Source: an uncultured Erysipelotrichaceae bacterium (GTDB lineage: Bacteria > Bacillota_I > Bacilli_A > RF39 > UBA660). From it: DNA of 64,000 bases. The notes beneath the pieces are model-generated. The model saw nothing but the letters and a program-made list of their open reading frames with translations. It was not told where the DNA came from and did not search any database. Positions 1 through 64,000 of this stretch are shown in pieces (positions within the stretch are counted from its first letter, which is position 1; every line of letters starts with the position of its first letter). The position numbers were made by a program, and so were the translations under genes. Location of the stretch: contig CACYRE010000001.1 in NCBI GenBank assembly GCA_902776735.1, forward strand, positions 48,395 to 112,394, in the 5' to 3' direction.

Positions 1-2018
1 AAATCTGGTTCTTCTATATTTGTATCATCTTGAGGAATTTCTTCTTCTGGTGAAGGTTCTGATTTTTCTGGAGTAGGTTCAGAAATCTCTCCTTTATCTA
101 CCATTTTCTTTTCTTCTTCAGATGGTATTCTACCAAATCTAGTTTCTATATAAGATTTAATTATTGTATTAGTGTCATAAGGAGTATCTACTGTAGGTAT
201 TTTAGTTAAATTAATTTTTTTATCTTTAACATCTGCAGAAGGTATAGAATATAAAGTCTCATAAGTGTCTGGATTAAATACTACCTCTATATCTCCAATA
301 TTGAATTGTTCATAAGCTTCATTTATTTTTTGAGATTCTTTAATTACTCCTACTACTTCATTATCAGGAGTTGGTTCTTTTACCCATTCTTTACCAAATA
401 TCATTGCTACTACTTCATCTGTATTAGCAAAAGATAATTCATATTTATCATCTTTATTAGTAACTTCTATATTATATGGAACTTCTACAGCGAAAGCGTA
501 CATTCTATTTTGAATAGCAGGTTTCATTTCTTTCTCAGCTTTTACTTCTTTTGATAATTCTATAAACATTTTAATGTTTTCAATTTCCATTTTTAAATCT
601 AAACGATTATTAATATAATTTTCTACGGTTTCTTTTTCTGTTTTAGCTTTAGCTACTTCAGCTTCTTTAGCTTTTTCTTCTTTAGCTTCTTGAAGAAATT
701 CAGATTCTAACCATTCATATATAGCTTTTTGAGGATTTGTAGTCTTTTTAGAATATTTAGTAGTACCATTTAAATTATTTACTTTAAATTCTACTAAGTT
801 ATTGTTTACTTTTTCTAGAATTAAATTCTTTCCTATAGCAGCATCTTTAATTCCTCTAGATTCAAATTCTTTTAATATTTCAGGTGTAGAAATATCTACT
901 AAAGCATAAGAACTATTTTCGTCTATCTTACTAGAAAGAGTTTTAATATGTCCCCAGTTTTCAGAATAGTTTTCTTTTAAAGCACTATCTACTAAAGTAA
1001 GCATAGCTTCTATATCTGGAGATTGAACATCTCCATCACCTACTTGGTCTAATACAGTTACATCTTGAATTAAATAATCAGGCTCTATTTCTACATCATT
1101 TATTCTAACTATTTCTTCCTCTTTTAAATCTCCAGAATTTAGTTTTTTAGCTCTTTCTTTCATTTCTTTTTCTGTACCAAATACTAGCCATGCTTTTGAT
1201 TTTTTACCAAATATTCCCCATTCTTTACCTTTATATTTAGATGCTTCATATTCATTTTCTGATTCATTAATTGAAGATTCATTTAAATATTCTTCTAATT
1301 TATTAGCTAATTCATTATTTGTTTCTGAATCTCTAATTTCATTTAAAATTCTTTGTAAAACTTCTTTATTTTCTTCTTTATTTTCTAGCATTGCTAAAGT
1401 TTCATTATAAATCTCTTCTTCATTACCTTGAATTTCATCAAAATAATTTCCCATGTCAGAACCATAAAAATCAATAATTTCATTAGCTAAATCAGAAGTT
1501 TCTAATTTTTTATTATGTTTATCTGCCATTTTATCTTGAGTCTTTTTAGAAACTGTAATCTTTTTTAAATGACCTGTTTTTGTATCTCTAATAGATTTAT
1601 TTCCATCTTTATCTACTTCTATTTTATCAGCTTCATTTAAATCTCCAAATGGATTTTCACAGCTAAGATAATAATTATATAATTCTTCAGCATTATCAAA
1701 ATCTTCAGTTTTTCTATTATTAAAATTACCATCATCATCTTGTTGAGCATCTTCAATAAAACTATCAAAGAAATTACATACAGCTTGAGGATTTATTTTA
1801 AATGAATTTTTATAATCATTTATAAAAAGACTTCCTAGTACTATTTCTTGTCTTAATTTCCATAATTGTTCTTTAGTTAAATTATTAGGGTCTATTTTTT
1901 CAGCTTCAGTTAATTTTTTCCTCTTTCTTTTAATGGCTTCTTTTGATTTTCTTTTAATCTCAAATTCTTTTTCTAGACTTTCATTTAAAGCATTAAAAAT
2001 ATTAATATTAGTCTTCAT
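1..2018 (-). CDS. hypothetical highly acidic protein; 3' end runs off window start
   Basis: Continuous minus-strand open frame from ATG at ~2016-2018 to position 1 (checked codons at both ends; absent from ORF track only because no stop in window). N-terminus MKTNINIFNALNESLEKE carries the LNE|S leader-like motif; D/E-rich. Confidence 0.5.
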   Translation of the reverse strand, partial: MKTNINIFNALNESLEKEFEIKRKSKEAIKRKRKKLTEAEKIDPNNLTKEQLWKLRQEIVLGSLFINDYKNSFKINPQAVCNFFDSFIEDAQQDDDGNFNNRKTEDFDNAEELYNYYLSCENPFGDLNEADKIEVDKDGNKSIRDTKTGHLKKITVSKKTQDKMADKHNKKLETSDLANEIIDFYGSDMGNYFDEIQGNEEEIYNETLAMLENKEENKEVLQRILNEIRDSETNNELANKLEEYLNESSINESENEYEASKYKGKEWGIFGKKSKAWLVFGTEKEMKERAKKLNSGDLKEEEIVRINDVEIEPDYLIQDVTVLDQVGDGDVQSPDIEAMLTLVDSALKENYSENWGHIKTLSSKIDENSSYALVDISTPEILKEFESRGIKDAAIGKNLILEKVNNNLVEFKVNNLNGTTKYSKKTTNPQKAIYEWLESEFLQEAKEEKAKEAEVAKAKTEKETVENYINNRLDLKMEIENIKMFIELSKEVKAEKEMKPAIQNRMYAFAVEVPYNIEVTNKDDKYELSFANTDEVVAMIFGKEWVKEPTPDNEVVGVIKESQKINEAYEQFNIGDIEVVFNPDTYETLYSIPSADVKDKKINLTKIPTVDTPYDTNTIIKSYIETRFGRIPSEEEKKMVDKGEISEPTPEKSEPSPEEEIPQDDTNIEEPD

Positions 2019-3606
2019 TCTCTAAGTCCTCCTCTCCATTTATATCTATATCTAAATCTATGTCTTCATCTGGTTCTATAGGAGTTTCTTCTGGTTCTTC
2101 ATTATTTTGAAGTTCTTCAGCAGCTTCAGGATTTATTTCGATTAAACAATTCATTAAATATTCTACTATAGCTTCATGGTCTGGAGTTAATTCTTCACCA
2201 TATCTAGGGTTTAGTTTATTAACTTCATCAAATGTATTAGGAAGTTTTACAAAGTCAAATCTTTGTTCTAATTCAGTTTTATGTTCATCTTCTTCTGTCT
2301 CTTCATTGTTTTCTAAATCTATTTCTTCAGCTTCTTCTAATTTATATGTAGGTCTTAATTTTTGTGCTTGTTTTATAGCACTATCTAAATCATCAAATTG
2401 AGATTGAGCTCCAGAAAATGATTTTTCATCTGAATAATATAAAGTTTGATATTTACCATTAGGTAATTTATTAATTTCTACTCTTTCATTAGAATTTTCA
2501 GGATTTCTTAAAACTTTTGCTAATTCAGCAGATTCATTTATATTACCTGATTTAAGTTTTTGTAATTCATTGGATAAGTTAATTAATTGGTCTTTTTTCC
2601 ATTCAGCATCTTTAATTAAATCTGAAATACTAGATGGAACTCCTCTTTGACCTCTCATTTCAATATAAGGTTCAACTTCTTCGTCAACATCAAAATTTTC
2701 AGCATAAGAAGAAATTTCATCTATTAATTTATTAACATCATTATTTACAATAATATCAACAAACCAGTCTTCTCCTTCTGGTGTATATTGTTGAATTTCC
2801 CAGCCAGTTTCATTTCCAGAAAAATTAACATCTTCATCTTGAATTGTAAAACCACAGTTTTCAATAATTTTCTTAGCTTTTTCTAAATCATTTGAATTAT
2901 CTTCAGCTTCATTTATATTATCAGTATCTATATTATCAGTATCTATATTATCAATTATAGGTTCTTCTTCAGGAATTTCTTCTGAATTAACCTCTTCAGG
3001 TTTAGTATCTACAAGCATTAGAACATCGTCTGAGTCTTCAGCTACTTTACCTATAATATAAATACTATTATTTAAATCTTCTTTATCTGTAATTTGATAT
3101 AAGTTTAAGTCTAAGTCTACTAAAATATCTCTAAGTTCATTTAATTCTTTATCTAATTCAGATTCTTCTTCTATAGGATTTTCTTCTTGGTCTTCTTCAC
3201 TATCTACCGTATCTTCTAATTCTTCTTGATTTTCCAAATCCTCTTCAGCTTTATCTTTTAAATCTTCAATATCATCATCTGCTTCTGTTAATTTAGCAGA
3301 TTCATTTCTTGGAGCGATAGGTTTTACATCCATTGTTAAATCTGCATGGTCTGAATTATCCCAATTTTCTTTAAATTTATTATAAATTTCTATTGCTTCA
3401 TCATCACTTGTTGCACTAAATCTTTTTACATCATTTGCATCTACAGTAATAATATAATTGTTTCCCTTAGAATCAGTTCCAAAATTAAATTTCATTAAAG
3501 ACATAAATCCGTCTCTTGCAATTTCAGTAGCATCCCAGTATTCTTCAGTAGAACCTTCTTTTAATTTTTTATTTTCAGATTCTACTAATTTTAATTTCTT
3601 ATACAT
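2008..3606 (-). CDS. hypothetical very acidic protein (D/E-rich, 532 aa)
   Basis: Long ORF, ATG at 3604-3606 preceded by GGAGA SD; extreme acidic composition; N-term contains KLVESE (LxE). Confidence 0.6.
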   Translation of the reverse strand: MYKKLKLVESENKKLKEGSTEEYWDATEIARDGFMSLMKFNFGTDSKGNNYIITVDANDVKRFSATSDDEAIEIYNKFKENWDNSDHADLTMDVKPIAPRNESAKLTEADDDIEDLKDKAEEDLENQEELEDTVDSEEDQEENPIEEESELDKELNELRDILVDLDLNLYQITDKEDLNNSIYIIGKVAEDSDDVLMLVDTKPEEVNSEEIPEEEPIIDNIDTDNIDTDNINEAEDNSNDLEKAKKIIENCGFTIQDEDVNFSGNETGWEIQQYTPEGEDWFVDIIVNNDVNKLIDEISSYAENFDVDEEVEPYIEMRGQRGVPSSISDLIKDAEWKKDQLINLSNELQKLKSGNINESAELAKVLRNPENSNERVEINKLPNGKYQTLYYSDEKSFSGAQSQFDDLDSAIKQAQKLRPTYKLEEAEEIDLENNEETEEDEHKTELEQRFDFVKLPNTFDEVNKLNPRYGEELTPDHEAIVEYLMNCLIEINPEAAEELQNNEEPEETPIEPDEDIDLDIDINGEEDLENED

Positions 3607-3620
3607 TAGTAATCTCCTTT

Positions 3621-4004
3621 CTAAAAATCTTTATGAGTATATATAGTTCTATAAAACATTTCAATTACTTTTAATCTATCTCTTTCATTATAAAGAGGTT
3701 TAGATTCTTCTTCTATCATATCAATAGCAGCTTTTATTCTATCTTTTTGTTGTTTTTCTAAAACTGTATTATTAGATAAAAGTTTTATAGCTTTTTTACA
3801 TTGACTTATAAAATATTGAGTTTCTGTAATTAATCTTAATAAATTAGAATATTCATATACTATTCTATTATACTGATTAGATATATAGATAGTATCCATT
3901 TGTTGTTTATAATCTGCAAATTCTATTTCTGGAACACTATCTAAATATCCATCTATTTTCTTTATTAAAGTATTTAATGTATTATTTAAAGATGATAAAT
4001 CCAT
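3621..4004 (-). CDS. hypothetical protein
   Basis: ORF in co-directional array, RBS GGAGGTAT upstream of ATG. Confidence 0.5.
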   Translation of the reverse strand: MDLSSLNNTLNTLIKKIDGYLDSVPEIEFADYKQQMDTIYISNQYNRIVYEYSNLLRLITETQYFISQCKKAIKLLSNNTVLEKQQKDRIKAAIDMIEEESKPLYNERDRLKVIEMFYRTIYTHKDF

Positions 4005-4051
4005 TTTTAATATACCTCCATAATTTACTATAAATATTAATATGTATTATT

Positions 4052-5659
4052 TTAATCTTCATAGAATAAATCTGGTGAATTATGATTTTGTATCCATTCT
4101 TCTACTATATTTCTCATATTATCATAAGTTTCTTCATTAGGTATGTCTAATTTAACATCTCTAGTTAATTCTTCTCCATCATTACCTATTGCATATATAT
4201 CAAACTTTATTATATTGTTATCTTCAAAACTTATATTTCCTACTGTAAAATCACTTCCATCAAAAGCATCTTGAATAGCTTTAACTAGATTATTACCAGA
4301 ATCAGTATTAGTATCTTCTTTTAAGTCAGTATTTTCAGATTCACTGGTGTCTTCTAATGGTTGGTCTGGATTAAATTCTTCCCCATCTTTAATAACTTCA
4401 CATCTATCTAAATAATCTTTATCAGCTTCTTCTTTGCTTTCATAAATTTCTGCATTTTCTATTTCACCTTCAGAAAGATTATAATTTTCACCTACTATAT
4501 ATCTAGTTCCTTCAGATTTATCTTCTAGCATATAAATATTACCTTGTTCTTTTACTACTTGTAAATCTTTAACTTCTGTTTGAGCAGCTTCTACTACAAG
4601 TTTCTTTTTCGTTTTTTCTGACTCAGATAACTTATTATAATCATTTATAATATCTTTATCTTTCATCCAAGTATTTCTTATTAAATCTTCTTTATCTTTA
4701 TCTGATAATGAATTATAATAACTTGGGTCATCTATTGCTCCATTATCTAATAATCCTTTTACATAATTATAAAAATCGTCATCATTTACAGGTTTCTTTT
4801 CTATTGGTTTATTTGGTCCGCCTGCTTCTTCTAAAGATTTTTCTGATTCACTATAAAACTCATTTCCGCTAGCTAATCTTTTTCCTCTTTCTATTTGATA
4901 GTTACAAGTTTCTATCCAATCATTAACCATTTGTACTGATAATTTAGCTCCAAAAGAATTAGTATCTATAGCTTCTAAAGCAGCTTTTATTGTTTCCACA
5001 TCAGAAACAAAATCTTCTGGGTCTCCACCTAATTTTTCAGAATATTCTTCTTTTAAAGATTTAGCAGATTCTGATAGATTTCCTCCAGCTTTTACTTTTT
5101 CAAAAGCTTCTTTTCCAGATGCTTCATCGTAATAATAATATCCATAATCCCAAGAAATTTCATCATTTTCTACAGTATATCCAAAAGCTACTACATATTC
5201 ATCACCCATTTTTTGAAGTTTAACTAAAGCAACAGGTTGGCCTCTTCTTTCTGTTTTGTCTAGTATTTCAGCTTTTTCTCCTAGTTTAAATCCTTCTTTT
5301 AAAGATTTAGCAGATTCATCTAAAGTATTCCATTTTTTAAGTTGGTCCATCATAACTACTTGTTTACTAGGTACTTCAACAGTTACATATTTTCCATCTT
5401 CTATTTCTATAATAGGGGCTTCTGTAAATTCTCCTGGTGTATATGAACCATATTTATATGGTACTTTTACTACATCTCCTACTTTAAAATCTTGATTATT
5501 CTCTTCTTTTAAAGGTTTATCACATTCTTGTAATTCAGATTCTAATTTTTCTACTTTAATCTTAGTACCTTCCATAAAAACTCTTTTTTTAATTTTAAAA
5601 GTTTTAGTTTCACTTTCATTAAGTTCTTTTGCTAAATTAAAACTAAGTTTATTTAACAT
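4052..5659 (-). CDS. hypothetical protein with shared 30-aa N-terminal leader (family 2)
   Basis: N-terminus MLNKLSFNLAKELNESETKTFKIKKRVFME nearly identical to adjacent gene 5675..6430; ~95 bp DNA repeat at both 5' ends. Confidence 0.65.
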   Translation of the reverse strand: MLNKLSFNLAKELNESETKTFKIKKRVFMEGTKIKVEKLESELQECDKPLKEENNQDFKVGDVVKVPYKYGSYTPGEFTEAPIIEIEDGKYVTVEVPSKQVVMMDQLKKWNTLDESAKSLKEGFKLGEKAEILDKTERRGQPVALVKLQKMGDEYVVAFGYTVENDEISWDYGYYYYDEASGKEAFEKVKAGGNLSESAKSLKEEYSEKLGGDPEDFVSDVETIKAALEAIDTNSFGAKLSVQMVNDWIETCNYQIERGKRLASGNEFYSESEKSLEEAGGPNKPIEKKPVNDDDFYNYVKGLLDNGAIDDPSYYNSLSDKDKEDLIRNTWMKDKDIINDYNKLSESEKTKKKLVVEAAQTEVKDLQVVKEQGNIYMLEDKSEGTRYIVGENYNLSEGEIENAEIYESKEEADKDYLDRCEVIKDGEEFNPDQPLEDTSESENTDLKEDTNTDSGNNLVKAIQDAFDGSDFTVGNISFEDNNIIKFDIYAIGNDGEELTRDVKLDIPNEETYDNMRNIVEEWIQNHNSPDLFYED

Positions 5660-5674
5660 AATATAAACTCCTTT

Positions 5675-6430
5675 CTATAAAGTATTTTTAATCGGAATAA
5701 TTAAATCTAAATGGTCTTGTAAATCTTGTGTATCTATTCCTCCATATTGTAAATCATTTTGAAATTCTGTTTCAGCGTCAGATTCCCAATCGAATTCAGG
5801 GTCATTTTCTTCAGCCCATTTTTTAGATTCTTCATAATATCCTAAAGCTTCTATTATTTTCTTTTCATCATCTATTAAAGTAAATAAACCAACTTCAATA
5901 CTACCATCATGGTCTGCAGCATCTAATACAAGATTTCCATTTTCAACTGAGATTTCAACTATATCCCATCTACTAATATATTCTTCAAATTCTGATATAT
6001 TTGAAAAAGTAACACCACCATTGCCAGATGGTTTAAAATCAGAATAATTAGAATTATATCCACCCATTAAATATAATCTACCAAAATTCATTTGATTTTC
6101 AATCATTGGTTCTATATTTTCTTTAAAATCATCCCAAATAAGTTCTGAATCGTCATAAAAATCAGAATTTAGCCATTCATCATAACTAGGGATTTCATCC
6201 TCATCATATCCATCAAAATTAGCTTTAATATAATCATTATAAGCTTCTTCACTAGTATCTACTTCAGAAGACCAAATTGTCTGTCTATTTTCATTTTTTA
6301 TATGAAATTCATTTAGTCTTTCTTTTCTAACTCCTGTGCTTTCCATAAAAACTCTTTTTTTAATTTTAAAAGTTTTAGCTTCACTTTCATTAAGTTCTTT
6401 TGCTAAATTAAAACTTAATTTGTTTAACAT
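5675..6430 (-). CDS. hypothetical protein with shared 30-aa N-terminal leader (family 2)
   Basis: N-terminus MLNKLSFNLAKELNESEAKTFKIKKRVFME; paralogous leader to 4052..5659, unrelated C-terminal body. Confidence 0.65.
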   Translation of the reverse strand: MLNKLSFNLAKELNESEAKTFKIKKRVFMESTGVRKERLNEFHIKNENRQTIWSSEVDTSEEAYNDYIKANFDGYDEDEIPSYDEWLNSDFYDDSELIWDDFKENIEPMIENQMNFGRLYLMGGYNSNYSDFKPSGNGGVTFSNISEFEEYISRWDIVEISVENGNLVLDAADHDGSIEVGLFTLIDDEKKIIEALGYYEESKKWAEENDPEFDWESDAETEFQNDLQYGGIDTQDLQDHLDLIIPIKNTL

Positions 6431-6443
6431 AATGTTCTCCTTT

Positions 6444-6719
6444 CTATATTTTTTCTAATATCATTCCTACAGCTGTTTTTTCTTCACCTTGTATAGATAA
6501 AATATCAAAATAAGGTCTGATTATAATATCAAACCCTGAAGGTGTAGCTAAACCTCTTGCAGAAATTACAGCTTTTACAGCTTGATTTACTGCAGGTACA
6601 CCAATACATTTTAGTTCTAATTTATCTACGTTTTTTATATTAGCATAAATTGCTGACGCTAATTTTTTAATATCAGTATCTTTTCCAACTCTAAATTCTG
6701 GTATGTTCTTTGCTTCCAT
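6444..6719 (-). CDS. spoVS: SpoVS-like protein (stage V sporulation protein S homologue)
   Basis: 91 aa; strongly resembles SpoVS core (CIGVPAVNQAVKAVISARGLATPSGFDIIIRPYFDILSIQGEEKTAVGMILE vs SpoVS GAGALNQAVKAVAIARGFVAPSGVDLICIPAF..GEERTAIKLIVE, recalled from memory); RBS AGGAGGTAAAT-ATG. Confidence 0.75.
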   Translation of the reverse strand: MEAKNIPEFRVGKDTDIKKLASAIYANIKNVDKLELKCIGVPAVNQAVKAVISARGLATPSGFDIIIRPYFDILSIQGEEKTAVGMILEKI

Positions 6720-6806
6720 ATTTACCTCCTAATCTACTATTTTTTAGCTCCTAATATAATAAATAATTAGAATGTAAAAAGGTACCAGAATTAAATCTAG
6801 GACCTT

Positions 6807-7196
6807 CTATTTAATATTTTTTAATTTGGCTTTAAACTCTACAATCTTATTTATATCATCATTATCAAAATCCTTGTATTTATCATATAATGATTTTAGT
6901 TCTTTAATTGGATAAGTACTAGTTTTATATTTTGAATCATGATAAATTTTATTTAAATATTTACATCTATTTCTATATAGTCTATAATAGTTACTATGGT
7001 TATTAGTATATTGTTCTTTACATTTTAAAGAACAATATACTTGATTACCATGTTTTTTAATAAATGATTTTTGACATTGTGGACAAACACAGACTAAACT
7101 AGCACTATAAATAATCTTATCTATCATTTTATCTACATATATTTCAATATTTTTTATTAATATTTCTTTTAATTCTTTTTTTAAATCTTCTTCCAT
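6807..7196 (-). CDS. Cys-rich zinc-finger protein (CxxC...HGN...Cx3C...H)
   Basis: CVCPQCQKSF..HGNQVYCSLKC..H pattern; possibly degenerate HNH-like, not assignable. Confidence 0.45.
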   Translation of the reverse strand: MEEDLKKELKEILIKNIEIYVDKMIDKIIYSASLVCVCPQCQKSFIKKHGNQVYCSLKCKEQYTNNHSNYYRLYRNRCKYLNKIYHDSKYKTSTYPIKELKSLYDKYKDFDNDDINKIVEFKAKLKNIK

Positions 7197-7198
7197 AA

Positions 7199-7870
7199 TT
7201 AATATCTCCTATTTAAATCTAATATAAAGTTAAATACTCTAAGTTCTGTATTATATATTGGTGATTCCATAAAATTAAATAGAGCAGGCTTTATAGAATC
7301 ATATTTAACTTTCTTAAAATCTTCTATTAATTTCTTATACCATTTAGAAATATTATTGCTAGAAAGTACTACTCTATTTAAAAAAGTTAGTAAACTCATT
7401 TCTATATATTCAGCACCTACTTTATCCAGTAATTGTAAATAAGTTTTAGATATAGTAACTGTATCAGTATTAAAACTTCTAAGAAATTCTAAGAAAGCTC
7501 CAGTATTATCATATTCTTTCATTTGCCATTTACCAGTAATCCACATATATTCTATTTGGTCTCTAAAAGTAAAATCGTCTAAATCTTGATAAAATTCTAA
7601 TAAGTATTTAGGAACTTTTCTTTTCCACTTAGAAAATACTATGTCTAATAAAGTTAATCTATCTGTTAAATCTATTTCACCTGCTGCAGATACTGATATA
7701 TAATTCACTCCTAAATTCTTAATTTTATTTAAATATTTAGTTTCACCAGTCCATATAATATTTCTATCTGATAATAATATAGGTTTATCTAAAACTATAT
7801 AATCTGGATATAAGAATTGTAATAAACCTATATCATCTATTTTTACACTATGATTTATAATACTAATCAT
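7199..7870 (-). CDS. hypothetical protein
   Basis: ORF tightly packed (3-nt gap to downstream gene). Confidence 0.5.
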   Translation of the reverse strand: MISIINHSVKIDDIGLLQFLYPDYIVLDKPILLSDRNIIWTGETKYLNKIKNLGVNYISVSAAGEIDLTDRLTLLDIVFSKWKRKVPKYLLEFYQDLDDFTFRDQIEYMWITGKWQMKEYDNTGAFLEFLRSFNTDTVTISKTYLQLLDKVGAEYIEMSLLTFLNRVVLSSNNISKWYKKLIEDFKKVKYDSIKPALFNFMESPIYNTELRVFNFILDLNRRY

Positions 7871-7873
7871 TTT

Positions 7874-10048
7874 CTACCTCTTTATATTATTTCTTTTACA
7901 ATAAACAATTATTGTACTTTTATCTCTATTTAATTTTTTAGCTATTTTTCCATAAGATATGTTTTTAATATTATTTTTTATAAATTCTTTTTCTTCTTCT
8001 GTTAAATAATTAATATTCTTTTTATATTCTATATAATTTAATCTACAATAGTTTCTTATTGTAGCTTCTGCTCTATTTAATTTTTCTATCATTTCTTTAA
8101 GTGTCATATTTTTAGCATTTTTCTTTATAAAATCTCTTTCTTCTTCTGATAAAAGTGAATAACCCCTTTTTCTTGTATGTTTATATTCTATATTATTTTT
8201 ATTATAATATTCTCTAATTGTAGCTTCAGCTCTATTTAATTTATCCATCATTTCTTTAATAGTCATATTTTTAGCATTTTCTTCTATAAAATCTTTTTCT
8301 TCTTCTGATAAATAATGAGAGATTTTTATATATTCTATATTATTTCTATCACAATAAGCATTTATTACAGACATACTTCTATTTAGTTTTTTTGCTAATT
8401 CTTTAGATGTCATAGTTATAGCATTTTTCTTTATAAAGTCTTTTTCTTCTTCTGTAAAAGGATTATAATCTTTTTTATGTTCTATATTATTTCTATAATA
8501 ATAACCACTTATTGTTGGTGTACATCTATTTAGCTTTTTTGCTATTTCTTTAATAGTCATATTTTTAGCATTTTCTTCTATAAATTTTTTTTCCTTTTCA
8601 GATAAAAAATAAAATTCTTTTTTATATTCTATATTATTTCTATCACAATAATCTCTAATTGTAGCTTCTGGTCTATTTAATTTTATTGTTAATTCTTTAA
8701 TAATCATATTTTTAGCATTTTCTTCTATAAATTTTTTTTCTTCCTCTGATAAAAGATAAATTTCTTTTTTATATTTTATATTATTTCTTTTATAATATTG
8801 TCTTATAGTATAAGGTTTTTTATTTAGTTTTTTTGCTATTTCTTTAGTTGTCATAGTCATAGCATTTTCTTCTATAAATTTTTTTTCTTCTTCTGATAAA
8901 TAAATAATTGTATGAGTGTTTTCTTTAATTAAATTTATTAAATTTTCTTGTTTTGTATAGATTTTTAATTTTTCTTTCTTCTTTCCTATTTTAATATCAG
9001 AAACTTTTATATTTCTTTTTTTAGCAAAATTTTCCCAAATAGATATATAACCACTATCTAAATTATATGCATTATTAACTAAATCAAATACTATAGCATC
9101 TTCTCTATGTTCTGAAATTATTCTACCTAATTGTTGTTGATATATAATATTACTTCTAGTTTTTCTTAAGAATACTGCTACATCTATATTAGATAAATGT
9201 ATACCTTCAATAAACATATTTACTGAATATAATATATTTATTCCTTTTTTAGAATTATAAAAATCATTTAATATTTGATTATTAAGTTTATTAGATTTTT
9301 TAGAATGTATATCAAAATTATTAACATCTCTATCTATCCATAATTTTATAAAATTTTTTGCTTGTTCTATATCATTAATTCTAGATACAAATACTATAAT
9401 ATGAAGAGGTTTACTATAATCTATAAATTCTTCAAATATATTTTTTACTTTAGTATTTATATCATAATTAGATAATTTCTTTTGCAAAGCTTTATTTTTA
9501 TAATATCTATAATCTATTTCATAAATAGAAGAAACATATTTTATTTGAGGTAATATTCCTCGTTCTATAGATTCAGCTAAATATAAAGGTTCTATTTCTT
9601 CATTATTAAATATTAATTCTATAGGATTCTTACCATCCATTCTTTCAGGAGTAGCACTAAATCCTATCATTTTACCTTTATAATCTTCTAAGTCTTTCTT
9701 TAATATATTACCCCATTTTTCTGTAACTGACCTATGCATTTCGTCTAAAAATATATAGTCATAATCTAATAAAGACTTATGATTAAAATTTTGTTTTAGT
9801 AAATTACTATATATTATAAAATCTGTATTATTATAATTTCCAAATTCTTTAATATATTCAACAATATTATCTCTAGGTTCTATAATAAGTTTCTTTCCTA
9901 GAAGCTCATCACATAATTCCATTATAATATGAGATTTACCAAAACCTACTGGTCTTACTACACCAAATTTATCACAAGTCTTTAATTTTTCTAATATTAA
10001 ATTTTTAGTCTTTATTCTTTCTATAGATAGTAAACTTTTATCAAACAT
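7874..10048 (-). CDS. SF2 helicase-like ATPase fused to eight tandem helix-turn-helix repeats
   Basis: Walker A VGFGKSH, DExH-like FLDEMHR, SATP motif, QQLGRIIS; C-terminal 8 x ~46-aa repeats LSEEEKxFIEENAKNMTIKEIAKKLNRxxxTIRxYxxRNNIEYKK (HTH-like); promoter TTTACA-N17-TATAAT upstream. Confidence 0.7.
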   Translation of the reverse strand: MFDKSLLSIERIKTKNLILEKLKTCDKFGVVRPVGFGKSHIIMELCDELLGKKLIIEPRDNIVEYIKEFGNYNNTDFIIYSNLLKQNFNHKSLLDYDYIFLDEMHRSVTEKWGNILKKDLEDYKGKMIGFSATPERMDGKNPIELIFNNEEIEPLYLAESIERGILPQIKYVSSIYEIDYRYYKNKALQKKLSNYDINTKVKNIFEEFIDYSKPLHIIVFVSRINDIEQAKNFIKLWIDRDVNNFDIHSKKSNKLNNQILNDFYNSKKGINILYSVNMFIEGIHLSNIDVAVFLRKTRSNIIYQQQLGRIISEHREDAIVFDLVNNAYNLDSGYISIWENFAKKRNIKVSDIKIGKKKEKLKIYTKQENLINLIKENTHTIIYLSEEEKKFIEENAMTMTTKEIAKKLNKKPYTIRQYYKRNNIKYKKEIYLLSEEEKKFIEENAKNMIIKELTIKLNRPEATIRDYCDRNNIEYKKEFYFLSEKEKKFIEENAKNMTIKEIAKKLNRCTPTISGYYYRNNIEHKKDYNPFTEEEKDFIKKNAITMTSKELAKKLNRSMSVINAYCDRNNIEYIKISHYLSEEEKDFIEENAKNMTIKEMMDKLNRAEATIREYYNKNNIEYKHTRKRGYSLLSEEERDFIKKNAKNMTLKEMIEKLNRAEATIRNYCRLNYIEYKKNINYLTEEEKEFIKNNIKNISYGKIAKKLNRDKSTIIVYCKRNNIKR
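7900..9000 (-). repeat. eight imperfect tandem ~138-bp repeats encoding the HTH repeat array
   Basis: Protein-level 46-aa repeats within CDS 7874..10048. Confidence 0.6.
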
Positions 10049-10083
10049 AGTTAATATCTCCTGATAATAAAAATTCTATCTAT

Positions 10084-10112
10084 ATTATATCATAAGATTT
10101 TATAAATGTAAA
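10084..10112 (-). promoter_or_regulatory. sigma-A/sigma-70-type promoter TTTACA-N17-TATAAT (extended -35 TTATTTACATTT)
   Basis: Minus strand TTATTTACA|TTTATAAAATCTTATGA|TATAAT, ~25 nt upstream of SD for helicase-HTH gene. Confidence 0.7.
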
Positions 10113-10121
10113 TAAGAAATT

Positions 10122-10478
10122 TTAATATGGTTCATAAGTCCACACATTTGGAATTTCAAATATACCACTATATAACATCTTTTCCCAATTATGAGCTATT
10201 CTTATTTCTCTTATATAATCACTATATTTACCAGATAAAACATCTTTCATAGATAATTGTTCTTTATCATTTATTAATATAATATCATCATATAAATCGT
10301 CTCTATCTTTATCTTGTTCTGTTTTATATAATGAAGAAGTTAGAGCATGAGTTTGAGTAGTTACTATTAAGTCATCTCTTCTTTTAATAGCTTCTTTTAA
10401 TGATTGAGCTGTAAGACAACAAATCTCTATATCTTCTGCTGGAATTTCTTTAGTTAAATAAATCTTAATTAATCTCAT
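10122..10478 (-). CDS. hypothetical protein
   Basis: ORF in array. Confidence 0.45.
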   Translation of the reverse strand: MRLIKIYLTKEIPAEDIEICCLTAQSLKEAIKRRDDLIVTTQTHALTSSLYKTEQDKDRDDLYDDIILINDKEQLSMKDVLSGKYSDYIREIRIAHNWEKMLYSGIFEIPNVWTYEPY

Positions 10479-11010
10479 TCTTTTCTAATCCTCCTATTAT
10501 TTGAATAATTTTATCTTTATTCTTTCTTACTTCCATCATTTTATAATACATTGCTAAATCTGGACAATGACTTGCTATAAAGTTATCTAATTCTAATCCA
10601 GTTAGATTTCTTTCATCTATATATTCTTGAGCATCTAATATTGGAATAAAATCACATTTAAAATCTAAATCTTTTGGATATTTTATATAAGTTTTAATTC
10701 TACTTTGAAGTGGTACTGAAACATTATCCTCAGAAGCTAATAATATTAAAGGTAATTTAATTTCTTCTACTAGCTTTAATAATATTGTATCTCTATATAA
10801 AGCTGATATATCTTCTATTACTATAGGCTTATTATATTTAACTCCATAAAAATTGGTAATTAATTCTTTAGCATCTTCAGTATTATAAATCTTATAAATG
10901 TTTCCTTTATAAATCATCTTAAATAAAATAGCAGCTCCTCCTACTAATAATACTGGAGTTTTACCTTTTATATCTTTTAAAGTTTGATAAATATAATCTA
11001 ATCTTGTCAT
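10465..11010 (-). CDS. hypothetical protein
   Basis: ORF overlapping neighbours by a few nt (operon-style). Confidence 0.5.
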   Translation of the reverse strand: MTRLDYIYQTLKDIKGKTPVLLVGGAAILFKMIYKGNIYKIYNTEDAKELITNFYGVKYNKPIVIEDISALYRDTILLKLVEEIKLPLILLASEDNVSVPLQSRIKTYIKYPKDLDFKCDFIPILDAQEYIDERNLTGLELDNFIASHCPDLAMYYKMMEVRKNKDKIIQIIGGLEKNEIN

Positions 11011-11312
11011 TTTCTTAATTCCTTTATAGCTTTATTATATTCTTCTTTTAATATAGTTTCTCTATTCTTTAAGTCTAATTCTTTTCTAGCTTCTTTATAA
11101 GTACTAAATAATCTATGTTCTTTATAAGTATTAAGTCCACAAGTAGTTCTATCTAAATCTGATTTATTTATGCCTTTAAATCTTACATAATATAATTTAT
11201 GCCAATCGCTATAATTACATATTCTACATCTTTCTATATGATGTACTATTTTATTATTTTCTTTATGATATTTTATAATATATACTATGTCTCCTATATT
11301 AAATGTGTTCAT
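11007..11312 (-). CDS. hypothetical protein
   Basis: ORF, 4-nt overlap with downstream gene. Confidence 0.45.
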   Translation of the reverse strand: MNTFNIGDIVYIIKYHKENNKIVHHIERCRICNYSDWHKLYYVRFKGINKSDLDRTTCGLNTYKEHRLFSTYKEARKELDLKNRETILKEEYNKAIKELRK

Positions 11313-11490
11313 TATTTAAATCCTCTTGATTTTGATTTATATTATTACTAGTAGTTGTATAAGTATAAGTATTTCTTCCTTGTCCTCCACAAGGACACAT
11401 TATAGTATTTGGAGATAATATATTTTTACATATAGGACATTGCCAACCTTGTGGTACTATTCCAAAAATTTCATAATTATTTACTTTCAT
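11299..11490 (-). CDS. small zinc-ribbon protein
   Basis: CPICKN...CPCGG motif; RBS AAGGAGGG upstream. Confidence 0.45.
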   Translation of the reverse strand: MKVNNYEIFGIVPQGWQCPICKNILSPNTIMCPCGGQGRNTYTYTTTSNNINQNQEDLNNEHI

Positions 11491-11528
11491 AATTAAACCC
11501 TCCTTTATTTATAATTATGCAAAATAAA

Positions 11529-11549
11529 AAGGAGGGTTTAAACCTCCTT
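11529..11549 (-). terminator. intrinsic terminator hairpin (AAGGAGGGTTTAAACCTCCTT palindrome + T-run on minus strand)
   Basis: Perfect 8-bp stem, followed by TTTTTATTTT on minus strand after gene 11612..12331. Confidence 0.6.
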
Positions 11550-11611
11550 AGCACAAGTCCTATAAAATAGGATGCACCTCTATATCTAGTAGTGGAGAAT
11601 AGTCCACTTTA

Positions 11612-12331
11612 CTAGCTATTTGATTGATTTTCAAGCTTCTTTTTAATTTCTTCCATTGATAAACCATTTATAAGACCATCTCTAATTTCTTCCATTTGAT
11701 TACTATCAAATTCTGGTTTAGCATAAGTTAATACTTGTTCCATAGATAAATCATAAAAACCGTATCTAATTTGTCTCATTTGATATTTATCAAATTCTGG
11801 TTTAGCATAAACCTGTATTTCTTCCATAGACAAGTTACGGTCAAAACCATTTCTAATTTCTTCCATTTGTTCACTGCTAAATTCTGGCTTAGCATAAACT
11901 TGTACTTCTTCTATAGATAAACCATCATAAAAACCATCACTAATTTTATCCATTTGATTTTCATTAAATTCTGGTTTAGCATAAACTAATACTTGTTCCA
12001 TAGATAAACCATTTCTAAAATCTACTCTGATTATATGCATCTGGTTTTTATTAAATTCTGGTTTAGCAAATAATAATACTTGTTCCATAGATAAACCATT
12101 ATAAAATCCATTTCCAATTTCATACATTTGACCATTATCAAATTCAGGTTTAGCATAAACTTGTACTTCTTCCATAGATAAGCCATGTCTAAAGCCATTT
12201 TTAATTTCATTCATTTGCCATTTATCAAATTGTCCACTTTCTTCGCACTGTTTAATAAAGTTATCTTCTGTAGTCCCTTCATTTAAATTATTTTGAATAC
12301 TTTCTAATAATTTCATTGTATCATTTTTCAT
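11612..12331 (-). CDS. leader-bearing repeat protein (family 1 leader MKNDTMKLLESIQNNLNE; 7 x ~33-aa repeats)
   Basis: N-terminal 18 aa identical to 12336..12719 (57-bp identical DNA); body is 7 tandem repeats GFxxGLSMEEVQVYAKPEFxxxQMxxI. Confidence 0.65.
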   Translation of the reverse strand: MKNDTMKLLESIQNNLNEGTTEDNFIKQCEESGQFDKWQMNEIKNGFRHGLSMEEVQVYAKPEFDNGQMYEIGNGFYNGLSMEQVLLFAKPEFNKNQMHIIRVDFRNGLSMEQVLVYAKPEFNENQMDKISDGFYDGLSIEEVQVYAKPEFSSEQMEEIRNGFDRNLSMEEIQVYAKPEFDKYQMRQIRYGFYDLSMEQVLTYAKPEFDSNQMEEIRDGLINGLSMEEIKKKLENQSNS

Positions 12332-12335
12332 ATTT

Positions 12336-12719
12336 TTACCTTCTTAATATTTTTAATTGTTCATTAGCACATTGGTCTAACAAATCAATAACTTCTTCAA
12401 TAGATACACCTGTTTTTTCTTTTCTGTTGATTGCTTTATTGTCTTTTATAATATCTACATAAATATCATAATCATCACTGTGTTTATTATATCCAATAAA
12501 ACCTAGTCTTATAGAAGTACCACCAGATATATAACCTTTACTATCATATATATCAGCAGCAAATCCAATATTTCCTGTACCAGTATCATATTGATAAACA
12601 AATTTATATACTTTATTTATTGTAGAAGTTAACATAGATATAAATTGTTCTTTATTTATATCACTCTCATTTAAATTATTTTGAATACTTTCTAATAATT
12701 TCATTGTATCATTTTTCAT
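12336..12719 (-). CDS. leader-bearing protein (family 1 leader MKNDTMKLLESIQNNLNES)
   Basis: Identical leader to 11612..12331, unrelated body. Confidence 0.6.
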   Translation of the reverse strand: MKNDTMKLLESIQNNLNESDINKEQFISMLTSTINKVYKFVYQYDTGTGNIGFAADIYDSKGYISGGTSIRLGFIGYNKHSDDYDIYVDIIKDNKAINRKEKTGVSIEEVIDLLDQCANEQLKILRR

Positions 12720-12776
12720 AATAATATTCTCCTTTTTTAATATTTTCTAATATTATATATAAAATTAATACTAATT

Positions 12777-13583
12777 TTAATCTAATTCTTCAGACCTTAT
12801 AGTAAACTCACCATCAAATTCTTCATTATATTCGTCTGGATTTATTCTTTTATATTTACCTGTCATAGTATTCTCTATTTCAACCATAAAACCATTCATT
12901 AATTTGTCATGAGCAAATAAAGTAGCTTCAGTCCAGTCATTAGTTTTTAATTCATCTTCTGTATCATGTAATTTATAATCATAATAAGAGCATACGATAT
13001 ATTTTGTATCATTACTAATTTCATTTAAACTACTTTGAATACTTTCTAATAAATTTCTAGTTTTACTTCTAAATTCAATAGATTCATTTACATTAGATAA
13101 TCCTAATTTCTTTTCAACAATTTCTTTATGATTATCATGTATTTTACCTTCATTATATAAATTTTCTAGAGTTTGTTTTAATATATCAACATCTTTAGAA
13201 AATACTTGAATTATTTTTTTTGGACTTCCTTTTGTTTTTCTATATGGAAGACGAACACTTCCATAAGCCATATATTGATTATCTGGAATAGTTGTAATAG
13301 AATTTTGATTAACTTCCATTATTAAAGTATCAGGTAGTTCTAAATCATCTGTTAATTTTGGATTATCTCCATAAACATTCTCACTTTGATAAATTGCAAA
13401 ACCAACATGTAGAATATCATTTCCAGCAATTCCATTTATAAATTCACTTTGATTCTCTCCTAGATATAATCTAATAAAACAAGTATCTCCTCCTAAAGCT
13501 CCTAAAGATATGCTTATTCCACTATTAGGAAATCTTTGTTTATATGCATTTTCTATTTGAGATTTAAACTCACCATAAGTCAT
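12777..13583 (-). CDS. two-domain protein with internal family-1 leader-like segment (RNLLESIQSSLNEIS at ~aa 170)
   Basis: Internal copy of LLESIQxxLNE motif between two domains; RBS AGGAGGAAATAAAAAATG. Confidence 0.6.
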   Translation of the reverse strand: MTYGEFKSQIENAYKQRFPNSGISISLGALGGDTCFIRLYLGENQSEFINGIAGNDILHVGFAIYQSENVYGDNPKLTDDLELPDTLIMEVNQNSITTIPDNQYMAYGSVRLPYRKTKGSPKKIIQVFSKDVDILKQTLENLYNEGKIHDNHKEIVEKKLGLSNVNESIEFRSKTRNLLESIQSSLNEISNDTKYIVCSYYDYKLHDTEDELKTNDWTEATLFAHDKLMNGFMVEIENTMTGKYKRINPDEYNEEFDGEFTIRSEELD

Positions 13584-13597
13584 TTTTTATTTCCTCC

Positions 13598-15634
13598 TTA
13601 TAATACTTGAATAGCTCCAGTAGATGCAAAATAAAATCCACTAAAATCTAAGTCTCTACCTAAAGCTCCATAATCAAAATAATCAGATAAATCATTTCCA
13701 TCTGCAATATCTATTTCTAATTGTTCTTCTACTACAGAGTCTAACCATTCTTCTACTAGGTCATAAAATTCATCACTACCTTCATCTATATCTGGGTTAT
13801 CATCTCTTACAGATTCTTCAGCTGCTTCTCTCCAGCTTTCTCTATAAGCTTTTTCATCAATATAATTTTCTTTATTAGCTACTCCTTCAAAACCTCCAAT
13901 CATATCTACCCAGGCTTCACCTAATTCTTCTTCAGTTTCTACTCCTGGAAAGAATATATAATCCCCAGATTCTAATATATCCATACAAGTATCAAAATCA
14001 TCATTTTGGTCTTCCATTATAGCAGTAAAAGCAGCTCTTTCATCTTCTGATAATTCTTCAATCTTTTCAAGCTGTTCAATAACTACCCAAGGATTTGAGT
14101 ATTCATCTATAGTAAAAGGAATATCTCCTTCAGTATCATTTATAAATGGTTCTTCATCTTTATGTGCTTCTAAAAATTCTTTAGCTTGTTCTAATTTCAT
14201 CCAACCACCATTTATTTGTTCTACATCTGCTCCATTTTCATTATAATTTCCCCAAGTATTCATAAATAATTCAATATTTAATGGATTATATTCTTCTGTT
14301 AATAAACCTTTTTCTATACTATCTTTTCTTACATTTTCTAAACTAGATTCTTCTAATTGACTTAATTTATCCATTAGAAAATCTCTTTTAGACTCTAAAC
14401 CAGAAATATTTTTATTTGGGTCAGAATTTGCTATACTATCTTGTACTTTTTCTAATTCTTTCTTTATAGTTTCAGCATAATCTTTTCTTGTTTTATTTGA
14501 TACTGATTCAGACAACATATCATAAACTTCTTGTGTTTCATATCTTATTATATGTTTTCCATCTTTATCAGTTCCATTATACATAGGACCTAAATAACCT
14601 TTAAATTGTAATTGATTATCTAATTCTTCTCTTGGAACTACACCACCATTATTTCTATATTTTGAATTATCAGGAGATAATTTATCTTCTTTTATTGGTA
14701 ATTTTTCTGCTTCTTCTCTTGTATAAGTTCCAGCATAATCACCACCAACTAATTGATAGACATAATTATTATAATCAGCCTCTTCATTTAAAGCTGATTC
14801 ATCATATTCCTCAAAATCAAAGTTTTGATTTACTTCTTCTAAAAATTCATCTAAATAATTATCATTTACAGAATCTAAATCTGTATTTCTTAATGCAAAC
14901 ATTATTACTTGAACCATTGATTGCCAGGTTTTTGACCTATTAAAATCTTCTATATTATTAGGCATTGATGAAATAAAACCAGAACTAGAAGAATAATTTG
15001 ATTTTAAAAAGTTTTCAAATTCACTATTTGATAAAGCTTCTTTTCTTAAATTTTCATATTCATCTTGATTTACTTCTAAATTAAATTCTAGCTCGTCTCC
15101 TGAATAATTATATTGACTTGGATGATAAACTTTATTTGCTATAATTTTAGCACTTGGAAGAACTTCTTGTATTGTTTTTTCTATATATTTTGGAGCAATA
15201 TCTTCTATTATTTTATCTAATTCTTCTAATGAAGCACTATCTGGTAATCTGTCACTTAAAGAATACATATCAACATTTATTATTGGAAGTACCCCAGTAT
15301 TTAAATCTATATCTAAATTAGCTCCAGATTCATTTAAATTAGATTCATCTAATGATATACTTCCATAACCTTTATATTCTTCATATCCTTGGTCTTTTAA
15401 TTCTCTTGCTTTTTGTCTTAATGCTTTGCTTGTTAATTTTTTATGTTTATTTAAAGGCATTGTTTGACTATTAACAAATTGAAATTGTTTAGTTTCATTA
15501 TTTATAATTAAACCTAAAATACTAAAGTTAAATTGATTTTTAGACACATAGGTTTCGTCACCAGATAACATTTTTTTGTCATCTTCTTTTAAATTTGCTT
15601 GAATATTTTCAAATAACTTTTTTGTTCCTGACAT
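13598..15634 (-). CDS. large leader-bearing protein (MSGTKKLFENIQANLKED)
   Basis: 678 aa; N-terminus fits family-1 leader consensus; RBS AGGAGGATTAAAATG. Confidence 0.65.
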   Translation of the reverse strand: MSGTKKLFENIQANLKEDDKKMLSGDETYVSKNQFNFSILGLIINNETKQFQFVNSQTMPLNKHKKLTSKALRQKARELKDQGYEEYKGYGSISLDESNLNESGANLDIDLNTGVLPIINVDMYSLSDRLPDSASLEELDKIIEDIAPKYIEKTIQEVLPSAKIIANKVYHPSQYNYSGDELEFNLEVNQDEYENLRKEALSNSEFENFLKSNYSSSSGFISSMPNNIEDFNRSKTWQSMVQVIMFALRNTDLDSVNDNYLDEFLEEVNQNFDFEEYDESALNEEADYNNYVYQLVGGDYAGTYTREEAEKLPIKEDKLSPDNSKYRNNGGVVPREELDNQLQFKGYLGPMYNGTDKDGKHIIRYETQEVYDMLSESVSNKTRKDYAETIKKELEKVQDSIANSDPNKNISGLESKRDFLMDKLSQLEESSLENVRKDSIEKGLLTEEYNPLNIELFMNTWGNYNENGADVEQINGGWMKLEQAKEFLEAHKDEEPFINDTEGDIPFTIDEYSNPWVVIEQLEKIEELSEDERAAFTAIMEDQNDDFDTCMDILESGDYIFFPGVETEEELGEAWVDMIGGFEGVANKENYIDEKAYRESWREAAEESVRDDNPDIDEGSDEFYDLVEEWLDSVVEEQLEIDIADGNDLSDYFDYGALGRDLDFSGFYFASTGAIQVL

Positions 15635-15645
15635 TTTAATCCTCC

Positions 15646-16128
15646 TTATTTAAATATAAATTCTTGACTATTATTATGTTTACCAGATAATTTTGATGAA
15701 AAAGCTTTTGTATTTTCTTTTGAAAAAGACATATTTTTTTCATTATTATTAAATTCTCCAGCTAAAGTTCCATCTGCTTTAATAAAACCAAAATAATCCT
15801 TATCCTTCCAAATTATACTTTCTTGATTTAATTTTTGTGCTATTTTTAAAGCTTCTTCTTTTGGAATATTATAAATTATATAACTATCTTCATTACCTGT
15901 TAATCCATCATCATAAGTATACTTACCTTTTATTAAATTATACCCAATATTATCATATTTTGAACTTAACTTTCTTATAAAGTCATCTAATTCTTCTCTT
16001 CTATCTCTCTTTGTATTTTGGTCTTGACTTCCAATTATTGCAAAAGACTTATCATCTTTGGTATGTTGATAAAGTCTAGATAAAGATATTTCATTTAATC
16101 TATTAATTATATTAATAGTATCTTTCAT
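15646..16128 (-). CDS. hypothetical protein (N-term NIINRLNEIS LxE motif)
   Basis: ORF; leader-like LNE|IS near N-terminus. Confidence 0.5.
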   Translation of the reverse strand: MKDTINIINRLNEISLSRLYQHTKDDKSFAIIGSQDQNTKRDRREELDDFIRKLSSKYDNIGYNLIKGKYTYDDGLTGNEDSYIIYNIPKEEALKIAQKLNQESIIWKDKDYFGFIKADGTLAGEFNNNEKNMSFSKENTKAFSSKLSGKHNNSQEFIFK

Positions 16129-16130
16129 TT

Positions 16131-16718
16131 TTAATTTCCTTCCTTCTCAATAAATTTATCATCTAATTCTTGAAGTAATCCTTCGACCCATTCTTGTAAT
16201 TCTGGATATAATTTTATAGTATCTTTATTTGAGTTATAATATTGATTTGCTGTATCTCCAAAGACATATCCCATAGCTTGCCAGTCACAAATCATTTCTA
16301 TATAAGCTTTCTTTACTTCTACTAAATCTGTCATAGGAGTTAATTCTCCACTTTCATCTGTCCAATATTGCCAATGATGAGGATTATTTCTAAAATGATG
16401 ATACCAAGCTGCTTGAAAATTAGCTTCATTTGCTGTTTTTTCTTCATCATTTACTGGATTATAATTAGCTCTATAAGCATCAAACTCCTCTTCTCCCCAT
16501 TTAGATAAGTCATGTTTTTCTATTTGTTTAGTTAACTCATCATAATTTTCTTTAATAAAATCATCATCTAAAGTAGATACTTGTTCTAACCAAGCTTTTT
16601 GCACATTTTGTATATGAGAATCTACATATTGAGAATAATCATTAATGCATTTATCTAAGTCTTCAGATTCAGTTATATTTTTCTGTATACTTTCTAATAA
16701 ATTTTTAGTCATTGACAT
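16131..16718 (-). CDS. leader-bearing protein (MSMTKNLLESIQKNITESE); start refined from ORF-track 16757 to 16718
   Basis: Strong SD GGGGAGGATTAAT 8 nt upstream of ATG at 16718; ORF-track extension MWYNICVLRGGLI overlies a perfect TTTACA-N17-TGnTATAAT promoter, so is not coding. Confidence 0.65.
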   Translation of the reverse strand: MSMTKNLLESIQKNITESEDLDKCINDYSQYVDSHIQNVQKAWLEQVSTLDDDFIKENYDELTKQIEKHDLSKWGEEEFDAYRANYNPVNDEEKTANEANFQAAWYHHFRNNPHHWQYWTDESGELTPMTDLVEVKKAYIEMICDWQAMGYVFGDTANQYYNSNKDTIKLYPELQEWVEGLLQELDDKFIEKEGN

Positions 16719-16745
16719 TATTAATCCTCCCCTTAACACACATAT

Positions 16746-16774
16746 ATTATACCACATTTTTAATGAAATGTAAA
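16746..16774 (-). promoter_or_regulatory. promoter TTTACA-N17-TGnTATAAT
   Basis: Minus strand TATTTACA|TTTCATTAAAAATGTGG|TATAAT with extended -10 TG; drives leader-protein gene 16131..16718. Confidence 0.7.
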
Positions 16775-16781
16775 TATAATT

Positions 16782-17882
16782 TTAATCTATACTTAAATCT
16801 TTGCTTCTTAATTTATAATATTCATCTTTAAGTTTAGATATATAATCTTCACTTCTTAATTCTTTAAATACTAAATTACCTATACTAGCTTCACCTTCTT
16901 CAGCTAAACCTAGTTTTCTCATCATATAAATTTCATTAATTAAATCCATTATTTTATCTGTATCTTTAGATACTAAAGCATTATCACATTTCTCTTCATA
17001 TTCTGATAATTCATTAGATATATCTGGAATATCATAGTTTATAGGAATAGGAACTTTAACCCATTCTTGTTTTAAAATACTATATCTACCATTAGTAGCA
17101 TTACCTGACATTATATCTTCAATATAAAGTTCTACTGGTATTCCTTTAATATTTAAATCATAATTATCATTAAATGAACTCTTTTTAGAATTATATAATT
17201 CTTGTAATACTGTAGGCTCTATATAGCTTAAAGCAAAGTTAACAATAATATGCAAATCTATATCTGATTTATTATTATAATTATAGCTAGCATTACTTCC
17301 AACTATTTCTATATCTACTATATTAAGAGGAATTTCTATATAATTAAGAAACTCATCTGAAATTTCTTTTAAAGATTTTAGTACTTCTTCTTTCATAGTC
17401 ATATTAGTATTCCATAGTTTAGGATTTAAATCTTCATGAACTTCTATAGCTTCTTCTAGTTTATCAAAATGTTGACTCTCTGTTAATATTTCTCCCTCTT
17501 CTATATTACTAGCTCTATGAACATCTATAAGATTTAATAGATATTTAGTTTGAGTATTAAAAGCTTCTATTTTTTCTTCATTAAAATTACTTATAAAATC
17601 TTCAGACTGTTCTTTATATCTTAATAAAGTTTTCTTAAATGTAGATTCACTAACATCTGAACTAGAATCTGGTTCATAAGTATATCCTAAATTATTAAAG
17701 TTAGTAATAATATTATTTAAATTATCAATTATATCACCCAGAATATCATCTGAGACACTTTTATCTTCATTATAATAATATTTATCAACTAACTCTTGAA
17801 TATTATATAAATATGGTATTGTATTATCTTTTAAATCTTGAAGTACTATAGTTTCTTTTAAATATTTAAATAAATCACTCAT
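16782..17882 (-). CDS. nucleotidyltransferase-fold protein (GS-x10-DxD minimal NTase motif)
   Basis: IVGSNASYNYNNKSDIDLHIIVNF matches G[GS]x9-13[DE]h[DE]h of Pol-beta/CD-NTase superfamily; N-term YLKETIV (LxE). Confidence 0.55.
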   Translation of the reverse strand: MSDLFKYLKETIVLQDLKDNTIPYLYNIQELVDKYYYNEDKSVSDDILGDIIDNLNNIITNFNNLGYTYEPDSSSDVSESTFKKTLLRYKEQSEDFISNFNEEKIEAFNTQTKYLLNLIDVHRASNIEEGEILTESQHFDKLEEAIEVHEDLNPKLWNTNMTMKEEVLKSLKEISDEFLNYIEIPLNIVDIEIVGSNASYNYNNKSDIDLHIIVNFALSYIEPTVLQELYNSKKSSFNDNYDLNIKGIPVELYIEDIMSGNATNGRYSILKQEWVKVPIPINYDIPDISNELSEYEEKCDNALVSKDTDKIMDLINEIYMMRKLGLAEEGEASIGNLVFKELRSEDYISKLKDEYYKLRSKDLSID

Positions 17883-17921
17883 TTAATTCCTCCAATAAAT
17901 ATCTCTATATTTATATATAAA

Positions 17922-17962
17922 AATCAAGCTCTAAATCTTCGACAGACTAGAGCTTGATTTCT
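17922..17962 (-). terminator. hairpin (13-bp stem AAATCAAGCTCTA / TAGAGCTTGATTT) downstream of mazG
   Basis: Perfect 13-bp inverted repeat with 14-nt loop. Confidence 0.5.
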
Positions 17963-17963
17963 T

Positions 17964-18275
17964 TCATGAATGGACAGGTTTTCCAATATCATTAAATTTA
18001 TAAGTTCTTGACTTATTCTTTTGTATCTTTTTCTCGATTTCTTTCTGTAAATCGACTCCTTTAATCTCAGCTATTCCTAATAAGAATATAGCAACATCAG
18101 CGAGTTCTTCCGGAAAAGTATCTTTCTGTTTGTAATAAGCGTCATAAGCTTCAGAAACTTCACCATACAAATAGCAGAATTCCTGTTCTATATTTGTAGT
18201 ATTAAATCCATGCCTCCGTTTGTTTTCCAAAATCTCTCTTTGAATCTCTTGTAGTGTCATAATTATAACCTCCAC
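17964..18275 (-). CDS. mazG: MazG-like nucleotide pyrophosphohydrolase
   Basis: EVSEAYDAY...EELADVAIFLL EExxE/D metal-binding pattern; locally higher GC than surroundings. Confidence 0.7.
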   Translation of the reverse strand: MEVIIMTLQEIQREILENKRRHGFNTTNIEQEFCYLYGEVSEAYDAYYKQKDTFPEELADVAIFLLGIAEIKGVDLQKEIEKKIQKNKSRTYKFNDIGKPVHS

Positions 18276-18311
18276 TTAATATTGTATTTATTGTTACTAA
18301 ATATTAATATG

Positions 18312-18605
18312 CTAATTTTCTACTAGTTCTAAATTTATCGTTGTTCTATTATGATATTCGTTAGTTACTCTCATTTCTGTTACTAAAAAATTTTTAGTAT
18401 CTTTTTTAACTTTATGATTTTTTGTATAACAGAAATTAATTTGTATAGGTTCACTTACTGGATACATATTCGGCCAAATATTAATTTCACTGTGTTTATT
18501 TTTATAATATCCTTTTATTTTCTTTTTAGGTTTATCTGATTTGTAATTATATTTAATATTTGATACTTTTGCTAACATATAATAATCCTTTCTCTGTAAT
18601 TTCAT
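18312..18605 (-). CDS. hypothetical protein
   Basis: ORF; partially overlaps phosphoesterase gene 3' end in track, true extent uncertain. Confidence 0.35.
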   Translation of the reverse strand: MKLQRKDYYMLAKVSNIKYNYKSDKPKKKIKGYYKNKHSEINIWPNMYPVSEPIQINFCYTKNHKVKKDTKNFLVTEMRVTNEYHNRTTINLELVEN

Positions 18606-19098
18606 CTAAAGATACTGGATAATAATTCCAATTATCAACACCTACATTAAACCTATTATCTCTATGCAATTCAGTTTTATAACTATGTAAATGTCCATGT
18701 AAATGAATAGAACCATATTCCATACCATTCCAATTTTCTATAGGATAATGACATAAAACTATATCTTTTCCTCGGTCTTTTATTTCTTTATAATAATCTA
18801 TACTTTCAAACAGTCTAGGATTAAAACTTTTTCTATCTACCCAAGAGTCATGATTTCCTCTAATTAAATGAATTTTACCATTTAATTGTTTTATAAAGCT
18901 CATTAATATATCTATTGGAAGAGAATTACCTACAAATGCAAAGTCTCCTAAAATATAGACATCATCATTCTGTTCTATTTTACTGTTCCAATTTTTTATT
19001 AATTTTATACTCATCTCATGTACATCTATAAAAGGTCTATTTTCATATTTAATTATATTTTTATGACCTAAATGTAAATCCGCAGTGTAGTAAATCAT
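18553..19098 (-). CDS. calcineurin-like metallophosphoesterase; start refined to internal ATG at 19098
   Basis: Motifs DLHLGH, GDFAF, GNHD, HGHLH; SD GGAGAAAATAAA-ATG at 19098; ORF-track start 19137 lacks RBS and would overlap upstream gene. Confidence 0.75.
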   Translation of the reverse strand: MIYYTADLHLGHKNIIKYENRPFIDVHEMSIKLIKNWNSKIEQNDDVYILGDFAFVGNSLPIDILMSFIKQLNGKIHLIRGNHDSWVDRKSFNPRLFESIDYYKEIKDRGKDIVLCHYPIENWNGMEYGSIHLHGHLHSYKTELHRDNRFNVGVDNWNYYPVSLDEITEKGLLYVSKSIKY

Positions 19099-19099
19099 T

Positions 19100-19441
19100 T
19101 TATTTTCTCCTTTTAGGTTTTTCTTTATACATTTCATCTAATTTTTTCTTTTCAGTTTTAGAAATATTATTCTTACCATAATATTGTTTATATCTAGTTT
19201 TTAAAATTCTTAAAGCCTGTCTACATTGAACTTCATCAAAGTATTTAACATGAGTTGCATAATAATCTATATTCATTTGATTTGATAACCATTTATATAA
19301 AGCTGTTCTTGACGATTTTCTATTACTACTAAATAACCATAATGAATCCAAATAATAATGTACTTCTCGTCGCAATCTTGCTAATTCTTTGTCTTTTTTG
19401 TACTTAGATAATAAATTATATGTCTTATAAATAAAAATCAA
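19100..19441 (-). CDS. hypothetical basic protein
   Basis: ORF in array. Confidence 0.45.
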   Translation of the reverse strand: MIFIYKTYNLLSKYKKDKELARLRREVHYYLDSLWLFSSNRKSSRTALYKWLSNQMNIDYYATHVKYFDEVQCRQALRILKTRYKQYYGKNNISKTEKKKLDEMYKEKPKRRK

Positions 19442-19467
19442 TTTATGGACGTTCTGGTGACTTTTAA

Positions 19468-20844
19468 CTATAAAATTAAATTATCTAAAGTACTTTTTCT
19501 TATCTTACAGCTATCTGCAGCTCTATCTGGCCTCCAACCTTTAAAAATAGCATGAGCAAACCTTTGATTTTTAGATGATATATCTTGTCCATCTATTTCA
19601 GCAACACATCCATATACTCTTGGTAATAAAGCAACATTTCCATTTTCATCTTTTATAGAAATCATTTTTCTTAGTTCATCTGTCATTCCAGAAATAGTTG
19701 CTATATGATGTATTATTGGATTTCCAGTATCATCCAGTAGATAATTATTCTCATCATCTGTTAAATAAATTGAAAATTCTAAAGCTCCCACTAAACCTTC
19801 ATTAGCAGTACCTGGATTTCCTTCTTTAAATCCTGTTACAAAAGCGTCTACAGTATCTCCTAATTTTTCTGCTAATAAAGATTGAGACACAGTTCTTTTA
19901 AGTTTTATCCATTCTCCTCTACGTTTACTCCAAGGTTCATAACCAGAATCTAAATCTTTAGTAACTACTCCTTCTCCACCTTCATTAATTATCTGGTCAT
20001 AAAATGCATGTTTATTTATACAAGTGCTAGATATTAATTGTATTCTATCTTTAAACCCAGCAAATGATAACAATTTATATATTTCTAATACTTTTTTATA
20101 TCTTTCTCTAAATACTGGTCCTACTATCTCTTTTCCATTATCATCTAATTTATTAATTAACCAATTATTATTTAGTTTTAATATATCAAATATCATAAAT
20201 TTAAGTGGATTAGTTTCTTGCATTTTATGAGATAAATCGTCTAAACTTCCTAAAATACTAGTAGTTAAGTTTTGTTGAGTTTCTGCTACTAATTCTGTTC
20301 CATCTTTCATAGGATTCACGACGTTATAATATGGGACTATTTCTGTATCTATAATAAAATTATTAATACTAGCATTTGTTAATATTTCAGGAATAATCTG
20401 AGGTACTAGTATTTTAGTTCCATAAGATATAGGTAAACTATCTGTAATAGATTTATTCCTACTAAAGAAATCAAACCCTTTATTTCTATCCCAACAAACT
20501 AAACATCTACATCCATCTATTTTCTCTTGAAATATCCAACCATGTTCAGTATTAAAATCACAATCTTCCCATAGTTTATCTCTAATATTATCTAATTTTT
20601 TATCTTTGGACTGTAAAGCCAACATAGGTCCTGATATATGTAAAATATCCTTAACAAATGGATTTAGTGTACCTTCTCTTTCATATTTAGCTAAATAATA
20701 ATTTTGTACTGCTTCTTCTAAATCTTCTATAGTAGGTTCAAAATAATATTCTCCAGTATCTTTATTTTTTCTTCGTCTAGATTTTTTAATATTAGTTATA
20801 TTTAAATCTTCGCATTGTTTTATTAGTTCATCTTTTCTTGCCAT
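19468..20844 (-). CDS. lig: ATP-dependent DNA ligase
   Basis: Motif I KIDGCR, motif IV EGVVTK, motif V WIKLKR. Confidence 0.8.
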   Translation of the reverse strand: MARKDELIKQCEDLNITNIKKSRRRKNKDTGEYYFEPTIEDLEEAVQNYYLAKYEREGTLNPFVKDILHISGPMLALQSKDKKLDNIRDKLWEDCDFNTEHGWIFQEKIDGCRCLVCWDRNKGFDFFSRNKSITDSLPISYGTKILVPQIIPEILTNASINNFIIDTEIVPYYNVVNPMKDGTELVAETQQNLTTSILGSLDDLSHKMQETNPLKFMIFDILKLNNNWLINKLDDNGKEIVGPVFRERYKKVLEIYKLLSFAGFKDRIQLISSTCINKHAFYDQIINEGGEGVVTKDLDSGYEPWSKRRGEWIKLKRTVSQSLLAEKLGDTVDAFVTGFKEGNPGTANEGLVGALEFSIYLTDDENNYLLDDTGNPIIHHIATISGMTDELRKMISIKDENGNVALLPRVYGCVAEIDGQDISSKNQRFAHAIFKGWRPDRAADSCKIRKSTLDNLIL

Positions 20845-20858
20845 TATATCCTCCTAAT

Positions 20859-21338
20859 CTATATTATTTCTGCATTGTCTAGAAATTTGTCTAATACTAA
20901 TTTAATAAAATCTTTTCCTAAATTATTAGAGTTAGATGATTTAGTTATATCTACTTTTAATTCACCATTTTTATATCGTCTAAAATATATAGTTCCGTTG
21001 TCTATATTATCTTCCCAATATAATACAAACCATCTATCACCATCACCTACAGAACCACAAGCTGTTAAATCTACTTTGGAAATATTTCTAGTATAAGTAA
21101 TTTCATTATTTTTAATATCACTTTCTACTGGTTTTTGGTTCTCTCTAGTAATACCTTTAATTGCCCAAAATTGAGCTTCTTCTAATTTAGTCATAGCCAA
21201 ACTAGTTTCTCTTCCTGGTTTGCAAAGTTCTTCTACTGAATCATAAATATCAGACATACTATCTCTAAAACAATCTATTCTTGATTGCTGGTCTTCGGTT
21301 GTTTGAGTATATCTTGCTTTTTCATGTAAATCTCTCAT
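20859..21338 (-). CDS. hypothetical protein
   Basis: ORF, RBS AAGGAGGTAATAT upstream. Confidence 0.5.
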   Translation of the reverse strand: MRDLHEKARYTQTTEDQQSRIDCFRDSMSDIYDSVEELCKPGRETSLAMTKLEEAQFWAIKGITRENQKPVESDIKNNEITYTRNISKVDLTACGSVGDGDRWFVLYWEDNIDNGTIYFRRYKNGELKVDITKSSNSNNLGKDFIKLVLDKFLDNAEII

Positions 21339-21379
21339 ATTTATATTACCTCCTTATATAAATAATTATGCTATAAATG

Positions 21380-21413
21380 AAAATAGTATATAACTTAAGT
21401 TATATACTATTTT
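21380..21413. repeat. 34-bp perfect palindrome AAAATAGTATATAACTT|AAGTTATATACTATTTT
   Basis: Read directly; intergenic between 21477..22112 and 20859..21338. Confidence 0.8.
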
Positions 21414-21476
21414 CGAGAAATGATTGAATTTTTTATATAATATAAAGTTGCTATACTATATCTAATTTATATTATG

Positions 21477-22112
21477 CTATGTATTATACCATTTTATTTT
21501 GTCTTCTTCTAACATTTGTTTTAATTTTTCTCTATTTTCTACTTTAAATGCTTCTATCATATCGATTCCTAATTTATCTAAATAATCTTTAAAATAAATA
21601 GTATTTCTTTCTTGATGTATATTATTAAATGTTGATTTACCGTCTATATGTTGAACTAAACATGGTCTATAAATCAAATGTGGGATTCCTTTATTATGTA
21701 AAACTAATGATAATAATGTGCCATATTTTTGTTGTTTTGGATATTTGTCTTCTGGTAAATACATAGTCATCATCTCATCAGCTAGCATTTTAGTTATTCC
21801 CTTAGGAAAGTATGTACATTGGTTATATGCAAATATATTAGAATAATGTGTTGTATAATATAATTCTGGTCTATTAAAAAAATTAATAATAGAATCTGGA
21901 TATTGATTTACAACTTTTTTAACTTCTTCTTCAAAATTATTGCATAATATAATATCATCTTCCATAAGAACTGCGTTATAATCATTAATTTTATATAAAG
22001 CATCAATATAAGATTTAACATATTTATGTTCATAATCTATAATTGGTTCATATTCTATTGGAATATTAATTTTTCTATTTTCCATTGTACGTACAAAATA
22101 TTTTATATCCAT
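21477..22112 (-). CDS. hypothetical protein
   Basis: ORF; followed by 34-bp perfect palindrome. Confidence 0.5.
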   Translation of the reverse strand: MDIKYFVRTMENRKINIPIEYEPIIDYEHKYVKSYIDALYKINDYNAVLMEDDIILCNNFEEEVKKVVNQYPDSIINFFNRPELYYTTHYSNIFAYNQCTYFPKGITKMLADEMMTMYLPEDKYPKQQKYGTLLSLVLHNKGIPHLIYRPCLVQHIDGKSTFNNIHQERNTIYFKDYLDKLGIDMIEAFKVENREKLKQMLEEDKIKWYNT

Positions 22113-22114
22113 TT

Positions 22115-22732
22115 TTATACTACCTCTATTATTGGTTCTCCTGATAAACTAATTGTTTTAGTATCTCCACTTGCTCCTAATAATTTTATGCTAGATGTAT
22201 CTACTATATCTACTTGTAAATTACAATCTACTATTGGATTTCCTGATGAATAAGTTCTAATTAAATTAATAAAATCAATTACTCTAAAAGGATATGGAAC
22301 CATTCCACAACTAGTATTAAATGAAGCTATAGTAGATACAGTTTCATTACGTTCAAAACTACCATTTTTTCCTATAATACCACAAATAAATATACCATTA
22401 TTAATTGAAAAATATAGTTTACCCATAATATAAGTATTACTAATATAAGAAACAGCACACTCAGAAATAGTTATAAATCCTGTGATTTCACTTCCATCAG
22501 TATTTAATACCATTTCTTTTTCCTCATCAGTTGTATTATTATCTATTAAATTAACTAAGTATTCTAGTCTATATTTAACTCTAGAATTAGCTTTTAAATG
22601 TCTATTCTTGACTGAATCATCTAAAGTTCCAACTATATCAAATATTTGAACATCTTTCTTTATATTGTTTGAAATAATTTTTTCATTTTTTTCATTTAAA
22701 ATTTCTTGAGCTTTTTCTTTTAAAGTACTCAT
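22115..22732 (-). CDS. receptor-binding/tail-fibre-like protein, paralogue A1 (shared N-term MSTLKEKAQEILNEKNEKIIS)
   Basis: N-terminal ~35 aa near-identical to 24044..24826 and similar to 56285..57037; divergent C-terminus. Confidence 0.55.
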   Translation of the reverse strand: MSTLKEKAQEILNEKNEKIISNNIKKDVQIFDIVGTLDDSVKNRHLKANSRVKYRLEYLVNLIDNNTTDEEKEMVLNTDGSEITGFITISECAVSYISNTYIMGKLYFSINNGIFICGIIGKNGSFERNETVSTIASFNTSCGMVPYPFRVIDFINLIRTYSSGNPIVDCNLQVDIVDTSSIKLLGASGDTKTISLSGEPIIEVV

Positions 22733-22751
22733 ATTTTTCTCCTTCCTTATT

Positions 22752-23243
22752 TTAATTTCCTAAAATCTCATCGAGAATAGCTTCTATTTCTTCTTCAGTT
22801 CCACCCATTCCGTCATAACTATCTGAAGTTCCATCAATATCATTTAAAATATCCATTACTTCTTCAGCATCTGGAACAGGAGTTGGTTCTGGTGATGGTC
22901 CTGGCCCTATTTCACTATTATTAGCGATTTGAACTATTCCTTTTAATAGAGTAGTTTCTGTTGGTTCTACTTTATCAGGATTTGTATATACTTGAGTTAT
23001 TTCTCCAGGAGTAATAAATTTAATATCATCAGAAGAACCTGCAATAACTGCATTATTCTTTAATATTCTTTTCATTGCTTCTGGTGTTATACTTTCTACA
23101 GTAACTATAGTTCCATCTTCTAAAGTAACTTCTCTTTGAAAAGCTATTTTGCTATCAGAGCTATCAATATTATCATTAATAACATGAACAAAACCTAATT
23201 CTGTAGTAGAATCATTTAATGTATTCTGTTTTAATTTTTCCAT
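22752..23243 (-). CDS. paralogue B1 (shared N-term LKQNTLxxSTTELGF...EVTLEDGT)
   Basis: N-terminal module shared with 23316..24020. Confidence 0.5.
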   Translation of the reverse strand: MEKLKQNTLNDSTTELGFVHVINDNIDSSDSKIAFQREVTLEDGTIVTVESITPEAMKRILKNNAVIAGSSDDIKFITPGEITQVYTNPDKVEPTETTLLKGIVQIANNSEIGPGPSPEPTPVPDAEEVMDILNDIDGTSDSYDGMGGTEEEIEAILDEILGN

Positions 23244-23315
23244 AATCTAATGTTTTCTCCTTTCATATTATTTTAACTATTTATGAATAATTAAATATAA
23301 AGTATTAGTTTTTGA

Positions 23316-24020
23316 TTAAATGCTTTCAGCTGAGTCAAGTAACCAATCAAGTTTTTCTGAGTCATATTCTAATAATGAAGTTGGTGTTCCAGAAGATAAA
23401 TTATTTTGTATAGCATTTATTTCTTCTAATACAAACTCATCTATAGAAGCTGGTTCGTATTGTCCTGTTTGACTTACTGAGTACCAACCTGCTTTTTCAA
23501 ATCCAGATGCTTGAGCCATATTTTGAGTAATATACATTAATCCATAACGTTCAGAGTCTTTATAAAATGAAATTCCTATAAAAGGCATTTTATTTATATA
23601 TGATGTTACTATTCCAATACCATTATCTATATTGCCGATACCAATAAATACTGAATTATCTTGAATATTTAAAAATTCAGCTAATTCCTCAATACTCATA
23701 TTATCTATAGTATCTAATCTTTCTTTAAGTTTAAATTTATATGAGCTTCCTAAAGTAATAGTATCAAATTTTTGTTCTGGAGAATCCCCATTATATATTT
23801 GTACTACTCCATTCAATTCAACATCTCCATTTATATATGGTTCTCCTGGAGTTTTAAAAGTAATACCTAATTTTGTAGCTAACATTGCAGGAGTAATTCC
23901 ATTTATCATAGTTTTTGTTCCATCTTCTAAAGTAACTTCTTGTTGAAGAGGAATATTTGTTTCAGCTGGAAAACCTAACTCTGTAGTTGCTTCAGCTAAA
24001 TTGTTTTGTTTTAAAGCCAT
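23316..24020 (-). CDS. paralogue B2 (shared N-term MALKQNNLAEATTELGF...EVTLEDGT)
   Basis: N-terminal module shared with 22752..23243. Confidence 0.5.
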   Translation of the reverse strand: MALKQNNLAEATTELGFPAETNIPLQQEVTLEDGTKTMINGITPAMLATKLGITFKTPGEPYINGDVELNGVVQIYNGDSPEQKFDTITLGSSYKFKLKERLDTIDNMSIEELAEFLNIQDNSVFIGIGNIDNGIGIVTSYINKMPFIGISFYKDSERYGLMYITQNMAQASGFEKAGWYSVSQTGQYEPASIDEFVLEEINAIQNNLSSGTPTSLLEYDSEKLDWLLDSAESI

Positions 24021-24043
24021 TTTTATTTTCTCCTTTCTTTAAT

Positions 24044-24826
24044 TTATTGTACTGGTTCACGTACTTCCCAACCTAATTCCATACAATCTTGCCAAATAGG
24101 TAATTCTGTACATGTATTACATTGACTATCTGAAAAACCAAGTAAACGGTCTAATGTTTTCCAATGAGCTCGTGGTGGTTGAACTTTATTTAATGGAAAC
24201 TCAATATCAGAAATCATAGCTAATATGTTATTTAAACTTTCATTAGATAAATTTGGACAATTTTGAAACATATTATTCATAAAATTATCATGCAAATATT
24301 CTTCTAATGTTTTATCAAAGCTTTCAGCAATCCTTGTTATATCTTCTAAACTAGTATTTATACAATATACTGGTACATCAACTAAATCTCCACAACCACC
24401 AAACATTCCATAAACAGATGTTGCATTAATTATATTTATTTGTGGAGCATTTATAATTCGTGAACCTGAAAACATACTATCAAATCTAGTACCAGAACTT
24501 GTATCTATATTTAAGTCAATTCTAGAGCTATCTGTATCAGAATAAAGCTCACCAAACATATTAACGAAATCTGTAACTTGACTAAAATCTAATTTATTAA
24601 AAACATCACTTATTAATAAATTATAATATTCAACAGGAATACTACCTTCATCATATAAAGTGTCTCTAAACATCTCTACTGCTCTAAGTCTAGTAAAACT
24701 AGGTAAAGTAGGTTTATAATTTCCTACTACATTAAATATCTGTGTTCCTGGTCTTATGTTATCTGAAATAATTTTTTCATTTTTTTCAGTTAAAATCTCT
24801 TCAGCTTTTTCTTTTAAAGTAGACAT
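24044..24826 (-). CDS. receptor-binding/tail-fibre-like protein, paralogue A2; C-term with NxSNESLNNILAM motif
   Basis: Shares N-term with 22115 and C-terminal NLSNESLNNILAMISDI with 51002 and 56285 proteins. Confidence 0.55.
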   Translation of the reverse strand: MSTLKEKAEEILTEKNEKIISDNIRPGTQIFNVVGNYKPTLPSFTRLRAVEMFRDTLYDEGSIPVEYYNLLISDVFNKLDFSQVTDFVNMFGELYSDTDSSRIDLNIDTSSGTRFDSMFSGSRIINAPQINIINATSVYGMFGGCGDLVDVPVYCINTSLEDITRIAESFDKTLEEYLHDNFMNNMFQNCPNLSNESLNNILAMISDIEFPLNKVQPPRAHWKTLDRLLGFSDSQCNTCTELPIWQDCMELGWEVREPVQ

Positions 24827-24840
24827 ATTTTTCTCCTTTC

Positions 24841-26013
24841 TTAAGATTTATCTATATTAGATTTTTTCTTATTATCTAAATTTTGCATTAATTCTAAAGC
24901 TGCTTGCCATCCTTGTACTGTATCTATTAAAATATTTTGTGCAGGTCTATCATTAATTGAAAGATATGTATTATATTCTGGATTTGGGTCATATACTTTC
25001 CAAGTTCCATTTATATCATGTTCTGTATTAATAGACCAGCTATAATCAGTTTCATCATAAGGATGAGAACTAGAAATATAATATTTATTATTAGAATCTT
25101 TAAAATAATAAGGTCTAGGTAATTCTGGTAAACCATTTTCATCGAAAGACATTTGACCATTTTCATCTTCATATCCTTCTTTTAATTTATCTTTATGAAT
25201 AGCTAGATATTTATCTCCTTCTTTAACTAAGATATAATTACCTCTTTGATATTGACCTTTAGAATTTTTTAAGAAACCTTTATTTAAAATATTTAATCCT
25301 TCATCCAATCCAGAAAGTAATATATCATAATGTTTCTTTTTAGAAGTAGTAACATCTTTATTCATATCTTGGTCTACTTTAGGAGCTATATCAGAAGTTT
25401 GTGTTCCATCTTCTTTTATTTCTATTCTTCTAGTATCTTGAGCTTTATTAACTAATTTAGTATATTGTTCATTAGATATATTATCTTCTAATGAAGCTTT
25501 TTCTAAAAAATCGTCTAGCTCTTTATCTGTTGCGTCTTTAGAAATTAAGTCATCTAACTCTTTATCTAAAGCTATATAATAAGCATTTTCTTCATCAAAA
25601 GATTCCTTTATTTTTTTGTTTCCATTACCTCTAAGAATATAACCTGCTCCTTCAAATATTTTATAACCATTAATTTCAGTTAAAGGAATACCAGCTTCTT
25701 CTACTATTTCTATATTTTCATTTAATAAATCATTACATTCTGAATAATAGTCTTCTACAGTAATTCCTGACTCTTCAAATATATCTTTAAATTTTCCAGT
25801 TTCTAAAATATAATTTTCATTTAAATACAATAAAGAAGTTGCATAAGCCCTACATTCTAATAAATCATCTAAAATATTATTATCTGAATTATCTGTATTC
25901 TTATAAGCAATAACTTTATTATCTAAACCATTAATCTTAATTAGATTATATACACCCTCTTTAAGATTAACTATATCATATTTTAGATTTTTAAAATTAC
26001 TTAATATATTCAT
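24841..26013 (-). CDS. hypothetical protein
   Basis: 390-aa ORF downstream of a strong terminator hairpin. Confidence 0.5.
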   Translation of the reverse strand: MNILSNFKNLKYDIVNLKEGVYNLIKINGLDNKVIAYKNTDNSDNNILDDLLECRAYATSLLYLNENYILETGKFKDIFEESGITVEDYYSECNDLLNENIEIVEEAGIPLTEINGYKIFEGAGYILRGNGNKKIKESFDEENAYYIALDKELDDLISKDATDKELDDFLEKASLEDNISNEQYTKLVNKAQDTRRIEIKEDGTQTSDIAPKVDQDMNKDVTTSKKKHYDILLSGLDEGLNILNKGFLKNSKGQYQRGNYILVKEGDKYLAIHKDKLKEGYEDENGQMSFDENGLPELPRPYYFKDSNNKYYISSSHPYDETDYSWSINTEHDINGTWKVYDPNPEYNTYLSINDRPAQNILIDTVQGWQAALELMQNLDNKKKSNIDKS

Positions 26014-26073
26014 TAAATCTTACTCCTTTCTGTAATTATTCTATAACTAATTATTCTTCCTAATTAAATATAT

Positions 26074-26103
26074 AAAAGTGTAACATCATTTAGTTACACT
26101 TTT
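26074..26103 (-). terminator. intrinsic terminator (11-bp stem AAAAGTGTAAC/GTTACACTTTT, 8-nt loop, flanking T/A runs; potentially bidirectional)
   Basis: Between 26133..26321 stop and 24841..26013 start. Confidence 0.65.
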
Positions 26104-26132
26104 ATAATTCTTCAAATTTTAAATTTTTAATT

Positions 26133-26321
26133 CTACCGTCTGGACACGTAAATGGATTTATCTCTAAATAACCGGTCTCGTCTATAAGTAAATAAACATA
26201 TTATATTACCTAGTTCTAAACCAGCATCTTCTACAGCACTCTGGATGTCTTGAACAGCATTTTCTATATTGTATTTATTTTTATAAACACTTAATTGTTG
26301 TTCTATAGATTCTTTAGTCAT
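26133..26321 (-). CDS. small hypothetical protein
   Basis: Strong SD AAGGAGGAATAATAAAAATG; C-terminal third has atypical composition. Confidence 0.4.
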   Translation of the reverse strand: MTKESIEQQLSVYKNKYNIENAVQDIQSAVEDAGLELGNIICLFTYRRDRLFRDKSIYVSRR

Positions 26322-26326
26322 TTTTA

Positions 26327-26629
26327 TTATTCCTCCTTATTTAATTTATTAAAATACTCTTGATACTCTGGATTACTAAATAATTCAATTATTTCTTCTT
26401 TATCTAAATCTGGATTAGTTGCTAGAAACTTTACTGCTTCAGCTAAATTGTTAATAGTAATTCTTTGTTCTTCATGTGATTTTAAAATAATATTACGAGC
26501 TTTTAATAATGCATCAACATAGCTTGTATCAAGTGTATTATAATCAAAATCTGTAGGTTCTAAATTTTTTAATCTATCTATTACTTCATGTTCAAAATTT
26601 TCTTCTTTACTCATTTCTTCTTCATTCAT
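26327..26629 (-). CDS. hypothetical acidic protein
   Basis: ORF, SD GGAGGATTAAAATATG. Confidence 0.45.
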   Translation of the reverse strand: MNEEEMSKEENFEHEVIDRLKNLEPTDFDYNTLDTSYVDALLKARNIILKSHEEQRITINNLAEAVKFLATNPDLDKEEIIELFSNPEYQEYFNKLNKEE

Positions 26630-26632
26630 ATT

Positions 26633-26953
26633 TTAATCCTCCTCTCTAAATTCAAAAGCATAATAGCTAATTTCAGAATAACTAAAATTTTTATATCTTT
26701 TTTGAAGATATATAACAAACATATCTTCTTCTATAAAATCAGCTAAACAACAATCTTCATCACCTTCATATTCATTTGTTATATTAAATTGTTCTTTAAA
26801 CTTATCTGTATATTTATTACTTAATTTATCTATAAGCCAATAAATTTTATCATGTTCTTTAGCTTCTCCTTTTATATCAATATTATCTAAAAATTCTGAA
26901 TATAATCTTTCTTCTATTTTTCTAATTTCTTTCCATGGTCTTTTCCAACTCAT
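26633..26953 (-). CDS. hypothetical protein
   Basis: ORF in array. Confidence 0.45.
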   Translation of the reverse strand: MSWKRPWKEIRKIEERLYSEFLDNIDIKGEAKEHDKIYWLIDKLSNKYTDKFKEQFNITNEYEGDEDCCLADFIEEDMFVIYLQKRYKNFSYSEISYYAFEFREED

Positions 26954-26955
26954 AA

Positions 26956-28470
26956 TTAATTTTTTCCTTCCTCTAAAATTTGTTTTAATTCTTCTTCAGT
27001 TAATAATCTATTTTGTTTAAAACACCATAATAAACCTTGTTTTAATTGTCTAGTTAAATTTCGGTCTATTTGTCCTACTTCTAATGGAAGAGTTTCTACT
27101 TTACCAAACATATTTGATATTAATCCACCATTAATTTGTACTAAGCATCTTTTATAACTATCTATTGTACCAACAGCTTCTAATATATGAACATATTGTT
27201 CTGAATATTTACTATCAATTCTAGTAACTCTACCCACAGCTTGTATAAAAGTTAATATACTAAAAGGTATATCATAAAATACTATACTGTCTGCTCTTTG
27301 TAAATTTATACTCTCAGTACCAGCACTAGTAATTAAGACCACAGTCTTATTATCTATTAAATCTTCAACTTTTTCTCTCTGTTTTTGAGATACATCGCCT
27401 GTAACTTTTAAAATCTGTTTTACTCCAGTAATAGATTTACTTTTATTTAAAATTAATTCTAGCCTATCTATTACTTCATTATAATCACAATATACTAAAG
27501 TTGGATGATTATTATCCATTTTAGTTTTAATTAATTGTACAAATAATATCTCCTTACTAGAAAGTTTATCATTAACTCTATGGTCTTCATTAATATTATC
27601 TACTACTTGTTGTAAATCATGCATTCTTACCGCAAAGCTATCTTTAGCAGTATCTCTTAGTAAACCTTTTCCTGCTTCTAAATAGCCATCTATTTCATTT
27701 TTATTTAAATTAGTTTTATGAAAATAATATTTAAGATTATATTCTTTTTGTTTTATTATAATATATTTATCTAAAAGATTTTTTAATATCTGTAAATTTT
27801 TATACCCTACAATTTCTTCTTCCCAAACAGTTTTTCTATATTTATTTTTTCCTTTACCTACTAATCTTATCACTGGATGTTTATCTATAATTAAAAACAT
27901 CTTTTTAAAATATTCCCAAGTTCCTAATATTTTAGGGTCTAATATATACATAAGCCAATATAAACCTTCAATATTATTCTTTAATGGAGTAGCCGTCATA
28001 AAATGGACTATTGAAAATAAATGTCTTATACTAGCTACAGTTTCATAAATCTTACTAGTATTACTTTCTAAACAATGTGCCTCATCAACTAATAATATTA
28101 ATCTATGACCATTTTCTCTAAGCATATTTATATAATCTAAATGTTTTCTTAAACTAGTATGAGTTATTATAGATATTCTAGCTCCCTTTTGCATTTGTGG
28201 AGTAGCACTGGTTAAAGTATTAAAAGATATTTTTAATTTTTCTGTTAATTCTTTTCTAAAAGCTTTTACTGCTTTTTGTGGTACTAAAAATATAGCATGA
28301 GTATCTGGATATTTTAATAAAACATGAGTAACACAAGTTGTCATAGTATATGTCTTACCAAATCCAGTCTGAGCGCTACATACAGCTTTATTACGTTTTA
28401 TCATAAAATCTATTATTTCATTTTGGTCATCTGTTAATGGCCAATCTTTACGTAAAGTATAATCTATCAT
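26956..28470 (-). CDS. superfamily-2 DEAH-box helicase
   Basis: Motif I AQTGFGKT, II LLVDEAHCL, III MTATP, VI QAVGRVTRID. Confidence 0.75.
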   Translation of the reverse strand: MIDYTLRKDWPLTDDQNEIIDFMIKRNKAVCSAQTGFGKTYTMTTCVTHVLLKYPDTHAIFLVPQKAVKAFRKELTEKLKISFNTLTSATPQMQKGARISIITHTSLRKHLDYINMLRENGHRLILLVDEAHCLESNTSKIYETVASIRHLFSIVHFMTATPLKNNIEGLYWLMYILDPKILGTWEYFKKMFLIIDKHPVIRLVGKGKNKYRKTVWEEEIVGYKNLQILKNLLDKYIIIKQKEYNLKYYFHKTNLNKNEIDGYLEAGKGLLRDTAKDSFAVRMHDLQQVVDNINEDHRVNDKLSSKEILFVQLIKTKMDNNHPTLVYCDYNEVIDRLELILNKSKSITGVKQILKVTGDVSQKQREKVEDLIDNKTVVLITSAGTESINLQRADSIVFYDIPFSILTFIQAVGRVTRIDSKYSEQYVHILEAVGTIDSYKRCLVQINGGLISNMFGKVETLPLEVGQIDRNLTRQLKQGLLWCFKQNRLLTEEELKQILEEGKN

Positions 28471-28475
28471 ATATC

Positions 28476-28700
28476 CTACCTATCCCATAAAGTATCGTCT
28501 CTAATTAATTTATATCTAAATATATATGGGGGTATATAAGTTAAACTACTTTTATTATATTCAGTAAAACTAATATCTCCATAGTTATAAGTTATTTCTT
28601 CTGCTTTAATAAACTGTTTTTCAAAATCATCTAATTTATCTAATATCTCCTTATTAGTAACAGAATTTATAATATCAGCTTGTATTTGTACTGTTATCAT
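28476..28700 (-). CDS. hypothetical protein
   Basis: small ORF. Confidence 0.4.
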   Translation of the reverse strand: MITVQIQADIINSVTNKEILDKLDDFEKQFIKAEEITYNYGDISFTEYNKSSLTYIPPYIFRYKLIRDDTLWDR

Positions 28701-28758
28701 ATACTACCTCATATAAATTAAAAATACAGGATTTTCTAATCCTGTATTATATTATGCT

Positions 28759-38900: not shown

Positions 38901-39461
38901 TTATCCTTTCTCTATATGTATATTTCCTGAATTATTAATAACATCTTTTAATAACTCCTTATTAGTTACATAAACAAGTTTACACCATTTATCTTTATAT
39001 TTAAGACCCATAGATTCTACAGATGTTTTAACTCTTTGTCTAATTTCATTTTCTGAATAATTTCCTCTAGCTGCTAAAACTTTATTTTCTATAGTTAAAT
39101 CACGTTTTCTAGGTTTTCTTCCTGGTGTATAATATGCCTCAATACATTTTATATCATTTGATACTTTATCACTATCTATATAATTCATTATATCTTCTTT
39201 AATAGAATTATCTATATCATTTAATGATTTTAAAATTTTATCATCAATATCTAATTTACTTTTTAAAATATTATTAATAATTTTATTAAAATCAGGTTTT
39301 ATTTGTTCCTCTATTATATTATGTTCTTTTTCTATAAGTTCTGTTCCTGATTCAACAGCTTTTTCTATTTCTTTATTTAAGTCTTCTTTTATTTCATTAG
39401 TTTTTTCTAGCTCAGGTTGTTCCTCTTCTGTTTTAGGAGCAACTCCTTCTTGCAAGTTCAT
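38901..39461 (-). CDS. hypothetical protein
   Basis: ORF. Confidence 0.45.
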   Translation of the reverse strand: MNLQEGVAPKTEEEQPELEKTNEIKEDLNKEIEKAVESGTELIEKEHNIIEEQIKPDFNKIINNILKSKLDIDDKILKSLNDIDNSIKEDIMNYIDSDKVSNDIKCIEAYYTPGRKPRKRDLTIENKVLAARGNYSENEIRQRVKTSVESMGLKYKDKWCKLVYVTNKELLKDVINNSGNIHIEKG

Positions 39462-40467
39462 TTATTTCTTCTCTAGAACTTACAGCTTTTATTGTTATAT
39501 CTTTATCATTATATATAACTGACGGAAATTTTTCACTTAAGAAATTCTTAAGTTTAAGTTTAGCGTCTATTTCATTTCTTGCTTGAATACCACCATTTGC
39601 TCTAAATAAACTCTTTCTTGGATTTCCATTTAAATTATAGCACCATACAGTACAATCAAAAATTTTAGTTCTAGGTTCTGTTGCTTCAACTACATGTTCA
39701 CTATCTACAAAATCACTATCAACAGAAGAATAATATTTTGGATTTTCATGTCTTCTTTTCTTTATATCTAAATCTTCCTTAGCACTTCTTAATAATCTCA
39801 TAAATTCCTCATCTTGTCTTAAATAAGTAATTATTCCATCTATGCTATAATAATAATCTAATAATTCTTTAGTTGGTCTTCTTAACTCATTTAATGCTTT
39901 TTCAGCAAACCCTATTTCATTAATTTTATCTATATCTTTCCAGTCAAGATTTTCTTTATGATGATTATATAAAGATTGCATCTTATTAAAAATATCTTCA
40001 CCTTTTTTACATTGCATAATAAAATTAGTTGCGTCATCTGTATCTAATAAACCAATAAAAGTATTAATCCAAGATGGTAAATCTATATTTTTAGTATATT
40101 CTGGATTAATATTTGCTTCTTTAAAAGCCTTATTTAAATCTTTAGATACTTTACTATAATATGTTAATTTTAAATCTTCCTTGTTTGTATTTATAATAGA
40201 AATATCCTTCTTTGGTCTACCCCTTTTAGATTTAGATTCTTCTCTTTTTATACCAGCAACTCTTCTTCCCATTACCCTATTATATTCAATTGGATTTATA
40301 TATTTTAAATCTTTTAATGGGATATACTCTTTATTAGTTCCATTTTTTCTATTTAAATATTTTAAAGACTCTATTCTTTTTGCACATCTTTTACATAATC
40401 CTAAATGTTGACCTTTTCTTACTTTATTGTCTTCTGTTAATTCTATTCCACAATCTGGACAAATCAT
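39433..40467 (-). CDS. hypothetical protein with N-terminal zinc ribbon (CPDCG...CKRC)
   Basis: ORF, SD AGGAGGATTAACTATCATG. Confidence 0.5.
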   Translation of the reverse strand: MICPDCGIELTEDNKVRKGQHLGLCKRCAKRIESLKYLNRKNGTNKEYIPLKDLKYINPIEYNRVMGRRVAGIKREESKSKRGRPKKDISIINTNKEDLKLTYYSKVSKDLNKAFKEANINPEYTKNIDLPSWINTFIGLLDTDDATNFIMQCKKGEDIFNKMQSLYNHHKENLDWKDIDKINEIGFAEKALNELRRPTKELLDYYYSIDGIITYLRQDEEFMRLLRSAKEDLDIKKRRHENPKYYSSVDSDFVDSEHVVEATEPRTKIFDCTVWCYNLNGNPRKSLFRANGGIQARNEIDAKLKLKNFLSEKFPSVIYNDKDITIKAVSSREEINELARRSCS

Positions 40468-40472
40468 GATAG

Positions 40473-40808
40473 TTAATCCTCCTTAATATTATTATTTTCA
40501 ATATATAGTTTTAATAATGCTCCTATTATAGCTATTTGAATAGGTATAGCTAGTTCATCTGTATTTAAAATTTGATAAATCATATTTTTACAAGTATTAT
40601 AATTATAATCTGTTATATTACAATACTGGCCTAAAAGTACTTCTCCTTTTCTTAATATACCAAGTTCATTAATATTAGATTTAGCTAGAAAAAATTTAAA
40701 TTCTTTATATAAATTATCTAAATCATTTTTATCCCATGTATCTTTTACCATATTAGTAATTGTAACTCTTTTTAAAAAATTATATTCTAATTTACCCTGT
40801 TTATCCAA
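40473..40808 (-). CDS. hypothetical protein
   Basis: ORF downstream of consensus promoter and SD TAGGAGGTG. Confidence 0.45.
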   Translation of the reverse strand: MDKQGKLEYNFLKRVTITNMVKDTWDKNDLDNLYKEFKFFLAKSNINELGILRKGEVLLGQYCNITDYNYNTCKNMIYQILNTDELAIPIQIAIIGALLKLYIENNNIKED

Positions 40809-40887
40809 TATAAACCTCCTATTAAATTTTAAAATTATTCTTTAGTAATATAATTAAATACACCTCCTATAAAATAAAATTAAATGT

Positions 40888-40916
40888 ATTATATCATAAT
40901 TATTTAAAAATGTAAA
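40888..40916 (-). promoter_or_regulatory. promoter TTTACA-N17-TATAAT
   Basis: Minus strand TATTTACA|TTTTTAAATAATTATGA|TATAAT upstream of 40473..40808. Confidence 0.7.
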
Positions 40917-40928
40917 TATAAAATTAAG

Positions 40929-40950
40929 ACAGACTTAAAAATCTGTCTCT
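40929..40950 (-). terminator. terminator hairpin AGACAGA-N9-TCTGTCT
   Basis: At 3' end of 40935..41417, followed by T-rich tract then consensus promoter. Confidence 0.5.
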
Positions 40951-41417
40951 TTTAATTTTATTATCTTAATATCAATAGTATTTTTTTGAATATTCATATT
41001 ATTAGTATCAGCTATTAATATAAAAGTAACTCCTGCTTCTACCTCTGCTTGTAAAATAGCATTTCTTACAATCAGTTTTTCTCTTATGAATTCACTTAAT
41101 ATATTTTTAAACCATGGAATTAAACTATCCTCTACAGAATTAATATCAAAATCTCTTAAATCTCCCCATAAAGATATAGAATGTGCTGGTAAACTACTTT
41201 CATCTGAGTTAGTTATTACTGAATATAAAATAGAACCTTCACTACCATAAGGTAATTTTATATCTTCTTTTAGAATAGAGAAATCTTCTATAGGTAAACC
41301 AGACTTTTCTTTTTTATATGCTGCCATTTTACCAAGAATAGATTTTACTTTTTCATTATCATGATTTATAAATTCATCTAATCTTATGTTTCCATTGATA
41401 TGAGTCCAAATACTCAT
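40935..41417 (-). CDS. hypothetical protein
   Basis: ORF ending in terminator hairpin. Confidence 0.45.
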   Translation of the reverse strand: MSIWTHINGNIRLDEFINHDNEKVKSILGKMAAYKKEKSGLPIEDFSILKEDIKLPYGSEGSILYSVITNSDESSLPAHSISLWGDLRDFDINSVEDSLIPWFKNILSEFIREKLIVRNAILQAEVEAGVTFILIADTNNMNIQKNTIDIKIIKLKETDF

Positions 41418-41650
41418 TAAATACCTCCTCTTTTATTTGGATTATATTCCAGAATATCTTGTTCAACTTTAGCCCTATCAAATTCATCCTTATGTTTATA
41501 AAATGTACAATTAATACAGTCATCTCTATTTAAAGCTGCACATTTTACAACTTTAGTTTCAACTGTTGTTTTATTAGAATTTATTGTTTTATGTGTATAA
41601 TTTCTAAAAGCAAAACAATTTTCTTTATATTTAGTTAAACCATTAATCAT
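41417..41650 (-). CDS. small Cys-containing protein
   Basis: ORF. Confidence 0.4.
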   Translation of the reverse strand: MINGLTKYKENCFAFRNYTHKTINSNKTTVETKVVKCAALNRDDCINCTFYKHKDEFDRAKVEQDILEYNPNKRGGI

Positions 41651-42060
41651 TATTTCACCTCCTTATCTAAAATAACTTTATGATATAATTCTAAATAATC
41701 ATTAATTTTTCTTAAATCTTCCAAATATTTACTTCTAGCTCTATTCATTACTATTGAAATAAATAATATTAATATTGAACACAATATTATTATACACATA
41801 AATAATGTGCTAGCACTAGTACTTATAGTTCCTGTAGCTTTTCCATATAAAGAAGTTATAAGAGTTAAAACTTGTAATGTTAAAATAAAACCATAAATAT
41901 TAATGTATAAATATTGAACAAAATTAAACATAATACTACTTGCATGGTTCCATACTAAATATTTACACAAACTTACATCGTCTAAATCATTAAGCATTTT
42001 TAATGAAAGTTCATCTAAATCTTTATTTTCTTGAATTATTTTCTCTCTGTTAAAAATCAT
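41650..42060 (-). CDS. small membrane protein (2 predicted TM helices)
   Basis: Hydrophobic stretches VLTLITSLYG / LFMCIIILCSILILFISIVM. Confidence 0.45.
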   Translation of the reverse strand: MIFNREKIIQENKDLDELSLKMLNDLDDVSLCKYLVWNHASSIMFNFVQYLYINIYGFILTLQVLTLITSLYGKATGTISTSASTLFMCIIILCSILILFISIVMNRARSKYLEDLRKINDYLELYHKVILDKEVK

Positions 42061-42069
42061 AAATACCTC

Positions 42070-42456
42070 CTAATATAATTTATCAAAATAAATTAGTCTA
42101 TGGTCATTTAACTTATATTTTAGTTTATATTTATTTAGTATTATTTTTAAGTCTGCTTTAAAAGCCCTATATTTAGCGTCTACATCTTTTTTAGTTAAAT
42201 GAACTATTTGTCCTTCAATACAAAGATTATTATTTTCTAATACACCAACCTGTTTAATTGGAAAATCTAATTTATTAAAATATTCCTGCATTTCTGTGCA
42301 CATAGGTTCAGTTAAATCATCTTCAGTAATTCCTTCTAATTCTAAAATAAAGTCTACTCCTCTTCTACTCATATAAATCTCCTTTCTATAAAATAAATAA
42401 GCTGGATAAACATTATCACAATAATATCTATCCAGCTGAAAAAAGGGTATCCCCAA
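42070..42456 (-). CDS. hypothetical protein
   Basis: ORF; first gene after the non-coding island. Confidence 0.4.
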   Translation of the reverse strand: MGIPFFQLDRYYCDNVYPAYLFYRKEIYMSRRGVDFILELEGITEDDLTEPMCTEMQEYFNKLDFPIKQVGVLENNNLCIEGQIVHLTKKDVDAKYRAFKADLKIILNKYKLKYKLNDHRLIYFDKLY

Positions 42457-42457
42457 T

Positions 42458-42476
42458 GTCTAGAGTATATCTAGAC
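42458..42476 (-). terminator. palindromic hairpin GTCTAGAGTATATCTAGAC then GGGGATACCC + T7 on minus strand
   Basis: Separates non-coding/tRNA island from gene 42070..42456. Confidence 0.5.
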
Positions 42477-42910
42477 TGATAAGGTTTATTTATTATCCTT
42501 ATCTGCAATACAAATTAATTAGAACTGTTTAAAGTCTATAGAAATAGTAAAATCTTAATATTACAAGATGATACTAAAACAGAAAAATTTGTTATAAATA
42601 CAAAGAAAAACTTATCTGATTTAAGACTAACATTATCAACAGATATTTATCTAAAATTTGTATCACGTTACTAGTTATGAATTTCTAGTAACCACTCCAT
42701 GGACTACTTTCCAAGGACGAACCAATATGGTCTCATTTTCATAGAGAATGACTCTATGCTGGGTATTCATTGTGAGAGGTTATATCTATTTTTGTCGAAT
42801 AGAGAAAATAATGAACTTCATTACCTCAACCCAAATGATTTACACAATATCTTCATATATTATTATATGCTGTTAGATAGTTAAATTAAAAATAAATTTT
42901 AGAAAATAGG

Positions 42911-42944
42911 ATAAAAAGTTGCGAGGTATATCCTATTTTCTATT
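42911..42944 (-). terminator. hairpin AAAATAGGATA-N13-TATCCTATTTT immediately 3' of the tRNA-like gene
   Basis: 11-bp stem followed by T-rich tract on minus strand. Confidence 0.5.
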
Positions 42945-42947
42945 AAT

Positions 42948-43027
42948 TGGAGAAGGTAGGATTCGAACCTATAATATTTAAATGACTTATACAAATCATT
43001 ATTCTCTACCAATTGAGATACTTCTCC
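42948..43027 (-). tRNA. tRNA-like gene with canonical acceptor/D/T arms but non-canonical anticodon arm (isotype unassigned)
   Basis: Minus-strand RNA GGAGAAG-TA-TCTC-AATTGGTA-GAGA-A-[TAATGATTTGTATAAGTCATTTAAATATTA]-TAGG-TTCGAAT-CCTA-CCTTCTCC-A: 7-bp acceptor, D-arm, GGTTCGAATCC T-arm; no 5-bp/7-nt anticodon arm can be drawn (best: 7-bp stem AATGATT/AGTCATT with 6-nt loop, or 6 bp with 8-nt loop). No encoded CCA. Confidence 0.55.
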
Positions 43028-43377
43028 ATAAATTTGGTGAGAGGTTCTAGTTTACGTCCAAATTTATAAGGTAATCAACCTCTTTCAGAGTATAAATACT
43101 CCCTCTCTATTAAATGACGTACATTGCACTATACAATAATATAAATCTATTAGGTTATTATATAATATGATGAGTATTATTTTTAATTAACATCATTATA
43201 TTATTAATACAGCTACTGTAACTCTATAATGTAGACCTCTTCATTCTACACCGTCGCTTTACACTATATAAAGCTAAATACCTATAGGCGTCTATTATTT
43301 CAAATAGACATCCACATCTATCATTGTAGATGTTTCAAGTATCATAAAATGTAATCCTCTGGACGATTACTTTTCCA

Positions 43378-43424
43378 GGTACAGTACAGGAGTCGAACCT
43401 GTCTTCACTCTACCCGAGCTGTAC
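43378..43424 (-). ncRNA. tRNA-like minihelix (acceptor-like 6-bp stem + T-arm ACAGG-TTCGACT-CCTGT; no D or anticodon arm)
   Basis: Minus strand GTACAGCTCGGGTAGAGTGAAGACAGGTTCGACTCCTGTACTGTAC-C immediately downstream of CDS 43430..43804. Confidence 0.4.
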
Positions 43425-43429
43425 ATATA

Positions 43430-43804
43430 TTATAATGCTTGTTCTTTCTTCTTTTTCTCATAATATTTTTTCATTGCTATTGCATGTCTTCTTTTTACAT
43501 CAGGATTATTTCCATTTTTTGCATACCATTCTCTATTTAATTCTTTATATCTTTCTTTATTTTTTAAATAATACTCTTTACGTCTTAATCTAGCTGCTTC
43601 TTGTTTTTCTTCTTCTGTCTCATACTTAGGTTCTATAGGATGTGGTTTATAAACATTATAATGTCTTTCACTAAAGTAATGTTTACGTTTCATTTTATTT
43701 TTTACATAATAAACTCTACTATAACAAGACCTAGAACAACAATTAACTCCTTTATACTGATAAATCTTTCCATCAAATTCTTTTTCACAGCATTCACAAA
43801 TCAT
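43430..43804 (-). CDS. small Cys-rich zinc-finger protein with basic C-terminus
   Basis: CECCEK...CCSRSC motifs. Confidence 0.45.
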   Translation of the reverse strand: MICECCEKEFDGKIYQYKGVNCCSRSCYSRVYYVKNKMKRKHYFSERHYNVYKPHPIEPKYETEEEKQEAARLRRKEYYLKNKERYKELNREWYAKNGNNPDVKRRHAIAMKKYYEKKKKEQAL

Positions 43805-43822
43805 TGGTTATCTCCTTTATAA

Positions 43823-44194
43823 TTATATGCAATCTTTAAACATTTCTTTTAATTCTGAATAATTCTTTATTATTGAATAATAGTAATCTAGTTTAACTCC
43901 CATTTCTTCTGCAACAAATTTAGCTTCAGTAATCATATTATATTTACCACTTCTTCTAATCTTTTCATATTTAATAAAGTATTCTTTCATATCTTCTAAC
44001 ATTATTCTATGAGCATCAAGTTCATTTGTAGCACCTTCATAAATTACAGAAATTAAATCGTCACATGAAACTGGAATTGTTTTATTAGCTTCACATTTTT
44101 CTATAGCTTCTTTAATTTCTTTAGCTTCATATTTCTTATATAATTCTCTTTCTAATTTAGAAATATGTTGAATAATATCCTGTCTCACCTTCAT
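43823..44194 (-). CDS. hypothetical protein
   Basis: ORF. Confidence 0.45.
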   Translation of the reverse strand: MKVRQDIIQHISKLERELYKKYEAKEIKEAIEKCEANKTIPVSCDDLISVIYEGATNELDAHRIMLEDMKEYFIKYEKIRRSGKYNMITEAKFVAEEMGVKLDYYYSIIKNYSELKEMFKDCI

Positions 44195-44195
44195 A

Positions 44196-44438
44196 TTAAT
44201 TGTCCTCCTTATTTTTACATCTATTAATATATTCTTCCATTATTTTTAAAGCATCTTCTTTATTAGAATTAGAGGCATACATAATTTCGCTTTCAGCATT
44301 ATTATGTTGATATGCAAATACAATAAATCCACATCCTTGAGGTAATAAACCATCAACGCATTTAGCTATCTTTTGCATTCTACTTCTAATAATATTATCT
44401 TTATCCTCTTCCATAAATCCTCCTATAAAATTATACAA
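44196..44438 (-). CDS. hypothetical protein
   Basis: ORF. Confidence 0.4.
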   Translation of the reverse strand: MYNFIGGFMEEDKDNIIRSRMQKIAKCVDGLLPQGCGFIVFAYQHNNAESEIMYASNSNKEDALKIMEEYINRCKNKEDN

Positions 44439-44806
44439 TATAATTTATTAACTTTAGTGTCATCAGTAAAAACTAAATAATCTGTATATTGTTTTCCATA
44501 AGTACCAGGTATAGTATATCTAAACATTCTTTTAATAATTTTAATCTCACCTTTCATCTTACGGCCATCTACTATTTTAACTTTATCTCCAACTTTAAAT
44601 TGTTTCATTCTTTTTCTATAAAGTTCTAATTCCTCTTCATCTGCATCTATAATAGCTTCATTATCCCAAGTTCTTTTATCATCAGTCATATAAGTAACTC
44701 TATCATAAGAACCATCTTCATTAATCTGTATAGCCTTAGCAAAAGTAATTGAATTAATAATATCAACAGTATGTCTTTTATCAACTTTACCATCTACTAT
44801 AATCAT
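44423..44806 (-). CDS. hypothetical protein
   Basis: ORF. Confidence 0.45.
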   Translation of the reverse strand: MIIVDGKVDKRHTVDIINSITFAKAIQINEDGSYDRVTYMTDDKRTWDNEAIIDADEEELELYRKRMKQFKVGDKVKIVDGRKMKGEIKIIKRMFRYTIPGTYGKQYTDYLVFTDDTKVNKLYCIIL

Positions 44807-44815
44807 ACTTACCTC

Positions 44816-45031
44816 CTACCAAAGATAATCTATATATTCTCCTCTAGACATTACAATATAATAAGTAGTTCCTTGATACTCATAAACCAAGATACTTTGT
44901 GTATCATCATGTTCTTTATTCCAACCATTTACAATTCTATTATATCTAGCTTTAAATTTACCATATCTTCTTATATTATCACACATTTCAATATCTTTTT
45001 TATTTAACATATTATATCTCCTAATAAACAA
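44816..45031 (-). CDS. hypothetical protein
   Basis: small ORF. Confidence 0.4.
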   Translation of the reverse strand: MFIRRYNMLNKKDIEMCDNIRRYGKFKARYNRIVNGWNKEHDDTQSILVYEYQGTTYYIVMSRGEYIDYLW

Positions 45032-45242
45032 AATCTTCTATAATATAATCACTAAAATTCTTAAAATACTTATTACAAAAATCTTTAGCTTCAGTATAAG
45101 TCTCAAACCATATAGCTTCTTCTCTATCAAATATCCATTTACATTTATTACCAATATCTGATGCTAAATATAATTTTGTGTTAGTTCCAGAAATCATTGT
45201 TATAACATAAAATAAATTATCCATTATTATTCTCCTCATCAT
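45021..45242 (-). CDS. hypothetical protein
   Basis: small ORF. Confidence 0.4.
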   Translation of the reverse strand: MMRRIIMDNLFYVITMISGTNTKLYLASDIGNKCKWIFDREEAIWFETYTEAKDFCNKYFKNFSDYIIEDFVY

Positions 45243-45495
45243 AAATAAATTCTATACAATTAGGGTCAGCATACTCTGTTTCTTTATAAGGTAAAAGAGA
45301 ATCAAATTCATAAATTCTATTTAAATATTGTAAATTATTTTTATTTGCATATTTTGACTTAATTTTAAAGAAAATTTTAAATCCATTTCTTGTTTTTTCA
45401 ATCCTAGTAATTTTTTCAACGTAGTCCATATTCTTTATTTCAATAGATTTTAAATATATTCTATTTAAATCATTTTCCATTATTATTTTCTCCAT
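45217..45495 (-). CDS. hypothetical protein
   Basis: first gene downstream of promoter at 45570..45598. Confidence 0.45.
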   Translation of the reverse strand: MEKIIMENDLNRIYLKSIEIKNMDYVEKITRIEKTRNGFKIFFKIKSKYANKNNLQYLNRIYEFDSLLPYKETEYADPNCIEFIYDEENNNG

Positions 45496-45569
45496 TATCT
45501 TTTTCTAATTCTAATATAACAGAGCCATTTAAATGATGGCCCACCAACTCCTCGCATAGATAGCCCTAT

Positions 45570-45598
45570 TACTTAATATAATTATAATACAAATTTTT
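45570..45598 (-). promoter_or_regulatory. promoter TTTACA-N17-TATAAT (overlaps palindrome AAATGTAAATACATTT)
   Basis: Minus strand TATTTACA|TTTACAAAAATTTGTAT|TATAAT upstream of small-gene operon 45495->. Confidence 0.7.
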
Positions 45599-45708
45599 GT
45601 AAATGTAAATACATTTTTAATGTATTCTTTAATTTCCACTAGGTTCATATAATTCTTCCTTAATAATATCTATTCTGTCTAAAGTATAAATGTTTACTCT
45701 AATAAATT

Positions 45709-46740
45709 CTATTTCTTTCTTGGTATCATTTTCATTTTCCATTTTTCAAATTCCTCTAATTTACTATAATTAAATTCAATAGTTTTTATATTATAACTAT
45801 TATATAATTTTATTATTTTTCTTACATTTTCAAAAGACAAGACGTTTAAATCGACTTCAGATGTATGATTTTTAGTACTAACTAAAAAGGTTCTTAAAGT
45901 TTCATAAGGAATATTTAAATCCCTATGTAATCTATCTAAAAATCTGTTAACTTTTCTTTCTTTATCATGTAAAAATAAAAATACAATTTCTGTATATATT
46001 TTTATCATTAAATATTTTAAAGTAGCTATACTGTTAACATCTTTAAAATCTTGATATTCTGGAAATAAATCTGCTATAGAACATTCTAATACTTCAGCTA
46101 TTTTTACTATAGTAGTATTTTTAGGCTTAGTTTTACCATTACAAATATAGGAAATTGTACAATTTCTTAATCCTGTTTTCTCACAAATAACTCTATTAGT
46201 AATTCCTTTTTCTAATTTAATTTTAGAAATATTATTATATTTAGTATTTAATTTATTTCCAAGAGTTCTATTAACTAAATCATTTCTTAAAGCTTCTTTA
46301 TATAATATTTTTAATTTATCTTTAATATTAACATTAAATTTCTTTTCATAAAGATTTATTAATCTATTATAATATGTAATAGATTCTCCTATATATTTAG
46401 CTGCAGAGACTTTAGTATAACCTCCTTCTAAAATTTTATTAATTTTAGCTATATGTTCATCAGTTAAATTAATAAAATTTAAACTTAATCTTTCACTTAT
46501 AATATGGTCTTTTACATTTATAAGTGGAATCTCATCATACATTTCTGTAATAGGATTAACTTCATAAATCTTTCTACATTCATGACATACCATCTGTATC
46601 TCATAAGGAGATACTCTATTATTTTTTAAATTTGCAGGTTTACCACAAAATTGACATTCTTTTTTAATATCGGTACATGTATTAATAAGTCTCAAAATAT
46701 ATCTTCCCTGTTTACCAAAGTCGTCAAATTCTTTCTTCAT
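45709..46740 (-). CDS. transcriptional regulator: N-terminal zinc finger + two XRE-type helix-turn-helix domains
   Basis: CQFCGK...CHECRK; HTH segments TKVSAAKYIGESITYYNRL and RVICEKTGLRNCTISYICNG...IAEVLECSIADLF; own consensus promoter upstream. Confidence 0.6.
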   Translation of the reverse strand: MKKEFDDFGKQGRYILRLINTCTDIKKECQFCGKPANLKNNRVSPYEIQMVCHECRKIYEVNPITEMYDEIPLINVKDHIISERLSLNFINLTDEHIAKINKILEGGYTKVSAAKYIGESITYYNRLINLYEKKFNVNIKDKLKILYKEALRNDLVNRTLGNKLNTKYNNISKIKLEKGITNRVICEKTGLRNCTISYICNGKTKPKNTTIVKIAEVLECSIADLFPEYQDFKDVNSIATLKYLMIKIYTEIVFLFLHDKERKVNRFLDRLHRDLNIPYETLRTFLVSTKNHTSEVDLNVLSFENVRKIIKLYNSYNIKTIEFNYSKLEEFEKWKMKMIPRKK

Positions 46741-46876
46741 ATTAATCAGATTCCTCCTAAACTAATTTTAATAAGAAATTAATATAATTTATTACCTAAT
46801 ATACTAAAAGTCCTTAAAATTAATTCTCGTGATTATTTTTGTTTCTTATTATATTAATATGCAATAAATTATTTAC

Positions 46877-46905
46877 ATTATAATATAGATTTTATTAAAT
46901 GTAAA
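46877..46905 (-). promoter_or_regulatory. promoter TTTACA-N17-TATAAT for regulator gene
   Basis: Minus strand TGTTTACA|TTTAATAAAATCTATAT|TATAAT ~135 nt upstream of ATG 46740. Confidence 0.7.
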
Positions 46906-46927
46906 CATAAAAATTAATAAAAATAAA

Positions 46928-46954
46928 GACTAGATACAAATCTAGTCTTTTAAT
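46928..46954 (-). terminator. intrinsic terminator AAAGACTAGAT-ACAA-ATCTAGTCTTT
   Basis: Perfect 11-bp stem, 4-nt loop, T-runs both sides; between 46966..47748 and regulator promoter. Confidence 0.65.
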
Positions 46955-46965
46955 AAATATTTATT

Positions 46966-47748
46966 TTAATTTCCATAAGATAATGGAGTATCAAAACGAA
47001 TATCTTCTGATTTAGTAGCTGGACTAAGCATATCATTTTGAGTAATCTCATAATTTTCAAATTTAAATGGTTCATATCCTTCTATTGAAAATGTCATATT
47101 GTATACTCCAACAGGTAATTCTACATATTGAGCATTATATTGTTCACTAAAGCTAGTAATATATTCTGTACCAGATTCATCTGTTATAGTATATGAAATA
47201 CCTTCAAAATGTTTAATATAATTTCCATTTATGTCGTATGGATATAAATAAACTATTTGAACATTTTTTGGTTCAACTACAATATCTATAGTTTTAACTA
47301 TTGGATTATACCCTTCTGCTGTTATAGTATAATAAAGTTTAGTATTATCTGAAATATTAGTAGTATTAAAAGTTATTTCATTATTACTTTTAATTAAATC
47401 TATTGTAGATAAATCATCAACTCCTAGGCATATTACTTGAGAATTTCCTGCATTAGACTTAATTGGTAAATTATAATTCTCACCTATTTTAAGTGTTAAA
47501 GACTTTGGAATTTCAGTTTCAATTTCTATGTCTTTACTATCAACAGAATAAAAATTTAATAATACTCCACCGAAATCTCCTGATTCATCAGTTAGTTTAT
47601 CTAATCCTAAAACAGAACTAGCAAGTGTTCCTTTTTTATACATCTCTTCTAATAATATTTGTTCATTTTCATCTAATCTATTAATTAAAATCTTATCAGT
47701 AGATTTTATTTCTGCATACATATTAAGTGTTCTCCTTTCTAACATCAA
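46966..47748 (-). CDS. putative virion/Ig-like beta-rich protein
   Basis: ORF, beta-strand-rich, upstream of lysis genes. Confidence 0.4.
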   Translation of the reverse strand: MMLERRTLNMYAEIKSTDKILINRLDENEQILLEEMYKKGTLASSVLGLDKLTDESGDFGGVLLNFYSVDSKDIEIETEIPKSLTLKIGENYNLPIKSNAGNSQVICLGVDDLSTIDLIKSNNEITFNTTNISDNTKLYYTITAEGYNPIVKTIDIVVEPKNVQIVYLYPYDINGNYIKHFEGISYTITDESGTEYITSFSEQYNAQYVELPVGVYNMTFSIEGYEPFKFENYEITQNDMLSPATKSEDIRFDTPLSYGN

Positions 47749-47913
47749 ATTTAATACCAGAAATATCTCCTTCTATATTATATAAAACTGTTGGAATTAC
47801 ACCTTCTTTAGCTTTATTAATATAATTTAAAAGAGACTCTTTTTCATCTTCTAGTATCATACTATTTATAATTAGACTATTGTCTTTAATATAAGCTTGC
47901 ATTTTAATACCTC

Positions 47914-49269
47914 CTAGTATTTCTTAACTAAATTACAATAATTAAGATTTACCCATCCGCTAGGTGTTTTAGCCCAATCACCTCTAATTTCTTTTGTATC
48001 AAATCTAGTACCTTTTTTATATGTTTTTATAACTCTATAATTTGTACTAGGACCACGTCTTACATTTAAATTTGTAGTTGTAATATATTTTCCTAAAACA
48101 TATTTAGGAGTCTCAGGTTGTGTTTTAGGACTTGTTTGTTCATTAGATGAGTTATTATTTGTCTGTGGAATTTCAGTGCTTAATGATGAAGAATGAACCC
48201 AAAATTGTCTATCTAACATTTGAACTAAAACTCTTTGTCCTTCATCCCATACTACAGTAGCTAATCCATACAATCTATTATCTGAAGTTACTACTGATTT
48301 ATTAATCCAGAACTGATTTAATCCATTATCAACTATTACTTCTGTACCACCATCATAAGCTATTGCAATTGATTCATTAACTAAAACTCTTTGTCCTTGT
48401 TTATATTTTTGTTCTATTGAATTATTTGGTTTATATGCAAACCATCCTTTTGAATTAGCATATTTCTTAAAATTTGAAATACTACAATAAACTGTATTTC
48501 CAGATACTGTTACTTTTCCCCTTCTACTTGAAGAATTAAATTTTCCAGCATATAAATATGGGTCATATATTTTTAGTATATCACCTGAAATACCAGATAT
48601 TACTATATAATGACCTCCTGTTGTAAATAAACCTTCTGAACAACTAACTATTTCATAAGAACCATTTTTTATCTCTTGTAATGCGTCATCAACATTATAT
48701 AATTGTTTATAATCTATATCATAAGCACTTGCTGTCCATTTAAATGCACTAAAATAAGTTCCATTATCAGCACTTCTAAATCCATTATTAACAAATAATT
48801 TAGCCATTGTTTCAGGTGTTACACTGCTATCTTTTAAACCTGCTACTATCATAGCTGCTGAAGTTGGTCCACATCCACTAGAACCTATAGTTTGATTTAG
48901 ATTTCCAACTGAAGTATAAAGTATATTTTTCCATCTGTTATCTATTTGTGAATAATAGACTGGTTTATTAATTACCTGTGAATTTCCTATAGAAATTTCT
49001 TCTGTTTCTTTAGTTGATTTAGATATAATATCCGGATTTGACTCCTCAAATCCTTCAACTTCTAGATTATTTTCATCATATTCTGAACCACTTGTTAAGG
49101 TGTCTTCTTCAATATATTCAATATTATTTTCTATAATATCTTCTTCAATAACATTTTCTATTTTATTTTTCTCAATATTATTATGCACTGTATTTATAAT
49201 TAATCCTGTTATAATAATTATAATAAGACATAGGAATATTTTAAATAAATTATTCTTTAACTTTTTCAA
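47914..49269 (-). CDS. endolysin: N-terminal TM/signal-anchor, cysteine peptidase (C39-like/NlpC-P60 superfamily) domain, C-terminal SH3b repeats
   Basis: Hydrophobic N-term LFKIFLCLIIIIITGLIINTV; SSGCGPTSAAMIV (Cys) and GGHYIVISG (His); repeated GQRVLV... and RRGPSTNYRVIKTYKKGTRFD SH3_3-like segments. Confidence 0.65.
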   Translation of the reverse strand: MKKLKNNLFKIFLCLIIIIITGLIINTVHNNIEKNKIENVIEEDIIENNIEYIEEDTLTSGSEYDENNLEVEGFEESNPDIISKSTKETEEISIGNSQVINKPVYYSQIDNRWKNILYTSVGNLNQTIGSSGCGPTSAAMIVAGLKDSSVTPETMAKLFVNNGFRSADNGTYFSAFKWTASAYDIDYKQLYNVDDALQEIKNGSYEIVSCSEGLFTTGGHYIVISGISGDILKIYDPYLYAGKFNSSSRRGKVTVSGNTVYCSISNFKKYANSKGWFAYKPNNSIEQKYKQGQRVLVNESIAIAYDGGTEVIVDNGLNQFWINKSVVTSDNRLYGLATVVWDEGQRVLVQMLDRQFWVHSSSLSTEIPQTNNNSSNEQTSPKTQPETPKYVLGKYITTTNLNVRRGPSTNYRVIKTYKKGTRFDTKEIRGDWAKTPSGWVNLNYCNLVKKY

Positions 49270-49597
49270 TTAATTCAACTCCTTTCCCATAATCCAATAA
49301 GTCTTTAACTTGGTCAAATACTTTTTGGATAAATTGTTGTAAGAAATCTTCAAGAATTGATTTTGGTAAAACTATTTTAATATATCCTGGAAGATAATCG
49401 TAAACGTAGTTTACTGCAAAAGATAATCTTTCTTTACCTGTAGTAGAATTATATTGTTTTTCTGCTTCTAATATGGCTCTTAAAGCTACTGCTCTTAAAC
49501 CATCTCTTTTACATAAATAAATTATGTAAAGAATAAATGATATTACAGCTAATACTAATATAATTAATTCAGGTAAATTTGACTGAATCCATTCCAT
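49250..49597 (-). CDS. putative holin (single N-terminal TM, charged C-terminus)
   Basis: LPELIILVLAVISFILYIIYL TM; gene immediately upstream of and overlapping endolysin start. Confidence 0.5.
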   Translation of the reverse strand: MEWIQSNLPELIILVLAVISFILYIIYLCKRDGLRAVALRAILEAEKQYNSTTGKERLSFAVNYVYDYLPGYIKIVLPKSILEDFLQQFIQKVFDQVKDLLDYGKGVELIEKVKE

Positions 49598-49614
49598 AAT
49601 AATTTCCTCCTTTC

Positions 49615-50394
49615 TTAAAAGCTAAGTAAAGTCTCTATTTTAATCTTCTTGTCATGTAAACAGTGCTCAACTTGTTCTTTATTTACATTCATCTTATTTG
49701 TAAATTCTATATAAATAAAACCTATAACAGTTCCATTTTTATTCTCGATTGGAATACTATATGTTGATTGAACATCTCTACTAAACAAAAATTCATACAT
49801 AGTTGTATCAACATCTTTAAGCATATTAATATCATCTATATAACAATGTCCTTCTTTAATTAGTCTATCACATAAATATGAGAAAAAACTCCTAAACAAG
49901 TTTTGAAACTCAGGCATTAAAGATGATAACCCTAATTTTACTGTTTCATTAGTCATACTCATTTTTAAGAAAGATAGACCATTCATATCTCTACCGCCAT
50001 TATGAAATCTTATCAAACAAACTCTTGCTGAATTTGTTTTAATTAAAGTTTTCTTTAAACAATCATTAATATCAGCTTCTATTTTAGATAAAGAATTATT
50101 TTCATCATCATCTATAGTATGTTTAGTAACTCCATTTATTACTGTTGTAGATAAATCACTTAATTGTTTTTGTATTAATTCTTGATTTTGTTTATTTTGT
50201 TCTATTAATACATTTAATAAGTCTGAAAATCTTTCATCTTGTTTATCATCTTTTTTATCTATTCTTTTGTCTTTTTCATCTGATTTTTCTAAACCTTTCT
50301 TAAAATAAAACCACAACATTGATATTACTAATATTGCTGATAGACCTAACATTCCAATTTCTATATAACTTTTTATTAAATCTACAAATTCCAC
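49615..50394 (-). CDS. membrane-anchored hypothetical protein
   Basis: N-terminal TM IEIGMLGLSAILVISMLWFYF. Confidence 0.45.
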   Translation of the reverse strand: MEFVDLIKSYIEIGMLGLSAILVISMLWFYFKKGLEKSDEKDKRIDKKDDKQDERFSDLLNVLIEQNKQNQELIQKQLSDLSTTVINGVTKHTIDDDENNSLSKIEADINDCLKKTLIKTNSARVCLIRFHNGGRDMNGLSFLKMSMTNETVKLGLSSLMPEFQNLFRSFFSYLCDRLIKEGHCYIDDINMLKDVDTTMYEFLFSRDVQSTYSIPIENKNGTVIGFIYIEFTNKMNVNKEQVEHCLHDKKIKIETLLSF

Positions 50395-50554
50395 ATTATT
50401 ATCCTCCTATCTTATTAATCTTCATATTAGTTTCTATAAGCATTCCTAAAGTTATTTCTAAATAAATTTATATGAGTCATAGTAATATGTAACTCCTTAC
50501 TTCTAATATAATATATAAAATGGAAACCATTATAGTTCCCATTTAATCTTATCT

Positions 50555-50779
50555 TTATGCATTCTCTCCATTTATATTAATGAGTATATTAGCACATGTA
50601 TTTATATCATCTTGTGTCATAGCTCCTGAATCTGGTACTCTCTTTATTAAATCTGGTATTTCTCTAAATTTAACATTAGTATCTAATTTAGCTCTTAATA
50701 ATTGTGTTTTTAATTCTTTTTTAACTTTTTTTACATTTTCTAGTTTTTCTGGTATATACATTTTATAATTCCTCCCCAT
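50555..50779 (-). CDS. hypothetical protein
   Basis: small ORF. Confidence 0.4.
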   Translation of the reverse strand: MGRNYKMYIPEKLENVKKVKKELKTQLLRAKLDTNVKFREIPDLIKRVPDSGAMTQDDINTCANILININGENA

Positions 50780-51014
50780 TTACGTTTTGAGATTTACGCA
50801 CCAATTTATCTAATTCTGACTGAGAGACTATTAAAGTATCGATTATTACTCCTAATTGTTCTGGATATTCACTAAATGGTGAATCTTCTTCTAAAGTTCC
50901 TCCAATTTCATTAATAGAATCTTTTATTAAATCTTTAGTTTCTTCAATGTATTCAAGTTTGGTTTCTATTTCATTATTTTCTTCCATAAACATACCTCCT
51001 ATTATGCAGACCAT
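50763..51014 (-). CDS. hypothetical acidic protein
   Basis: small ORF. Confidence 0.4.
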   Translation of the reverse strand: MVCIIGGMFMEENNEIETKLEYIEETKDLIKDSINEIGGTLEEDSPFSEYPEQLGVIIDTLIVSQSELDKLVRKSQNVNGEEL

Positions 51015-52606
51015 CCAGCATCTACAAAATCTTGATAATTAGATAGACTTTGACATTTTGTTCTTTGAGTAGAATTTAATCCAGTATAACCTAATGTTTT
51101 TGGAGAAGTATTTACTGCAGTGATACAAGAAGCCATTATATTATTTAAACTTTCATTTGACAGACTAGTACATCCTGTAAAAGTACTAGACAATCCAGAA
51201 CCAGCGATACTACTTAAATTGAATACAGGTAAAGTTTCTAATTTAGTACATCCATTAAACATATTAGACATATTAGTAACTTTATTTGTATCTATCTGAG
51301 GTATACTTTCTAAGTTAGTACAATTCTGAAACATATTAGTCATATTAGTAACACTAGAAGTATTCAATAAAGGTATGGTAGTTAAACTATCACACTTATA
51401 AAACATATAAGACATATTAGTAACTTTATTTGTATCTATCTGAGGTATACTTTCTAAGTTAGTACAATTAGTAAACATACTGTTCATACTAGTAACATTA
51501 CTAGTATTTAGTAAAGGAATAGTAGTTAAACTATTACATCCAGAAAACATACTTTGTGTACTAGTAACACTACCAGTATCTATCTGAGGTATACTTCCTA
51601 AGTTAGTACATCCAGAAAATATATTGGCCATATCAGTAACTTTATTAGTATTTAATAAAGGAATAGTAATTAATATACGACAATTTCTAAACATTCCTTG
51701 CATATTAGTAACATTACTTGTATCTAATAAAGGTATACTTTCTAATTTATAACAGTATTCAAACATATTTTGCATAGTAATAACTTTACCAGTATTTAAT
51801 AATGGTATAGTAGTTAAATTAACACAACTATCAAACATTTGTTGCATATTAGTAACATTGCTTGTATTAAATAATGTTACACTTTCCAATCTATTACAGT
51901 TTTGAAACATACTTTGTGTATTAATAACACTAGAAGTATCAGGCATTCCTACTACTTCTTTTAATCTCTTAGCATCCCAAAAGAAAGCTTTTAAACTATT
52001 AGTTGTAATTGGAACATCAGTTAAATCTACTTTTTCAATAAATGAAAGAATTCTATTTTCAGATGGTGAGCTCTGCGCTCCAGTTTCAGTAGATATAGAA
52101 TTTGTAAGACCAACATTATAATCAGGAATTTCAACAGTTCCTTCAATATTTAATATTTTATAACCTTTAACTATTTTAGAAGCGGTTAATCCTATACTTG
52201 AAGCTAATGTACTCGGAGAAGTGCCTAGCTGGATATGAGCAGCCCAAGAAGTATTCCTTAATAGCTTTCCTTGTGCAGGAAGATTATAATAACAAGAAAA
52301 ATATACTGACCCTGTAATACTTGAATAATCTTTTATTTGTGAAGCAGTTTGATAAATTGAATCTATTATTTCTATATTTCCTTCTATTAATTTCCCATCT
52401 TTATAAATCGTATATCCTTGTGCTACTTCATCTGCTGTAGCTGTTGCGTCATTACCTATACTATCTATTTTATCTACATAGCTTCTAAACGTATCTTCAT
52501 CAGAAACTTCTTGACCTTTATCAATTAAAGTTTCTTTAATTTGCCTTTTTGTTTCTGCTAAATAATTTAAATTATCTTCTAAATCTTGAGTTGTGTAATC
52601 AGACAT
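51002..52606 (-). CDS. receptor-binding/tail-fibre protein with ~11 DUF285/BspA-type 22-24-aa repeats
   Basis: Repeats ...LNTSNVTNMQxMFxxCxNLxxIP...; C-term SLSNESLNNIMASC...SNYQDFVDAGWSA shared with 56285 and 24044 proteins. Confidence 0.65.
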   Translation of the reverse strand: MSDYTTQDLEDNLNYLAETKRQIKETLIDKGQEVSDEDTFRSYVDKIDSIGNDATATADEVAQGYTIYKDGKLIEGNIEIIDSIYQTASQIKDYSSITGSVYFSCYYNLPAQGKLLRNTSWAAHIQLGTSPSTLASSIGLTASKIVKGYKILNIEGTVEIPDYNVGLTNSISTETGAQSSPSENRILSFIEKVDLTDVPITTNSLKAFFWDAKRLKEVVGMPDTSSVINTQSMFQNCNRLESVTLFNTSNVTNMQQMFDSCVNLTTIPLLNTGKVITMQNMFEYCYKLESIPLLDTSNVTNMQGMFRNCRILITIPLLNTNKVTDMANIFSGCTNLGSIPQIDTGSVTSTQSMFSGCNSLTTIPLLNTSNVTSMNSMFTNCTNLESIPQIDTNKVTNMSYMFYKCDSLTTIPLLNTSSVTNMTNMFQNCTNLESIPQIDTNKVTNMSNMFNGCTKLETLPVFNLSSIAGSGLSSTFTGCTSLSNESLNNIMASCITAVNTSPKTLGYTGLNSTQRTKCQSLSNYQDFVDAGWSA

Positions 52607-52739
52607 AATTTACCTCCTTAACTAATCTCTATTATAATATATAAATAATAGACATTTAGATTATTTAATAACAAAAATTAGGACCTATATTAATATAGGT
52701 CCTTTAGAAGTAAGTGAGGCTTATTTTCAAAGTTTTATT

Positions 52740-53147
52740 TTACATTTTAAAATATTTTTCAACTTTATATTTTGGAGCATCACTGTCATTTATGAAAAGT
52801 TTAGACATCTCTAAGCAAAATTCATTTATGTCTAGCCTTTTAGATTCTGGATACGTTTTACAGTCATTATAAAACATATTCATACATAAATAATATTCTA
52901 TAATGTCATCATAATTTATTCCTGATTTAGTTAAAGTATCTTCTACACTCTCTATAGTATATACTTCACCAAAAGGTTTCATGTGCTTAACGATTTCAAT
53001 AGCTTCATCCTCATCAATATAATAAAGCATTTCACAGATTAAATCTTCATACTTATTTACTAATGGACTTTTTTCACTATCTAAATCTTCTAGCATACTA
53101 TTTATGACACCTTCTAGACTAGATTTACTTAATTTTGATAAATCCAT
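52740..53147 (-). CDS. hypothetical acidic protein
   Basis: ORF. Confidence 0.45.
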   Translation of the reverse strand: MDLSKLSKSSLEGVINSMLEDLDSEKSPLVNKYEDLICEMLYYIDEDEAIEIVKHMKPFGEVYTIESVEDTLTKSGINYDDIIEYYLCMNMFYNDCKTYPESKRLDINEFCLEMSKLFINDSDAPKYKVEKYFKM

Positions 53148-53160
53148 ATTTAGCTCCTTT

Positions 53161-53559
53161 CTATTGGTCTACACCAATTGCAGCTGAGTATATATTAATA
53201 TCAGCATTTGGTACAACTGTTAGTATAACACTTTGGAATGGAACACCTGGATTTGCTCTAATAATTGTATTAAAAGAGCTATCAACATAAGTTGTGTTAG
53301 ATGCAACTGTTGCATTAATTAAAGCATCTGGAATTGCTACTCCATTTGCATATAATTGAATTAATACTGGTTCTGTCACAGCTTCTGGTGTGGTAAATGA
53401 GATGTCTAAATTTACCTCATAGAAACCTGGAGAACGGACTACAATATTTCCTGAACCTGATTGATGTCCAATACTGTTACCAATATCAAACTTATCAACA
53501 TTAAAAGGTATAGCAGTATTAGCAGTAACAGTTATATCCTTAGAATAAGTTCTTAGCAT
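53161..53559 (-). CDS. BclA C-terminal-domain-like (C1q/TNF-like beta-sandwich) protein
   Basis: IPFNVDKFDIGNS...GFYEVNLDISFTT...LIQLYANGVAIPDA parallels BclA-CTD VPFNTVGSQFGT...GFYKITVIANTA...LTIQVNGVPVPGT (from memory). Confidence 0.5.
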   Translation of the reverse strand: MLRTYSKDITVTANTAIPFNVDKFDIGNSIGHQSGSGNIVVRSPGFYEVNLDISFTTPEAVTEPVLIQLYANGVAIPDALINATVASNTTYVDSSFNTIIRANPGVPFQSVILTVVPNADINIYSAAIGVDQ

Positions 53560-53572
53560 AATATTCTCCTTT

Positions 53573-54319
53573 CTATACTACACCAGATACTCCATATCCA
53601 TAACCATATCCATAATAAGGACTGTATAAGCTTGTATATGGGCTTGATACAATATAAGATGGAGTAGGATATGGTCTCAAAGTATTAGTTAAGTTTGCTG
53701 TTTGGTCAATTTGAGAAATTTGGAATCTTGCTGTTTGAAGTTCTCTATCTCTATCTGCTAGCTTATCACGTAAGTTGTCAATTTGATTTTGACATAAAGC
53801 ATCTAAGATTTTTTGAGTATTAGCAACTCCTTCTTCTCTTAAAGTGCAGCAACAACTAGCTAATTGCATTTGATTTGTTAATGCATTATTTGATGCTTGC
53901 ATTTGTGCTTCTAGAGCATTATTACTTAACTGCATTTGAGTTCTTAGAGCATCTGTTGACATTTGTCCTTGTAACTGATTTGTTTGTAAAGCGTTATTAA
54001 ATCTGTTTTCTAAAACCTCTTTAGTTGTTCCAAATGAAGTTTCTAGTACATCACGATTTACTTGATTTACAGCATCATGATTTTGAACTGATAAAAACTT
54101 ATCGTTTTGGTTACTAAATTGATTTGCTACAAATTCTGTAGAAGCATTATCATTGTTGTTTCCAAAGAAGCCTCCATTTCCGCCAAACATCCCAGCAATT
54201 ATAAAGAATATTATAATCCACCAGAAATAACCCCCTCCCATATTATCGTAATCATGGTCGTGATTATTAGTTAAAGCTAGTACATCTGCGGCTGTTAAGC
54301 CTGAATTTGCATTGTCCAT
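53573..54319 (-). CDS. membrane-anchored coiled-coil protein with Gly-rich N-term and YGYGYGYG C-terminus
   Basis: GGGYFWWIIIFFIIAGMFGG TM; Q/N-rich heptads; CCC triplet. Confidence 0.45.
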   Translation of the reverse strand: MDNANSGLTAADVLALTNNHDHDYDNMGGGYFWWIIIFFIIAGMFGGNGGFFGNNNDNASTEFVANQFSNQNDKFLSVQNHDAVNQVNRDVLETSFGTTKEVLENRFNNALQTNQLQGQMSTDALRTQMQLSNNALEAQMQASNNALTNQMQLASCCCTLREEGVANTQKILDALCQNQIDNLRDKLADRDRELQTARFQISQIDQTANLTNTLRPYPTPSYIVSSPYTSLYSPYYGYGYGYGVSGVV

Positions 54320-54365
54320 AGATGGACCTCCTTTCCAATAAACTATTTATGTAATGTTGCAACTA

Positions 54366-54581
54366 TTACCTAGAATTTCTATAAGCTCTTTCTAATTGGT
54401 CTCTCGTAATACCATTTCTATTACATATATCTGCAATTTTTTGAGCTCTTTCTTCATCGTTATTACTATTCGCTAGATTTGAAAAGATTCCCTTTAGATT
54501 TTGGTTTGGTAACATGTTCATCGCCATTGTTAACGGGTTTTGGCTCATCGATAATTGGCTGATTAGATTTTGTATATTCAT
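54366..54581 (-). CDS. small protein; overlaps 54466..54930 by 116 nt in another frame
   Basis: Protein-like C-terminus IADICNRNGITRDQLERAYRNSR; may be frameshift partner of upstream ORF. Confidence 0.35.
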   Translation of the reverse strand: MNIQNLISQLSMSQNPLTMAMNMLPNQNLKGIFSNLANSNNDEERAQKIADICNRNGITRDQLERAYRNSR

Positions 54582-54930
54582 TGTTCATTCTAACCTCCAT
54601 TTCTCTTAATTTTCTTTCTAAATTTTCAATTTTTAAATCTTTTTCATCTTTAGGTAATACTATAAAATATTCTTTTAATTCTCCATCTGTTTCTTTTATT
54701 GATAATTTTCCATTCTTTAAATCAATAAAAGCAGTTTTGTTTTGTACATAAATGTCTGATGGATTCTCTGTTGTGAATTTTGCCTCGAATATAGGCTGAT
54801 TATTAGTAGTTGGAGTAGTTATAATGTTATTAATCGGTTGAGGCATATTTTGATAGTTTGCTTTAAGTCTTTGTAAATCCTCAATTTGTCTATCAATTCT
54901 ACTCAATTCCATTGGATTATACATAATCAT
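54466..54930 (-). CDS. hypothetical protein
   Basis: ORF; low-complexity C-terminal tail overlapping next ORF. Confidence 0.45.
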   Translation of the reverse strand: MIMYNPMELSRIDRQIEDLQRLKANYQNMPQPINNIITTPTTNNQPIFEAKFTTENPSDIYVQNKTAFIDLKNGKLSIKETDGELKEYFIVLPKDEKDLKIENLERKLREMEVRMNNEYTKSNQPIIDEPKPVNNGDEHVTKPKSKGNLFKSSE

Positions 54931-55058
54931 TCCTCCTATTTAATTTTTATAGTTAGATTATATTTAAATAGAAATTAAAATGTCATTCTGAATACATTAA
55001 AAAATTGCATAAAAATAGAGAGTATATTTTCATATACTCTCATCATTTAAATATTCAA

Positions 55059-55631
55059 TTAAAATTTACAGTATATTCTGACTGCAAATGCAACCTTATC
55101 TAATTTTTCAGCAACTCTAGGACCATCTAATTCTAATAAATCAGATATTTCTCCAAAAGTCTTATGGTCTTTAAACCTATATTTATAGATAAGATATTCT
55201 ATGGTATTACTTTCTTTTAATTTCTTCTCAAATTCTATAAGTCTATCATCAAATTCATTGTATTTAATAAAATCTATAATGTCTTGATATTTGCTAGGCT
55301 CACCATGATTTTTCCATAAATATAAACAAGTAATATCAGACCTTCCAGTCATTATAAGTGCTCCAAATATTGCGAATAAAATTGATATAACTAAATCTAC
55401 TTTCAATATTACAAATATACTTAGCATTATTAATGTACTCCAAATAAGACATCTATACCAAGTTTTAAAATGTAATGCTTTTCCAAACATACCTCTACTA
55501 ATTAAGAAAGTTAACATTAACATTATAATAAACTTATATTCTAATTTTAATGCTAAGCCTACAAGAAAAATAACTATGGTTTCAGCAATATTAAAAATAA
55601 TACCACCAATATTTTTCTTTAACCATTCCAT
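55059..55631 (-). CDS. multi-pass membrane protein (3-4 TM) with cytoplasmic C-terminal domain
   Basis: Hydrophobic helices IIFNIAETIVIFLVGLAL, IIMLMLTFLI, LIWSTLIMLSIFVIL, LVISILFAIFGALIMT. Confidence 0.5.
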   Translation of the reverse strand: MEWLKKNIGGIIFNIAETIVIFLVGLALKLEYKFIIMLMLTFLISRGMFGKALHFKTWYRCLIWSTLIMLSIFVILKVDLVISILFAIFGALIMTGRSDITCLYLWKNHGEPSKYQDIIDFIKYNEFDDRLIEFEKKLKESNTIEYLIYKYRFKDHKTFGEISDLLELDGPRVAEKLDKVAFAVRIYCKF

Positions 55632-55688
55632 AATTATTCTCCTTCTTCAACATCATAAGCCCATAACCAACTTGGCCATCCACCCATA

Positions 55689-56255
55689 TTAAACACCTCC
55701 ATTCATTAAAATAAATACCAAACAACAATTTATAATAAAGAACATAAAGTTGAATGTAACAACATTTAATGCTCTAAAAGTAGCTGATTTCATTTTCTTC
55801 TTTATTTTATCATTTCTATTCCAAAGTTTCTTATATAAATCTTGAATTTTATATAATTTATCTTTAAATACTAATATAAATGAAAACATTAAAATTCTTG
55901 AAACTAATATAAATATATAATATATTCCTATAGTCTTCCAAATCACTAAATAAGACACTATGCTAATTATCATTAATATTATACTAGCTATTCCAAAAGT
56001 AAATATATCTATTATCTGTGATTTCTCTTTATATAATACCTTTAATAATAAATATGTCATTATAAATACAAATAAATGAGCATAAATATTAAATCTCAAA
56101 GTTTCCATTATCAATGTATATTCAATAATCATTAGTATAATAAATTTAAATCTATGTTCTTTTAATCTCTTAGTATAAATCATAAATAGTGCAAAATAAA
56201 TTGCTTCAGGAATTTGTCCTAATAATATTTCTGGTAAATAATTCAATAAATTCAT
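55689..56255 (-). CDS. multi-pass membrane protein (5-6 TM)
   Basis: Almost entirely hydrophobic segments. Confidence 0.5.
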   Translation of the reverse strand: MNLLNYLPEILLGQIPEAIYFALFMIYTKRLKEHRFKFIILMIIEYTLIMETLRFNIYAHLFVFIMTYLLLKVLYKEKSQIIDIFTFGIASIILMIISIVSYLVIWKTIGIYYIFILVSRILMFSFILVFKDKLYKIQDLYKKLWNRNDKIKKKMKSATFRALNVVTFNFMFFIINCCLVFILMNGGV

Positions 56256-56284
56256 TCTATATAATCTCCTTTAAATTTTTTATT

Positions 56285-57037
56285 TTAATATCCAGTAGAC
56301 CATCCAGCATCTACAAAATCTTGATAATTACTTAATTCTTTACATGTAGTTGTTTGTATTAATGTTAATCCTATATATTTTAATGTCTTATTAGACGCTA
56401 TTTTTGTTGCATTTATACACATTGCTAATATATTATTTAAGCTTTCATTTGTTAAATTAGGACAATAAAACATACTTTGCATACTAGTAACATTACTAGT
56501 ATTTAATAATGGTATAGTAGTTAAGTTAGTACAATTTTGAAACATATAAGACATATTAGTAACTTTACCAGTATCTAATAAAGGTATAGTAATTAATGTA
56601 TAACAATTTTTAAACATATTACTCATAATAATAATATTAGAAGTATTTAATGATGGTATATTTTTTAGATTAACACAATCTTCAAACATATTTTGCATAG
56701 TAGTAACATTACTATCAACCTCAATACTTTGTGGTAATTTCATAATCATATAACGTATTCCTGGAGCACTATAAGTAGCCATATCATATCTAGTTTTAAT
56801 AATTGGCTCTATTATTGCATTATATTCGCTACTACCTTCTTCTAATGTACCAGTTACTCCTAAAATAGTAACATCTTTTTTAATATTTTCAGGTATTATA
56901 TATTCATCTTTTTGTCTTTTTATTTCATTAAGATTATCTATTAAAGCATTTATAAATCTCCTTTCTTTATTCTTCCAGATTATCTTCTGGAAGAGATAAA
57001 ATTTCGTCTGTAATATCTTCAGCATTATTAACCTCAT
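56285..57037 (-). CDS. receptor-binding/tail-fibre-like protein with DUF285/BspA-type repeats
   Basis: IIPENIKKDVTILGVTGTL homologous to N-term of 22115/24044; repeats SNIIIMSNMF..C.TL.TIP; C-term NLTNESLNNILAMC...SNYQDFVDAGWSTGY; 5' end overlaps upstream ORF by ~70 nt. Confidence 0.55.
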   Translation of the reverse strand: MRLIMLKILQTKFYLFQKIIWKNKERRFINALIDNLNEIKRQKDEYIIPENIKKDVTILGVTGTLEEGSSEYNAIIEPIIKTRYDMATYSAPGIRYMIMKLPQSIEVDSNVTTMQNMFEDCVNLKNIPSLNTSNIIIMSNMFKNCYTLITIPLLDTGKVTNMSYMFQNCTNLTTIPLLNTSNVTSMQSMFYCPNLTNESLNNILAMCINATKIASNKTLKYIGLTLIQTTTCKELSNYQDFVDAGWSTGY

Positions 57038-57329
57038 CTTCTAAATCTGTTATAATTTGTTGCTGTTCAGATACTGTATTTGATAATTCTTCTATTCTTT
57101 TTCGTAATTCTTCTACTTGTTTTCCTCCTCCAGAAGATTCTTTCATAGAAGTTTTATAATTATCATAAGCTGATTCTGCTTCTTCTAAAGTATCATAAGC
57201 TTCTTTTAAAGTTTCTCCATTTTTTCTATAAAAAATTAATTCTTTATTATTTTCAGGATTTATTACTAAATTTTGGATATAATAAAGATTAATTAATTTA
57301 TTATTTTTATCTTTAATAAATATAGCCAT
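56967..57329 (-). CDS. hypothetical acidic coiled-coil protein
   Basis: ORF. Confidence 0.45.
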   Translation of the reverse strand: MAIFIKDKNNKLINLYYIQNLVINPENNKELIFYRKNGETLKEAYDTLEEAESAYDNYKTSMKESSGGGKQVEELRKRIEELSNTVSEQQQIITDLEDEVNNAEDITDEILSLPEDNLEE

Positions 57330-57343
57330 CAGTATTCTCCTTT

Positions 57344-57562
57344 CTATAATGATAATAAAGTTGCATATATTGATTCTTTTACTGTGTTTGCATCTTCTTC
57401 TGTATTATAAACTCCTTCTTTTATCACTTCTCCGTTAGCTTGAAGATACCCTATTGAAAAAGTATTATCTTCATTATTTACTATAATTACATCTTGCAAA
57501 AGCATTATATTTTGTAATCTACCATTTATTGTTTCTATAAACATAATGAAATCTCCTTTCAC
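57344..57562 (-). CDS. hypothetical protein
   Basis: small ORF. Confidence 0.4.
   Translation of the reverse strand: MKGDFIMFIETINGRLQNIMLLQDVIIVNNEDNTFSIGYLQANGEVIKEGVYNTEEDANTVKESIYATLLSL

Positions 57563-64000: not shown

Follow-up and report, generated by a model that had tools for sequence, protein, structure and literature searches.

Two adjacent genes of an uncultured T4-like phage, which belongs to a distant AT-rich lineage known from metagenome assemblies, begin with an almost identical stretch of 30 codons. The encoded leader is probably a bipartite capsid-targeting propeptide in the style of T4, placed on cargo proteins that would be injected into the host. A reading of the sequence alone had proposed a targeting or propeptide module here, and this proposal is now supported by an S77 prohead protease, a Gp23-type capsid protein with LxE sites in its propeptide, and conservation of the leader peptide across 31 protein clusters.

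Two adjacent genes share a 30-residue leader

The window, which is the whole 64,000-nucleotide stretch of DNA that was analyzed, contains the two open reading frames on its minus strand. The ORF list and the sequence give the following features.

5675..6430, minus strand: gene for the 251-residue protein, with the 30-residue leader and an acidic body (pI 4.05), predicted to be a single folded domain
4052..5659, minus strand: gene for the 535-residue protein, with the same leader and a predicted chain of six small modules with LxE linkers between them, a putative polyprotein cargo
6341..6433, minus strand: leader repeat copy 1 (repeat family D9), 3 nt upstream plus codons 1–30 of the 251-residue gene
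5570..5662, minus strand: leader repeat copy 2 (repeat family D9), 3 nt upstream plus codons 1–30 of the 535-residue gene
6386..6430, minus strand: leader part 1 of the 251-residue protein, MLNKLSFNLAKELNE, predicted helix (residues 5–15 in AF2), putative site L13-N-E15↓S16
6341..6385, minus strand: leader part 2 of the 251-residue protein, SEAKTFKIKKRVFME, basic (net +3), putative site F28-M-E30↓S31
5615..5659, minus strand: leader part 1 of the 535-residue protein, MLNKLSFNLAKELNE, helix at residues 2–17 in AF2, putative site L13-N-E15↓S16
5570..5614, minus strand: leader part 2 of the 535-residue protein, SETKTFKIKKRVFME, putative site F28-M-E30↓G31, pLDDT <50 for residues 27–54
6437..6441, minus strand: Shine-Dalgarno sequence AGGAG of the 251-residue gene, 6 nt before the ATG
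5668..5672, minus strand: Shine-Dalgarno sequence AGGAG of the 535-residue gene, 8 nt before the ATG

The first 30 residues of both proteins are MLNKLSFNLAKELNESE[A/T]KTFKIKKRVFME, identical at 29 of 30 positions, which agrees with the near-identical N-termini claimed in the sequence-only reading. The direct repeat, estimated there at about 95 bp, was borne out when the two copies were compared: 89 of 93 nucleotides are identical, and three of the four substitutions are synonymous. Its edges are sharp, starting 3 nt before the ATG and ending exactly at the Glu30 codon (...VFME), with background-level identity beyond. A 36-nt core of the repeat occurs exactly twice in the window, compared with no occurrence expected from 100 shuffles. 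The two proteins had been said to diverge completely after the leader. Identity does stop at Glu30, but a weak common pattern, [SG]-x-x-[VI]-x-x-x-x-L-x-E, persists past residue 30 to about residue 41. Of the LxE sites that had been claimed within the leader, L13-N-E15 has the expected form, whereas the second site, F-M-E30, has a non-canonical Phe at P3.

In the AF2 model of the 251-residue protein, residues 1–44 have a pLDDT of about 30 and the body has a value of about 75. The orthologs P0002 and P0003 of this protein are 58% identical. PHROGs and Pfam searches gave no family for either protein, and searches of BFVD and PDB with the AF2 models gave no significant structural match. The two genes had no match in INPHARED by megablast or tblastn, the family of the 251-residue protein was not found in IMG/VR, and the leader DNA pattern was absent from IMG/VR and from GTDB genomes. 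The polymerase has no more than distant matches in INPHARED.

The leader peptide is conserved on diverse proteins

Leaders of the same ...LNES type are present on other proteins of the phage, and a total of 31 protein clusters carry the leader. Across these clusters, identity is 81% for residues 1–16 and 22% for residues 46–145, which belong to the bodies. Positions 1–9 and 13–16 are nearly invariant in the 31 leaders. Both Glu15 and Glu30 are almost invariant and lie in the contexts LNE15↓S and [FLI]xE30↓S/G; the KIKKK segment is conserved together with Glu30, and conservation collapses past this residue. The second site is F-M-E30 in the window pair, and relatives have L-I-E or I-I-E there. 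In one relative, the P1 residue of the first site is Asp (LNDS); in T4, Asp at this position blocks cleavage but not targeting (PMC9026906).

The same gene pair is present in a diverged relative (L001), in which the leader DNA differs at synonymous sites. Its paralogous leaders have five synonymous and no nonsynonymous codon differences in codons 1–16. Because the L001 leaders differ only synonymously in these codons, and because the leaders are so much better conserved across clusters than the bodies, the sequences indicate that selection is acting on the leader peptide itself. Lineage-specific leader residues are common to both paralogs inside each genome, a pattern in which the two leader copies of one genome are evolving in concert.

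Leaders of the form ...LNE[SG] near residue 15 are also enriched in this phage. In 9 of its 129 proteins, the motif [LIF][NKT]E[SG] has its start within residues 9–21, where 2.1 are expected (P about 3e-4). One of these nine LNE-type leader proteins has its gene within the structural module (L013, 15509..16678), and at the equivalent position in relatives there are three such proteins in L006 and one in L007. In the structural module of another relative (L008), a leader protein of 508 residues has modules 1 and 3 of the 535-residue protein.

Homologs of T4 head proteins are encoded in the same genome

Two contigs that adjoin the window, L013 (one contig with L005, whose sequence overlaps the window) and L016 (one contig with L003), carry homologs of Portal_T4 (gp20-type), Peptidase_S77 (gp21-type) and Gp23, all outside the window. 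L013 also encodes a scaffold-like protein of 290 residues (9114..9986). Across the clade, contigs of roughly 120–130 kb carry the S77 protease. The protease (L013, 10001..10690) scores 66.9 bits against Pfam S77, for which the cutoff is 27, and matches phrog_207 at 1.6e-44. Its alignment with T4 gp21 (PDB 5JBL, E=1e-7) spans GESNHP and SRGAGS. The capsid protein (L013, 11341..12735) scores 175 bits against Gp23 and matches T4 gp23 structures. Its N-terminus contains MVVDKIALKE↓GE..KALKE↓SA..KILTE↓AGTQ, and these candidate sites precede the aligned mature region. Cleavage by T4 gp21 takes place after L/I-x-E, and a capsid-targeting propeptide of 10–19 residues is common to internal T4 proteins that are otherwise diverse (PMC9026906, PMC3012670).

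The 535-residue protein is predicted to be a chain of modules

The AF2 model of the 535-residue protein has six modules with pLDDT >90, separated by segments with pLDDT <50 (pTM 0.31). These low-confidence, apparently disordered segments coincide with tandem LxE linkers, which are as follows.

5294..5323, minus strand: linker 1, residues 113–122, LDE↓SAKSLKE↓, pLDDT <50 for residues 115–122, repeat family D17
5048..5077, minus strand: linker 2, residues 195–204, LSE↓SAKSLKE↓, pLDDT <50 for residues 200–210, repeat family D17
4826..4855, minus strand: linker 3, residues 269–278, YSE↓SEKSLEE↓, pLDDT <50 for residues 279–289
4589..4630, minus strand: linker 4, residues 344–357, LSE↓SEKTKKKLVVE↓, pLDDT <50 for residues 349–355
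4292..4363, minus strand: linker 5, residues 433–456, with L446-K-E448↓D, pLDDT <50 for residues 433–456

The modules recur, in varied order, in 197 representative proteins. Module 3 always starts directly after L-x-E, and L-[KNT]-E stands before module 6; this holds for internal copies and for stand-alone proteins that consist of the leader and one module. The offset of L-x-E before modules 3 and 6 is fixed, both at internal sites and in the N-terminal leaders of the small stand-alone proteins P0260, P0257, P0197, P0272 and P0301. The window proteins are very acidic (pI 4.05–4.3), and the loose motif [LIVFMY]xE is present in 61% of random 22-residue windows of such Glu-rich proteins. Because of this background, coincidences of single LxE sites carry little weight and a loose-motif test before the modules was dropped; the arguments retained are those from fixed offset and N-terminal position only.

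Other explanations of the leader

The leader might be a functional N-terminal module with another job, such as docking to another phage or host partner, a tag for degradation or localization, or a membrane-associating helix. We consider this rather unlikely, although several observations point in its direction. The leader genes sit among non-structural genes, far away from those for the head and downstream of genes of the replication type, and their strongly acidic products are atypical of head proteins embedded in DNA; the abundant internal proteins of T4 are basic. Peptide-level conservation would fit any function exerted at the protein level. On the other hand, the two invariant Glu residues lie in an exact gp21-type cleavage context and conservation ends at the second of them, leaders of the same kind occur on proteins encoded inside the head and neck gene block, and the propeptide of the capsid protein has the same L-x-E-[S/G/A] motif. 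The leader also lacks the hydrophobic core of secretion signals, and a role in secretion was rejected on this ground. Features counting against a propeptide are the acidic cargo, the distance from the head genes, the Phe at P3, and the relative with LNDS.

The sequence-only reading had offered, as an alternative to targeting, a recombination scar that lets downstream domains be swapped. Swapping is a probable consequence of the arrangement, to judge from the varied module sets behind one leader and the concerted leader copies, but it is not a rival to a targeting function. As a functionless by-product of recent tandem duplication or gene conversion, the repeat would have the 96% DNA identity over 93 nt and the sharp edges that are observed, in a locus that is highly mosaic among relatives and whose paralogs evolve in concert. 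Such an origin alone is nevertheless improbable. The leader predates the divergence of L001 from the window phage (58% identity between their bodies), and neutral remnants would not show the peptide conservation seen in the synonymous drift of L001 and in the 31 diverged clusters.

It is very improbable that the conserved element acts as nucleic acid, be it in translation initiation, in a regulatory RNA structure, or in binding a protein at a site common to the two mRNAs. The window copies are nearly identical in DNA, including the 3 nt upstream of the ATG, but relatives keep the peptide and change synonymous positions. RNA folding of the two leaders was no different from that of shuffled sequences (z = −0.6 and +0.2), the leader region had no match in Rfam, and a sigma-70 scan gave no enrichment of promoter-like sites. 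A candidate phage promoter motif was seen, and its copy upstream of the leader-gene operon is too loose to indicate the time of expression.

A repeat created by mis-assembled reads, which the sequence-only reading had named as a possible refutation, deserves practically no weight even though the source is metagenome assemblies and a k-mer-based Logan contig breaks inside the repeat (60 nt into the 535-residue gene), because the 251-residue protein is recorded on 8 contigs and its 127-residue neighbor on 10 (8 of them of 50–200 kb), numbers that we took as the measure of assembly support, and because the pair recurs in L001 with leader DNA that has diverged and both ORFs are intact with their own AGGAG. 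The break in the Logan contig is consistent with an assembler halting at a genuine repeat.

Proposed route of the cargo proteins

If the leader is a capsid-targeting propeptide, its amphipathic helix (residues 1–15) and basic segment (residues 16–30) would dock the protein on the scaffolding core during prohead assembly. The gp21-type (S77) prohead protease would then cut after Glu15 (L-N-E↓S) and Glu30 (F-M-E↓S/G) and free the acidic cargo inside the head for ejection, along with the DNA, into the host. The 535-residue protein would also be cut at its tandem LxE linkers, giving about six small proteins. We infer packaging, cleavage and ejection from the features described above, and the same applies to any anti-defense role of the cargo.

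The body of the 251-residue protein is also found within polyproteins that have a single leader (P0186, P0201, P0215, P0228 and P0288), and wherever this body is a separate gene, it has its own leader. Because the body sits in single-leader polyproteins elsewhere, the window pair looks like a split polyprotein with a duplicated leader. The two genes would thus be two halves of a polyprotein that has a single leader in related phages, and each half may have kept or received its own copy. The leader DNA would be nearly identical because the copies were recently homogenized by gene conversion in the window lineage.

A broader and more tentative picture, which appears possible but short of probable, is that phages of this clade use the bipartite leader to fill their heads with long acidic polyproteins. 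The head maturation protease would dice them at the LxE linkers and the small proteins would be injected with the DNA. At the gene level, modules would be shuffled among hundreds of genes, with a new leader copy for each split. The phage would then carry a combinatorial set of injected proteins that are released by the protease and can be recognized from sequence.

Comparison with known systems

The closest likeness is to the capsid-targeting sequence (CTS) of T4, a short N-terminal propeptide on otherwise unrelated proteins (IPI, IPII, IPIII and Alt) that is removed by gp21. As in T4, the leader ends in hydrophobic-x-Glu, the gp21 motif, and the cargo genes vary from one relative to another and are located away from the main head genes; the leaders of IPII and IPIII are even identical (PMC9026906, PMC3012670). 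Proteins of the gp21, gp20 and gp23 families are likewise encoded in the same genome. The leader differs from the T4 CTS in having 30 residues with two conserved cleavage contexts, compared with 10–19 residues in T4, and its cargo is large and very acidic, includes a predicted six-module chain, and is known from sequence alone. No similarity to the T4 leader, MKTYQEFIAE, is evident by inspection, and peptides of 10–15 residues lack the length that a test of homology requires.

Giant phages have processed inner-head or ejection protein paralogs. In SPN3US, the paralogs gp53 and gp54 have identical first 15 residues with protease motifs, and their propeptides have several redundant sites, at which a gp21-related protease cleaves after Glu (PMC5694885, PMC9026906). 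However, SPN3US gp53/gp54 and phiKZ gp93-95 show homology over their full length (pfam12699) with A/S-x-E as the cleavage motif, whereas the bodies described here are unrelated and the sites have the L-x-E form of T4. The window proteins do not belong to pfam12699: neither has a Pfam match, and their motif is L-x-E in place of S/A-x-E.

The polyvalent proteins described by Iyer, Burroughs, Anand, de Souza and Aravind in 2017 from phages and conjugative elements are also multi-domain and highly mosaic, with predicted co-delivery with DNA and processing into separate units (PMC5512222). The 535-residue protein shares this modularity and mosaicism in its six variably ordered modules. Pfam found none of the hallmark domains (metallopeptidase or MPTase, ArdC-N and the LPD families) in either window protein. 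LPD11 is present in only 1 of 46 related proteins, and P0189, a relative with module 3, carries this domain; a YodL-like domain is present in 1 of 10 large relatives scanned (P0226). Unlike in polyvalent proteins, the LxE linkers would here be processed by a prohead protease acting in trans, and the N-terminal leader would be needed for entry. The Dar anti-restriction proteins of phage P1 are similarly an accessory set that is loaded in the head and injected, as proposed here, and in P1 they protect the incoming DNA. P1 DdrB is proteolytically processed before head packaging (summarized in PMC5512222). The Dar proteins have no sequence relationship to those of the window, and their loading logic is different.

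Implications

The leader is best read as a variation on the already known capsid-targeting principle of T4. If this is correct, the principle would extend to a remote lineage of AT-rich phages with no source other than metagenome assemblies, and further to multi-module polyprotein cargo on which the prohead protease acts in trans. The window pair would then be a natural experiment on the need for a leader after a polyprotein gene is split: each half keeps its leader, which would point indirectly to a need for it in delivery. Foreign proteins could also be loaded into such phages with a short portable leader of this kind, for which T4 provides a precedent. Combined with the LxE rule, the leader would allow head-carried, injected proteins of uncultured T4-like phages to be listed from sequence; at least 10 proteins qualify in the genome of the window phage, and related mosaic proteins number in the hundreds in public metagenomes.

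The leader repeat in the gene pair

The window has a G+C content of 25%, with every gene on the minus strand. Two adjoining open reading frames encode proteins with a common N-terminal leader:

5675..6430 (-), 251-aa protein, AGGAG upstream
4052..5659 (-), 535-aa protein, AGGAG upstream; adjoins the 251-aa ORF

The first 30 residues of both proteins read MLNKLSFNLAKELNESE[A/T]KTFKIKKRVFME. The sequence-only reading had claimed that a direct repeat encodes near-identical 30-residue N-termini, and this is borne out: 6341..6433 and 5570..5662 are identical at 89 of 93 nucleotides, three of the four substitutions are silent, and the identity starts 3 nt upstream of the ATG and ends at the Glu30 codon. 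A faint pattern common to both proteins extends past the leader to approximately residue 41. The 36-nt core of the repeat has exactly two copies in the window, compared with none in 100 shuffles.

That reading had also considered an assembly artefact. The repeat is not one, as the 251-aa protein is recorded on eight contigs and the same gene pair is present in one diverged relative (L001, a public contig stretch). One Logan contig breaks off within the repeat, which fits an assembler halting at a real repeat. RNA-level explanations of the repeat were looked for, and none was supported.

Conservation of the leader and probable origin of the two genes

The 535-aa protein, used as the query in an exhaustive search, matched 197 representative proteins at E ≤ 1e-3. 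Among the best 150 of these 197, 26 start with MLNKLS and at least 49 further proteins carry another LxE[SGA] leader, including hybrids such as MKTFVNIFNELNESETK.FQIKKKVFMEG. In 31 proteins with the leader, the median identity is 81% over residues 1-16 but 22% over residues 46-145. Conservation covers positions 1-9 and 13-16, the KIKKK stretch and Glu30, and collapses directly after Glu30. The paralogous leaders of L001 differ in codons 1-16 by five synonymous and no nonsynonymous codon changes, and lineage-specific residues are common to both paralogues of each genome (F7 and AKE10-12 in the window, Y7 and ANS in L001). Therefore, selection acts on the peptide rather than on the DNA, and the two leader copies evolve in concert. 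Recent gene conversion, added to this peptide selection, best accounts for the near-identical leader DNA in the window.

The locus order in three relatives (L001, L017 and L019) is a SpoVS-like gene, the leader gene(s), a 127-aa gene and a gene starting MYKKLKLVES; L018 has a matching order, and its contig stops upstream of the leader gene. The SpoVS-like gene, which encodes a 91-aa protein at 6444..6719 in the window (phrog_35646 at 1e-14; Pfam SpoVS in L001), is directly upstream of the leader gene(s) every time in the three relatives. Where the window and L001 contain two leader genes, L017 and L019 contain a single long one. The body of the 251-aa protein also lies inside longer single-leader proteins (P0186, P0201, P0215, P0228 and P0288); in P0186, it spans residues 45-243, with more modules behind it, module 5 of the 535-aa protein among them. 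Because of these longer proteins and the single gene in L017 and L019, the window pair looks like a split polyprotein gene with the leader on both halves. That both halves have a leader indirectly indicates that cargo translated separately requires one of its own.

Architecture of the 535-aa protein

An AF2 model of the 535-aa protein, built with 46 related sequences, contains six modules with pLDDT mostly >90. Segments below 50 lie between them (residues 17-19, 27-54, 115-122, 200-210, 279-289, 349-355 and 433-456) and coincide with the leader sites and the LxE linkers. Since the pTM was 0.31, the model fixes no arrangement between modules. The linkers, for which the DNA repeat family D17 is part of the basis, are as follows in order (arrows mark putative cleavage points):

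LDE↓SAKSLKE↓
LSE↓SAKSLKE↓
YSE↓SEKSLEE↓
LSE↓SEKTKKKLVVE↓
DLKE↓D

Modules 3 and 6 also occur as small stand-alone proteins (P0260, P0257, P0197, P0272, P0274, P0296, P0301 and P0308), directly behind an N-terminal leader L-x-E and at an offset equal to that between internal linker and module. The loose-motif statistic was not relied on, because 61% of random 22-residue windows drawn from these Glu-rich proteins contain [LIVFMY]xE.

Leaders on other proteins of the phage

Residues 1-16 of the pair's leader, MLNKLSFNLAKELNES, represent one form of a leader type that many proteins of the phage carry.

Other versions of the leader
MKNDTMKLLESIQNNLNE[S/G], two genes
MKTNINIFNALNES
MKDLNTFNFINSLNES
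MYKKLKLVESENKKLKEG, 532-aa protein, 2008..3606
MNKSTVDILNKLNES, 389-aa protein, gene between the gp13-like neck gene and the sheath gene

Of 129 phage proteins, 9 have the motif [LIF][NKT]E[SG] starting at residues 9-21, against 2.1 expected (P about 3e-4). The equivalent structural position in relatives holds one to three leader proteins, and a 508-aa leader protein at this position (L008 6716..8242) carries two modules of the window's 535-aa protein.

The MKNDTMKLLESIQNNLNE[S/G] family, 100% identical over the first 54 nt in two adjacent genes, has looser versions, MSGTKKLFENIQANLKE and MSMTKNLLESIQKNITES, and each leader ends in an L/I-x-E context. Its window members, looser versions included, are 11612..12331, 12336..12719, 13598..15634 and 16131..16757, the last with an annotated start that is probably 13 codons too early. 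The very acidic 532-aa product of 2008..3606 is another mosaic leader protein, with conserved N- and C-termini and a middle that is swapped for different inserts in relatives of 230, 397, 428 and 745 aa (L019, L001, L017 and L018). Two further pairs have common N-termini: MSTLKEKA.EIL[NT]EKNEKIIS in 22115..22732 and 24044..24826 (a 90-nt repeat at 90% identity, containing I-L-x-E), and M.LKQN.L...TTELGF in 22752..23243 and 23316..24020.

Head machinery of the phage

The window includes baseplate, lysis and replication genes, and nothing similar was found among INPHARED phage records. For the rest of the genome, window proteins were looked up in public assemblies, relatives were reached via the tape-measure protein, and searches were made with the capsid protein and protease of the relatives. 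The look-up with the protease P0102 led to L013 and L016, which share contigs with L005 and L003, respectively; the latter two overlap the window's high-coordinate end, and the window phage thus encodes T4-type head proteins. These comprise Portal_T4, a Peptidase_S77 protease (66.9 bits, cutoff 27; phrog_207 at 1.6e-44; T4 gp21, PDB 5JBL, at E=1e-7, spanning the GESNHP and SRGAGS segments) and a Gp23-family capsid protein (175 bits; T4 gp23 structures also matched). Gp13-, gp19-, gp25- and gp53-like proteins are also encoded. The capsid protein N-terminus, MVVDKIALKE↓GE...KALKE↓SA...PKILTE↓AGTQ, precedes the region aligning with mature gp23.

The protease (L013 10001..10690) has the N-terminus MKQILNE↓Q...LFE↓A and NTLTE↓S near its C-terminus; these LxE sites suggest self-processing, as discussed for T4 gp21. 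A 67-aa ORF ahead of the portal gene (L013 5297..5500) starts MNIGQNIISNILNE↓K. The capsid gene is flanked by an HNH-type gene (L013 10700..11164) and a DUF7487/HTH homing-endonuclease-like gene (L013 12845..14191); in the relative L008, it is interrupted, though the record also has a stretch of unknown bases there. Beyond window coordinate 1, L002 7202..8569 encodes a Cpn60/GroEL-like chaperonin of 455 aa.

Other features of the window

A sigma-70-like promoter class, TTTACA-N17-TATAAT (repeat family D10), is intergenic, e.g. at 10084..10112, 40888..40916, 45581..45609 and 46877..46905. A second promoter-like class, TATATA(W)nTTAGRR, lies near ribosome-binding sites, e.g. at 12745..12761, 26058..26074, 29445..29459, 50501..50517 and 57567..57582; non-coding sequence makes up 12% of the window, and it contains 9 of the 15 gene-strand matches (five distinct sites) to a looser regular expression for this class. 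On inspection, similar motifs were seen upstream of the capsid-protein, 291-aa, 174-aa and baseplate genes in L013. The 724-aa protein of 7874..10048 contains six 147-nt tandem repeats encoding helix-turn-helix units (LSEEEKKFIEENAKNMT.KE.A.KLNR...), and its N-terminal part (FGVVRPVGFGKSH...) appears to resemble a helicase/ATPase; related DUF7487 proteins adjoin capsid and tail genes. At 42947..43028, in an ORF-free 973-nt gap, ARAGORN calls a tRNA-like gene whose anticodon has four bases (gtat). The 534-aa protein of 51002..52606 has seven 72-nt tandem repeats and matches large PHROG families without assigned function; 5 kb away, the 250-aa protein of 56285..57037 has related repeat copies and a common 93-nt C-terminal end.

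Putative cargo and proposed mechanism

Neither protein of the pair belongs to a family in Pfam or PHROGs or has a fold match in structure searches. Their bodies have pI values of 4.05-4.3, which is unusually acidic for proteins lying within packaged DNA. Known counter-defence domains are weakly linked, and solely outside the pair: the orthologue of the neighbour gene 12777..13583 has a faint ArdA match, and LPD11 and YodL occur in related mosaic proteins. Assigning an anti-defence role is thus guesswork.

The closest known system is that of T4, in which internal proteins carry N-terminal propeptides (CTS) of 10-19 residues that steer them to the prohead core and are then removed, gp21 cutting after the short motif L/I-x-E; the IPII and IPIII leaders are identical (PMC9026906). 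T-even internal proteins are a diverse set with the targeting sequence as the sole common part (PMC3012670). Unlike the T4 leader, that of the window pair is longer and bipartite with two conserved cleavage contexts, and on inspection no sequence similarity to it is evident; the cargo is acidic, and one protein is a polyprotein with protease-type linkers. Processed head paralogues of SPN3US, gp53 and gp54, have identical first 15 residues containing protease motifs (PMC5694885). The multi-module mosaic also resembles the polyvalent proteins of Iyer et al.; for these, the presumed processing enzyme is a metallopeptidase domain of their own (PMC5512222), which is absent from the window proteins.

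The leader is quite probably a targeting propeptide. Points that weaken this reading are the acidity of the bodies, the position of the pair outside the head module, Phe at P3 of the second leader site, and Asp at P1 of the first in one relative. By analogy with T4, the leader would dock the protein onto the prohead core, and the S77 protease would cut after E15 and E30 and also at the polyprotein linkers. The mature acidic products would remain inside the head and pass into the host together with the DNA.

Follow-up and report, generated by a model that had tools for sequence, protein, structure and literature searches.

A phage locus with a SpoVS-family gene

The window, by which we mean the whole stretch of DNA analysed (64,000 nucleotides), has a GC content of about 25% throughout, and all its genes lie on the minus strand. 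Among them is an ATG-initiated open reading frame (ORF) of the SpoVS family, for which the earlier note on this DNA had given no strand. Table 1 lists this gene together with the other features of the window.

The earlier note regarded the gene as phage-encoded, and the gene content agrees with this. The window encodes a family-A DNA polymerase and an ATP-dependent ligase as well as three helicases, one of them DnaB-like. Further products are a virion structural protein, a baseplate wedge component, a C39-peptidase/SH3 lysin and homing endonucleases, and ArdA-like and Acb2/Tad1-like domains also occur. IMG/VR lists relatives among its viral genomes, and related contigs are up to 120-133 kb long. 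When 8 kb was compared by megablast with 50,697 phage records, no nucleotide match emerged. No close cultured relative was found, the DNA polymerase being less than 32% and the lysin less than 35% identical to any cultured phage. The missing nucleotide match and the distant DNA polymerase thus place the window in an uncultured phage lineage. Record names (STEW19 and ANDE20 scaffolds, 'BRZ_EQ', goat duodenum MAGs) suggest the herbivore gut as the habitat of the phage group.

Table 1. Features of the window, followed by the chaperonin genes of related phages (positions on their own contigs).
Feature	Position	Strand	Details
Divergent SpoVS-family protein (PF04232, Alba-like fold), CDS	6444..6719	-	91 aa
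Shine-Dalgarno AGGAGG	6725..6730	-	5 nt upstream of ATG
Conserved upstream element, TTATTTATTATATTAGGAGCT (6746-6766) plus AAAAAATAGTAG	6733..6766	-	alignment of relatives
Terminator-like hairpin and T-run	6776..6808	-	dG -12.6 kcal/mol, z -3.3 (RNA fold)
129-aa Cys-rich, HNH-endonuclease-like ORF, between the 223-aa and SpoVS genes	6807..7196	-	PHROG 1271, E=2.6e-4
Conserved 223-aa gene, constant upstream neighbour of the SpoVS gene	7199..7870	-	synteny
724-aa protein	7874-10048	-	N-terminal helicase domain, then about eight tandem ~48-aa helix-turn-helix-like repeats
251-aa gene, downstream of the SpoVS gene	5675..6430	-	pI 4.1; own Shine-Dalgarno starts 13 nt past the SpoVS stop
535-aa acidic paralogue of the 251-aa protein	4052..5659	-	pI 4.4; N-terminal ~70 aa in common
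Conserved 127-aa gene, always downstream in the same block	3621..4004	-	synteny, 24-72% identity
Third very acidic protein, downstream	2008-3606	-	pI 4.05
ArdA-like part	13598-15634	-
Paralogue, likely receptor-binding/tail-fibre	24044-24826	-
tRNA-like gene	42947-43028	-	Rfam tRNA, 44.7 bits
Paralogue, likely receptor-binding/tail-fibre	51002-52606	-	DUF285 repeats
Paralogue, likely receptor-binding/tail-fibre	56285-57037	-
Chaperonin, L002	18261-19637
Chaperonin, L003	17583-18959
Chaperonin, L006	16897-18261
Chaperonin, L008	10153-11517

Downstream of the SpoVS-family gene lies a 251-aa gene whose ribosome-binding site follows the SpoVS stop so closely that co-transcription is probable, and the SpoVS gene therefore probably heads an operon. 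The 251-aa protein has no match in Pfam, PHROG or PADLOC, and its homologue in L002 is 58% identical. Self-BLAST aligned it with the 535-aa protein at 53% over 78 aa, the N-terminal ~30 aa being almost identical before the two diverge. In relatives the slot of the 535-aa protein holds proteins of 445-816 aa. Together with the third acidic protein these two contain up to 29% D+E, and none of the three matched a protein family or a defence system.

On the other side, the 129-aa ORF was found only in this phage (L001, which also carries it, is the same phage). No homologue was found in L002, L006, L010, L011, L012, L014 or L025-L028, and the ORF looks like a mobile endonuclease insertion. A single-sequence structure model of the conserved 223-aa protein reached pLDDT 40 and was unusable.

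Several features elsewhere in the window were recorded in passing. A pooled scan of 58 ORFs returned counter-defence and regulator domains, namely an Acb2/Tad1 hairpin (3e-12), ArdA (6.5e-7), an AbrB/MazE/SpoVT-type domain (8e-9) and MazG-like pyrophosphatases. The repeats of the 724-aa protein (LSEEEKKFIEENAKNMTIKEIAKKLNR..TIR.Y..RNNIEYKK) match 'D5-like transcriptional regulator' and sigma-factor PHROGs; its homologue in L014 has only 400 aa. Rfam found nothing in the window but one tRNA; ARAGORN leaves its identity undetermined and reads its anticodon as the four bases 'gtat', which may point to a tRNA of an unusual or frameshift type. DUF285 was detected in two further ORFs by the pooled scan, and a BclA_C-like domain is present. 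Together with the tail-fibre-like paralogues these domains hint at a Bacillota/Mollicutes-related host. In related phages a gene for a Cpn60/GroEL-type chaperonin (454-458 aa) lies some 7-8 kb downstream of SpoVS; the corresponding position here would fall beyond the start of this window.

Family membership, fold and divergence

The earlier note had recognised the SpoVS family by three motifs, VNQAVKAV, ARG..PSG and GEEKTA. All are present in the 91-aa translation, as AVNQAVKAV at residues 43-51, ARGLATPSG at 54-62 and GEEKTA at 78-83. The same note had named a failed profile search as the outcome that would speak against the family. Pfam PF04232 matched the protein with E=9.7e-22 and 77 bits (gathering score 24) over profile positions 4-82 of 83. 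PHROG 35646, 'sporulation protein' of the moron/AMG category, matched with E=1e-14 and 55 bits over positions 11-89 of 93, and the SpoVS-related protein of Thermus thermophilus (PDB 2eh1) at 2.8e-12. These three matches lie far above chance, so the assignment stands. An AlphaFold2 model from 27 clade sequences (pLDDT 92) has beta-alpha-beta-alpha-beta-beta topology and an Alba-like fold, superposable on the solved SpoVS structure. SpoVS itself aside, the nearest folds of the model are overwhelmingly nucleic-acid binders. With the Alba HMM (Pfam PF01918) the protein remained below the 25-bit cut-off. NCBIfam, a library without a SpoVS model in which canonical B. subtilis SpoVS likewise finds no match, gave none here, and PADLOC called nothing for the gene or its neighbours. 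The product is a genuine but divergent, single-domain member of the SpoVS family with an Alba fold.

The family-wide motifs (RV..K, IG, VNQAxKA, ARG, GxD, PxF, GEE[KR]T) are all retained. Nine positions (V11, G40, Q46, A47, K49, R55, P69, F71, T82) do not vary between the phage clade, B. subtilis, Thermus and three copies from cultured phages. These nine are kept despite a changed beta1-alpha1 loop in the phage clade. The canonical N-terminal motif (L/R)KVSxKSxPNSVAGA is replaced by FRVxKDTDxKxLAxAI, invariant within the clade, and the loop itself reads KDTDxKxLAxAI instead of SKSSPNSVAGA. The pI of the phage protein is 8.8, as compared to 6.2 for B. subtilis SpoVS, with a net charge of only +2.

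Overall identity is 39.5% to B. subtilis SpoVS and 38.7% to Thermus SpoVS, while these two are 59% identical to each other. The B. subtilis sequence used here was validated at 97.7% against database representatives. The phage protein is thus 38-39% identical to bacterial SpoVS (B. subtilis P45693; B. thuringiensis SpoVS1/2; Thermus 2eh1/2ek0; PF04232), from which it also differs in being phage-encoded. On the PF04232 model B. subtilis SpoVS scores 134 bits, the copy of Stenotrophomonas phage TS-12 129, that of Lysinibacillus phage LysYB1 120 and the present clade 73-77 (this protein 77, L014 and L028 73-74). Published identities of SpoVS orthologues across phyla are 53-78%, with 56-78% for canonical members of different phyla (PMC5167688). 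HMMER, run exhaustively against 1.84 billion representatives, gave 982 family members (E<=1e-3); outside the clade, none came closer than ~52%. Among the 183 top family domains, 39 reach 55% identity or more to B. subtilis SpoVS, and none of these belongs to the phage clade. The clade is monophyletic in a neighbour-joining tree, with P0030 (51%) as its sole near neighbour; neither of the nearest outgroups, P0030 and P0033, has close relatives in IMG/VR. Judged by its sequence, the phage protein is a true family member outside the canonical sporulation orthologue group. Elsewhere in the family, SpoVS domains stand in tandem arrays of 2, 3 or 4 in 35 of the 150 best representatives, which are proteins of 113-542 aa (P0031, P0032, P0037, P0059, P0060 and P0070 among others).

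Phage SpoVS homologues as such are already known from PHROGs, GenBank annotations, BFVD and virome papers. Annotated single-domain copies include PHROG 35646, those of Bacillus phages BCD7 and KLEB27-3, Lysinibacillus phages LysYB1/2 and Stenotrophomonas phage TS-12, BFVD A0A6J5QJM8, and virome copies from soil (PMC6172770) and sea (PMC8940887). The annotated phage copies share with the window protein that they are phage-encoded, but they are only 31-42% identical to it and lie in unrelated genomic contexts. The TS-12 and LysYB1 copies are of the canonical type, whereas the window clade forms a divergent lineage of its own. The TS-12 gene (L018 4989-5264, MW302330.1) has B. subtilis-like motifs, and the recorded host of that phage is a non-sporulating gammaproteobacterium, where a canonical-type SpoVS is odd. 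The literature yielded no tested function for any annotated phage copy.

A syntenic core gene

Close homologues of the protein in public assemblies number 29; they are 53-98% identical and all about 91-95 aa long. These contigs had been found via SpoVS itself, which makes them circular as an argument for a core gene, and IMG/VR was therefore searched with neighbouring genes. The 223-aa gene recovered the same four viral genomes, SpoVS being present in 4/4. The DNA ligase recovered four different genomes of 122-133 kb, again with a SpoVS-domain ORF in the same slot in 4/4. The order in this slot runs from the 223-aa homologue to SpoVS, a variable acidic protein and the 127-aa protein. In all, the gene occupies its syntenic slot in 8/8 related IMG/VR contigs, four of them recovered by the ligase alone.

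In each comparison the SpoVS homologue was among the best-conserved proteins locally. Its identity was 88% in L002 (flanking genes 58-68%), 73% in L006 (48-68%), 59% in L014 (27-46%) and 54-63% in L025-L028 (24-60%). Pairwise dN/dS among closer relatives was 0.05-0.25. An AMG or 'moron' is recognised by patchy presence together with a close cellular match; here presence was 8/8 and the nearest representative outside the clade was 51-52% identical. Constant synteny, high conservation and low dN/dS argue for a vertically inherited gene that is important to the phage and against a sporadic auxiliary gene. The gene is a core gene of an uncultured group of phages of ~120-133 kb and 25-30% GC from herbivore guts.

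The region upstream of the gene

The earlier note described a strong Shine-Dalgarno sequence and a promoter-like element of its own for this gene. The former is clearly there (Table 1) and recurs at the equivalent position in all relatives. Concerning the latter, alignment of the related loci revealed a conserved block with the consensus TTATTTATTATA[AT]TAGGA, also written TTATTTAT(T)ATA[AT]TAGGA. It lies 40-52 nt 5' of the ATG in 11/12 related loci, including relatives at 54-63% protein identity, and is retained even where neighbouring proteins have fallen to 24-60%. Within the window the element is single-copy with up to 3 mismatches allowed, and its shorter core is not clearly enriched (12 occurrences against 6.6 expected; 7/100 shuffles reached 12).

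The element carries a -10-like TATATT/TATAAT and no acceptable -35. A sigma-70 consensus scan of the 87-bp gap upstream of the SpoVS gene made no call for the minus strand, and promoter-like matches in the region were not above shuffled expectation (16 against 18.8). The claim of a promoter-like element is thus unsupported as worded; what stands of it is the conserved block and the hairpin preceding it. Inspected by eye, TTTACA and TATATT are separated by only 14 nt. A sigma-H-type pair and a T7-like promoter (…TATAGGAG) were dropped for lack of fixed spacing and of further copies, and inspection of the aligned leaders of related loci by eye gave no convincing sigma-H-like -35/-10 pair at fixed spacing. 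From its conservation in sequence, the block is probably a locus-specific regulatory element, which may act as promoter and/or operator.

The terminator-like hairpin stands directly 3' of the stop codon of the 129-aa ORF. Counterparts of it fold in L010 and L016, and in L014 an inverted repeat resembling it was seen by eye. The hairpin would separate the SpoVS gene from upstream transcription. Another terminator-like match (6537..6512) was disregarded, as it lies inside coding sequence.

These data also bear on the view that the gene is a neutral or decaying passenger from a bacterium, functionless in the phage. In its favour, SpoVS is known chiefly from bacteria, and passengers are common among viral 'auxiliary' annotations. 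However, every relative has the ORF intact, purifying selection on it is strong, and most of its neighbours are less well conserved; its position, Shine-Dalgarno sequence and upstream element are conserved as well. The passenger view is effectively refuted.

Sporulation and the nature of the host

SpoVS was reportedly identified genetically in 1995. In spoVS mutants of B. subtilis and B. thuringiensis septation, engulfment and the expression of sigma-E/sigma-K- and sigma-D-dependent genes are altered (incl. PMC2732212). Within the Bacillota, SpoVS has been reported only in spore-formers (PMC2732212). The earlier note accordingly took the gene to imply an endospore-forming host, a conclusion that does not follow. 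SpoVS is found in every sequenced genome of the non-spore-forming Chloroflexi, Thermotogae and Deinococcus-Thermus (Rigden and Galperin, PMC2732212), and the solved structure of the family comes from Thermus. Family members are encoded in at least 545 IMG/VR stretches. Viral spoVS has been reported from soil viromes (PMC6172770) and, in a marine oxygen-minimum zone, as one of the most abundant auxiliary genes of viruses (PMC8940887). Given its presence in non-spore-formers and its spread among viruses, a SpoVS hit alone does not identify a spore-forming host. The TS-12 copy, the 39% identity to canonical SpoVS and the core-gene behaviour point the same way.

Other traits of the phage are Bacillota-like: AGGAGG Shine-Dalgarno sequences, an SH3_3 lysin, DUF285 and BclA_C domains, and relatives binned in 'Bacilli bacterium' MAGs. 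They point to a walled, low-GC, Bacillota-like host and are silent on whether it sporulates. The binned relatives L014 and L015 (JAFQXM010000001.1, JAFRAK010000039.1) are the only two phage-like contigs that a genome scan returned; each is ~132.5 kb long and lies in a goat-duodenum 'Bacilli bacterium' MAG that is a GTDB species representative. Both contigs are syntenic with the phage group over the 12 kb compared, and they are probably phage genomes binned into bacterial MAGs, amounting to weak host evidence or contamination. Across 80 viral SpoVS loci GC content ranges over 24-63% (median 43%), a sample biased toward the AT-rich query and for that reason discarded as host evidence.

One 970-bp contig (L016 1-970; ENA ERZ28564088, ANDE20-1 scaffold_109517; protein P0028) holds a hybrid spoVS gene. 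Residues 1 to ~50 resemble a distant phage subclade (L014/P0027-like) and residues ~50-91 are of the canonical clostridial/Firmicute-type SpoVS (AIARGFVAPSGVDLVCIPAF...), with the junction inside a 27-nt stretch of shared AT-rich codons. It may be a real phage/host recombinant or an assembly chimera. If real, it would place phage-type and canonical spoVS in one cell.

Against this background the homologue might replace or compete with host SpoVS, so that spore development is delayed, blocked or hastened in favour of the phage cycle or of trapping in spores. The mutant phenotypes and the restriction to spore-formers within the Bacillota fit this reading, as do the SpoVS genes annotated in Bacillus and Lysinibacillus phages and the Bacillota-like features of the window with its one AbrB/MazE/SpoVT-type domain protein. 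The L016 hybrid would fit too, if it is no chimera joined within its 27 nt of shared codons. Moreover, phages are known to carry sporulation regulators that change spore yield (PMC10294663). In the main text and supplements of this systematic survey of phages of spore-formers, however, spoVS is not among the enriched genes, while spoVT, abrB and spoVG are (PMC10294663). The protein has only 39% identity to canonical SpoVS as compared to 56-78% among cross-phylum orthologues, its N-terminal loop motif is replaced, and its gene holds a syntenic core position throughout a deep phage group, unlike a sporadic acquisition. The low identity and the vertical inheritance mean that it does not look like a recent host-derived mimic. 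Neither Spo0A nor sporulation sigma factors nor SpoIIID appeared in the pooled Pfam scan (58 ORFs, 19 matched families), and family members occur in phages and viromes without a link to spore-formers. Interference with sporulation is therefore the less likely reading when set beside a regulator of the phage's own programme; we consider it unlikely, though not far-fetched.

Discussion

This analysis establishes the family membership and fold of the protein, its phage origin, the synteny and purifying selection of its gene and the conserved element upstream. As to its role, we favour, with a probability of roughly 55%, a small, probably dimeric, nucleic-acid-binding regulator that acts in the phage's own programme or in host takeover. 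This is suggested by the Alba fold, the mildly basic pI, the location among genes of DNA metabolism, the core-gene behaviour and the conserved leader. Rigden and Galperin predicted an Alba fold and DNA binding for SpoVS (PMC2732212), and a confirmation of their work followed in 2024 (PMC11621453); the literature yielded no demonstrated biochemical activity for any SpoVS-family member.

In the DNA-metabolism part of the phage genome, a transcription unit would start after the hairpin and the ~20-nt conserved element, with the SpoVS homologue as its first gene, and would run on into the very acidic, rapidly changing proteins. The homologue, probably as a dimer, may bind DNA or RNA, as Alba does and as has been modelled for SpoVS. 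Binding would then regulate gene expression or nucleic-acid handling during infection, and the protein would not be a specific mimic of the SpoVS that serves host sporulation.

Three observations speak against a regulator of this kind. The net charge of +2 is well below that of typical archaeal Alba; the Bacillota-like traits of the phage coincide with a family that is restricted to spore-formers in the Bacillota (PMC2732212); and the upstream element has no extra copies in the window.

Comparison with known nucleic-acid binders is by analogy. Alba and the RNase P/MRP proteins Pop6, Pop7 and Rpp20 belong to the Alba-like superfamily and are 10-16% identical to the window protein. As compared to archaeal and eukaryotic Alba, the latter falls short of the Pfam cut-off given above and is much less basic, and binding would be predicted from the fold. 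SPO1 TF1, of the HU family, is a small phage nucleoid-type DNA-binding protein. The window protein would resemble it as a small, abundant-type nucleic-acid-binding fold whose conserved gene lies in the replication/transcription region of a large lytic-type phage with a low-GC host. Fold and family are unrelated, and the analogy is one of role only.

The acidic proteins downstream invite another explanation, in which the SpoVS homologue binds no nucleic acid and works mainly by contacting proteins, for instance as their chaperone, adaptor or antidote. In every relative it stands in a tight operon-like array with acidic proteins (pI 4.0-4.4) of variable length and sequence, its own charge is only modestly positive, and its conserved KDTD loop is acidic, an unusual trait where a loop contacts nucleic acid. 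Yet the folds nearest to it beyond SpoVS are overwhelmingly those of nucleic-acid binders, and the acidic proteins have no family or defence-system match. A protein-partner role of this kind seems improbable.

The regulator reading can be carried further. The protein might be a 'phage Alba', an essential phage-specific nucleic-acid-binding factor that recognises its own upstream element and controls a hypervariable acidic operon. Viral SpoVS genes generally might then be DNA/RNA-binding regulators unrelated to sporulation, including those from habitats poor in spore-formers. We put this extended version forward tentatively, as a possible but doubtful generalisation.

The new findings are modest. 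They concern a divergent SpoVS clade, the status of its gene as a syntenic core gene in a group of large uncultured gut phages, and the deep conservation of an element upstream of it. Viral SpoVS copies are routinely labelled 'sporulation AMGs', and viral manipulation of host dormancy is inferred from them. As the present case shows, a phage gene that hits the SpoVS family may be divergent, belong to the vertically inherited core and have a conserved regulatory element of its own. This calls for caution, since the family name is no guide to spore formation by the host. Should nucleic-acid binding prove not to be true, the protein would be an ordinary, correctly recognised homologue. If it is true, and especially if the protein binds its own leader, the phage clade would offer a convenient model for the mechanism of the SpoVS family.

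Follow-up and report, generated by a model that had tools for sequence, protein, structure and literature searches.

An SF2 motor joined to seven tandem HTH units in a large uncultured phage, a candidate translocase with its own multivalent DNA anchor

Tethered SF2 motors and the closest described proteins

Tethered SF2 translocases, such as XPB in TFIIH, the type I restriction enzymes and ISWI/Chd1, are central to DNA opening, looping and remodelling, and they normally need multi-subunit assemblies. The XPB/SauUSI/HsdR/RadD branch of SF2 comprises duplex-DNA translocases and helicases, and its members typically work while held by a separate part that recognises DNA, which is TFIIH in the case of XPB, the methyltransferase core in HsdR and the target-recognition domain in SauUSI. 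An SF2 translocase with an HTH-type anchor is a working design in ISWI and Chd1. We compared with these systems a protein encoded in a 64-kb stretch of DNA (the whole stretch analysed, hereafter the window), whose motor gave its best matches to SauUSI (PDB 7clg), archaeal XPB/Rad25, type I HsdR, Escherichia coli RadD and T4 UvsW. Unlike all of these, the window protein has its putative tether within the chain, as an HTH array. SauUSI carries a PLD nuclease and a DUF3427 target-recognition domain, whereas Pfam found neither in the window protein, and the similarity between the two is confined to the motor. XPB has an N-terminal damage-recognition domain (DRD), for which the window protein has no room, because only ~30 residues precede its Walker A motif; RadD has a Zn finger and an SSB-binding tail, both of which are absent here.

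The nearest relatives in cultured phages are the array-less SF2 proteins annotated as "DEAD/DEAH box helicase" in siphophages, including the Lactobacillus phages phiadh and vB_Lga_AB1 and phages of Streptococcus thermophilus, whose core belongs to the same subfamily (22-29% identity over aa 30-330). They lie between an AAA ATPase, DUF669 and primase in the replication module and are ~455 aa long without an HTH array, whereas the window protein adds a 343-aa array of seven units. The HA-domain (PF03457) helicases follow the same plan, with a ResIII + Helicase_C core and then small helical repeats thought to be DNA-binding; that the HA domain binds DNA is stated in the title of Mills et al. 2013, as cited in PMC12191111. 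Homology of the unit to HA was considered and rejected (no Pfam match; probability 0.5% in an hhalign comparison of the unit profile with the HA-repeat helicase P0032).

Tandem ~50-aa three-helix units likewise make up the Myb/SANT arrays (c-Myb R1R2R3; SANT-SLIDE of ISWI/Chd1), and the unit profile matched the Myb-type repeats of helicase P0031 (E 3.6e-5, probability 71%). The window protein did not reach the Pfam Myb (PF00249) threshold, lacks the regularly spaced tryptophans, has seven units and carries an XPB/ResIII-like rather than an Snf2 motor. In herpesvirus UL9, an origin-binding protein of viral replication, an SF2 helicase is likewise joined to a DNA-binding region at the C-terminus. 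The UL9 DNA-binding domain is single, unrelated and has known cognate boxes in the origin, whereas no cognate sites were found here and the unit number is variable. Small DNA-binding modules on short linkers likewise occur in the homing endonucleases I-TevI and I-HmuI (NUMOD/HTH); relatives of the array are fused to LAGLIDADG_3, and I-HmuI NUMOD-like modules are found on sister helicases. The window protein, by contrast, has no nuclease, and its catalytic partner is a helicase.

The gene, its motor core and its HTH array

The source of the gene is a large uncultured phage, for which low-GC "Bacilli" of the ruminant gut are candidate hosts. A complete 724-aa ORF (plus stop) lies on the minus strand in the ORF list, an identical copy of the protein (P0001) is present on contigs as long as 124,920 nt, and megablast of 25 kb of the window gave no match to cultured phages. 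The features are as follows:

10084..10112, minus strand: candidate sigma-70-like promoter, TTTACA-17-TATAAT with extended -10 TG (sequence match; only suggestive)
10058-10062, minus strand: ribosome-binding site AGGAG, upstream of the helicase-array gene
7874..10048, minus strand: predicted SF2 helicase/translocase with HTH array, complete gene (ORF list)
9059..10048, minus strand: SF2 motor core, aa 1-330, two predicted RecA-like domains (Pfam, AF2, Foldseek, profile search)
9932..9946, minus strand: motif I / Walker A, GFGKS, aa 35-39 (G37 and K38 invariant)
9734..9745, minus strand: motif II, DEMH, aa 102-105 (D102, E103 and H105 invariant)
9650..9658, minus strand: motif III, SAT, aa 131-133, inside GFSATPER (by conservation)
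9122..9136, minus strand: motif VI, QQLGR, aa 305-309 (Q305, Q306, G308 and R309 invariant)
8906..9058, minus strand: small basic post-core domain or linker, aa 331-381, pI 10.1 (AF2, conservation)
7877..8905, minus strand: array of seven predicted tri-helical HTH units, aa 382-724, pI 9.4 (repeat detection, AF2)
8759-8905, minus strand: unit R1, aa 382-430
8612-8758, minus strand: unit R2, aa 431-479
8465-8611, minus strand: unit R3, aa 480-528
8318-8464, minus strand: unit R4, aa 529-577
8171-8317, minus strand: unit R5, aa 578-626, with a 12-nt spacer
8012-8158, minus strand: unit R6, aa 631-679
7877-8011, minus strand: unit R7, aa 680-724

The promoter candidate falls within a 73-nt gap just upstream of the gene. 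It agrees at 11 of 12 positions, and no other minus-strand site within 5500-12800 scores better; it is only suggestive as the promoter of the helicase-array gene, because promoter-like sites occur in this AT-rich DNA at chance density (73 found versus 66.6 expected).

An earlier note on this DNA, made from the letters alone, had read Walker A, DExH, SAT and Q-GR motifs of SF2 in the ORF, and all four are present and retained across an alignment of 35 family sequences, in which the invariance of motif residues was scored. Motifs I, Ia, II, III, V and VI appear as GFGKS, P58, DEMH, SAT, EGxH and QQxGR, each invariant or nearly so in the 35 sequences, and A132, T133, P134 and R136 around motif III are at least 90% conserved. 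The motifs thus survive alignment, which speaks against an N-terminal domain without ATPase motifs; the size of ~400 aa once given for this domain does not stand, since the SF2 core takes up ~330 aa and is followed by a small domain of 50 aa. Pfam placed Helicase_C at aa 205-310 and matched DEAD weakly, and the AF2 model (pLDDT 85; mostly 85-95 in the core) shows two tandem RecA-like domains. The top Foldseek matches of the motor were RadD, XPB, SauUSI and UvsW, with probability 1.00 over 365-398 columns, and the family profile matched in the PDB SauUSI (7e-37), XPB (6e-20, core only), HsdR (7.5e-15) and RadD (2e-13). The closest viral models are SSL2-like phage helicases, and poxvirus A18-like transcription helicases are among the viral fold matches. 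Judged by these sequence and model comparisons, the motor belongs to the XPB/SauUSI/HsdR/RadD clade of SF2 and is predicted to be a DNA-dependent ATPase. Purifying selection acts on the core (dN/dS 0.19). Motif VI of the window protein lacks the usual second arginine (GRxxR), which is missing in nearly all the HTH-array family members read, one P0025-type protein being left out, and relatives have GRIIS, GRVIA, GRAIN and similar at this place; the catalytic vigour of the motor is therefore uncertain. Downstream of FDLVNN (aa 321-326; D322, V324, N325 and N326 invariant), the post-core domain was modelled by AF2 as strands (~351-365) between two helices (334-344 and 368-378).

The tandem repetition of the array is far beyond chance. 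With TRF the period is 147 nt and the copy number 6.9 (7883-8908, score 861), the repeat search found seven copies at spacings of 147, 159, 147, 147, 147 and 147 nt, and a unit profile recovered seven units in the window protein. The tandem array that the earlier note had described as eight 46-aa repeats over ~370 aa is thus real, with number and size corrected to seven 49-aa units, one spacing of 53 aa and a total length of 343 aa. Across the whole protein, HTH_17, HTH_38, HTH_11, GerE and the HTH of Phage_terminase passed the Pfam cut-off among more than 25 overlapping generic HTH matches, and Sigma70_r4_2 fell just under it, in line with the resemblance to sigma-region-4/terminase-type HTH noted before. 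AF2 placed three helices in each unit, at unit positions 5-17, 20-27 and 31-40 (single-unit pLDDT 93), in a compact bundle, and a coiled-coil reading of the repeats was therefore rejected. The unit profile matched only HTH domains in the PDB (2lvs at 1.9e-5 and DesR at 4.5e-4 over positions 2-38; also those of RhlR and RcsB). Foldseek with a single 49-aa unit returned homeodomain, GerE, DosR and AsnC HTH structures, each non-significant (E >0.1). The best PHROG match came from families annotated "transcriptional regulator" (phrog_323, 3.6e-45), and the array also matches PHROG "HNH endonuclease" families. Each unit is accordingly modelled as a three-helix HTH fold of a DNA-binding type (LuxR/GerE, sigma-4, homeodomain or Myb/SANT-like), and the architecture of an SF2 ATPase with an array of such modules is borne out by motifs, repeats and fold.

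The array carries a net charge of +21. The most basic and best conserved units are those at its two ends, and some internal units are neutral or acidic (R2, -1; R5, -3). The exposed face of helix 3 bears acidic residues, an odd feature in a DNA reader, and variability within the unit is highest on this face and at the start of the helix. The dN/dS of the array is 0.73 versus 0.19 in the motor, although the former is possibly inflated by mis-registered or gene-converted repeats; on these values the array appears to evolve much faster than the motor.

Relatives, genomic neighbourhood and the search for cognate sites

Several lineages of uncultured phages have the helicase-array fusion, with anything from 2 to 9 units (relatives with 2, 4, 5, 7 and 9 among them), and proteins with ~80% identical cores have 2, 4 or 7 units, P0004 being a natural two-unit form. 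At E <= 1e-3, 710 cluster representatives contain the tandem HTH array, which occurs alone, on helicases and on LAGLIDADG (LAGLIDADG_3) homing endonucleases, and which was also matched by gp119, the "SANT/Myb domain protein" of the nucleus-forming jumbo phage Goslar. In other lineages the same place on the helicase core is taken by bona fide Myb arrays or by I-HmuI NUMOD-like modules, suggesting that the C-terminus is an exchangeable DNA-binding cassette. One locus (L032) has a true Myb array on the same core (PF00249 at 1.4e-32), PF00249 is also carried by relatives and stand-alone arrays, and the distant relatives P0032 and P0033 have HA (PF03457) repeats after a ResIII + Helicase_C core. 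The literature search found no description of an SF2 + tandem-HTH architecture, so that the remark that no such protein had been described holds for the literature searched; on the other hand, the architecture is common in metagenomic phages, and the general plan, a helicase of this clade followed by C-terminal strings of small DNA-binding domains (HA/PF03457, Myb or NUMOD), is already in the databases.

Directly behind the gene, five related loci (~38-42% identity) carry DNA ligase, a metallophosphoesterase and other genes that are likewise conserved; in the window, the ligase lies ~9-10 kb from the helicase-array gene. The strand-block that holds this gene also encodes an SNF2-like helicase, PolA and a DnaB-like helicase, and an ArdA-domain protein is encoded ~4 kb away. 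PHROG, Pfam and PDB sequence searches recognised only SpoVS-like, metallophosphoesterase, ArdA and ligase proteins among the flanking ORFs, and most neighbours had no recognisable function in them, including the ORFs at 7199-7870, 10465-11010, 16782-17882, 4052-5659 and 2008-3606. Searches gave no support for the ORF at 10465-11010 as a clamp-loader subunit. A replicative-helicase role for the window protein is unlikely, because the phage has a DnaB-like gene of its own. The helicase-array gene is the last recognisable DNA-metabolism gene before a possibly structural block; the hint of such a block, a similarity to a tail sheath at E = 0.025, is thin. The scanned neighbours, in the window as in the related loci, included no recognisable terminase large subunit.

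Iterons were sought by exact k-mer clustering (k = 9-12), by a repeat search of the window plus five intergenic regions, and by TRF, run on the window and on 10 kb either side of the gene in 13 related loci. In the 64-kb window, clustered repeats were confined to three coding arrays and no iterons were found; its large intergenic gaps contained no iteron arrays, nor did the 13 related loci within +-10 kb of the gene. Iterons matching the repeat array, which the earlier note had proposed to look for, are thus missing from the window beyond the coding repeats and from these loci. The window is about half of a ~125-kb genome, degenerate or AT-only sites fall outside the search, and a cognate site array could lie elsewhere in the genome.

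Possible functions of the anchored motor

The reading that we favour, to which we give about an even chance, is a translocase-helicase of replication, recombination or repair that is held on duplex DNA by its multivalent HTH array. The seven-module string would act as a multivalent DNA anchor that holds duplex DNA through numerous weak contacts and has at most a loose preference for sequence, and the tethered motor would pump or unwind the neighbouring DNA; its tasks could include opening, branch-migrating or clearing DNA at forks, D-loops and nicks, alongside the adjacent ligase and phosphoesterase. We infer that the array binds DNA, that it does so by avidity rather than at a specific site, that the motor works as an anchored translocase, and what DNA transaction it would serve. 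Avidity rather than a fixed code is favoured by the 2, 4 or 7 units at ~80% core identity, the fast evolution of the array and the lack of iterons in the regions searched. The neutral or acidic internal units and the acidic exposed face of helix 3 speak against the anchor. The variable helix-3 positions would equally fit diversified sequence-specific recognition. In keeping with the latter, the units could form a modular DNA-reading code, with a conserved scaffold and a hypervariable helix-3 start and exposed face, in which the shuffling, gain and loss of units would re-address an XPB-like DNA-opening motor to new, long composite sites. We regard such a code as rather improbable; if real, it would be a phage counterpart of zinc-finger/TALE arrays that is linked to a translocase and that homing endonucleases employ as well.

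The gene could alternatively encode a UL9-like origin-binding initiator, the array reading a composite or repeated site at the origin and the motor melting it for loading of the DnaB-like helicase. An SF2 motor with a DNA-binding C-terminus in a replication-gene neighbourhood would suit this role, and DNA melting by an anchored XPB-like translocase is plausible from what is established for TFIIH. With a hypervariable exposed helix 3 on a conserved scaffold, the units could read different subsites; the target therefore need not resemble identical iterons, and repeat searches would miss it. However, neither the 64 kb nor the surroundings of the gene in 13 related loci yielded an iteron or site array, and a reader matched to its sites should be under constraint, whereas the array goes from 7 to 4 to 2 units among close relatives at a dN/dS of 0.73. 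The variable unit number, as read from these sequences, argues against a fixed one-module-per-iteron design, and array-less homologues work in ordinary siphophage replication modules. With no iterons in the regions searched, 2-9 units and a separate DnaB-like helicase, the origin- or iteron-binding initiator suggested earlier was not upheld, and we now consider it unlikely. A transcription factor or remodeller is doubtful too. Its array would sit on promoter or upstream DNA or on RNA polymerase, which it would contact as sigma region 4 does, and an XPB/A18-like motor would open promoters or release transcripts and so control a late-gene switch. The units match Sigma70_r4, GerE and LuxR models as well as phrog_323 and "transcriptional regulator" families, the motor clade includes XPB/SSL2 with poxvirus A18-like helicases among the viral fold matches, and the gene stands at the boundary between DNA-metabolism genes and a possibly structural downstream block. 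Nevertheless, the PHROG and Pfam names mirror the generic HTH fold only, it is ligase and phosphoesterase that are conserved alongside the gene, the close homologues without an array belong to replication modules, and an unsystematic look noticed no repeated upstream motif.

The fast-evolving array might instead target foreign or host DNA, or a host protein, in a conflict factor whose motor comes from a restriction-enzyme-like clade and which could serve in anti-defence, superinfection exclusion or host-chromosome takeover. The best PDB relative is indeed the motor of the type IV restriction enzyme SauUSI (7e-37), followed by HsdR; an ArdA-domain protein is encoded ~4 kb away, the array family also occurs on homing endonucleases, and the dN/dS of 0.73 comes with copy-number turnover, though this value may be inflated by mis-registered or gene-converted repeats. 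Pfam found no nuclease or other effector domain in the protein, however, and synteny with replication and repair genes is stable in relatives down to ~38% identity, which leaves a conflict role quite unlikely. That pac DNA can be recognised by multivalent HTH proteins is known (PMC4737164), and one HTH unit of the window protein passes the cut-off of the Phage_terminase small subunit HTH (PF10668; 23.0 bits versus 22), which might indicate a packaging or pac-site recognition factor similar to the terminase small subunit, another role put forward for this protein before. But this HTH is the only terminase small subunit feature matched, and the match is one among more than 25 overlapping generic HTH matches; moreover, the motor is an SF2 helicase and not a terminase ATPase, no terminase large subunit was recognised among the scanned neighbours in the window or related loci, and the gene is linked to DNA ligase and phosphoesterase rather than to terminase. 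A packaging role is accordingly very improbable.

The design is real, recurrent in many uncultured phages and undescribed; the protein is most likely a helicase of replication or repair that carries its own DNA anchor, rather than a new kind of machine. With the motor and the proposed anchor in one polypeptide, and with natural variants of 2 to 9 units, the window protein would offer a compact model for relating tether valency to translocase processivity or DNA-opening power. The tandem HTH array itself is a widespread unannotated module that extends to the jumbo phage Goslar. If the units are not sequence-specific and modular, the gain would mainly be the annotation of a dark-matter phage clade; if they are, they would be useful for engineering.

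The SF2 motor and the tandem HTH units

The helicase-HTH protein joins an SF2 motor to a C-terminal array of HTH units, laid out as follows.

Features of the helicase-HTH gene and protein
7874..10048, minus strand: helicase-HTH ORF, 724 aa
aa 35-39: Walker A GFGKS, read in the protein
aa 102-105: DEMH, read in the protein
aa 131-133: SAT, read in the protein
aa 305-309: QQLGR (motif VI), read in the protein
aa 1-330: two RecA-like domains, AlphaFold2 model
aa 331-381: small basic domain, AlphaFold2 model
C-terminal to aa 381: seven separate three-helix bundles, AlphaFold2 model
aa 382-430, 431-479, 480-528, 529-577, 578-626, 631-679 and 680-724: array units R1-R7, unit profile

All the motor motifs read in the earlier note are present, as GFGKS, DEMH, SAT and QQLGR. 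Across the 35-member family alignment, G37, K38, P58, D102, E103, H105, E281, G282, H284, R295, T297, S299, Q305, Q306, G308 and R309 are invariant, as are D322, V324, N325 and N326 of an FDLVNN block; motif VI lacks its second arginine (GRxxR) in the window protein and in the HTH-array family members read. Pfam identified Helicase_C and a weak DEAD match in the window protein, and additionally ResIII in its relatives. The AlphaFold2 model (family alignment as input; mean pLDDT 85) ranked RadD, archaeal XPB, SauUSI and UvsW at the top of a Foldseek comparison with the PDB, and the family profile matched the PDB sequences of SauUSI (7e-37), XPB (6e-20), type I HsdR (7.5e-15), RadD (2e-13) and UvsW (8e-8). 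The best matches to predicted viral structures were a Lactococcus phage helicase, uncultured-phage SF2 helicases labelled "SSL2", giant-virus SF2 helicases, poxvirus A18-like helicases and ASFV QP509L. Based on these matches, the motor is a member of the XPB/ResIII branch of SF2; it lacks the defining accessory domains of XPB proper and SauUSI (Pfam; only ~30 residues lie ahead of Walker A). It is neutral (pI 6.7), and its closest core homologues in cultured phages are 455-aa helicases neighboured by an AAA ATPase, DUF669 and a primase.

The tandem array described in the earlier note is real, but its count of eight 46-aa repeats (~370 aa) has to be revised to seven units of 49 aa (343 aa), because TRF (147-nt period, 6.9 copies, span 7883-8908), a direct-repeat search (seven copies spaced 147/159/147/147/147/147 nt) and the unit profile all lead to this number. 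A single-unit model from an alignment of 50 units (pLDDT 93) placed helices at positions 5-17, 20-27 and 31-40, and its fold matched DNA-binding HTH domains only, namely homeodomains, RcsB, DesR, DosR, GerE, LasR and Lrp/AsnC (TM about 0.6 and rmsd 2.7 Å over 48 residues for engrailed and other homeodomains), none being significant by itself, as expected for a unit of only 49 residues. Over positions 2-38, the unit profile matched PDB sequences of the HTH of 2lvs (1.9e-5), DesR, IclR, RhlR and RcsB; it also aligned with the Myb-type repeats of a distant helicase relative (E 3.6e-5), and gave no alignment with the HA domain PF03457. Pfam matches of the repeats included HTH_38, Tc3 HTH, Sigma70_r4_2, HTH_17, GerE and others. 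Taken together, the model, fold, profile and Pfam matches indicate that the repeats are tri-helical HTH modules of the homeodomain/Myb/LuxR kind, in agreement with the HTH nature first proposed. A coiled-coil reading is ruled out, the units modelling as three-helix bundles. The array is basic (pI 9.4, net +21), units 1 and 7 being the most basic (+6 and +7) and units 2 and 5 slightly acidic. Within the window, G+C is lowest in the helicase-HTH gene region at 8001-10000 (19.9% versus about 25%) because the repeats are rich in K, N, I, E and Y.

Variation of the array and exchange of C-terminal modules

Forty-four relatives of the full-length protein were found at E <= 1e-5, one identical (on contigs up to 124,920 nt) and one 82% identical, and some 30 have HTH units attached to the same core. 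The unit profile counted 2 to 9 units per relative, the number differing even between close relatives: the 82%-identical P0002 has seven, with one-to-one counterparts for units 1, 2, 6 and 7, P0003 has four, and the complete 477-aa P0004 retains just the counterparts of units 6 and 7. In more distant proteins, units are more alike within one protein than to those of other proteins, which indicates, from sequence likeness, repeated local expansion or homogenisation. Compared with the 82%-identical orthologue on L005 (NG86), the motor core gave dN 0.033, dS 0.177 and dN/dS 0.19, and the array dN 0.167, dS 0.229 and dN/dS 0.73, a dN that is inflated if repeats are mis-registered or gene-converted; units 1, 6 and 7 are the best conserved. 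By entropy over 50 units, the scaffold (L3, E6-K8, F10, I11, N14, M18-T19, E22, L27-N28, I34, Y37, N41-I43) is conserved, and the most variable positions are 30-32, 35, 36 and 39, where helix 3 begins and on its exposed face.

IMG/VR and GTDB scans recovered the full architecture on 120-132-kb contigs, among them two phage-genome-like 132.5-kb contigs of "Bacilli bacterium" goat-duodenum MAGs, and in unrelated phage lineages of 42-44% GC (L008-L010) and 32% GC (L032/L033). Array-less core homologues number in the hundreds, in Clostridia and other genomes. The same core carries a bona fide Myb array in L032 (PF00249, 1.4e-32), and on two 42%-GC phage contigs (L010 177-2087, L009 9887-11746) the helicases end, after 3-4 HTH units, in a homing-endonuclease-type I-HmuI NUMOD-like module (PF22083, E 1.9e-5, slightly under cut-off). 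Relatives P0038 and P0039 bear NUMOD modules, some sister helicases NUMOD1, and P0032 and P0033 HA domains. Since HTH, Myb, NUMOD and HA modules alternate on one core, the C-terminus of this subfamily is a cassette in which small DNA-binding modules are exchanged.

Exhaustive searching with the array gave 710 cluster representatives at E <= 1e-3 (98 at <= 1e-10). The helicase core occurs in 18 of the best 164 array relatives, the remainder being mostly stand-alone arrays of 2-10 units; three of 21 array relatives with large extra regions have LAGLIDADG_3 homing-endonuclease domains. Among the PHROG families that the array matches are some labelled "HNH endonuclease" and "transcriptional regulator". 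Matches in cultured phages are limited to small proteins of the jumbo phage Goslar (NC_048170, L004). These are gp118 and gp119, the latter with the annotation SANT/Myb domain protein, in a row of small adjacent genes at 118.6-121.4 kb beside an NAD-dependent DNA ligase; gp115 of this row carries the annotation "weakly similar to transcriptional regulator".

Genome context

The window (GC about 25%, GC skew negative throughout, all but one of the ORFs >= 90 aa on the minus strand) is a portion of a large phage genome, with endolysin-like and tail-like proteins farther along; megablast of 25 kb found no close cultured phage at the DNA level.

Further genes of the window
13598-15634, minus strand: ArdA-domain protein, 678 aa (PF07275 at the C-terminus, 30.5 bits versus cut-off 27)
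18553-19137: metallophosphoesterase
19468-20844: ATP-dependent DNA ligase
26956-28470: SNF2-like helicase
30134-32713: PolA
35560-36990: DnaB-like helicase

The N-terminal 470 aa of the 13598-15634 protein fall outside the ArdA match.

In L003, L006, L007 and L056 (about 38-42% identity), the order is helicase-HTH, ligase, phosphoesterase, counterparts of window ORFs 16782-17882, 10465-11010 and 7199-7870, and a SpoVS-like gene. The window and its closer relatives differ in having the helicase-HTH gene between the 10465-11010 and 7199-7870 counterparts. Because of this conserved order with ligase and phosphoesterase, the gene is linked to replication/repair genes. The 73-nt gap upstream holds a candidate sigma-70-like promoter (TTTACA-17-TG-TATAAT) and an AGGAG site, such matches occurring at chance density here.

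The SpoVS-like protein (6444-6719, minus, 91 aa; phrog_35646, 1e-14; PF04232 in relatives) may be a small nucleic-acid-binding partner within this module; its gene directly follows the 7199-7870 counterpart in L001, L003, L006, L007 and L056 (38-55% identity) and in L005. Between these two genes, the window has a 129-aa CxxC...CxxC zinc-ribbon ORF (6807-7196, minus; weak HNH-endonuclease PHROG match, 2.6e-4), absent from L001 and L005, which may be a mobile insertion.

Other repeats lie elsewhere in the window. ORF 11612-12331 (minus, 239 aa) has about 6.7 tandem copies of an 87-nt/29-aa period (LSMEEVQVYAKPEF..QM..I..GF); family searches gave no informative match. The neighbouring ORF 12336-12719 (minus) opens with the same 54 nt (MKNDTMKLLESIQNNLNE) as this ORF, and a third copy at 13021-13074 is 76% identical. 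ORFs 51002-52606 and 56285-57037 (both minus) have common 72-nt (24-aa) tandem repeats, and their homologues in related loci carry DUF285 (Mycoplasma-type leucine-rich repeat), to which ORF 24044-24826 is also a weak match. Surface or receptor-binding proteins are one possibility for these ORFs, which may also point to a low-GC Bacilli/Mollicutes-like host. The gene-free 1-kb stretch 42373-43429 contains one tRNA (42948-43027, Rfam 44.7 bits; ARAGORN called a four-base "gtat" anticodon, 80-82 nt, no assignment) and a second T-arm/acceptor-like fragment near 43380-43430 (AGGAGTCGAACCT versus AGGATTCGAACCT).

Possible roles of the helicase-HTH protein

The SF2 motor is motif-complete, under selection and of the XPB/SauUSI/HsdR/RadD clade; seven HTH-fold units follow it, the fusion is recurrent and swapped with other DNA-binding cassettes, and the gene keeps its ligase/phosphoesterase linkage. 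Our preferred reading, to which we give about an even chance, is a replication/recombination/repair translocase-helicase with its own multivalent duplex-DNA anchor. The array would bind DNA and probably grip it mainly by avidity, because 2-9 units are tolerated, evolution is fast, no iterons were found, and the end units are basic and conserved. Tethered SF2 motors include XPB (within TFIIH), HsdR (held by the methyltransferase core), SauUSI (by its recognition domain) and ISWI/Chd1 (by SANT-SLIDE); by analogy with these, the motor may work as an anchored translocase.

The earlier note had suggested an iteron-binding initiator. Exact k-mers (9-12 nt, >= two G/C, >= four occurrences within 600 nt) clustered only in three coding arrays (the helicase-HTH gene, ORF 11612-12331 and ORF 51002-52606), direct-repeat and TRF scans of the whole window agreed, the large intergenic gaps 32981-33655 and 42373-43429 held no repeat families, and TRF on 13 related loci gave nothing convincing near the gene. 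Thus, the window, about half of the genome, has no non-coding site array, as seen by searches blind to degenerate, AT-only or non-identical composite sites. A UL9-like origin-binding initiator whose array reads a non-repetitive composite site is rather unlikely, and a transcription factor or remodeller is given the same low weight. A conflict-related factor is more doubtful still. Packaging, also raised earlier, is very improbable; no terminase was found near the gene among the neighbours scanned in the window and related loci. What little weight is left falls to an ATPase-impaired scaffold or an explanation outside those listed.

The literature holds no description of this helicase and HTH-array architecture that we could find, as the earlier note had expected, but the parts and general plan are familiar: SF2 helicases with C-terminal accessory DNA-binding domains are established, and HA-domain helicases are in Pfam. 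None of the full-length relatives is named in its source record, and array relatives are "hypothetical protein" at most. The protein stands out by how long and plastic its HTH array is, and by the wide spread of the array module in phage dark matter.

Follow-up and report, generated by a model that had tools for sequence, protein, structure and literature searches.

What does a short peptide do when it is found at the start of a series of otherwise unrelated proteins? In phage T4 the prohead protease gp21 cleaves after L/I-x-E (PMC9026906), and capsid-targeting sequences of 10–19 aa are N-terminal propeptides on otherwise unrelated internal proteins (PMC9026906, PMC12373910). Here we investigate a set of leaders encoded by a phage of 125 kb that is uncultured and has head genes of the T4 type. 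The window, the whole stretch of DNA that was analysed, is 64,000 nucleotides long. Are its leaders propeptides of the T4 kind, as a sequence-only reading of this DNA had proposed? Or, are they secretion signals, nucleic-acid elements, helices with a role outside the capsid, or parts of the assembly machinery?

A common leader on unrelated proteins

At least ten proteins with unrelated bodies, encoded in the window and its flanks, open with an amphipathic leader of 13–30 aa that ends in L-(N/K/T)-E, and one further protein holds a complete copy internally. The common leader described by the sequence-only reading is therefore real, and the set is larger than it stated. All leader genes of the region that it flagged are on the minus strand. 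The features of this cluster are given below in the direction of transcription, with an arrow after the Glu at each candidate cleavage site.

17904..17919, minus strand: late-type promoter-like motif TATATATAAATATAGA, upstream of the cluster
16782..17882, minus strand: nucleotidyltransferase-fold protein, first cluster gene; 135-aa N-terminal module, EILTE135↓S, enzyme body
16746..16774, minus strand: sigma-70-like promoter with extended -10 (TTTACA-N14-TGGTATAAT), directly 5' of the DUF5662 leader gene
16668..16718, minus strand: leader of the DUF5662 protein, MSMTKNLLESIQKNITE↓S
16090..16128, minus strand: leader of 15646-16128, MKDTINIINRLNE↓I; profile E 0.0012
15584..15634, minus strand: leader of the 678-aa protein 13598-15634, MSGTKKLFENIQANLKE↓D; profile match
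13020..13091, minus strand: internal junction and full leader copy in 12777-13583, ...VNE↓SIEFRSKTRNLLESIQSSLNE↓IS, residues 165-188
12746..12761, minus strand: second late-type promoter-like motif, upstream of 12336 and 11612
12666..12719, minus strand: leader of 12336-12719 (127 aa); first 53 nt the same as those of the 11612-12331 leader
12278..12331, minus strand: leader of 11612-12331, MKNDTMKLLESIQNNLNE; profile E 1e-4
11529..11549, minus strand: terminator-like hairpin and T run at the end of the cluster

The same peptide, MKNDTMKLLESIQNNLNE, leads both 11612-12331 (↓G) and 12336-12719 (↓S). Leaders had been reported on genes 11612, 12336, 13598, 16131 and 15646 and are present on all five, although the start of 16131 has to be moved. 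The only good ribosome-binding site of that gene lies before the ATG at 16718, which makes it 16131-16718 rather than 16131-16757, and its product is a DUF5662 protein (Pfam PF18907, E 2.5e-29). The leader subtype of 15646-16128 also occurs on small head-module proteins of relatives, for example L008:5798 (MKDSINILNKLNE↓D). The product of 11612-12331 is a 239-aa protein that does contain the repeats described, in 6.7 rather than seven copies of a 29-aa unit (87 nt). An internal copy had also been seen in 12777-13583, where the leader profile finds it at residues 178-189 (E 0.007). The N-terminal domain of this protein matches phrog_21515, and the gene looks like two fused cassettes. The nucleotidyltransferase was wrongly credited with a leader, as it opens with MSDLFKYLKE and has only the internal ILTE↓S. 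Its body is 42% identical (E 4e-38) to L018:9170-9874, a relative's homologue that does carry a leader (MSNTKQLFESILSHLNE↓) and is placed between the prohead protease and the capsid gene.

A 12-column leader profile was run on 312 ORFs from all six frames. The best 19 matches are all N-terminal save the one internal copy, and the scores below them fall to noise. With the leaders stripped, 11 bodies have no mutual BLASTP similarity at E<1e-3, and two of them fall in separate Pfam families, ArdA and DUF5662. The 11 leader proteins contain 21 copies of the motif L[NKDST]E[SAGD], where their composition predicts 3.6 (z=10), and the remaining 79 ORFs contain 7, with 7.7 expected. This test is partly circular because the proteins were picked for having the leader, and it concerns a short motif, L-x-E. 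The P3 Leu and P1 Glu of the leader are nearly invariant, P3 being Leu, Ile, Met or Phe, and two of 17 compared leaders, both from a sister strain, end in LNK instead of LNE. As the earlier reading had claimed, the leader ends in L-x-E, the motif cleaved by T4 gp21. Homology between relatives ends exactly after this Glu.

Further leaders and candidates are located elsewhere in the window.

24841..26074, minus strand: 390-aa protein with leader-like start MNILSNFKNLKYDIVNLKE↓G and eight h-x-E-[SAG] sites
6341..6430, minus strand: family-2 leader of the 251-aa protein 5675-6430; 30 aa, sites ELNE15↓S and VFME30↓S
4052..5659, minus strand: family-2 polyprotein of 535 aa; leader and five double-site junctions
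2008-3606, minus strand: candidate, 532-aa acidic protein starting MYKKLKLVESENKKLKE↓G
start at 2018, running off the window start, minus strand: candidate, 811-aa protein with its N-terminal part in the window, MKTNINIFNALNE↓S

The family-2 leader, MLNKLSFNLAKELNESE(T/A)KTFKIKKRVFME↓, is shared by 4052-5659 and 5675-6430. The gene that begins at 2018 and the family-2 genes had been said to share a core of the LNE-S type, and leaders are seen on all of them; the next gene downstream of the 811-aa gene opens with MKDLNTFNFINSLNE↓S. The 390-aa protein, which has its own late-type motif at 26059-26074 and is missed by the leader profile, is tentatively placed in the leader class.

Is the conserved unit the peptide or the DNA?

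An N-terminal position and the many copies of N-E-S might suggest a secretion signal or an N-glycosylation sequon. However, with a hydrophobic moment (muH) of 0.5-0.67 the leaders are amphipathic as well as polar, and inspection for Sec/Tat signal features found neither a hydrophobic core nor a signal-peptidase site. Many of them end in LKE↓D, LNE↓G, LNE↓D or LNE↓I, with no Ser or Thr to complete a sequon. We consider both possibilities scarcely credible.

The leaders of 12336 and 11612 are identical in their DNA, as had been claimed, over 53 nt from the ATG to the Glu18 codon rather than over 57 bp, and the ribosome-binding regions upstream of them differ. Could the conserved stretch be a nucleic-acid element, one that for example enhances translation, stabilises the mRNA or serves purely for recombination, and encodes a functionless peptide? 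The identity begins at the ATG, leader DNA is the sole similarity between many cassettes, and codon usage within the leaders is narrow. Yet conserved residues are written with varied codons (Leu TTA/CTT/CTA, Ser AGT/AGC, Phe TTT/TTC, Glu GAA/GAG), substitutions are conservative (L/F, L/I, I/Y/F/M), and the family-2 leader of 5675-6430 differs from that of its paralogue by three synonymous changes and one non-synonymous change. Leader subtypes with no DNA similarity retain the h-x-x-h...L-N-E pattern, and the motif is also found deep within ORFs, at module boundaries. A role confined to the nucleic acid is thus very improbable.

Head genes on a linked contig

Contig k141_243233 (L020) is 98.9% identical to the window where it overlaps the window end, and three proteins of the window, of 678, 535 and 427 aa, are present on it as exact copies. 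The sequence-only reading had named a prohead protease and a T4-like capsid protein as genes to look for, and both are on this contig, which encodes a T4 gp20-like portal, a gp21-like prohead protease and a gp23-like capsid protein (Pfam Portal_T4, Peptidase_S77 and Gp23; accessions, in numerical order, PF03420, PF07068 and PF07230). The Peptidase_S77 protease aligns to the T4 gp21 structure 5JBL and has GESNHP and GVSSRG where that enzyme has its catalytic His and Ser, and a search with the capsid protein recovers T4 gp23 structures (E 2e-14). The nearest cultured capsid proteins, from phages of Firmicutes, are 36% identical; the window phage is from an uncultured low-GC clade. A Cpn60-like chaperonin gene of the phage lies near the leader genes.

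Conserved sites of the L-x-E type are present in the capsid protein (ALKE31↓S and ILTE68↓A), and conserved candidate sites in the scaffold-like protein (PALRE23↓S and SIKE↓A). The C-terminus of the protease reads VMVE↓SELME↓GINTLTE↓S. Ungapped extrapolation of T4 Glu65↓Ala66 leads to capsid residues 52↓53, between the two conserved sites, and gives only an approximate position for the maturation site. The protease substrates expected in this genome thus carry matching conserved sites, in line with the predicted processing of the leaders by the gp21-like protease.

The same motif between modules

In three or four proteins built of several modules, the modules are set apart by an L-x-E-S...L-x-E signature. 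AlphaFold models of two of these, the 678-aa and 535-aa proteins, show 4-6 folded modules per protein, and the signature falls in disordered linkers between them. The features of the 678-aa protein are as follows.

14336..15352, minus strand: four internal junctions, separating four modules and the ArdA domain
15329-15352, minus strand: junction LDE97↓SNLNE102↓
14783-14803, minus strand: junction DESALNE284↓
14507-14515, minus strand: junction LSE376↓
14336-14356, minus strand: junction LEE429↓SSLE
13601..14302, minus strand: C-terminal ArdA anti-restriction domain (DNA mimic), from Pfam and fold

The model of this protein has a helix at residues 2-13, within the leader, and pLDDT<50 at 18-24, 97-103, 278-285 and 376-379, coinciding with the sites; near residues 430-450, in means over blocks of 10 residues, it stays above 50, with a dip to 52-59. 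In the relative P0122 the same module is preceded by ...LDESALNE↓. The 535-aa protein has the junctions LDE115↓SAKSLKE122↓, LSE197↓SAKSLKE204↓, YSE271↓SEKSLEE278↓, LSE346↓...VVE357↓ and TSE440↓...LKE448↓, and all five are matched by low-confidence linkers of its model (60-127, 199-210, 271-288, 348-359 and 433-451). Only five columns are at least 90% conserved among its homologues (n=65), and four of these, L13, E15, L202 and E204, are the P3 Leu and P1 Glu of two sites. In a set of 119 homologues the leader is found in 113, against 1 of 119 internal control windows, and 114 double-site motifs are counted where 3.2 would be expected. For homologues of the 678-aa protein the count is 41, with 2.2 expected.

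ArdA and the acidic cargo

Analysis of the body domains, as the sequence-only reading had suggested, identified the ArdA anti-restriction domain of the 678-aa protein. It matches PF07275 (E 6.5e-7, 30.5 bits against a cut-off of 27) and, by Foldseek, structure 2w82 (E 2.6e-5, probability 1.0), with a target-normalised TM-score (TMt) of 0.57-0.71, and its net charge is -56. An anti-defence role, once suggested as a possibility for the cargo as a whole, is supported for ArdA alone. The cargo is strongly acidic, with net charges of -87, -106 and -54 in three proteins and a pI of 4-5. The internal proteins of T4 are basic, and heavily acidic protein beside packed DNA is not obviously favourable, which is a counterpoint to the reading as capsid cargo.

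Relatives and cassette turnover

In relatives, the leader is found on small proteins encoded between the portal and the protease and on two proteins encoded between the protease and the capsid gene, one of them the nucleotidyltransferase homologue. The phage has a leader gene inside its own head module as well: L020:14169-15338, which adjoins a gp13-like neck gene, opens with MNKSTVDILNKLNE↓SSLNE↓. Modules shift between leader-adjacent and internal positions among relatives and are rearranged in P0121-P0128. Sister strain L026 has a capsid protein identical to that of the window phage and flanks that are 98.3% identical, and yet its ten leader genes in a row carry different cargo, with DNA similarity often confined to the ~46-nt leader. 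Leader loci are thus hypervariable between close relatives. Every cassette starts and ends with the same short coding sequence, so that recombination can swap cassettes, and such swapping would account for the hypervariable arrays.

Might the leaders and junctions be true prohead-protease sites on accessory scaffold or core proteins, which are cut and then expelled as the DNA enters? The cargo is indeed scaffold-like in its great acidity and its low-complexity Glu/Asp runs, leader genes are situated among scaffold genes, and the T4 core proteins gp22 and gp67 are fragmented and mostly exit the head (PMC9026906). On the other hand, no part in assembly is known for ArdA, DUF5662 or the nucleotidyltransferase fold, and the bodies are mostly predicted to be folded globular modules. 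Turnover of the arrays between strains with identical capsid proteins fits the cargo of an arms race, not conserved parts. A role as assembly components is unlikely on this evidence.

Promoter motifs and expression

The motif TATATATW5TAGR has seven exact matches against 0.25 expected. All are intergenic and on the coding strand, 6-109 nt (mostly 6-56) ahead of the next annotated gene start. It precedes the leader clusters and the terminase, portal-operon, neck, baseplate, tail-fibre and lysis genes, and none of the seven exact matches is ahead of a replication gene. Sigma-70-like sites such as the one at 16746-16774 number only three in the window, and all three are intergenic. This one is strong, and its place inside the cluster, upstream of genes 16131-12777, suggests early transcription in addition: those genes may also, or mainly, be expressed early.

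Such a promoter would suit an N-terminal helix with a role outside the capsid, in chaperone docking, oligomerisation or degradation tagging, that was spread by recombination on proteins acting in the producing cell. Plasmid ArdA and T7 Ocr normally act through very early expression (PMC5512222), and a Cpn60-like chaperonin is encoded by the phage nearby. But a helix of this kind leaves unexplained the invariance of P3 Leu and P1 Glu, the same motif around the internal linkers, the leader genes in head modules and the structural-gene promoter motif at the clusters. We regard it as quite unlikely.

A proposed model of packaging and delivery

The leaders are probably capsid-targeting propeptides of the T4 kind, and the multi-module proteins effector polyproteins cut by the prohead protease. 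This agrees with the sequence-only reading, whose predictions, where they could be checked computationally, all came out as foreseen. The tag most likely marks proteins that are to be loaded into the capsid and delivered to the next host. In this model the leader genes would be transcribed together with the virion genes, and the amphipathic N-terminal helix would dock each protein on the scaffolding core during prohead assembly. The gp21-like Peptidase_S77 would then remove the leader by cleaving after the Glu of L-x-E, and would free the modules as separate proteins by cleaving on either side of each short linker (h-x-E↓S-x-x-L-x-E↓). Retained in the head with the DNA, the cargo would reach the next host before phage gene expression, and injected ArdA is predicted to block type I restriction immediately. 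Core binding, cleavage, head retention and injection are steps that we infer, as is any function of the cargo other than ArdA.

Comparison with known systems

The nearest parallel is with Ip1, Ip2, Ip3 and Alt of T4 and the T-even phages, in which a short N-terminal propeptide ending in L/I-x-E is likewise all that otherwise unrelated proteins have in common (PMC9026906, PMC12373910, PMC3012670). Variable hot-spot loci are also common to both, with anti-restriction cargo in T4 (PMC9026906, PMC12373910, PMC3012670), as are a gp21-type protease, a gp23-type capsid protein and a gp20-type portal. Unlike in T4, there are at least ten tagged genes per genome, up to ten of them consecutive, and several of the tagged products are polyproteins whose modules are joined by double-site linkers. 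The leader is unrelated in sequence and longer, at 13-18 aa (30 aa in family 2) where that of IPIII has 10 aa. The cargo also differs in being acidic instead of basic, and its packaging is here a computational prediction.

The phages phiKZ, 201phi2-1 and SPN3US are jumbo phages with T=27 capsids. Many of their head proteins are cleaved after Glu by a distant gp21 homologue, gp175 or gp245, from propeptides with several redundant sites, and cargo is ejected into the host (PMC9026906, PMC7411985, PMC10052503). Their motif is S/A/G-x-E rather than L-x-E, and the leaders described here, with Leu, Ile, Met or Phe at P3, do not fit it. To our knowledge, no common leader has been described for head proteins of the phiKZ type.

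In polyvalent proteins (Iyer et al. 2017), several conflict-related domains, ArdA among them, are shuffled within one polypeptide, which is predicted to accompany DNA (PMC5512222). The proteins described here also combine several shuffled domains per polypeptide, including ArdA, as in the rearranged P0121-P0128. PF18824, a possible polyvalent-protein domain, is present in some distant homologues. The leader proteins differ in that none has an embedded metallopeptidase (MPTase), MuF or portal fusion by Pfam. In the window phage the prohead protease is predicted to do the processing in trans, by cutting a conserved linker, and a cleavable leader to do the targeting.

The Dar system of P1 (DarA, Hdf, DarB, Ulx, DdrA and DdrB) consists of anti-restriction proteins that travel inside the phage head and are injected (PMC9024508, PMC12810830). 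Their incorporation depends on a Dar/Hdf hierarchy instead of a common cleavable leader, and they have no sequence relationship to the window proteins. With the ArdA of Tn916 and conjugative plasmids, the window's domain shares its identity, its fold and its strong negative charge. Those ArdA proteins stand alone and are expressed early, once the DNA enters. The ArdA described here, by contrast, forms the C-terminal module of a 678-aa protein that bears a leader, and is encoded downstream of a late-type motif.

Leaders shared by unrelated proteins

Several proteins of the window share a short N-terminal leader ending in L-x-E, and one gene contains a complete copy internally.

Leaders in and around the window (a slash marks the predicted cut after Glu)
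11612-12331 and 12336-12719, minus strand: both proteins start with MKNDTMKLLESIQNNLNE
12777-13583, minus strand: complete internal leader copy, VNE/SIEFRSKTRNLLESIQSSLNE/
13598-15634, minus strand: 678-aa protein, N-terminal MSGTKKLFENIQANLKE
15646-16128, minus strand: N-terminal MKDTINIINRLNE
16131-16718, minus strand: DUF5662 gene, true start 16718, N-terminal MSMTKNLLESIQKNITE
4052-5659 (535-aa protein) and 5675-6430, minus strand: common 30-aa leader MLNKLSFNLAKELNESE.KTFKIKKRVFME/
ORF running off the window start, minus strand: 811-aa protein, leader MKTNINIFNALNE/S
Next gene downstream of the 811-aa protein gene: leader MKDLNTFNFINSLNE/S

Among 312 six-frame ORFs, a small leader profile matched these N-termini and the internal copy and nothing else, and the protein bodies without their leaders have no mutual similarity. 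The LNE-type leader on unrelated proteins described in the sequence-only reading is thus borne out. In leader proteins, L[NKDST]E[SAGD] occurs at about six times the frequency expected from composition, and elsewhere at the expected frequency. Secretion signal peptide and glycosylation sequon readings were ruled out on the leader sequence itself.

The leader DNA of genes 11612-12331 and 12336-12719 is identical, as had been claimed, but over 53 nt (ATG to the Glu18 codon) rather than 57, and the upstream ribosome-binding regions are unlike. Likewise, the DUF5662 gene does carry a leader, but starts at 16718 and not at 16757. The nucleotidyltransferase (16782-17882) had also been said to carry the shared leader, which is absent from that protein in this genome. 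Its own start, MSDLFKYLKE (17853-17882, minus strand), has hydrophobic residues at 4, 7 and 8 and Glu at 10, the spacing of the T4 IPIII targeting sequence, MKTYQEFIAE. In IPIII, residues 4 and 7 are reported to be important for targeting and 8 and 10 for processing (PMC9026906). The MSDLFKYLKE start may represent another leader type, of T4 length, or the resemblance may be coincidental.

The genome and its head genes

The window is about 25% G+C with all genes on the minus strand. Genes for tail fibres and the baseplate occupy 47-64 kb, followed by a lysis region, genes for replication (DNA polymerase I, helicases and ligase) and then the leader region. Contigs with exact copies of window proteins are 122-125 kb, and hundreds of metagenomic contigs of 118-134 kb represent this uncultured phage clade. 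GenBank phages gave no useful BLAST hits to the region or to the 678-aa protein. In IMG/VR nothing matched a degenerate DNA pattern for the leader, and a DNA ligase query found no related loci; bacterial genome contigs searched with the capsid protein yielded no match. A tRNA gene (42947-43028, minus strand; Rfam 44.7 bits) sits in a 973-nt gap without an ORF. ARAGORN gives it a four-base anticodon, 'gtat', which could reflect an eight-base anticodon loop or a mis-call.

Does the same genome encode a prohead protease and a T4-like capsid protein, as the sequence-only reading had proposed to search for? Walking upstream from the tail genes through relatives, and then through capsid-protein cluster member P0217, led to contig k141_243233 (L020). 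The overlap of L020 with a linking locus, L003, is 100% identical, and L003 is 98.9% identical to window positions 60816-64000. Contigs with capsid proteins P0035 and P0015 were also considered as the window's genome and are relatives instead; tape-measure lengths differ and DNA overlap is absent. Both genes sought are present in L020: the prohead protease is a Peptidase_S77 encoded at L020:8661-9350, and the major capsid protein is gp23-like. L020 also codes for a portal resembling T4 gp20. Aligned to the T4 gp21 structure, the protease has GESNHP and GVSSRG at the catalytic His and Ser positions, and the capsid protein matches T4 gp23 structures.

T4 gp21 cleaves after L/I-x-E, and the sole common part of the T4 internal proteins is a 10-19 aa N-terminal capsid-targeting propeptide ending in L/I-x-E (PMC9026906, PMC12373910). 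Conserved matching sites are present in the expected substrates: ALKE31/S and ILTE68/A in the capsid protein, PALRE23/S in the scaffold-like protein encoded at L020:7774-8646 and VMVE/SELME/GINTLTE/S at the protease C-terminus. The capsid maturation site extrapolated from T4 falls between the two capsid sites, an alignment that cannot fix its exact position.

The head region of L020 has some unexpected members as well (1-2042 and 11505-12851): one gene is Band_7/flotillin-like, another is for a FolD-like methylene-THF dehydrogenase/cyclohydrolase, and a homing endonuclease has been inserted between the capsid gene and those of the neck. The gene call for the large terminase is split into two ORFs that overlap (2110-2787 and 2780-3916); a frameshift, an intron or an error in the assembly may be the cause. 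A 455-aa Cpn60/GroEL-family chaperonin (PF00118, precomputed) lies about 4-5 kb past the window start, at L019:7202-8569.

Leader genes are also found inside head modules. In L020 a 389-aa protein adjoining the gp13-like neck gene begins MNKSTVDILNKLNE/SSLNE/. In L008, a relative, leaders occur on small proteins whose genes lie around the portal gene and ahead of the protease gene, among them MKVTGIILNNLNE/D, MKDSINILNKLNE/D and MKTNTMKLLESIQNN..., with MNLSRTIINKLNE/S in addition just upstream of the portal. The neck-adjacent leader protein of L008 is homologous, at its C-terminus, to a module of the 535-aa protein. In another relative, L018, the gene directly preceding the capsid gene encodes a nucleotidyltransferase homologous to that of the window and tagged with the leader, MSNTKQLFESILSHLNE/EERKLNPKLWN.

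In the cultured Bacillus cereus phage vB_BceM-HSE3, gp066 (L029:19265-20194), encoded after the neck gene, begins MKERLILERILNKRKSGESNINE/SVDQ, and the capsid protein contains FEHMTE/STQ. This phage may therefore have a weaker form of the arrangement in a growable, testable system. The paper on an SP-15 relative contains no virion proteomics.

Leader-like sites at module junctions

Homologues of the 678-aa protein have the same leader followed by differing bodies, and [LM]-x-E-S-A-L-N-E links their modules. In one homologue, P0122, the module that comes after the leader of the window's protein (DKKMLSGDETYVS...) is internal and stands after ...LDESALNE/. Module boundaries were read from motif listings because gapped BLASTP blurred them.

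The leader lies within the first 40 residues in 113 of 119 homologues of the 535-aa protein, compared with 1/119 for internal control windows and 0/120 for capsid homologues. The double-site motif h-x-E-S-x(1-2)-L-x-E (h, hydrophobic) occurs 114 times in these 119 homologues (3.2 expected) and 41 times among those of the 678-aa protein (2.2 expected). In a 65-sequence alignment of the 535-aa family, with a mean column identity of 11%, only five columns are at least 90% conserved: L13 and E15 at the leader end, L202 and E204 at a junction, and a glycine.

The AlphaFold model of the 678-aa protein (mean pLDDT 84) has the leader as a helix and falls below 50 at residues 18-24, 97-103, 278-285 and 376-379, segments that match LKE17/, LDE97/SNLNE102/, SALNE284/ and LSE376/. 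In the 535-aa model all five double sites are in five low-confidence linkers between folded modules.

Predicted cargo and its turnover

Both Pfam and the fold identify the 678-aa protein's C-terminus as ArdA. The proposal that the leader proteins are anti-defence effectors is supported for ArdA; beyond it, the proposal is a weaker sub-claim. The remaining cargo consists of the DUF5662 protein, a protein with a nucleotidyltransferase fold, a repeat protein and modules that matched nothing. The cargo proteins are acidic. Pfam found nothing on most cargo bodies, Foldseek found no significant fold for the 535-aa model (best E 0.17), and a literature search on DUF5662 returned nothing. Resemblances of the 535-aa model to small phage inhibitors were weak and are not claimed.

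The sister strain L026 has an identical capsid protein and flanks 98.3% identical up to the DUF5662 gene. Beyond this, ten leader genes follow one another, most of their cargo being different, and DNA similarity to the window is often limited to the leader.

Cargo of L026
440-aa ArdA protein, architecture differing from that in the window
160-aa protein with DGRHR (spotted by eye; no Pfam match)
Several small unannotated proteins

Adjoining the DNA ligase gene is a 159-aa protein without a leader (20859-21338, minus strand) with an Acb2/Tad1 hairpin domain (PF24729, E 3e-12, 47 bits, cut-off 27), a candidate cyclic-nucleotide sponge against CBASS or Thoeris.

Expression signals

The window contains seven exact copies of the 16-nt late-type promoter-like motif TATATATW5TAGR, where 0.25 would be expected, and each is coding-strand and intergenic. 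Three (17904, 12746 and 26059) precede units with leader or leader-like genes, one of which also has tail-fibre-like genes; tail-fibre and lysis genes follow the remaining four. L020 copies precede the terminase, the portal and neck operons, a baseplate gene and a fibre gene. No match in the window or L020 precedes replication genes. A looser pattern, TTTATATATW, was at chance level overall (14 matches, 12.7 expected), whereas the refined motif exceeded chance.

A sigma-70-type extended -10 signal, TTTACA-N14-TGnTATAAT or ATTTACATTT-N11-TGnTATAAT, has three window copies and one in L020, all coding-strand and intergenic. The genes that follow these copies are a helicase-like one, the leader gene for DUF5662, one of the early region and one for a homing endonuclease.

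Promoter-like sigma-70-type signals
10084-10112, minus strand
16746-16774, minus strand
40888-40916, minus strand
L020:11454-11482

Since the DUF5662 leader gene has one such signal right in front of it, early reading of part of the cluster may occur as well. A helicase-like protein (724 aa; 7874-10048, minus strand) has about eight tandem helix-turn-helix-like units of about 45 aa in its C-terminal half (LSEEEKKFIEENAKNMTIKE...KLNR...TIR.YC.RNNIEYKK). Immediately upstream of the family-2 leader genes 4052-5659 and 5675-6430 is a 91-aa SpoVS-family protein (6444-6719, minus strand; PF04232 is assigned in the sister-strain copy), preceded by a one-mismatch copy of the 16-nt late-type motif at 6750-6765.

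A probable targeting and processing system

The T4 capsid-targeting sequence is the textbook route for loading arbitrary proteins into a phage head, and is documented mainly in T-even coliphages, with few cargo proteins each. The simplest account of the present observations, and probably the correct one, is that proteins are targeted and processed in the T4 style, here applied also to polyproteins and to a cargo set that is large and changes fast. Head retention, injection and an anti-defence role beyond ArdA are weaker parts of this account.

More tentatively, the prohead protease might double as a polyprotein processor of host-takeover cargo. Unrelated effector modules would be joined by an 'address plus scissile linker' grammar, with an h-x-x-h...L-N-E/ leader at the N-terminus and h-x-E/S-x-x-L-x-E/ linkers inside. 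The polyprotein would be loaded as a single polypeptide and then cut within the head into separate injected proteins, and the recurring leader and linker coding sequence would serve as a recombination handle for cassette exchange between phages. If this polyprotein reading is true, the tag is a search key listing injected effectors across a large uncultured clade. Confirmation of the T4-style account would make the leader a simple sequence tag for injected anti-defence proteins without other annotation, and possibly a protein-delivery tag for phages of Gram-positive-like hosts, and would give 'polyvalent' proteins a concrete processing route.

The T4 principle is already known, as is the idea of polyvalent proteins travelling with DNA (PMC5512222). 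The leader family, the grammar of double-site linkers and the presence of ArdA among tagged cargo appear to be new, and so do the scale and turnover of the arrays in an uncultured clade; no published description of the leader system was found in the part of the literature searched. Compared with the T-even phages, a distant uncultured clade appears to have the same logic with a much larger and rapidly changing cargo set. Further additions to the T4 picture are a known anti-restriction domain, ArdA, among the cargo, and multi-effector polyproteins whose linkers resemble protease sites.

Follow-up and report, generated by a model that had tools for sequence, protein, structure and literature searches.

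Does a phage gene for a Pol-beta-fold nucleotidyltransferase (NTase), lying next to genes for a MazG-like pyrophosphohydrolase and a calcineurin-like phosphoesterase, mark a nucleotide-signalling cassette? We analysed one such locus within a 64-kb stretch of DNA (64,000 nucleotides, referred to here as the window), for which a sequence-only reading had proposed a trio of signal synthase and signal degraders. All three open reading frames are present on the minus strand, and that reading was right about the folds of the NTase, MazG and phosphoesterase, all of whose motifs are intact. The three proteins do not form a functional trio. Instead, we put at about 0.5 the probability that the NTase heads a "disassembled" polyvalent block together with DUF5662, SAM-lyase-like and ArdA proteins and acts as an early or injected anti-defence nucleotidylyltransferase, with MazG and the phosphoesterase standing apart.

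Gene content and setting of the locus

The features of the locus are collected in Table 1. In a closely spaced block (13598-17882) the NTase gene comes first and is followed by those for the DUF5662 protein, the 160-aa protein and the ArdA fusion. An anti-defence setting had been suspected beforehand and is borne out by the ArdA fusion, the SAM-lyase-like protein and the Acb2/Tad1-hairpin protein, which make this a neighbourhood rich in counter-defence genes. We call the phage uncultured because a megablast of positions 14000-22000 against phage records returned no match and the relatives of its PolA protein are all below 32% identity. Related contigs were binned with MAGs of Clostridia and Bacilli, which makes a host among the gut Firmicutes probable. 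The 64-kb window contains neither a prohead protease nor a capsid gene, and searches within it for LPD11, S77 or Gp23 homologues found none. A scan for sigma-70-like promoters gave 61 sites against 62.6 expected, which is chance level in AT-rich DNA, and we therefore claim no promoter.

Table 1. Features of the NTase locus, in window coordinates
Feature	Position	Strand	Remarks
Pol-beta-fold NTase	16782-17882	minus	366 aa
NTase catalytic domain, residues 141-366	16785..17462	minus	Pol-beta core and four-helix C-terminal bundle
NTase N-terminal extension, residues 1-140	17463..17882	minus	AF2: four-helix domain, then disordered linker (128-140)
Terminator-like hairpin	17921..17960	minus	directly 3' of MazG stop codon
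MazG-like all-alpha NTP pyrophosphohydrolase	17964..18275	minus	98-103 aa; probable ATG 18260
Calcineurin-like metallophosphoesterase	18553..19137	minus	probable ATG 19098
DUF5662 protein	16131..16757	minus	Pfam DUF5662 E 2.5e-29
160-aa domain protein	15646..16128	minus	distantly SAM-lyase-like
678-aa protein with C-terminal ArdA (anti-restriction DNA mimic) domain	13598..15634	minus	Pfam ArdA E 6.5e-7
Two leader-bearing genes (11612-12331 and 12336-12719)	11612..12719	minus	
Acb2/Tad1-hairpin protein gene	20859-21338		3 kb upstream of NTase

The nucleotidyltransferase and its family

The NTase motif VGSNASYNYNNKSDIDLHIIV spans residues 194-214 (window positions 17241-17303) and, with E251, supplies the active-site residues G195-S196 and D207-x-D209. 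Across 53 homologues G195, S196, D207, D209, H211 and E251 are invariant. Residues 143-364 match PHROG 36119 (E 2.7e-39), a family of 3,575 cluster representatives at 50% identity with no known function, whose members share 65-70% identity between unrelated phage types. General profile libraries add little: Pfam returns only NTP_transf_2 (E 0.004) and an MTPAP-like model, both below their own cut-offs, with no other Pfam family reaching E 0.1; PADLOC returns only weak matches to PDC-S09 small NTases (E 6e-4 or worse); and NCBIfam returns nothing. No CD-NTase, RlaP, KNTase or AadA profile from Pfam or PADLOC matches the protein, and sequence and profile searches of the PDB with the NTase, the DUF5662 protein and the 160-aa protein gave nothing meaningful.

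An AF2 model of residues 141-366 (pLDDT 89) predicts a classic Pol-beta core followed by a small helical domain, the order of elements being a helix, three core strands with two short strands, and then four helices. The top Foldseek matches to this domain are the aminoglycoside NTases AAD(9) and AadA (E 7e-5, probability 0.99), but with TM scores of just 0.24-0.30. CdnE and CdnD also rank among the top matches (E 1e-4 to 2e-3, TM <=0.31), while MNT structures match the core with probability 1.0 and a TM to target of 0.43-0.46. Searching with the whole protein was as ambiguous as searching with the trimmed domain. Fold comparison with the predicted model cannot tell likeness to aminoglycoside NTases from likeness to CD-NTases (TM <=0.31). 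Membership among the CD-NTases is not supported: no CBASS cyclase model (PADLOC) or other Pfam family matches, and the TM scores to CdnE and CdnD are low. The outcome that was to count against the earlier reading, a simple aminoglycoside NTase, is not cleanly seen either: AAD(9) and AadA head the list of folds, but their TM scores are also <=0.30, so the NTase is probably not a simple enzyme of that kind. The catalytic domain belongs to a large, phage-restricted and uncharacterised clade of the Pol-beta superfamily, whose two-metal active site is intact and which has a small substrate-binding bundle of helices.

The catalytic domain is preceded by an extension, as had been noted, although its length is about 140 residues and not about 170, because the conserved domain begins at about residue 141. 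The LxE motif reported there is real: L142-E-E144 shows >=90% conservation and stands at the domain's beginning throughout the family, within the family-wide motif K-L-x-E-A-I-E-V-H. The extension itself is a clade-specific helical bundle, for which phmmer found only the full-length homologues of the clade and one fragment (P0145); that it might be an LPD11 domain, or common to other genes of the window, was considered and rejected on account of this clade specificity and of the lack of LPD11, S77 or Gp23 homologues in the window.

Most often the NTase domain forms the N-terminal part of a large "polyvalent" phage protein, the longest having 1,858 aa. It is N-terminal in 113 of 145 representatives, stands alone in 23, and is followed by at least 100 further residues in 95. 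Among 54 long family members a Pfam census found LRR_5 (10), DUF5662 (8) and ART-PolyVal (8), with SAM lyase (3), RelE (2) and GNAT (1) being rarer. The domain therefore recurs in multi-domain proteins with the hallmark domains of polyvalent effectors. Its genomic setting varies with phage type. In T4-like phages it occurs together with the 160-aa domain and ArdA, often adjoined by LPD11-like genes, and in all 16 T4-like loci with enough flanking sequence it lies 0.2-8 kb upstream of the genes for the S77 prohead protease and Gp23. In cyanophages it occurs alone, in replication-region contexts.

Neighbours on either side of the hairpin

The MazG protein scores 23.1 bits against Pfam MazG (PF03819; cut-off 22) and also matches MazG-like (E 8e-6) and PHROG 3301. 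Its metal-binding motif E39-x-x-E42...E57-x-x-D60 is intact, and the closest solved structures are SSO3215 (1VMG), 4QGP and MazZ (7ODY). The gene is indeed GC-richer than its surroundings (about 0.30 against about 0.23), but not exceptionally so, because the DUF5662 gene (0.32) and the ligase gene (0.33) form similar peaks. The hairpin said to bound it is likewise present, as a perfect 13-bp inverted repeat (17921-17933 / 17948-17960), but on the 3' side of MazG only. Its RNA has a predicted folding energy of -25.2 kcal/mol (z = -4.97; 0 of 200 shuffles equally stable) and is followed by the U-run UUUUUAU, with the GGAGG ribosome-binding site of the NTase coming after. By these sequence features the hairpin between MazG and the NTase is intrinsic-terminator-like.

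The phosphoesterase matches PHROG 547 (E 1.2e-53) and, in Pfam, Metallophos_2 (28.0; cut-off 27) and Metallophos (26.4; cut-off 21.5). All of its motifs are there (D20-x-H22, G64-D65, G94-N-H-D97, H130 and G148-H-x-H151), the closest solved structure is aq_1665 (1XM7), and the probable start codon falls one base after the stop of a DUF3268 gene. It belongs to a ubiquitous phage family, found in 1,648 phage records irrespective of the NTase.

Several observations speak against the three genes being a synthase/degrader unit. The terminator-like hairpin stands between the MazG and NTase genes. The closest relative (L007) lacks both MazG and the phosphoesterase, as do 22 other loci, and among 275 family proteins no fusion of the NTase to either of them was seen. 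The phosphoesterase family is widespread in phages whether or not an NTase is present. Two clade members do have MazG directly upstream of the NTase (78% identity in L009), so some coupling may exist. L008 has no phosphoesterase gene and only a 51-aa remnant of MazG, and T4-like and cyanophage loci contain neither gene up to 8-10 kb from the NTase. On our reading the two are independent accessory genes of an upstream unit on the ligase side, where the most likely task of MazG is to clean up or remodel nucleotide pools. The ligase gene lies 0-2.3 kb upstream of the NTase in 4/4 clade loci, and directly adjacent to it in L007.

On sequence evidence, the partners of the NTase lie downstream. DUF5662 is fused to the NTase domain in 8 other proteins, in both orders, and the 160-aa domain in 10 others (E 1e-44 to 1e-48); in the related loci L007-L009 the NTase is followed by DUF5662 and/or ArdA, and ArdA homologues lie downstream of it in L004-L009. 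Residues 12-97 of the 678-aa ArdA fusion recur N-terminal to the NTase domain in another protein (P0020). Aligned by hhalign with the Pfam SAM-lyase domains of NTase-DUF5662 polyvalent proteins, the 160-aa protein gives a probability of 96.9% (E 1.8e-10). DUF5662 displays the conserved pattern H...HD...H...HH...D, in which H33 is near-invariant and H67-D68, H106, H112-H113 and D143 are invariant (numbered from a start at M16). This motif would make it HD-phosphohydrolase-like; no HD family in Pfam and no PDB entry matches it, and a literature search on DUF5662 found no papers. The idea that DUF5662 is a constant companion of the NTase was rejected, as it is usually standalone and often has no NTase nearby.

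The NTase and the genes downstream also resemble one another at their N-termini. The N-terminus of the NTase, MSDLFKYLKETIVLQDLKD, resembles a leader common to the downstream genes, which reads MSMTKNLLESIQKNITE in the DUF5662 protein, MSGTKKLFENIQANLKE in the ArdA fusion and MKNDTMKLLESIQNNLNE in the two genes at 11612-12331 and 12336-12719; the leader is common to the window and L007-L009. Of 92 ORFs, 5 carry the motif L-x-E-[SNT]-I at residues 7-8, each of them inside 11612-17882, against 0.27 expected from shuffles, although these motifs were defined post hoc and [LI]xE falls within the first 20 residues of 41% of ORFs. Both the L-x-E at the domain start and these leaders may serve in targeting or be cut by a maturation protease.

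Proposed role, alternatives and known systems

From the gene set, motifs, fusions and synteny we infer the following route for the NTase. It would be made very early, or else enter the cell with the phage DNA as a cargo of the virion; polyvalent proteins have been argued to be packaged and injected (PMC5512222), and for the block studied here the packaging idea draws on where the genes lie in other phages and on short sequence motifs. Once in the cell it would use an NTP to nucleotidylylate a hydroxyl group on some host molecule. The likeliest target is a macromolecule of defence or housekeeping, by analogy with MNT, with protein nucleotidylylation of the GlnE/DrrA type and with the ADP-ribosyltransferases found in the same polyvalent proteins. 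It would work beside anti-restriction partners that may act by SAM depletion and DNA mimicry. A more ambitious version of this proposal holds that the domain represents a new, very widespread class of capsid-packaged and injected effector, in which K-L-x-E-[AS]-I, as a leader or cleavage motif, serves targeting and/or release. At the very start of infection the enzyme would nucleotidylylate an immune or core component of the host (a protein or a nucleic acid), and the HD-like DUF5662 would reverse or complement the modification. We offer it tentatively and consider it rather unlikely in this full form; if true, the NTase would be the nucleotidyl counterpart of ADP-ribosylation by T4 Alt.

In the signalling interpretation, the NTase makes messengers, such as cyclic dinucleotides that act as decoys or competitors (as reported for Bcp1 and Av-05), and alarmones or cyclic nucleotides are broken down by MazG and the phosphoesterase. 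This has a published precedent: Ho et al. report 3'3'-cGAMP and c-di-AMP as products of phage NTases, and (p)ppGpp hydrolysis by Atd1, a MazG-like protein encoded beside an NTase (bioRxiv 10.1101/2022.06.09.495361). CdnE and CdnD are among the top fold matches, an Acb2/Tad1-hairpin gene is close by, and MazG adjoins the NTase both in the window and in L009. Yet the Bcp1 NTase is a Pfam RlaP protein (E 1.6e-17) sharing only the GS...DxD core with ours (BLASTP E 0.5, hhalign probability 0.2%), CD-NTase profiles do not match and CD-NTase structures stay at TM <=0.31, and the NTase domain (226 aa) is smaller than the matched CdnC/D/E chains (271-320 residues). Moreover, the terminator-like hairpin separates MazG from the NTase, most relatives carry neither MazG nor phosphoesterase, these are never fused to the NTase, and a search of phage records with the window MazG gave a single hit, of human faecal origin, and missed the Pectobacterium phage carrying Atd1. 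We regard this interpretation as improbable.

Two further possibilities are each less probable still. The NTase could inactivate an antiviral small molecule by adenylylation in the manner of ANT/Lnu enzymes, the substrate being an aminoglycoside-like defence compound or a nucleotide-derived immune signal. The best PDB folds are AAD(9), AadA and ANT(3'')(9) (E 7e-5 to 1e-3, probability up to 0.99), the two-domain layout is the same at about 226 aa against the 248-267 residues of AAD(9)/AadA chains, and one GenBank label on a cyanophage homologue reads "aminoglycoside nucleotidyltransferase". The core alone is common to the NTase and AAD(9)/AadA, however, because the superpositions have TM 0.24-0.30 and rmsd >12 Å; no KNTase/AadA C-terminal Pfam model reaches E 0.1, and the domain's preference for the N-terminal end of very large proteins with several effectors is easier to reconcile with macromolecular targets. 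Equally doubtful is an end-repair module whose purpose would be to mend tRNA or DNA that host nucleases have cleaved: the ligase would seal, the phosphoesterase would heal 3'-phosphate or 2',3'-cyclic phosphate ends, and lost 3' nucleotides would be put back by the NTase in an RlaP- or CCA-like way. An ATP-dependent ligase is found near the NTase in all four clade loci and weakly matches Pfam RNA_ligase (E 1.3e-5), MTPAP-like and poly(A) polymerase palm models match some family members, CCA-adding enzymes and TUTases appear among the fold matches, and the RlaP concept has been described (PMC7824862). Against this, T4-like and cyanophage loci have no ligase in the 6-10 kb flanking the NTase on either side, Pfam RlaP does not match, and the ligase sits in a replication module with PolA and helicases and looks like a replicative DNA ligase. 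The hairpin again divides the ligase-side genes from the NTase, whose fusion partners are anti-restriction and ART domains and not RNA-repair domains.

The NTase family matters for several reasons. It is large, conserved, catalytically intact by its motifs and tied to known counter-defence domains; we found no characterised member, and our literature searches on phage NTases in anti-defence met with no described family besides that of Ho et al. Defining the acceptor could lead to a new enzymatic counter-defence or host-takeover chemistry and provide a handle on how gut phages deliver multi-enzyme arsenals. There is also a lesson for annotation: a "GS-DxD NTase next to MazG" needs a synteny check before it is read as a signalling cassette, and here the gene fusions indicate partners other than MazG.

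Comparison with known systems places the NTase at some distance from its better-studied relatives. The enzymes AAD(9) (6XZ0), AadA (5LPA), KNTase (1KNY) and LinB (3JYY) likewise have a Pol-beta core followed by a small helical domain and are of similar size, and the AF2 model shows the layout of core and C-terminal helical domain that marks such enzymes of about 250 aa. These aminoglycoside and lincosamide NTases differ in their low structural similarity (TM <=0.30), the lack of a sequence-profile match and the lack of a phage polyvalent context, while the invariant H211, N238, R322, K340 and R343 are specific to the window family. The CD-NTases (CdnC, CdnD, CdnE, DncV and cGAS) share the catalytic GS / DxD / acidic triad and are present among the fold matches, but the window NTase is much smaller, with no profile match, no Cap effector partner and TM <=0.31. 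An MNT antitoxin of a HEPN-MNT module, a minimal NTase of about 100-130 aa whose gene is paired with one for a HEPN toxin, was rejected, given the extra helical domain and the lack of a HEPN Pfam match in the ten genes at 13598-21338.

The phage NTases Bcp1_127 and Av-05 of Ho et al., which together with Atd1 were linked to anti-TIR-STING activity (bioRxiv 10.1101/2022.06.09.495361), are also Pol-beta enzymes encoded next to a MazG-like gene in a region rich in anti-defence genes, and have GS-x-A...SDxD with equal spacing. The window NTase differs in having no RlaP (PF10127) match, and the AY[GAN]T of their motif GS-x-AY[GAN]T-x4-SDxD is replaced in GS-N-A-S-Y-N-Y-NNK-SDID; on reading the sequence downstream of SDID, we found no NP-x-hh-[DE], which in those enzymes lies about 60 residues further on. 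Nor is the window MazG recognisably Atd1-like.

In phage T4, the capsid-targeted internal proteins (IPI-III and Alt) are processed at L/I-x-E by the gp21 protease. The window block resembles them in its short L-x-E N-terminal leaders and in a cargo of anti-restriction and host-modifying proteins, and in the T4-like relatives the genes adjoin that for an S77 (gp21-type) protease. The window phage differs in having no S77 protease within the 64 kb, and cleavage and packaging here are putative. Like the effector domains of the polyvalent proteins of Iyer et al. 2017 (PMC5512222), the NTase domain is mostly found in multi-domain phage proteins, where it co-occurs with ART-PolyVal, LRR, GNAT, RelE and SAM-lyase domains, and LPD11-like and ArdA genes lie beside it in the head-gene neighbourhoods of T4-like loci. 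The NTase family is larger (core plus helical bundle) and phage-borne, and here the NTase is a separate gene with a clade-specific N-terminal domain, but the window block follows the domain order of these polyvalent proteins, laid out as separate genes.

Classification of the nucleotidyltransferase

The three ORFs of the trio are real, and the nucleotidyltransferase (NTase) fold, MazG and phosphoesterase assignments of the sequence-only reading hold, with profile matches and retained motifs. The NTase motif VGSNASYNYNNKSDIDLHIIV occupies residues 194–214, and G195, S196, D207, D209, H211 and E251 are invariant across 53 homologues. PHROG 36119, which has no annotated function, covers residues 143–364 only. 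The full-length AF2 model comprises a four-helix N-terminal domain (1–125), a disordered linker (128–140) and the NTase; in a model trimmed to residues 141–366 (pLDDT 89), the Pol-beta core is followed by four helices. The suggestion that this protein might be a CD-NTase was not borne out at the sequence level: PADLOC gave no CD-NTase model match, Pfam returned just NTP_transf_2 and MTPAP-like, both under cut-off, and a PDB sequence search found no match. Its real relatives in BFVD (TM 0.82–0.94) are uncharacterised multi-domain phage proteins, which makes the NTase a separate clade within the Pol-beta NTase superfamily.

An exhaustive HMMER search recovered 3,575 cluster representatives of this family. 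The NTase domain starts within 30 residues of the N-terminus in 113 of 145 representatives and is followed by at least 100 residues in 95; only 23 are standalone. Among 54 long members scanned against Pfam, LRR_5 occurred in 10, DUF5662 in 8, ART-PolyVal in 8, SAM lyase in 3, RelE in 2 and GNAT in 1.

Features of the trio, its neighbours and other window genes
Feature	Position	Strand	Observation
Phosphoesterase	18553-19137	-	PHROG 547 member (E 1.2e-53); all five metal-ligand motifs
97-aa candidate ORF	18312-18605	-	between phosphoesterase and MazG; overlaps phosphoesterase 3' end by 53 nt
MazG-like	17964-18275	-	above Pfam MazG cut-off; ExxE...ExxD motif kept
Hairpin	17921-17960		directly 3' of MazG stop codon; -25.2 kcal/mol (predicted), z = -4.97
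NTase	16782-17882	-	366 aa; PHROG 36119, E 2.7e-39
DUF5662 gene	16131-16757	-	directly downstream of NTase; fused to NTase domain in 8 proteins, both orders
160-aa gene (SAM-lyase-like)	15646-16128	-	next after DUF5662; fused to NTase domain in 10 proteins, E 1e-44 to 1e-48
Leader MKNDTMKLLESIQNNLNE	two genes within 11612-17882	-	N-terminus
Leader MSGTKKLFENIQANLKE	ArdA fusion	-	N-terminus
Leader MSMTKNLLESIQKNITE	DUF5662 gene	-	N-terminus
Leader MSDLFKYLKETIVLQDLKD	NTase gene	-	N-terminus, weaker match
724-aa protein	7874-10048	-	helicase C-terminal domain, then at least 4 tandem helix-turn-helix modules (HTH_17, HTH_38, HTH_11, others)
159-aa protein	20859-21338	-	N-terminal 65 residues resemble Pfam Acb2/Tad1 hairpin domain (E 3e-12)
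140-aa protein	29479-29901	-	N-terminal MazE/AbrB-type antitoxin domain (E 8e-9); between PolA and SNF2 helicase genes
tRNA	42947-43028	-	single tRNA gene of window; Rfam 44.7 bits; ARAGORN: four-base anticodon (gtat), no amino acid assigned

Genetic partners and transcription units

The 13-bp-stem hairpin was confirmed as an inverted repeat; UUUUUAU comes directly after it and the GGAGG ribosome-binding site of the NTase after that, an arrangement with the predicted architecture of an intrinsic terminator. The NTase, DUF5662, 160-aa and ArdA genes are spaced by 2–24 nt, and upstream of the trio 1 nt separates the DUF3268 stop from the probable phosphoesterase start. This terminator-like hairpin between MazG and NTase, with tight spacing on either side, suggests that the trio straddles two transcription units. 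The 97-aa ORF has no family match in Pfam or PHROG searches.

When all window ORFs were searched against 275 NTase-family proteins, fusions were found for the two genes directly downstream of the NTase, and the N-terminus of the 678-aa product of the third (C-terminal ArdA) recurs N-terminal to an NTase domain in the family protein P0020; none of the 275 carries a MazG or phosphoesterase fusion. The 160-aa family shares homology with the Pfam SAM-lyase domains present in proteins that fuse NTase and DUF5662 (hhalign probability 96.9%, E 1.8e-10), and matches DUF3293 and S-AdoMet_lyase weakly. In DUF5662, H33 is near-invariant and H67-D68...H106...H112-H113...D143 are invariant, and a pattern of the type H...HD...H...HH...D is typical of HD phosphohydrolases. 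Because no HD-domain profile or PDB match was obtained, we infer only that DUF5662 may be HD-phosphohydrolase-like. Separately, the C-terminal ~60 residues of the NTase (a helical bundle, ...GNLVFKELR...; window 16785-16964) occur without the rest of the protein in P0305-P0307, fused C-terminal to the 160-aa domain (BLASTP E 2e-12), so this bundle appears to behave as a separable module.

Among loci of the window's own clade, L007 (71% identity) has ligase, NTase and ArdA and lacks MazG, phosphoesterase and DUF5662; in L008 the NTase, DUF5662 and ArdA genes come after a MazG remnant of 51 aa; and the order in L009 is ligase, phosphoesterase, MazG (78% identity), NTase, DUF5662, ArdA. T4-like phages (~60–210 kb), although different phages, carry an NTase 62–70% identical to the window domain (55% in locus L028). 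In each of the 16 T4-like loci whose flank is long enough, the genes for the S77 prohead protease and the Gp23 capsid protein lie 0.2–8 kb downstream of the NTase. There LPD11-like, 160-aa-domain and ArdA genes adjoin it; MazG or phosphoesterase never does in the loci examined. Cyanophages carry the NTase as a lone gene, in replication-region surroundings. The family of the phosphoesterase is represented in 1,648 phage records. The hairpin within the trio, the lack of fusions and the variable synteny do not support the proposal that the trio forms one unit; the MazG and phosphoesterase genes are commonplace accessory genes that move independently. Elsewhere, a 197-kb phage contig (L030, 1552-6528) carries DNA methylase and Pfam Tad6 genes between two DUF5662 paralogues, and a phosphoesterase of the PHROG-547 type lies 3 kb from them; DUF5662 thus sits in another anti-defence island, one without the NTase.

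A shared N-terminal leader

Similar leaders head five of seven consecutive genes in 11612-17882 (-), with the consensus M-x(3-6)-K-L-[LF]-E-[SN]-I-Q-x-N-L-x-E and variants at 2008-3606, 4052-5659 and 5675-6430. The same leader begins ArdA, LPD11 and other genes of L007-L009, and K-L-x-E-A-I-E-V-H opens the NTase domain family-wide, which in most members places it right at the start of the protein. In 5/92 ORFs L-x-E-[SNT]-I is found at residues 7–8, against 0.27 expected from shuffles, the motif having been defined post hoc, and [LI]xE is common, appearing in the first 20 residues of 41% of window-phage ORFs. T4 capsid-targeting sequences are cleaved at L/I-x-E. Since the motif was set after the data were seen and [LI]xE is common, we offer as a hypothesis, by analogy, that these leaders may be virion-targeting or protease-cleavage signals. 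Near-identical N-termini in the neighbouring minus-strand pairs 4052-5659 / 5675-6430 (MLNKLSFNLAKELNESE...) and 22115-22732 / 24044-24826 (MSTLKEKA.EIL.EKNEKIIS.NI) suggest local duplication of N-terminal modules.

Genomic setting and comparison with known systems

The window is AT-rich (GC ~25%) and every ORF of at least 110 aa lies on the minus strand. Tail and lysis genes lie above ~47 kb, a block of genes without known function lies below ~18 kb, and the replication genes encode a DnaB-like helicase, PolA, an SNF2 helicase and an ATP-dependent ligase. No cultured relative was found in a nucleotide search of 14000-22000 against phage records or in a PolA protein search. The tRNA gene may encode a tRNA of the frameshift or suppressor type, or its reported fold may be wrong, and the 724-aa protein has an unusual architecture. 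The 159-aa protein is probably a cyclic-nucleotide sponge fused to an uncharacterised C-terminal domain; it matches the solved Acb2 homologue 9PTQ weakly, and a 103-aa gene of L007 matches only its C-terminal half (E 1.4e-5).

On the best reading, the NTase heads a block in which a polyvalent protein (a large multi-domain phage protein) is split into separate genes. It would act as an early or injected effector, nucleotidylylating a host target. The signalling or anti-defence role originally proposed survives in part, in its fold assignments and anti-defence neighbourhood, and loses the trio as a unit and the CD-NTase identity.

Ho et al. (bioRxiv 10.1101/2022.06.09.495361) describe phage NTases whose cGAMP and c-di-AMP products serve to block TIR-STING, and Atd1, a MazG-like, NTase-adjacent protein that degrades (p)ppGpp. 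The Bcp1 enzyme of that study, Bcp1_127 (L013:43152-43913), belongs to Pfam RlaP (E 1.6e-17) and shares only the common GS...DxD core with the window family (BLASTP E 0.5, hhalign probability 0.2%), and the window MazG recovered one phage record only, from human faeces; on these comparisons the precedent is an analogy for the window and not a family assignment. Among polyvalent proteins, Iyer et al. (PMC5512222) record only a minimal pol-beta NTase, in those of conjugative elements, and none in the phage type; the window NTase family would therefore be an addition to the known polyvalent-protein effectors.
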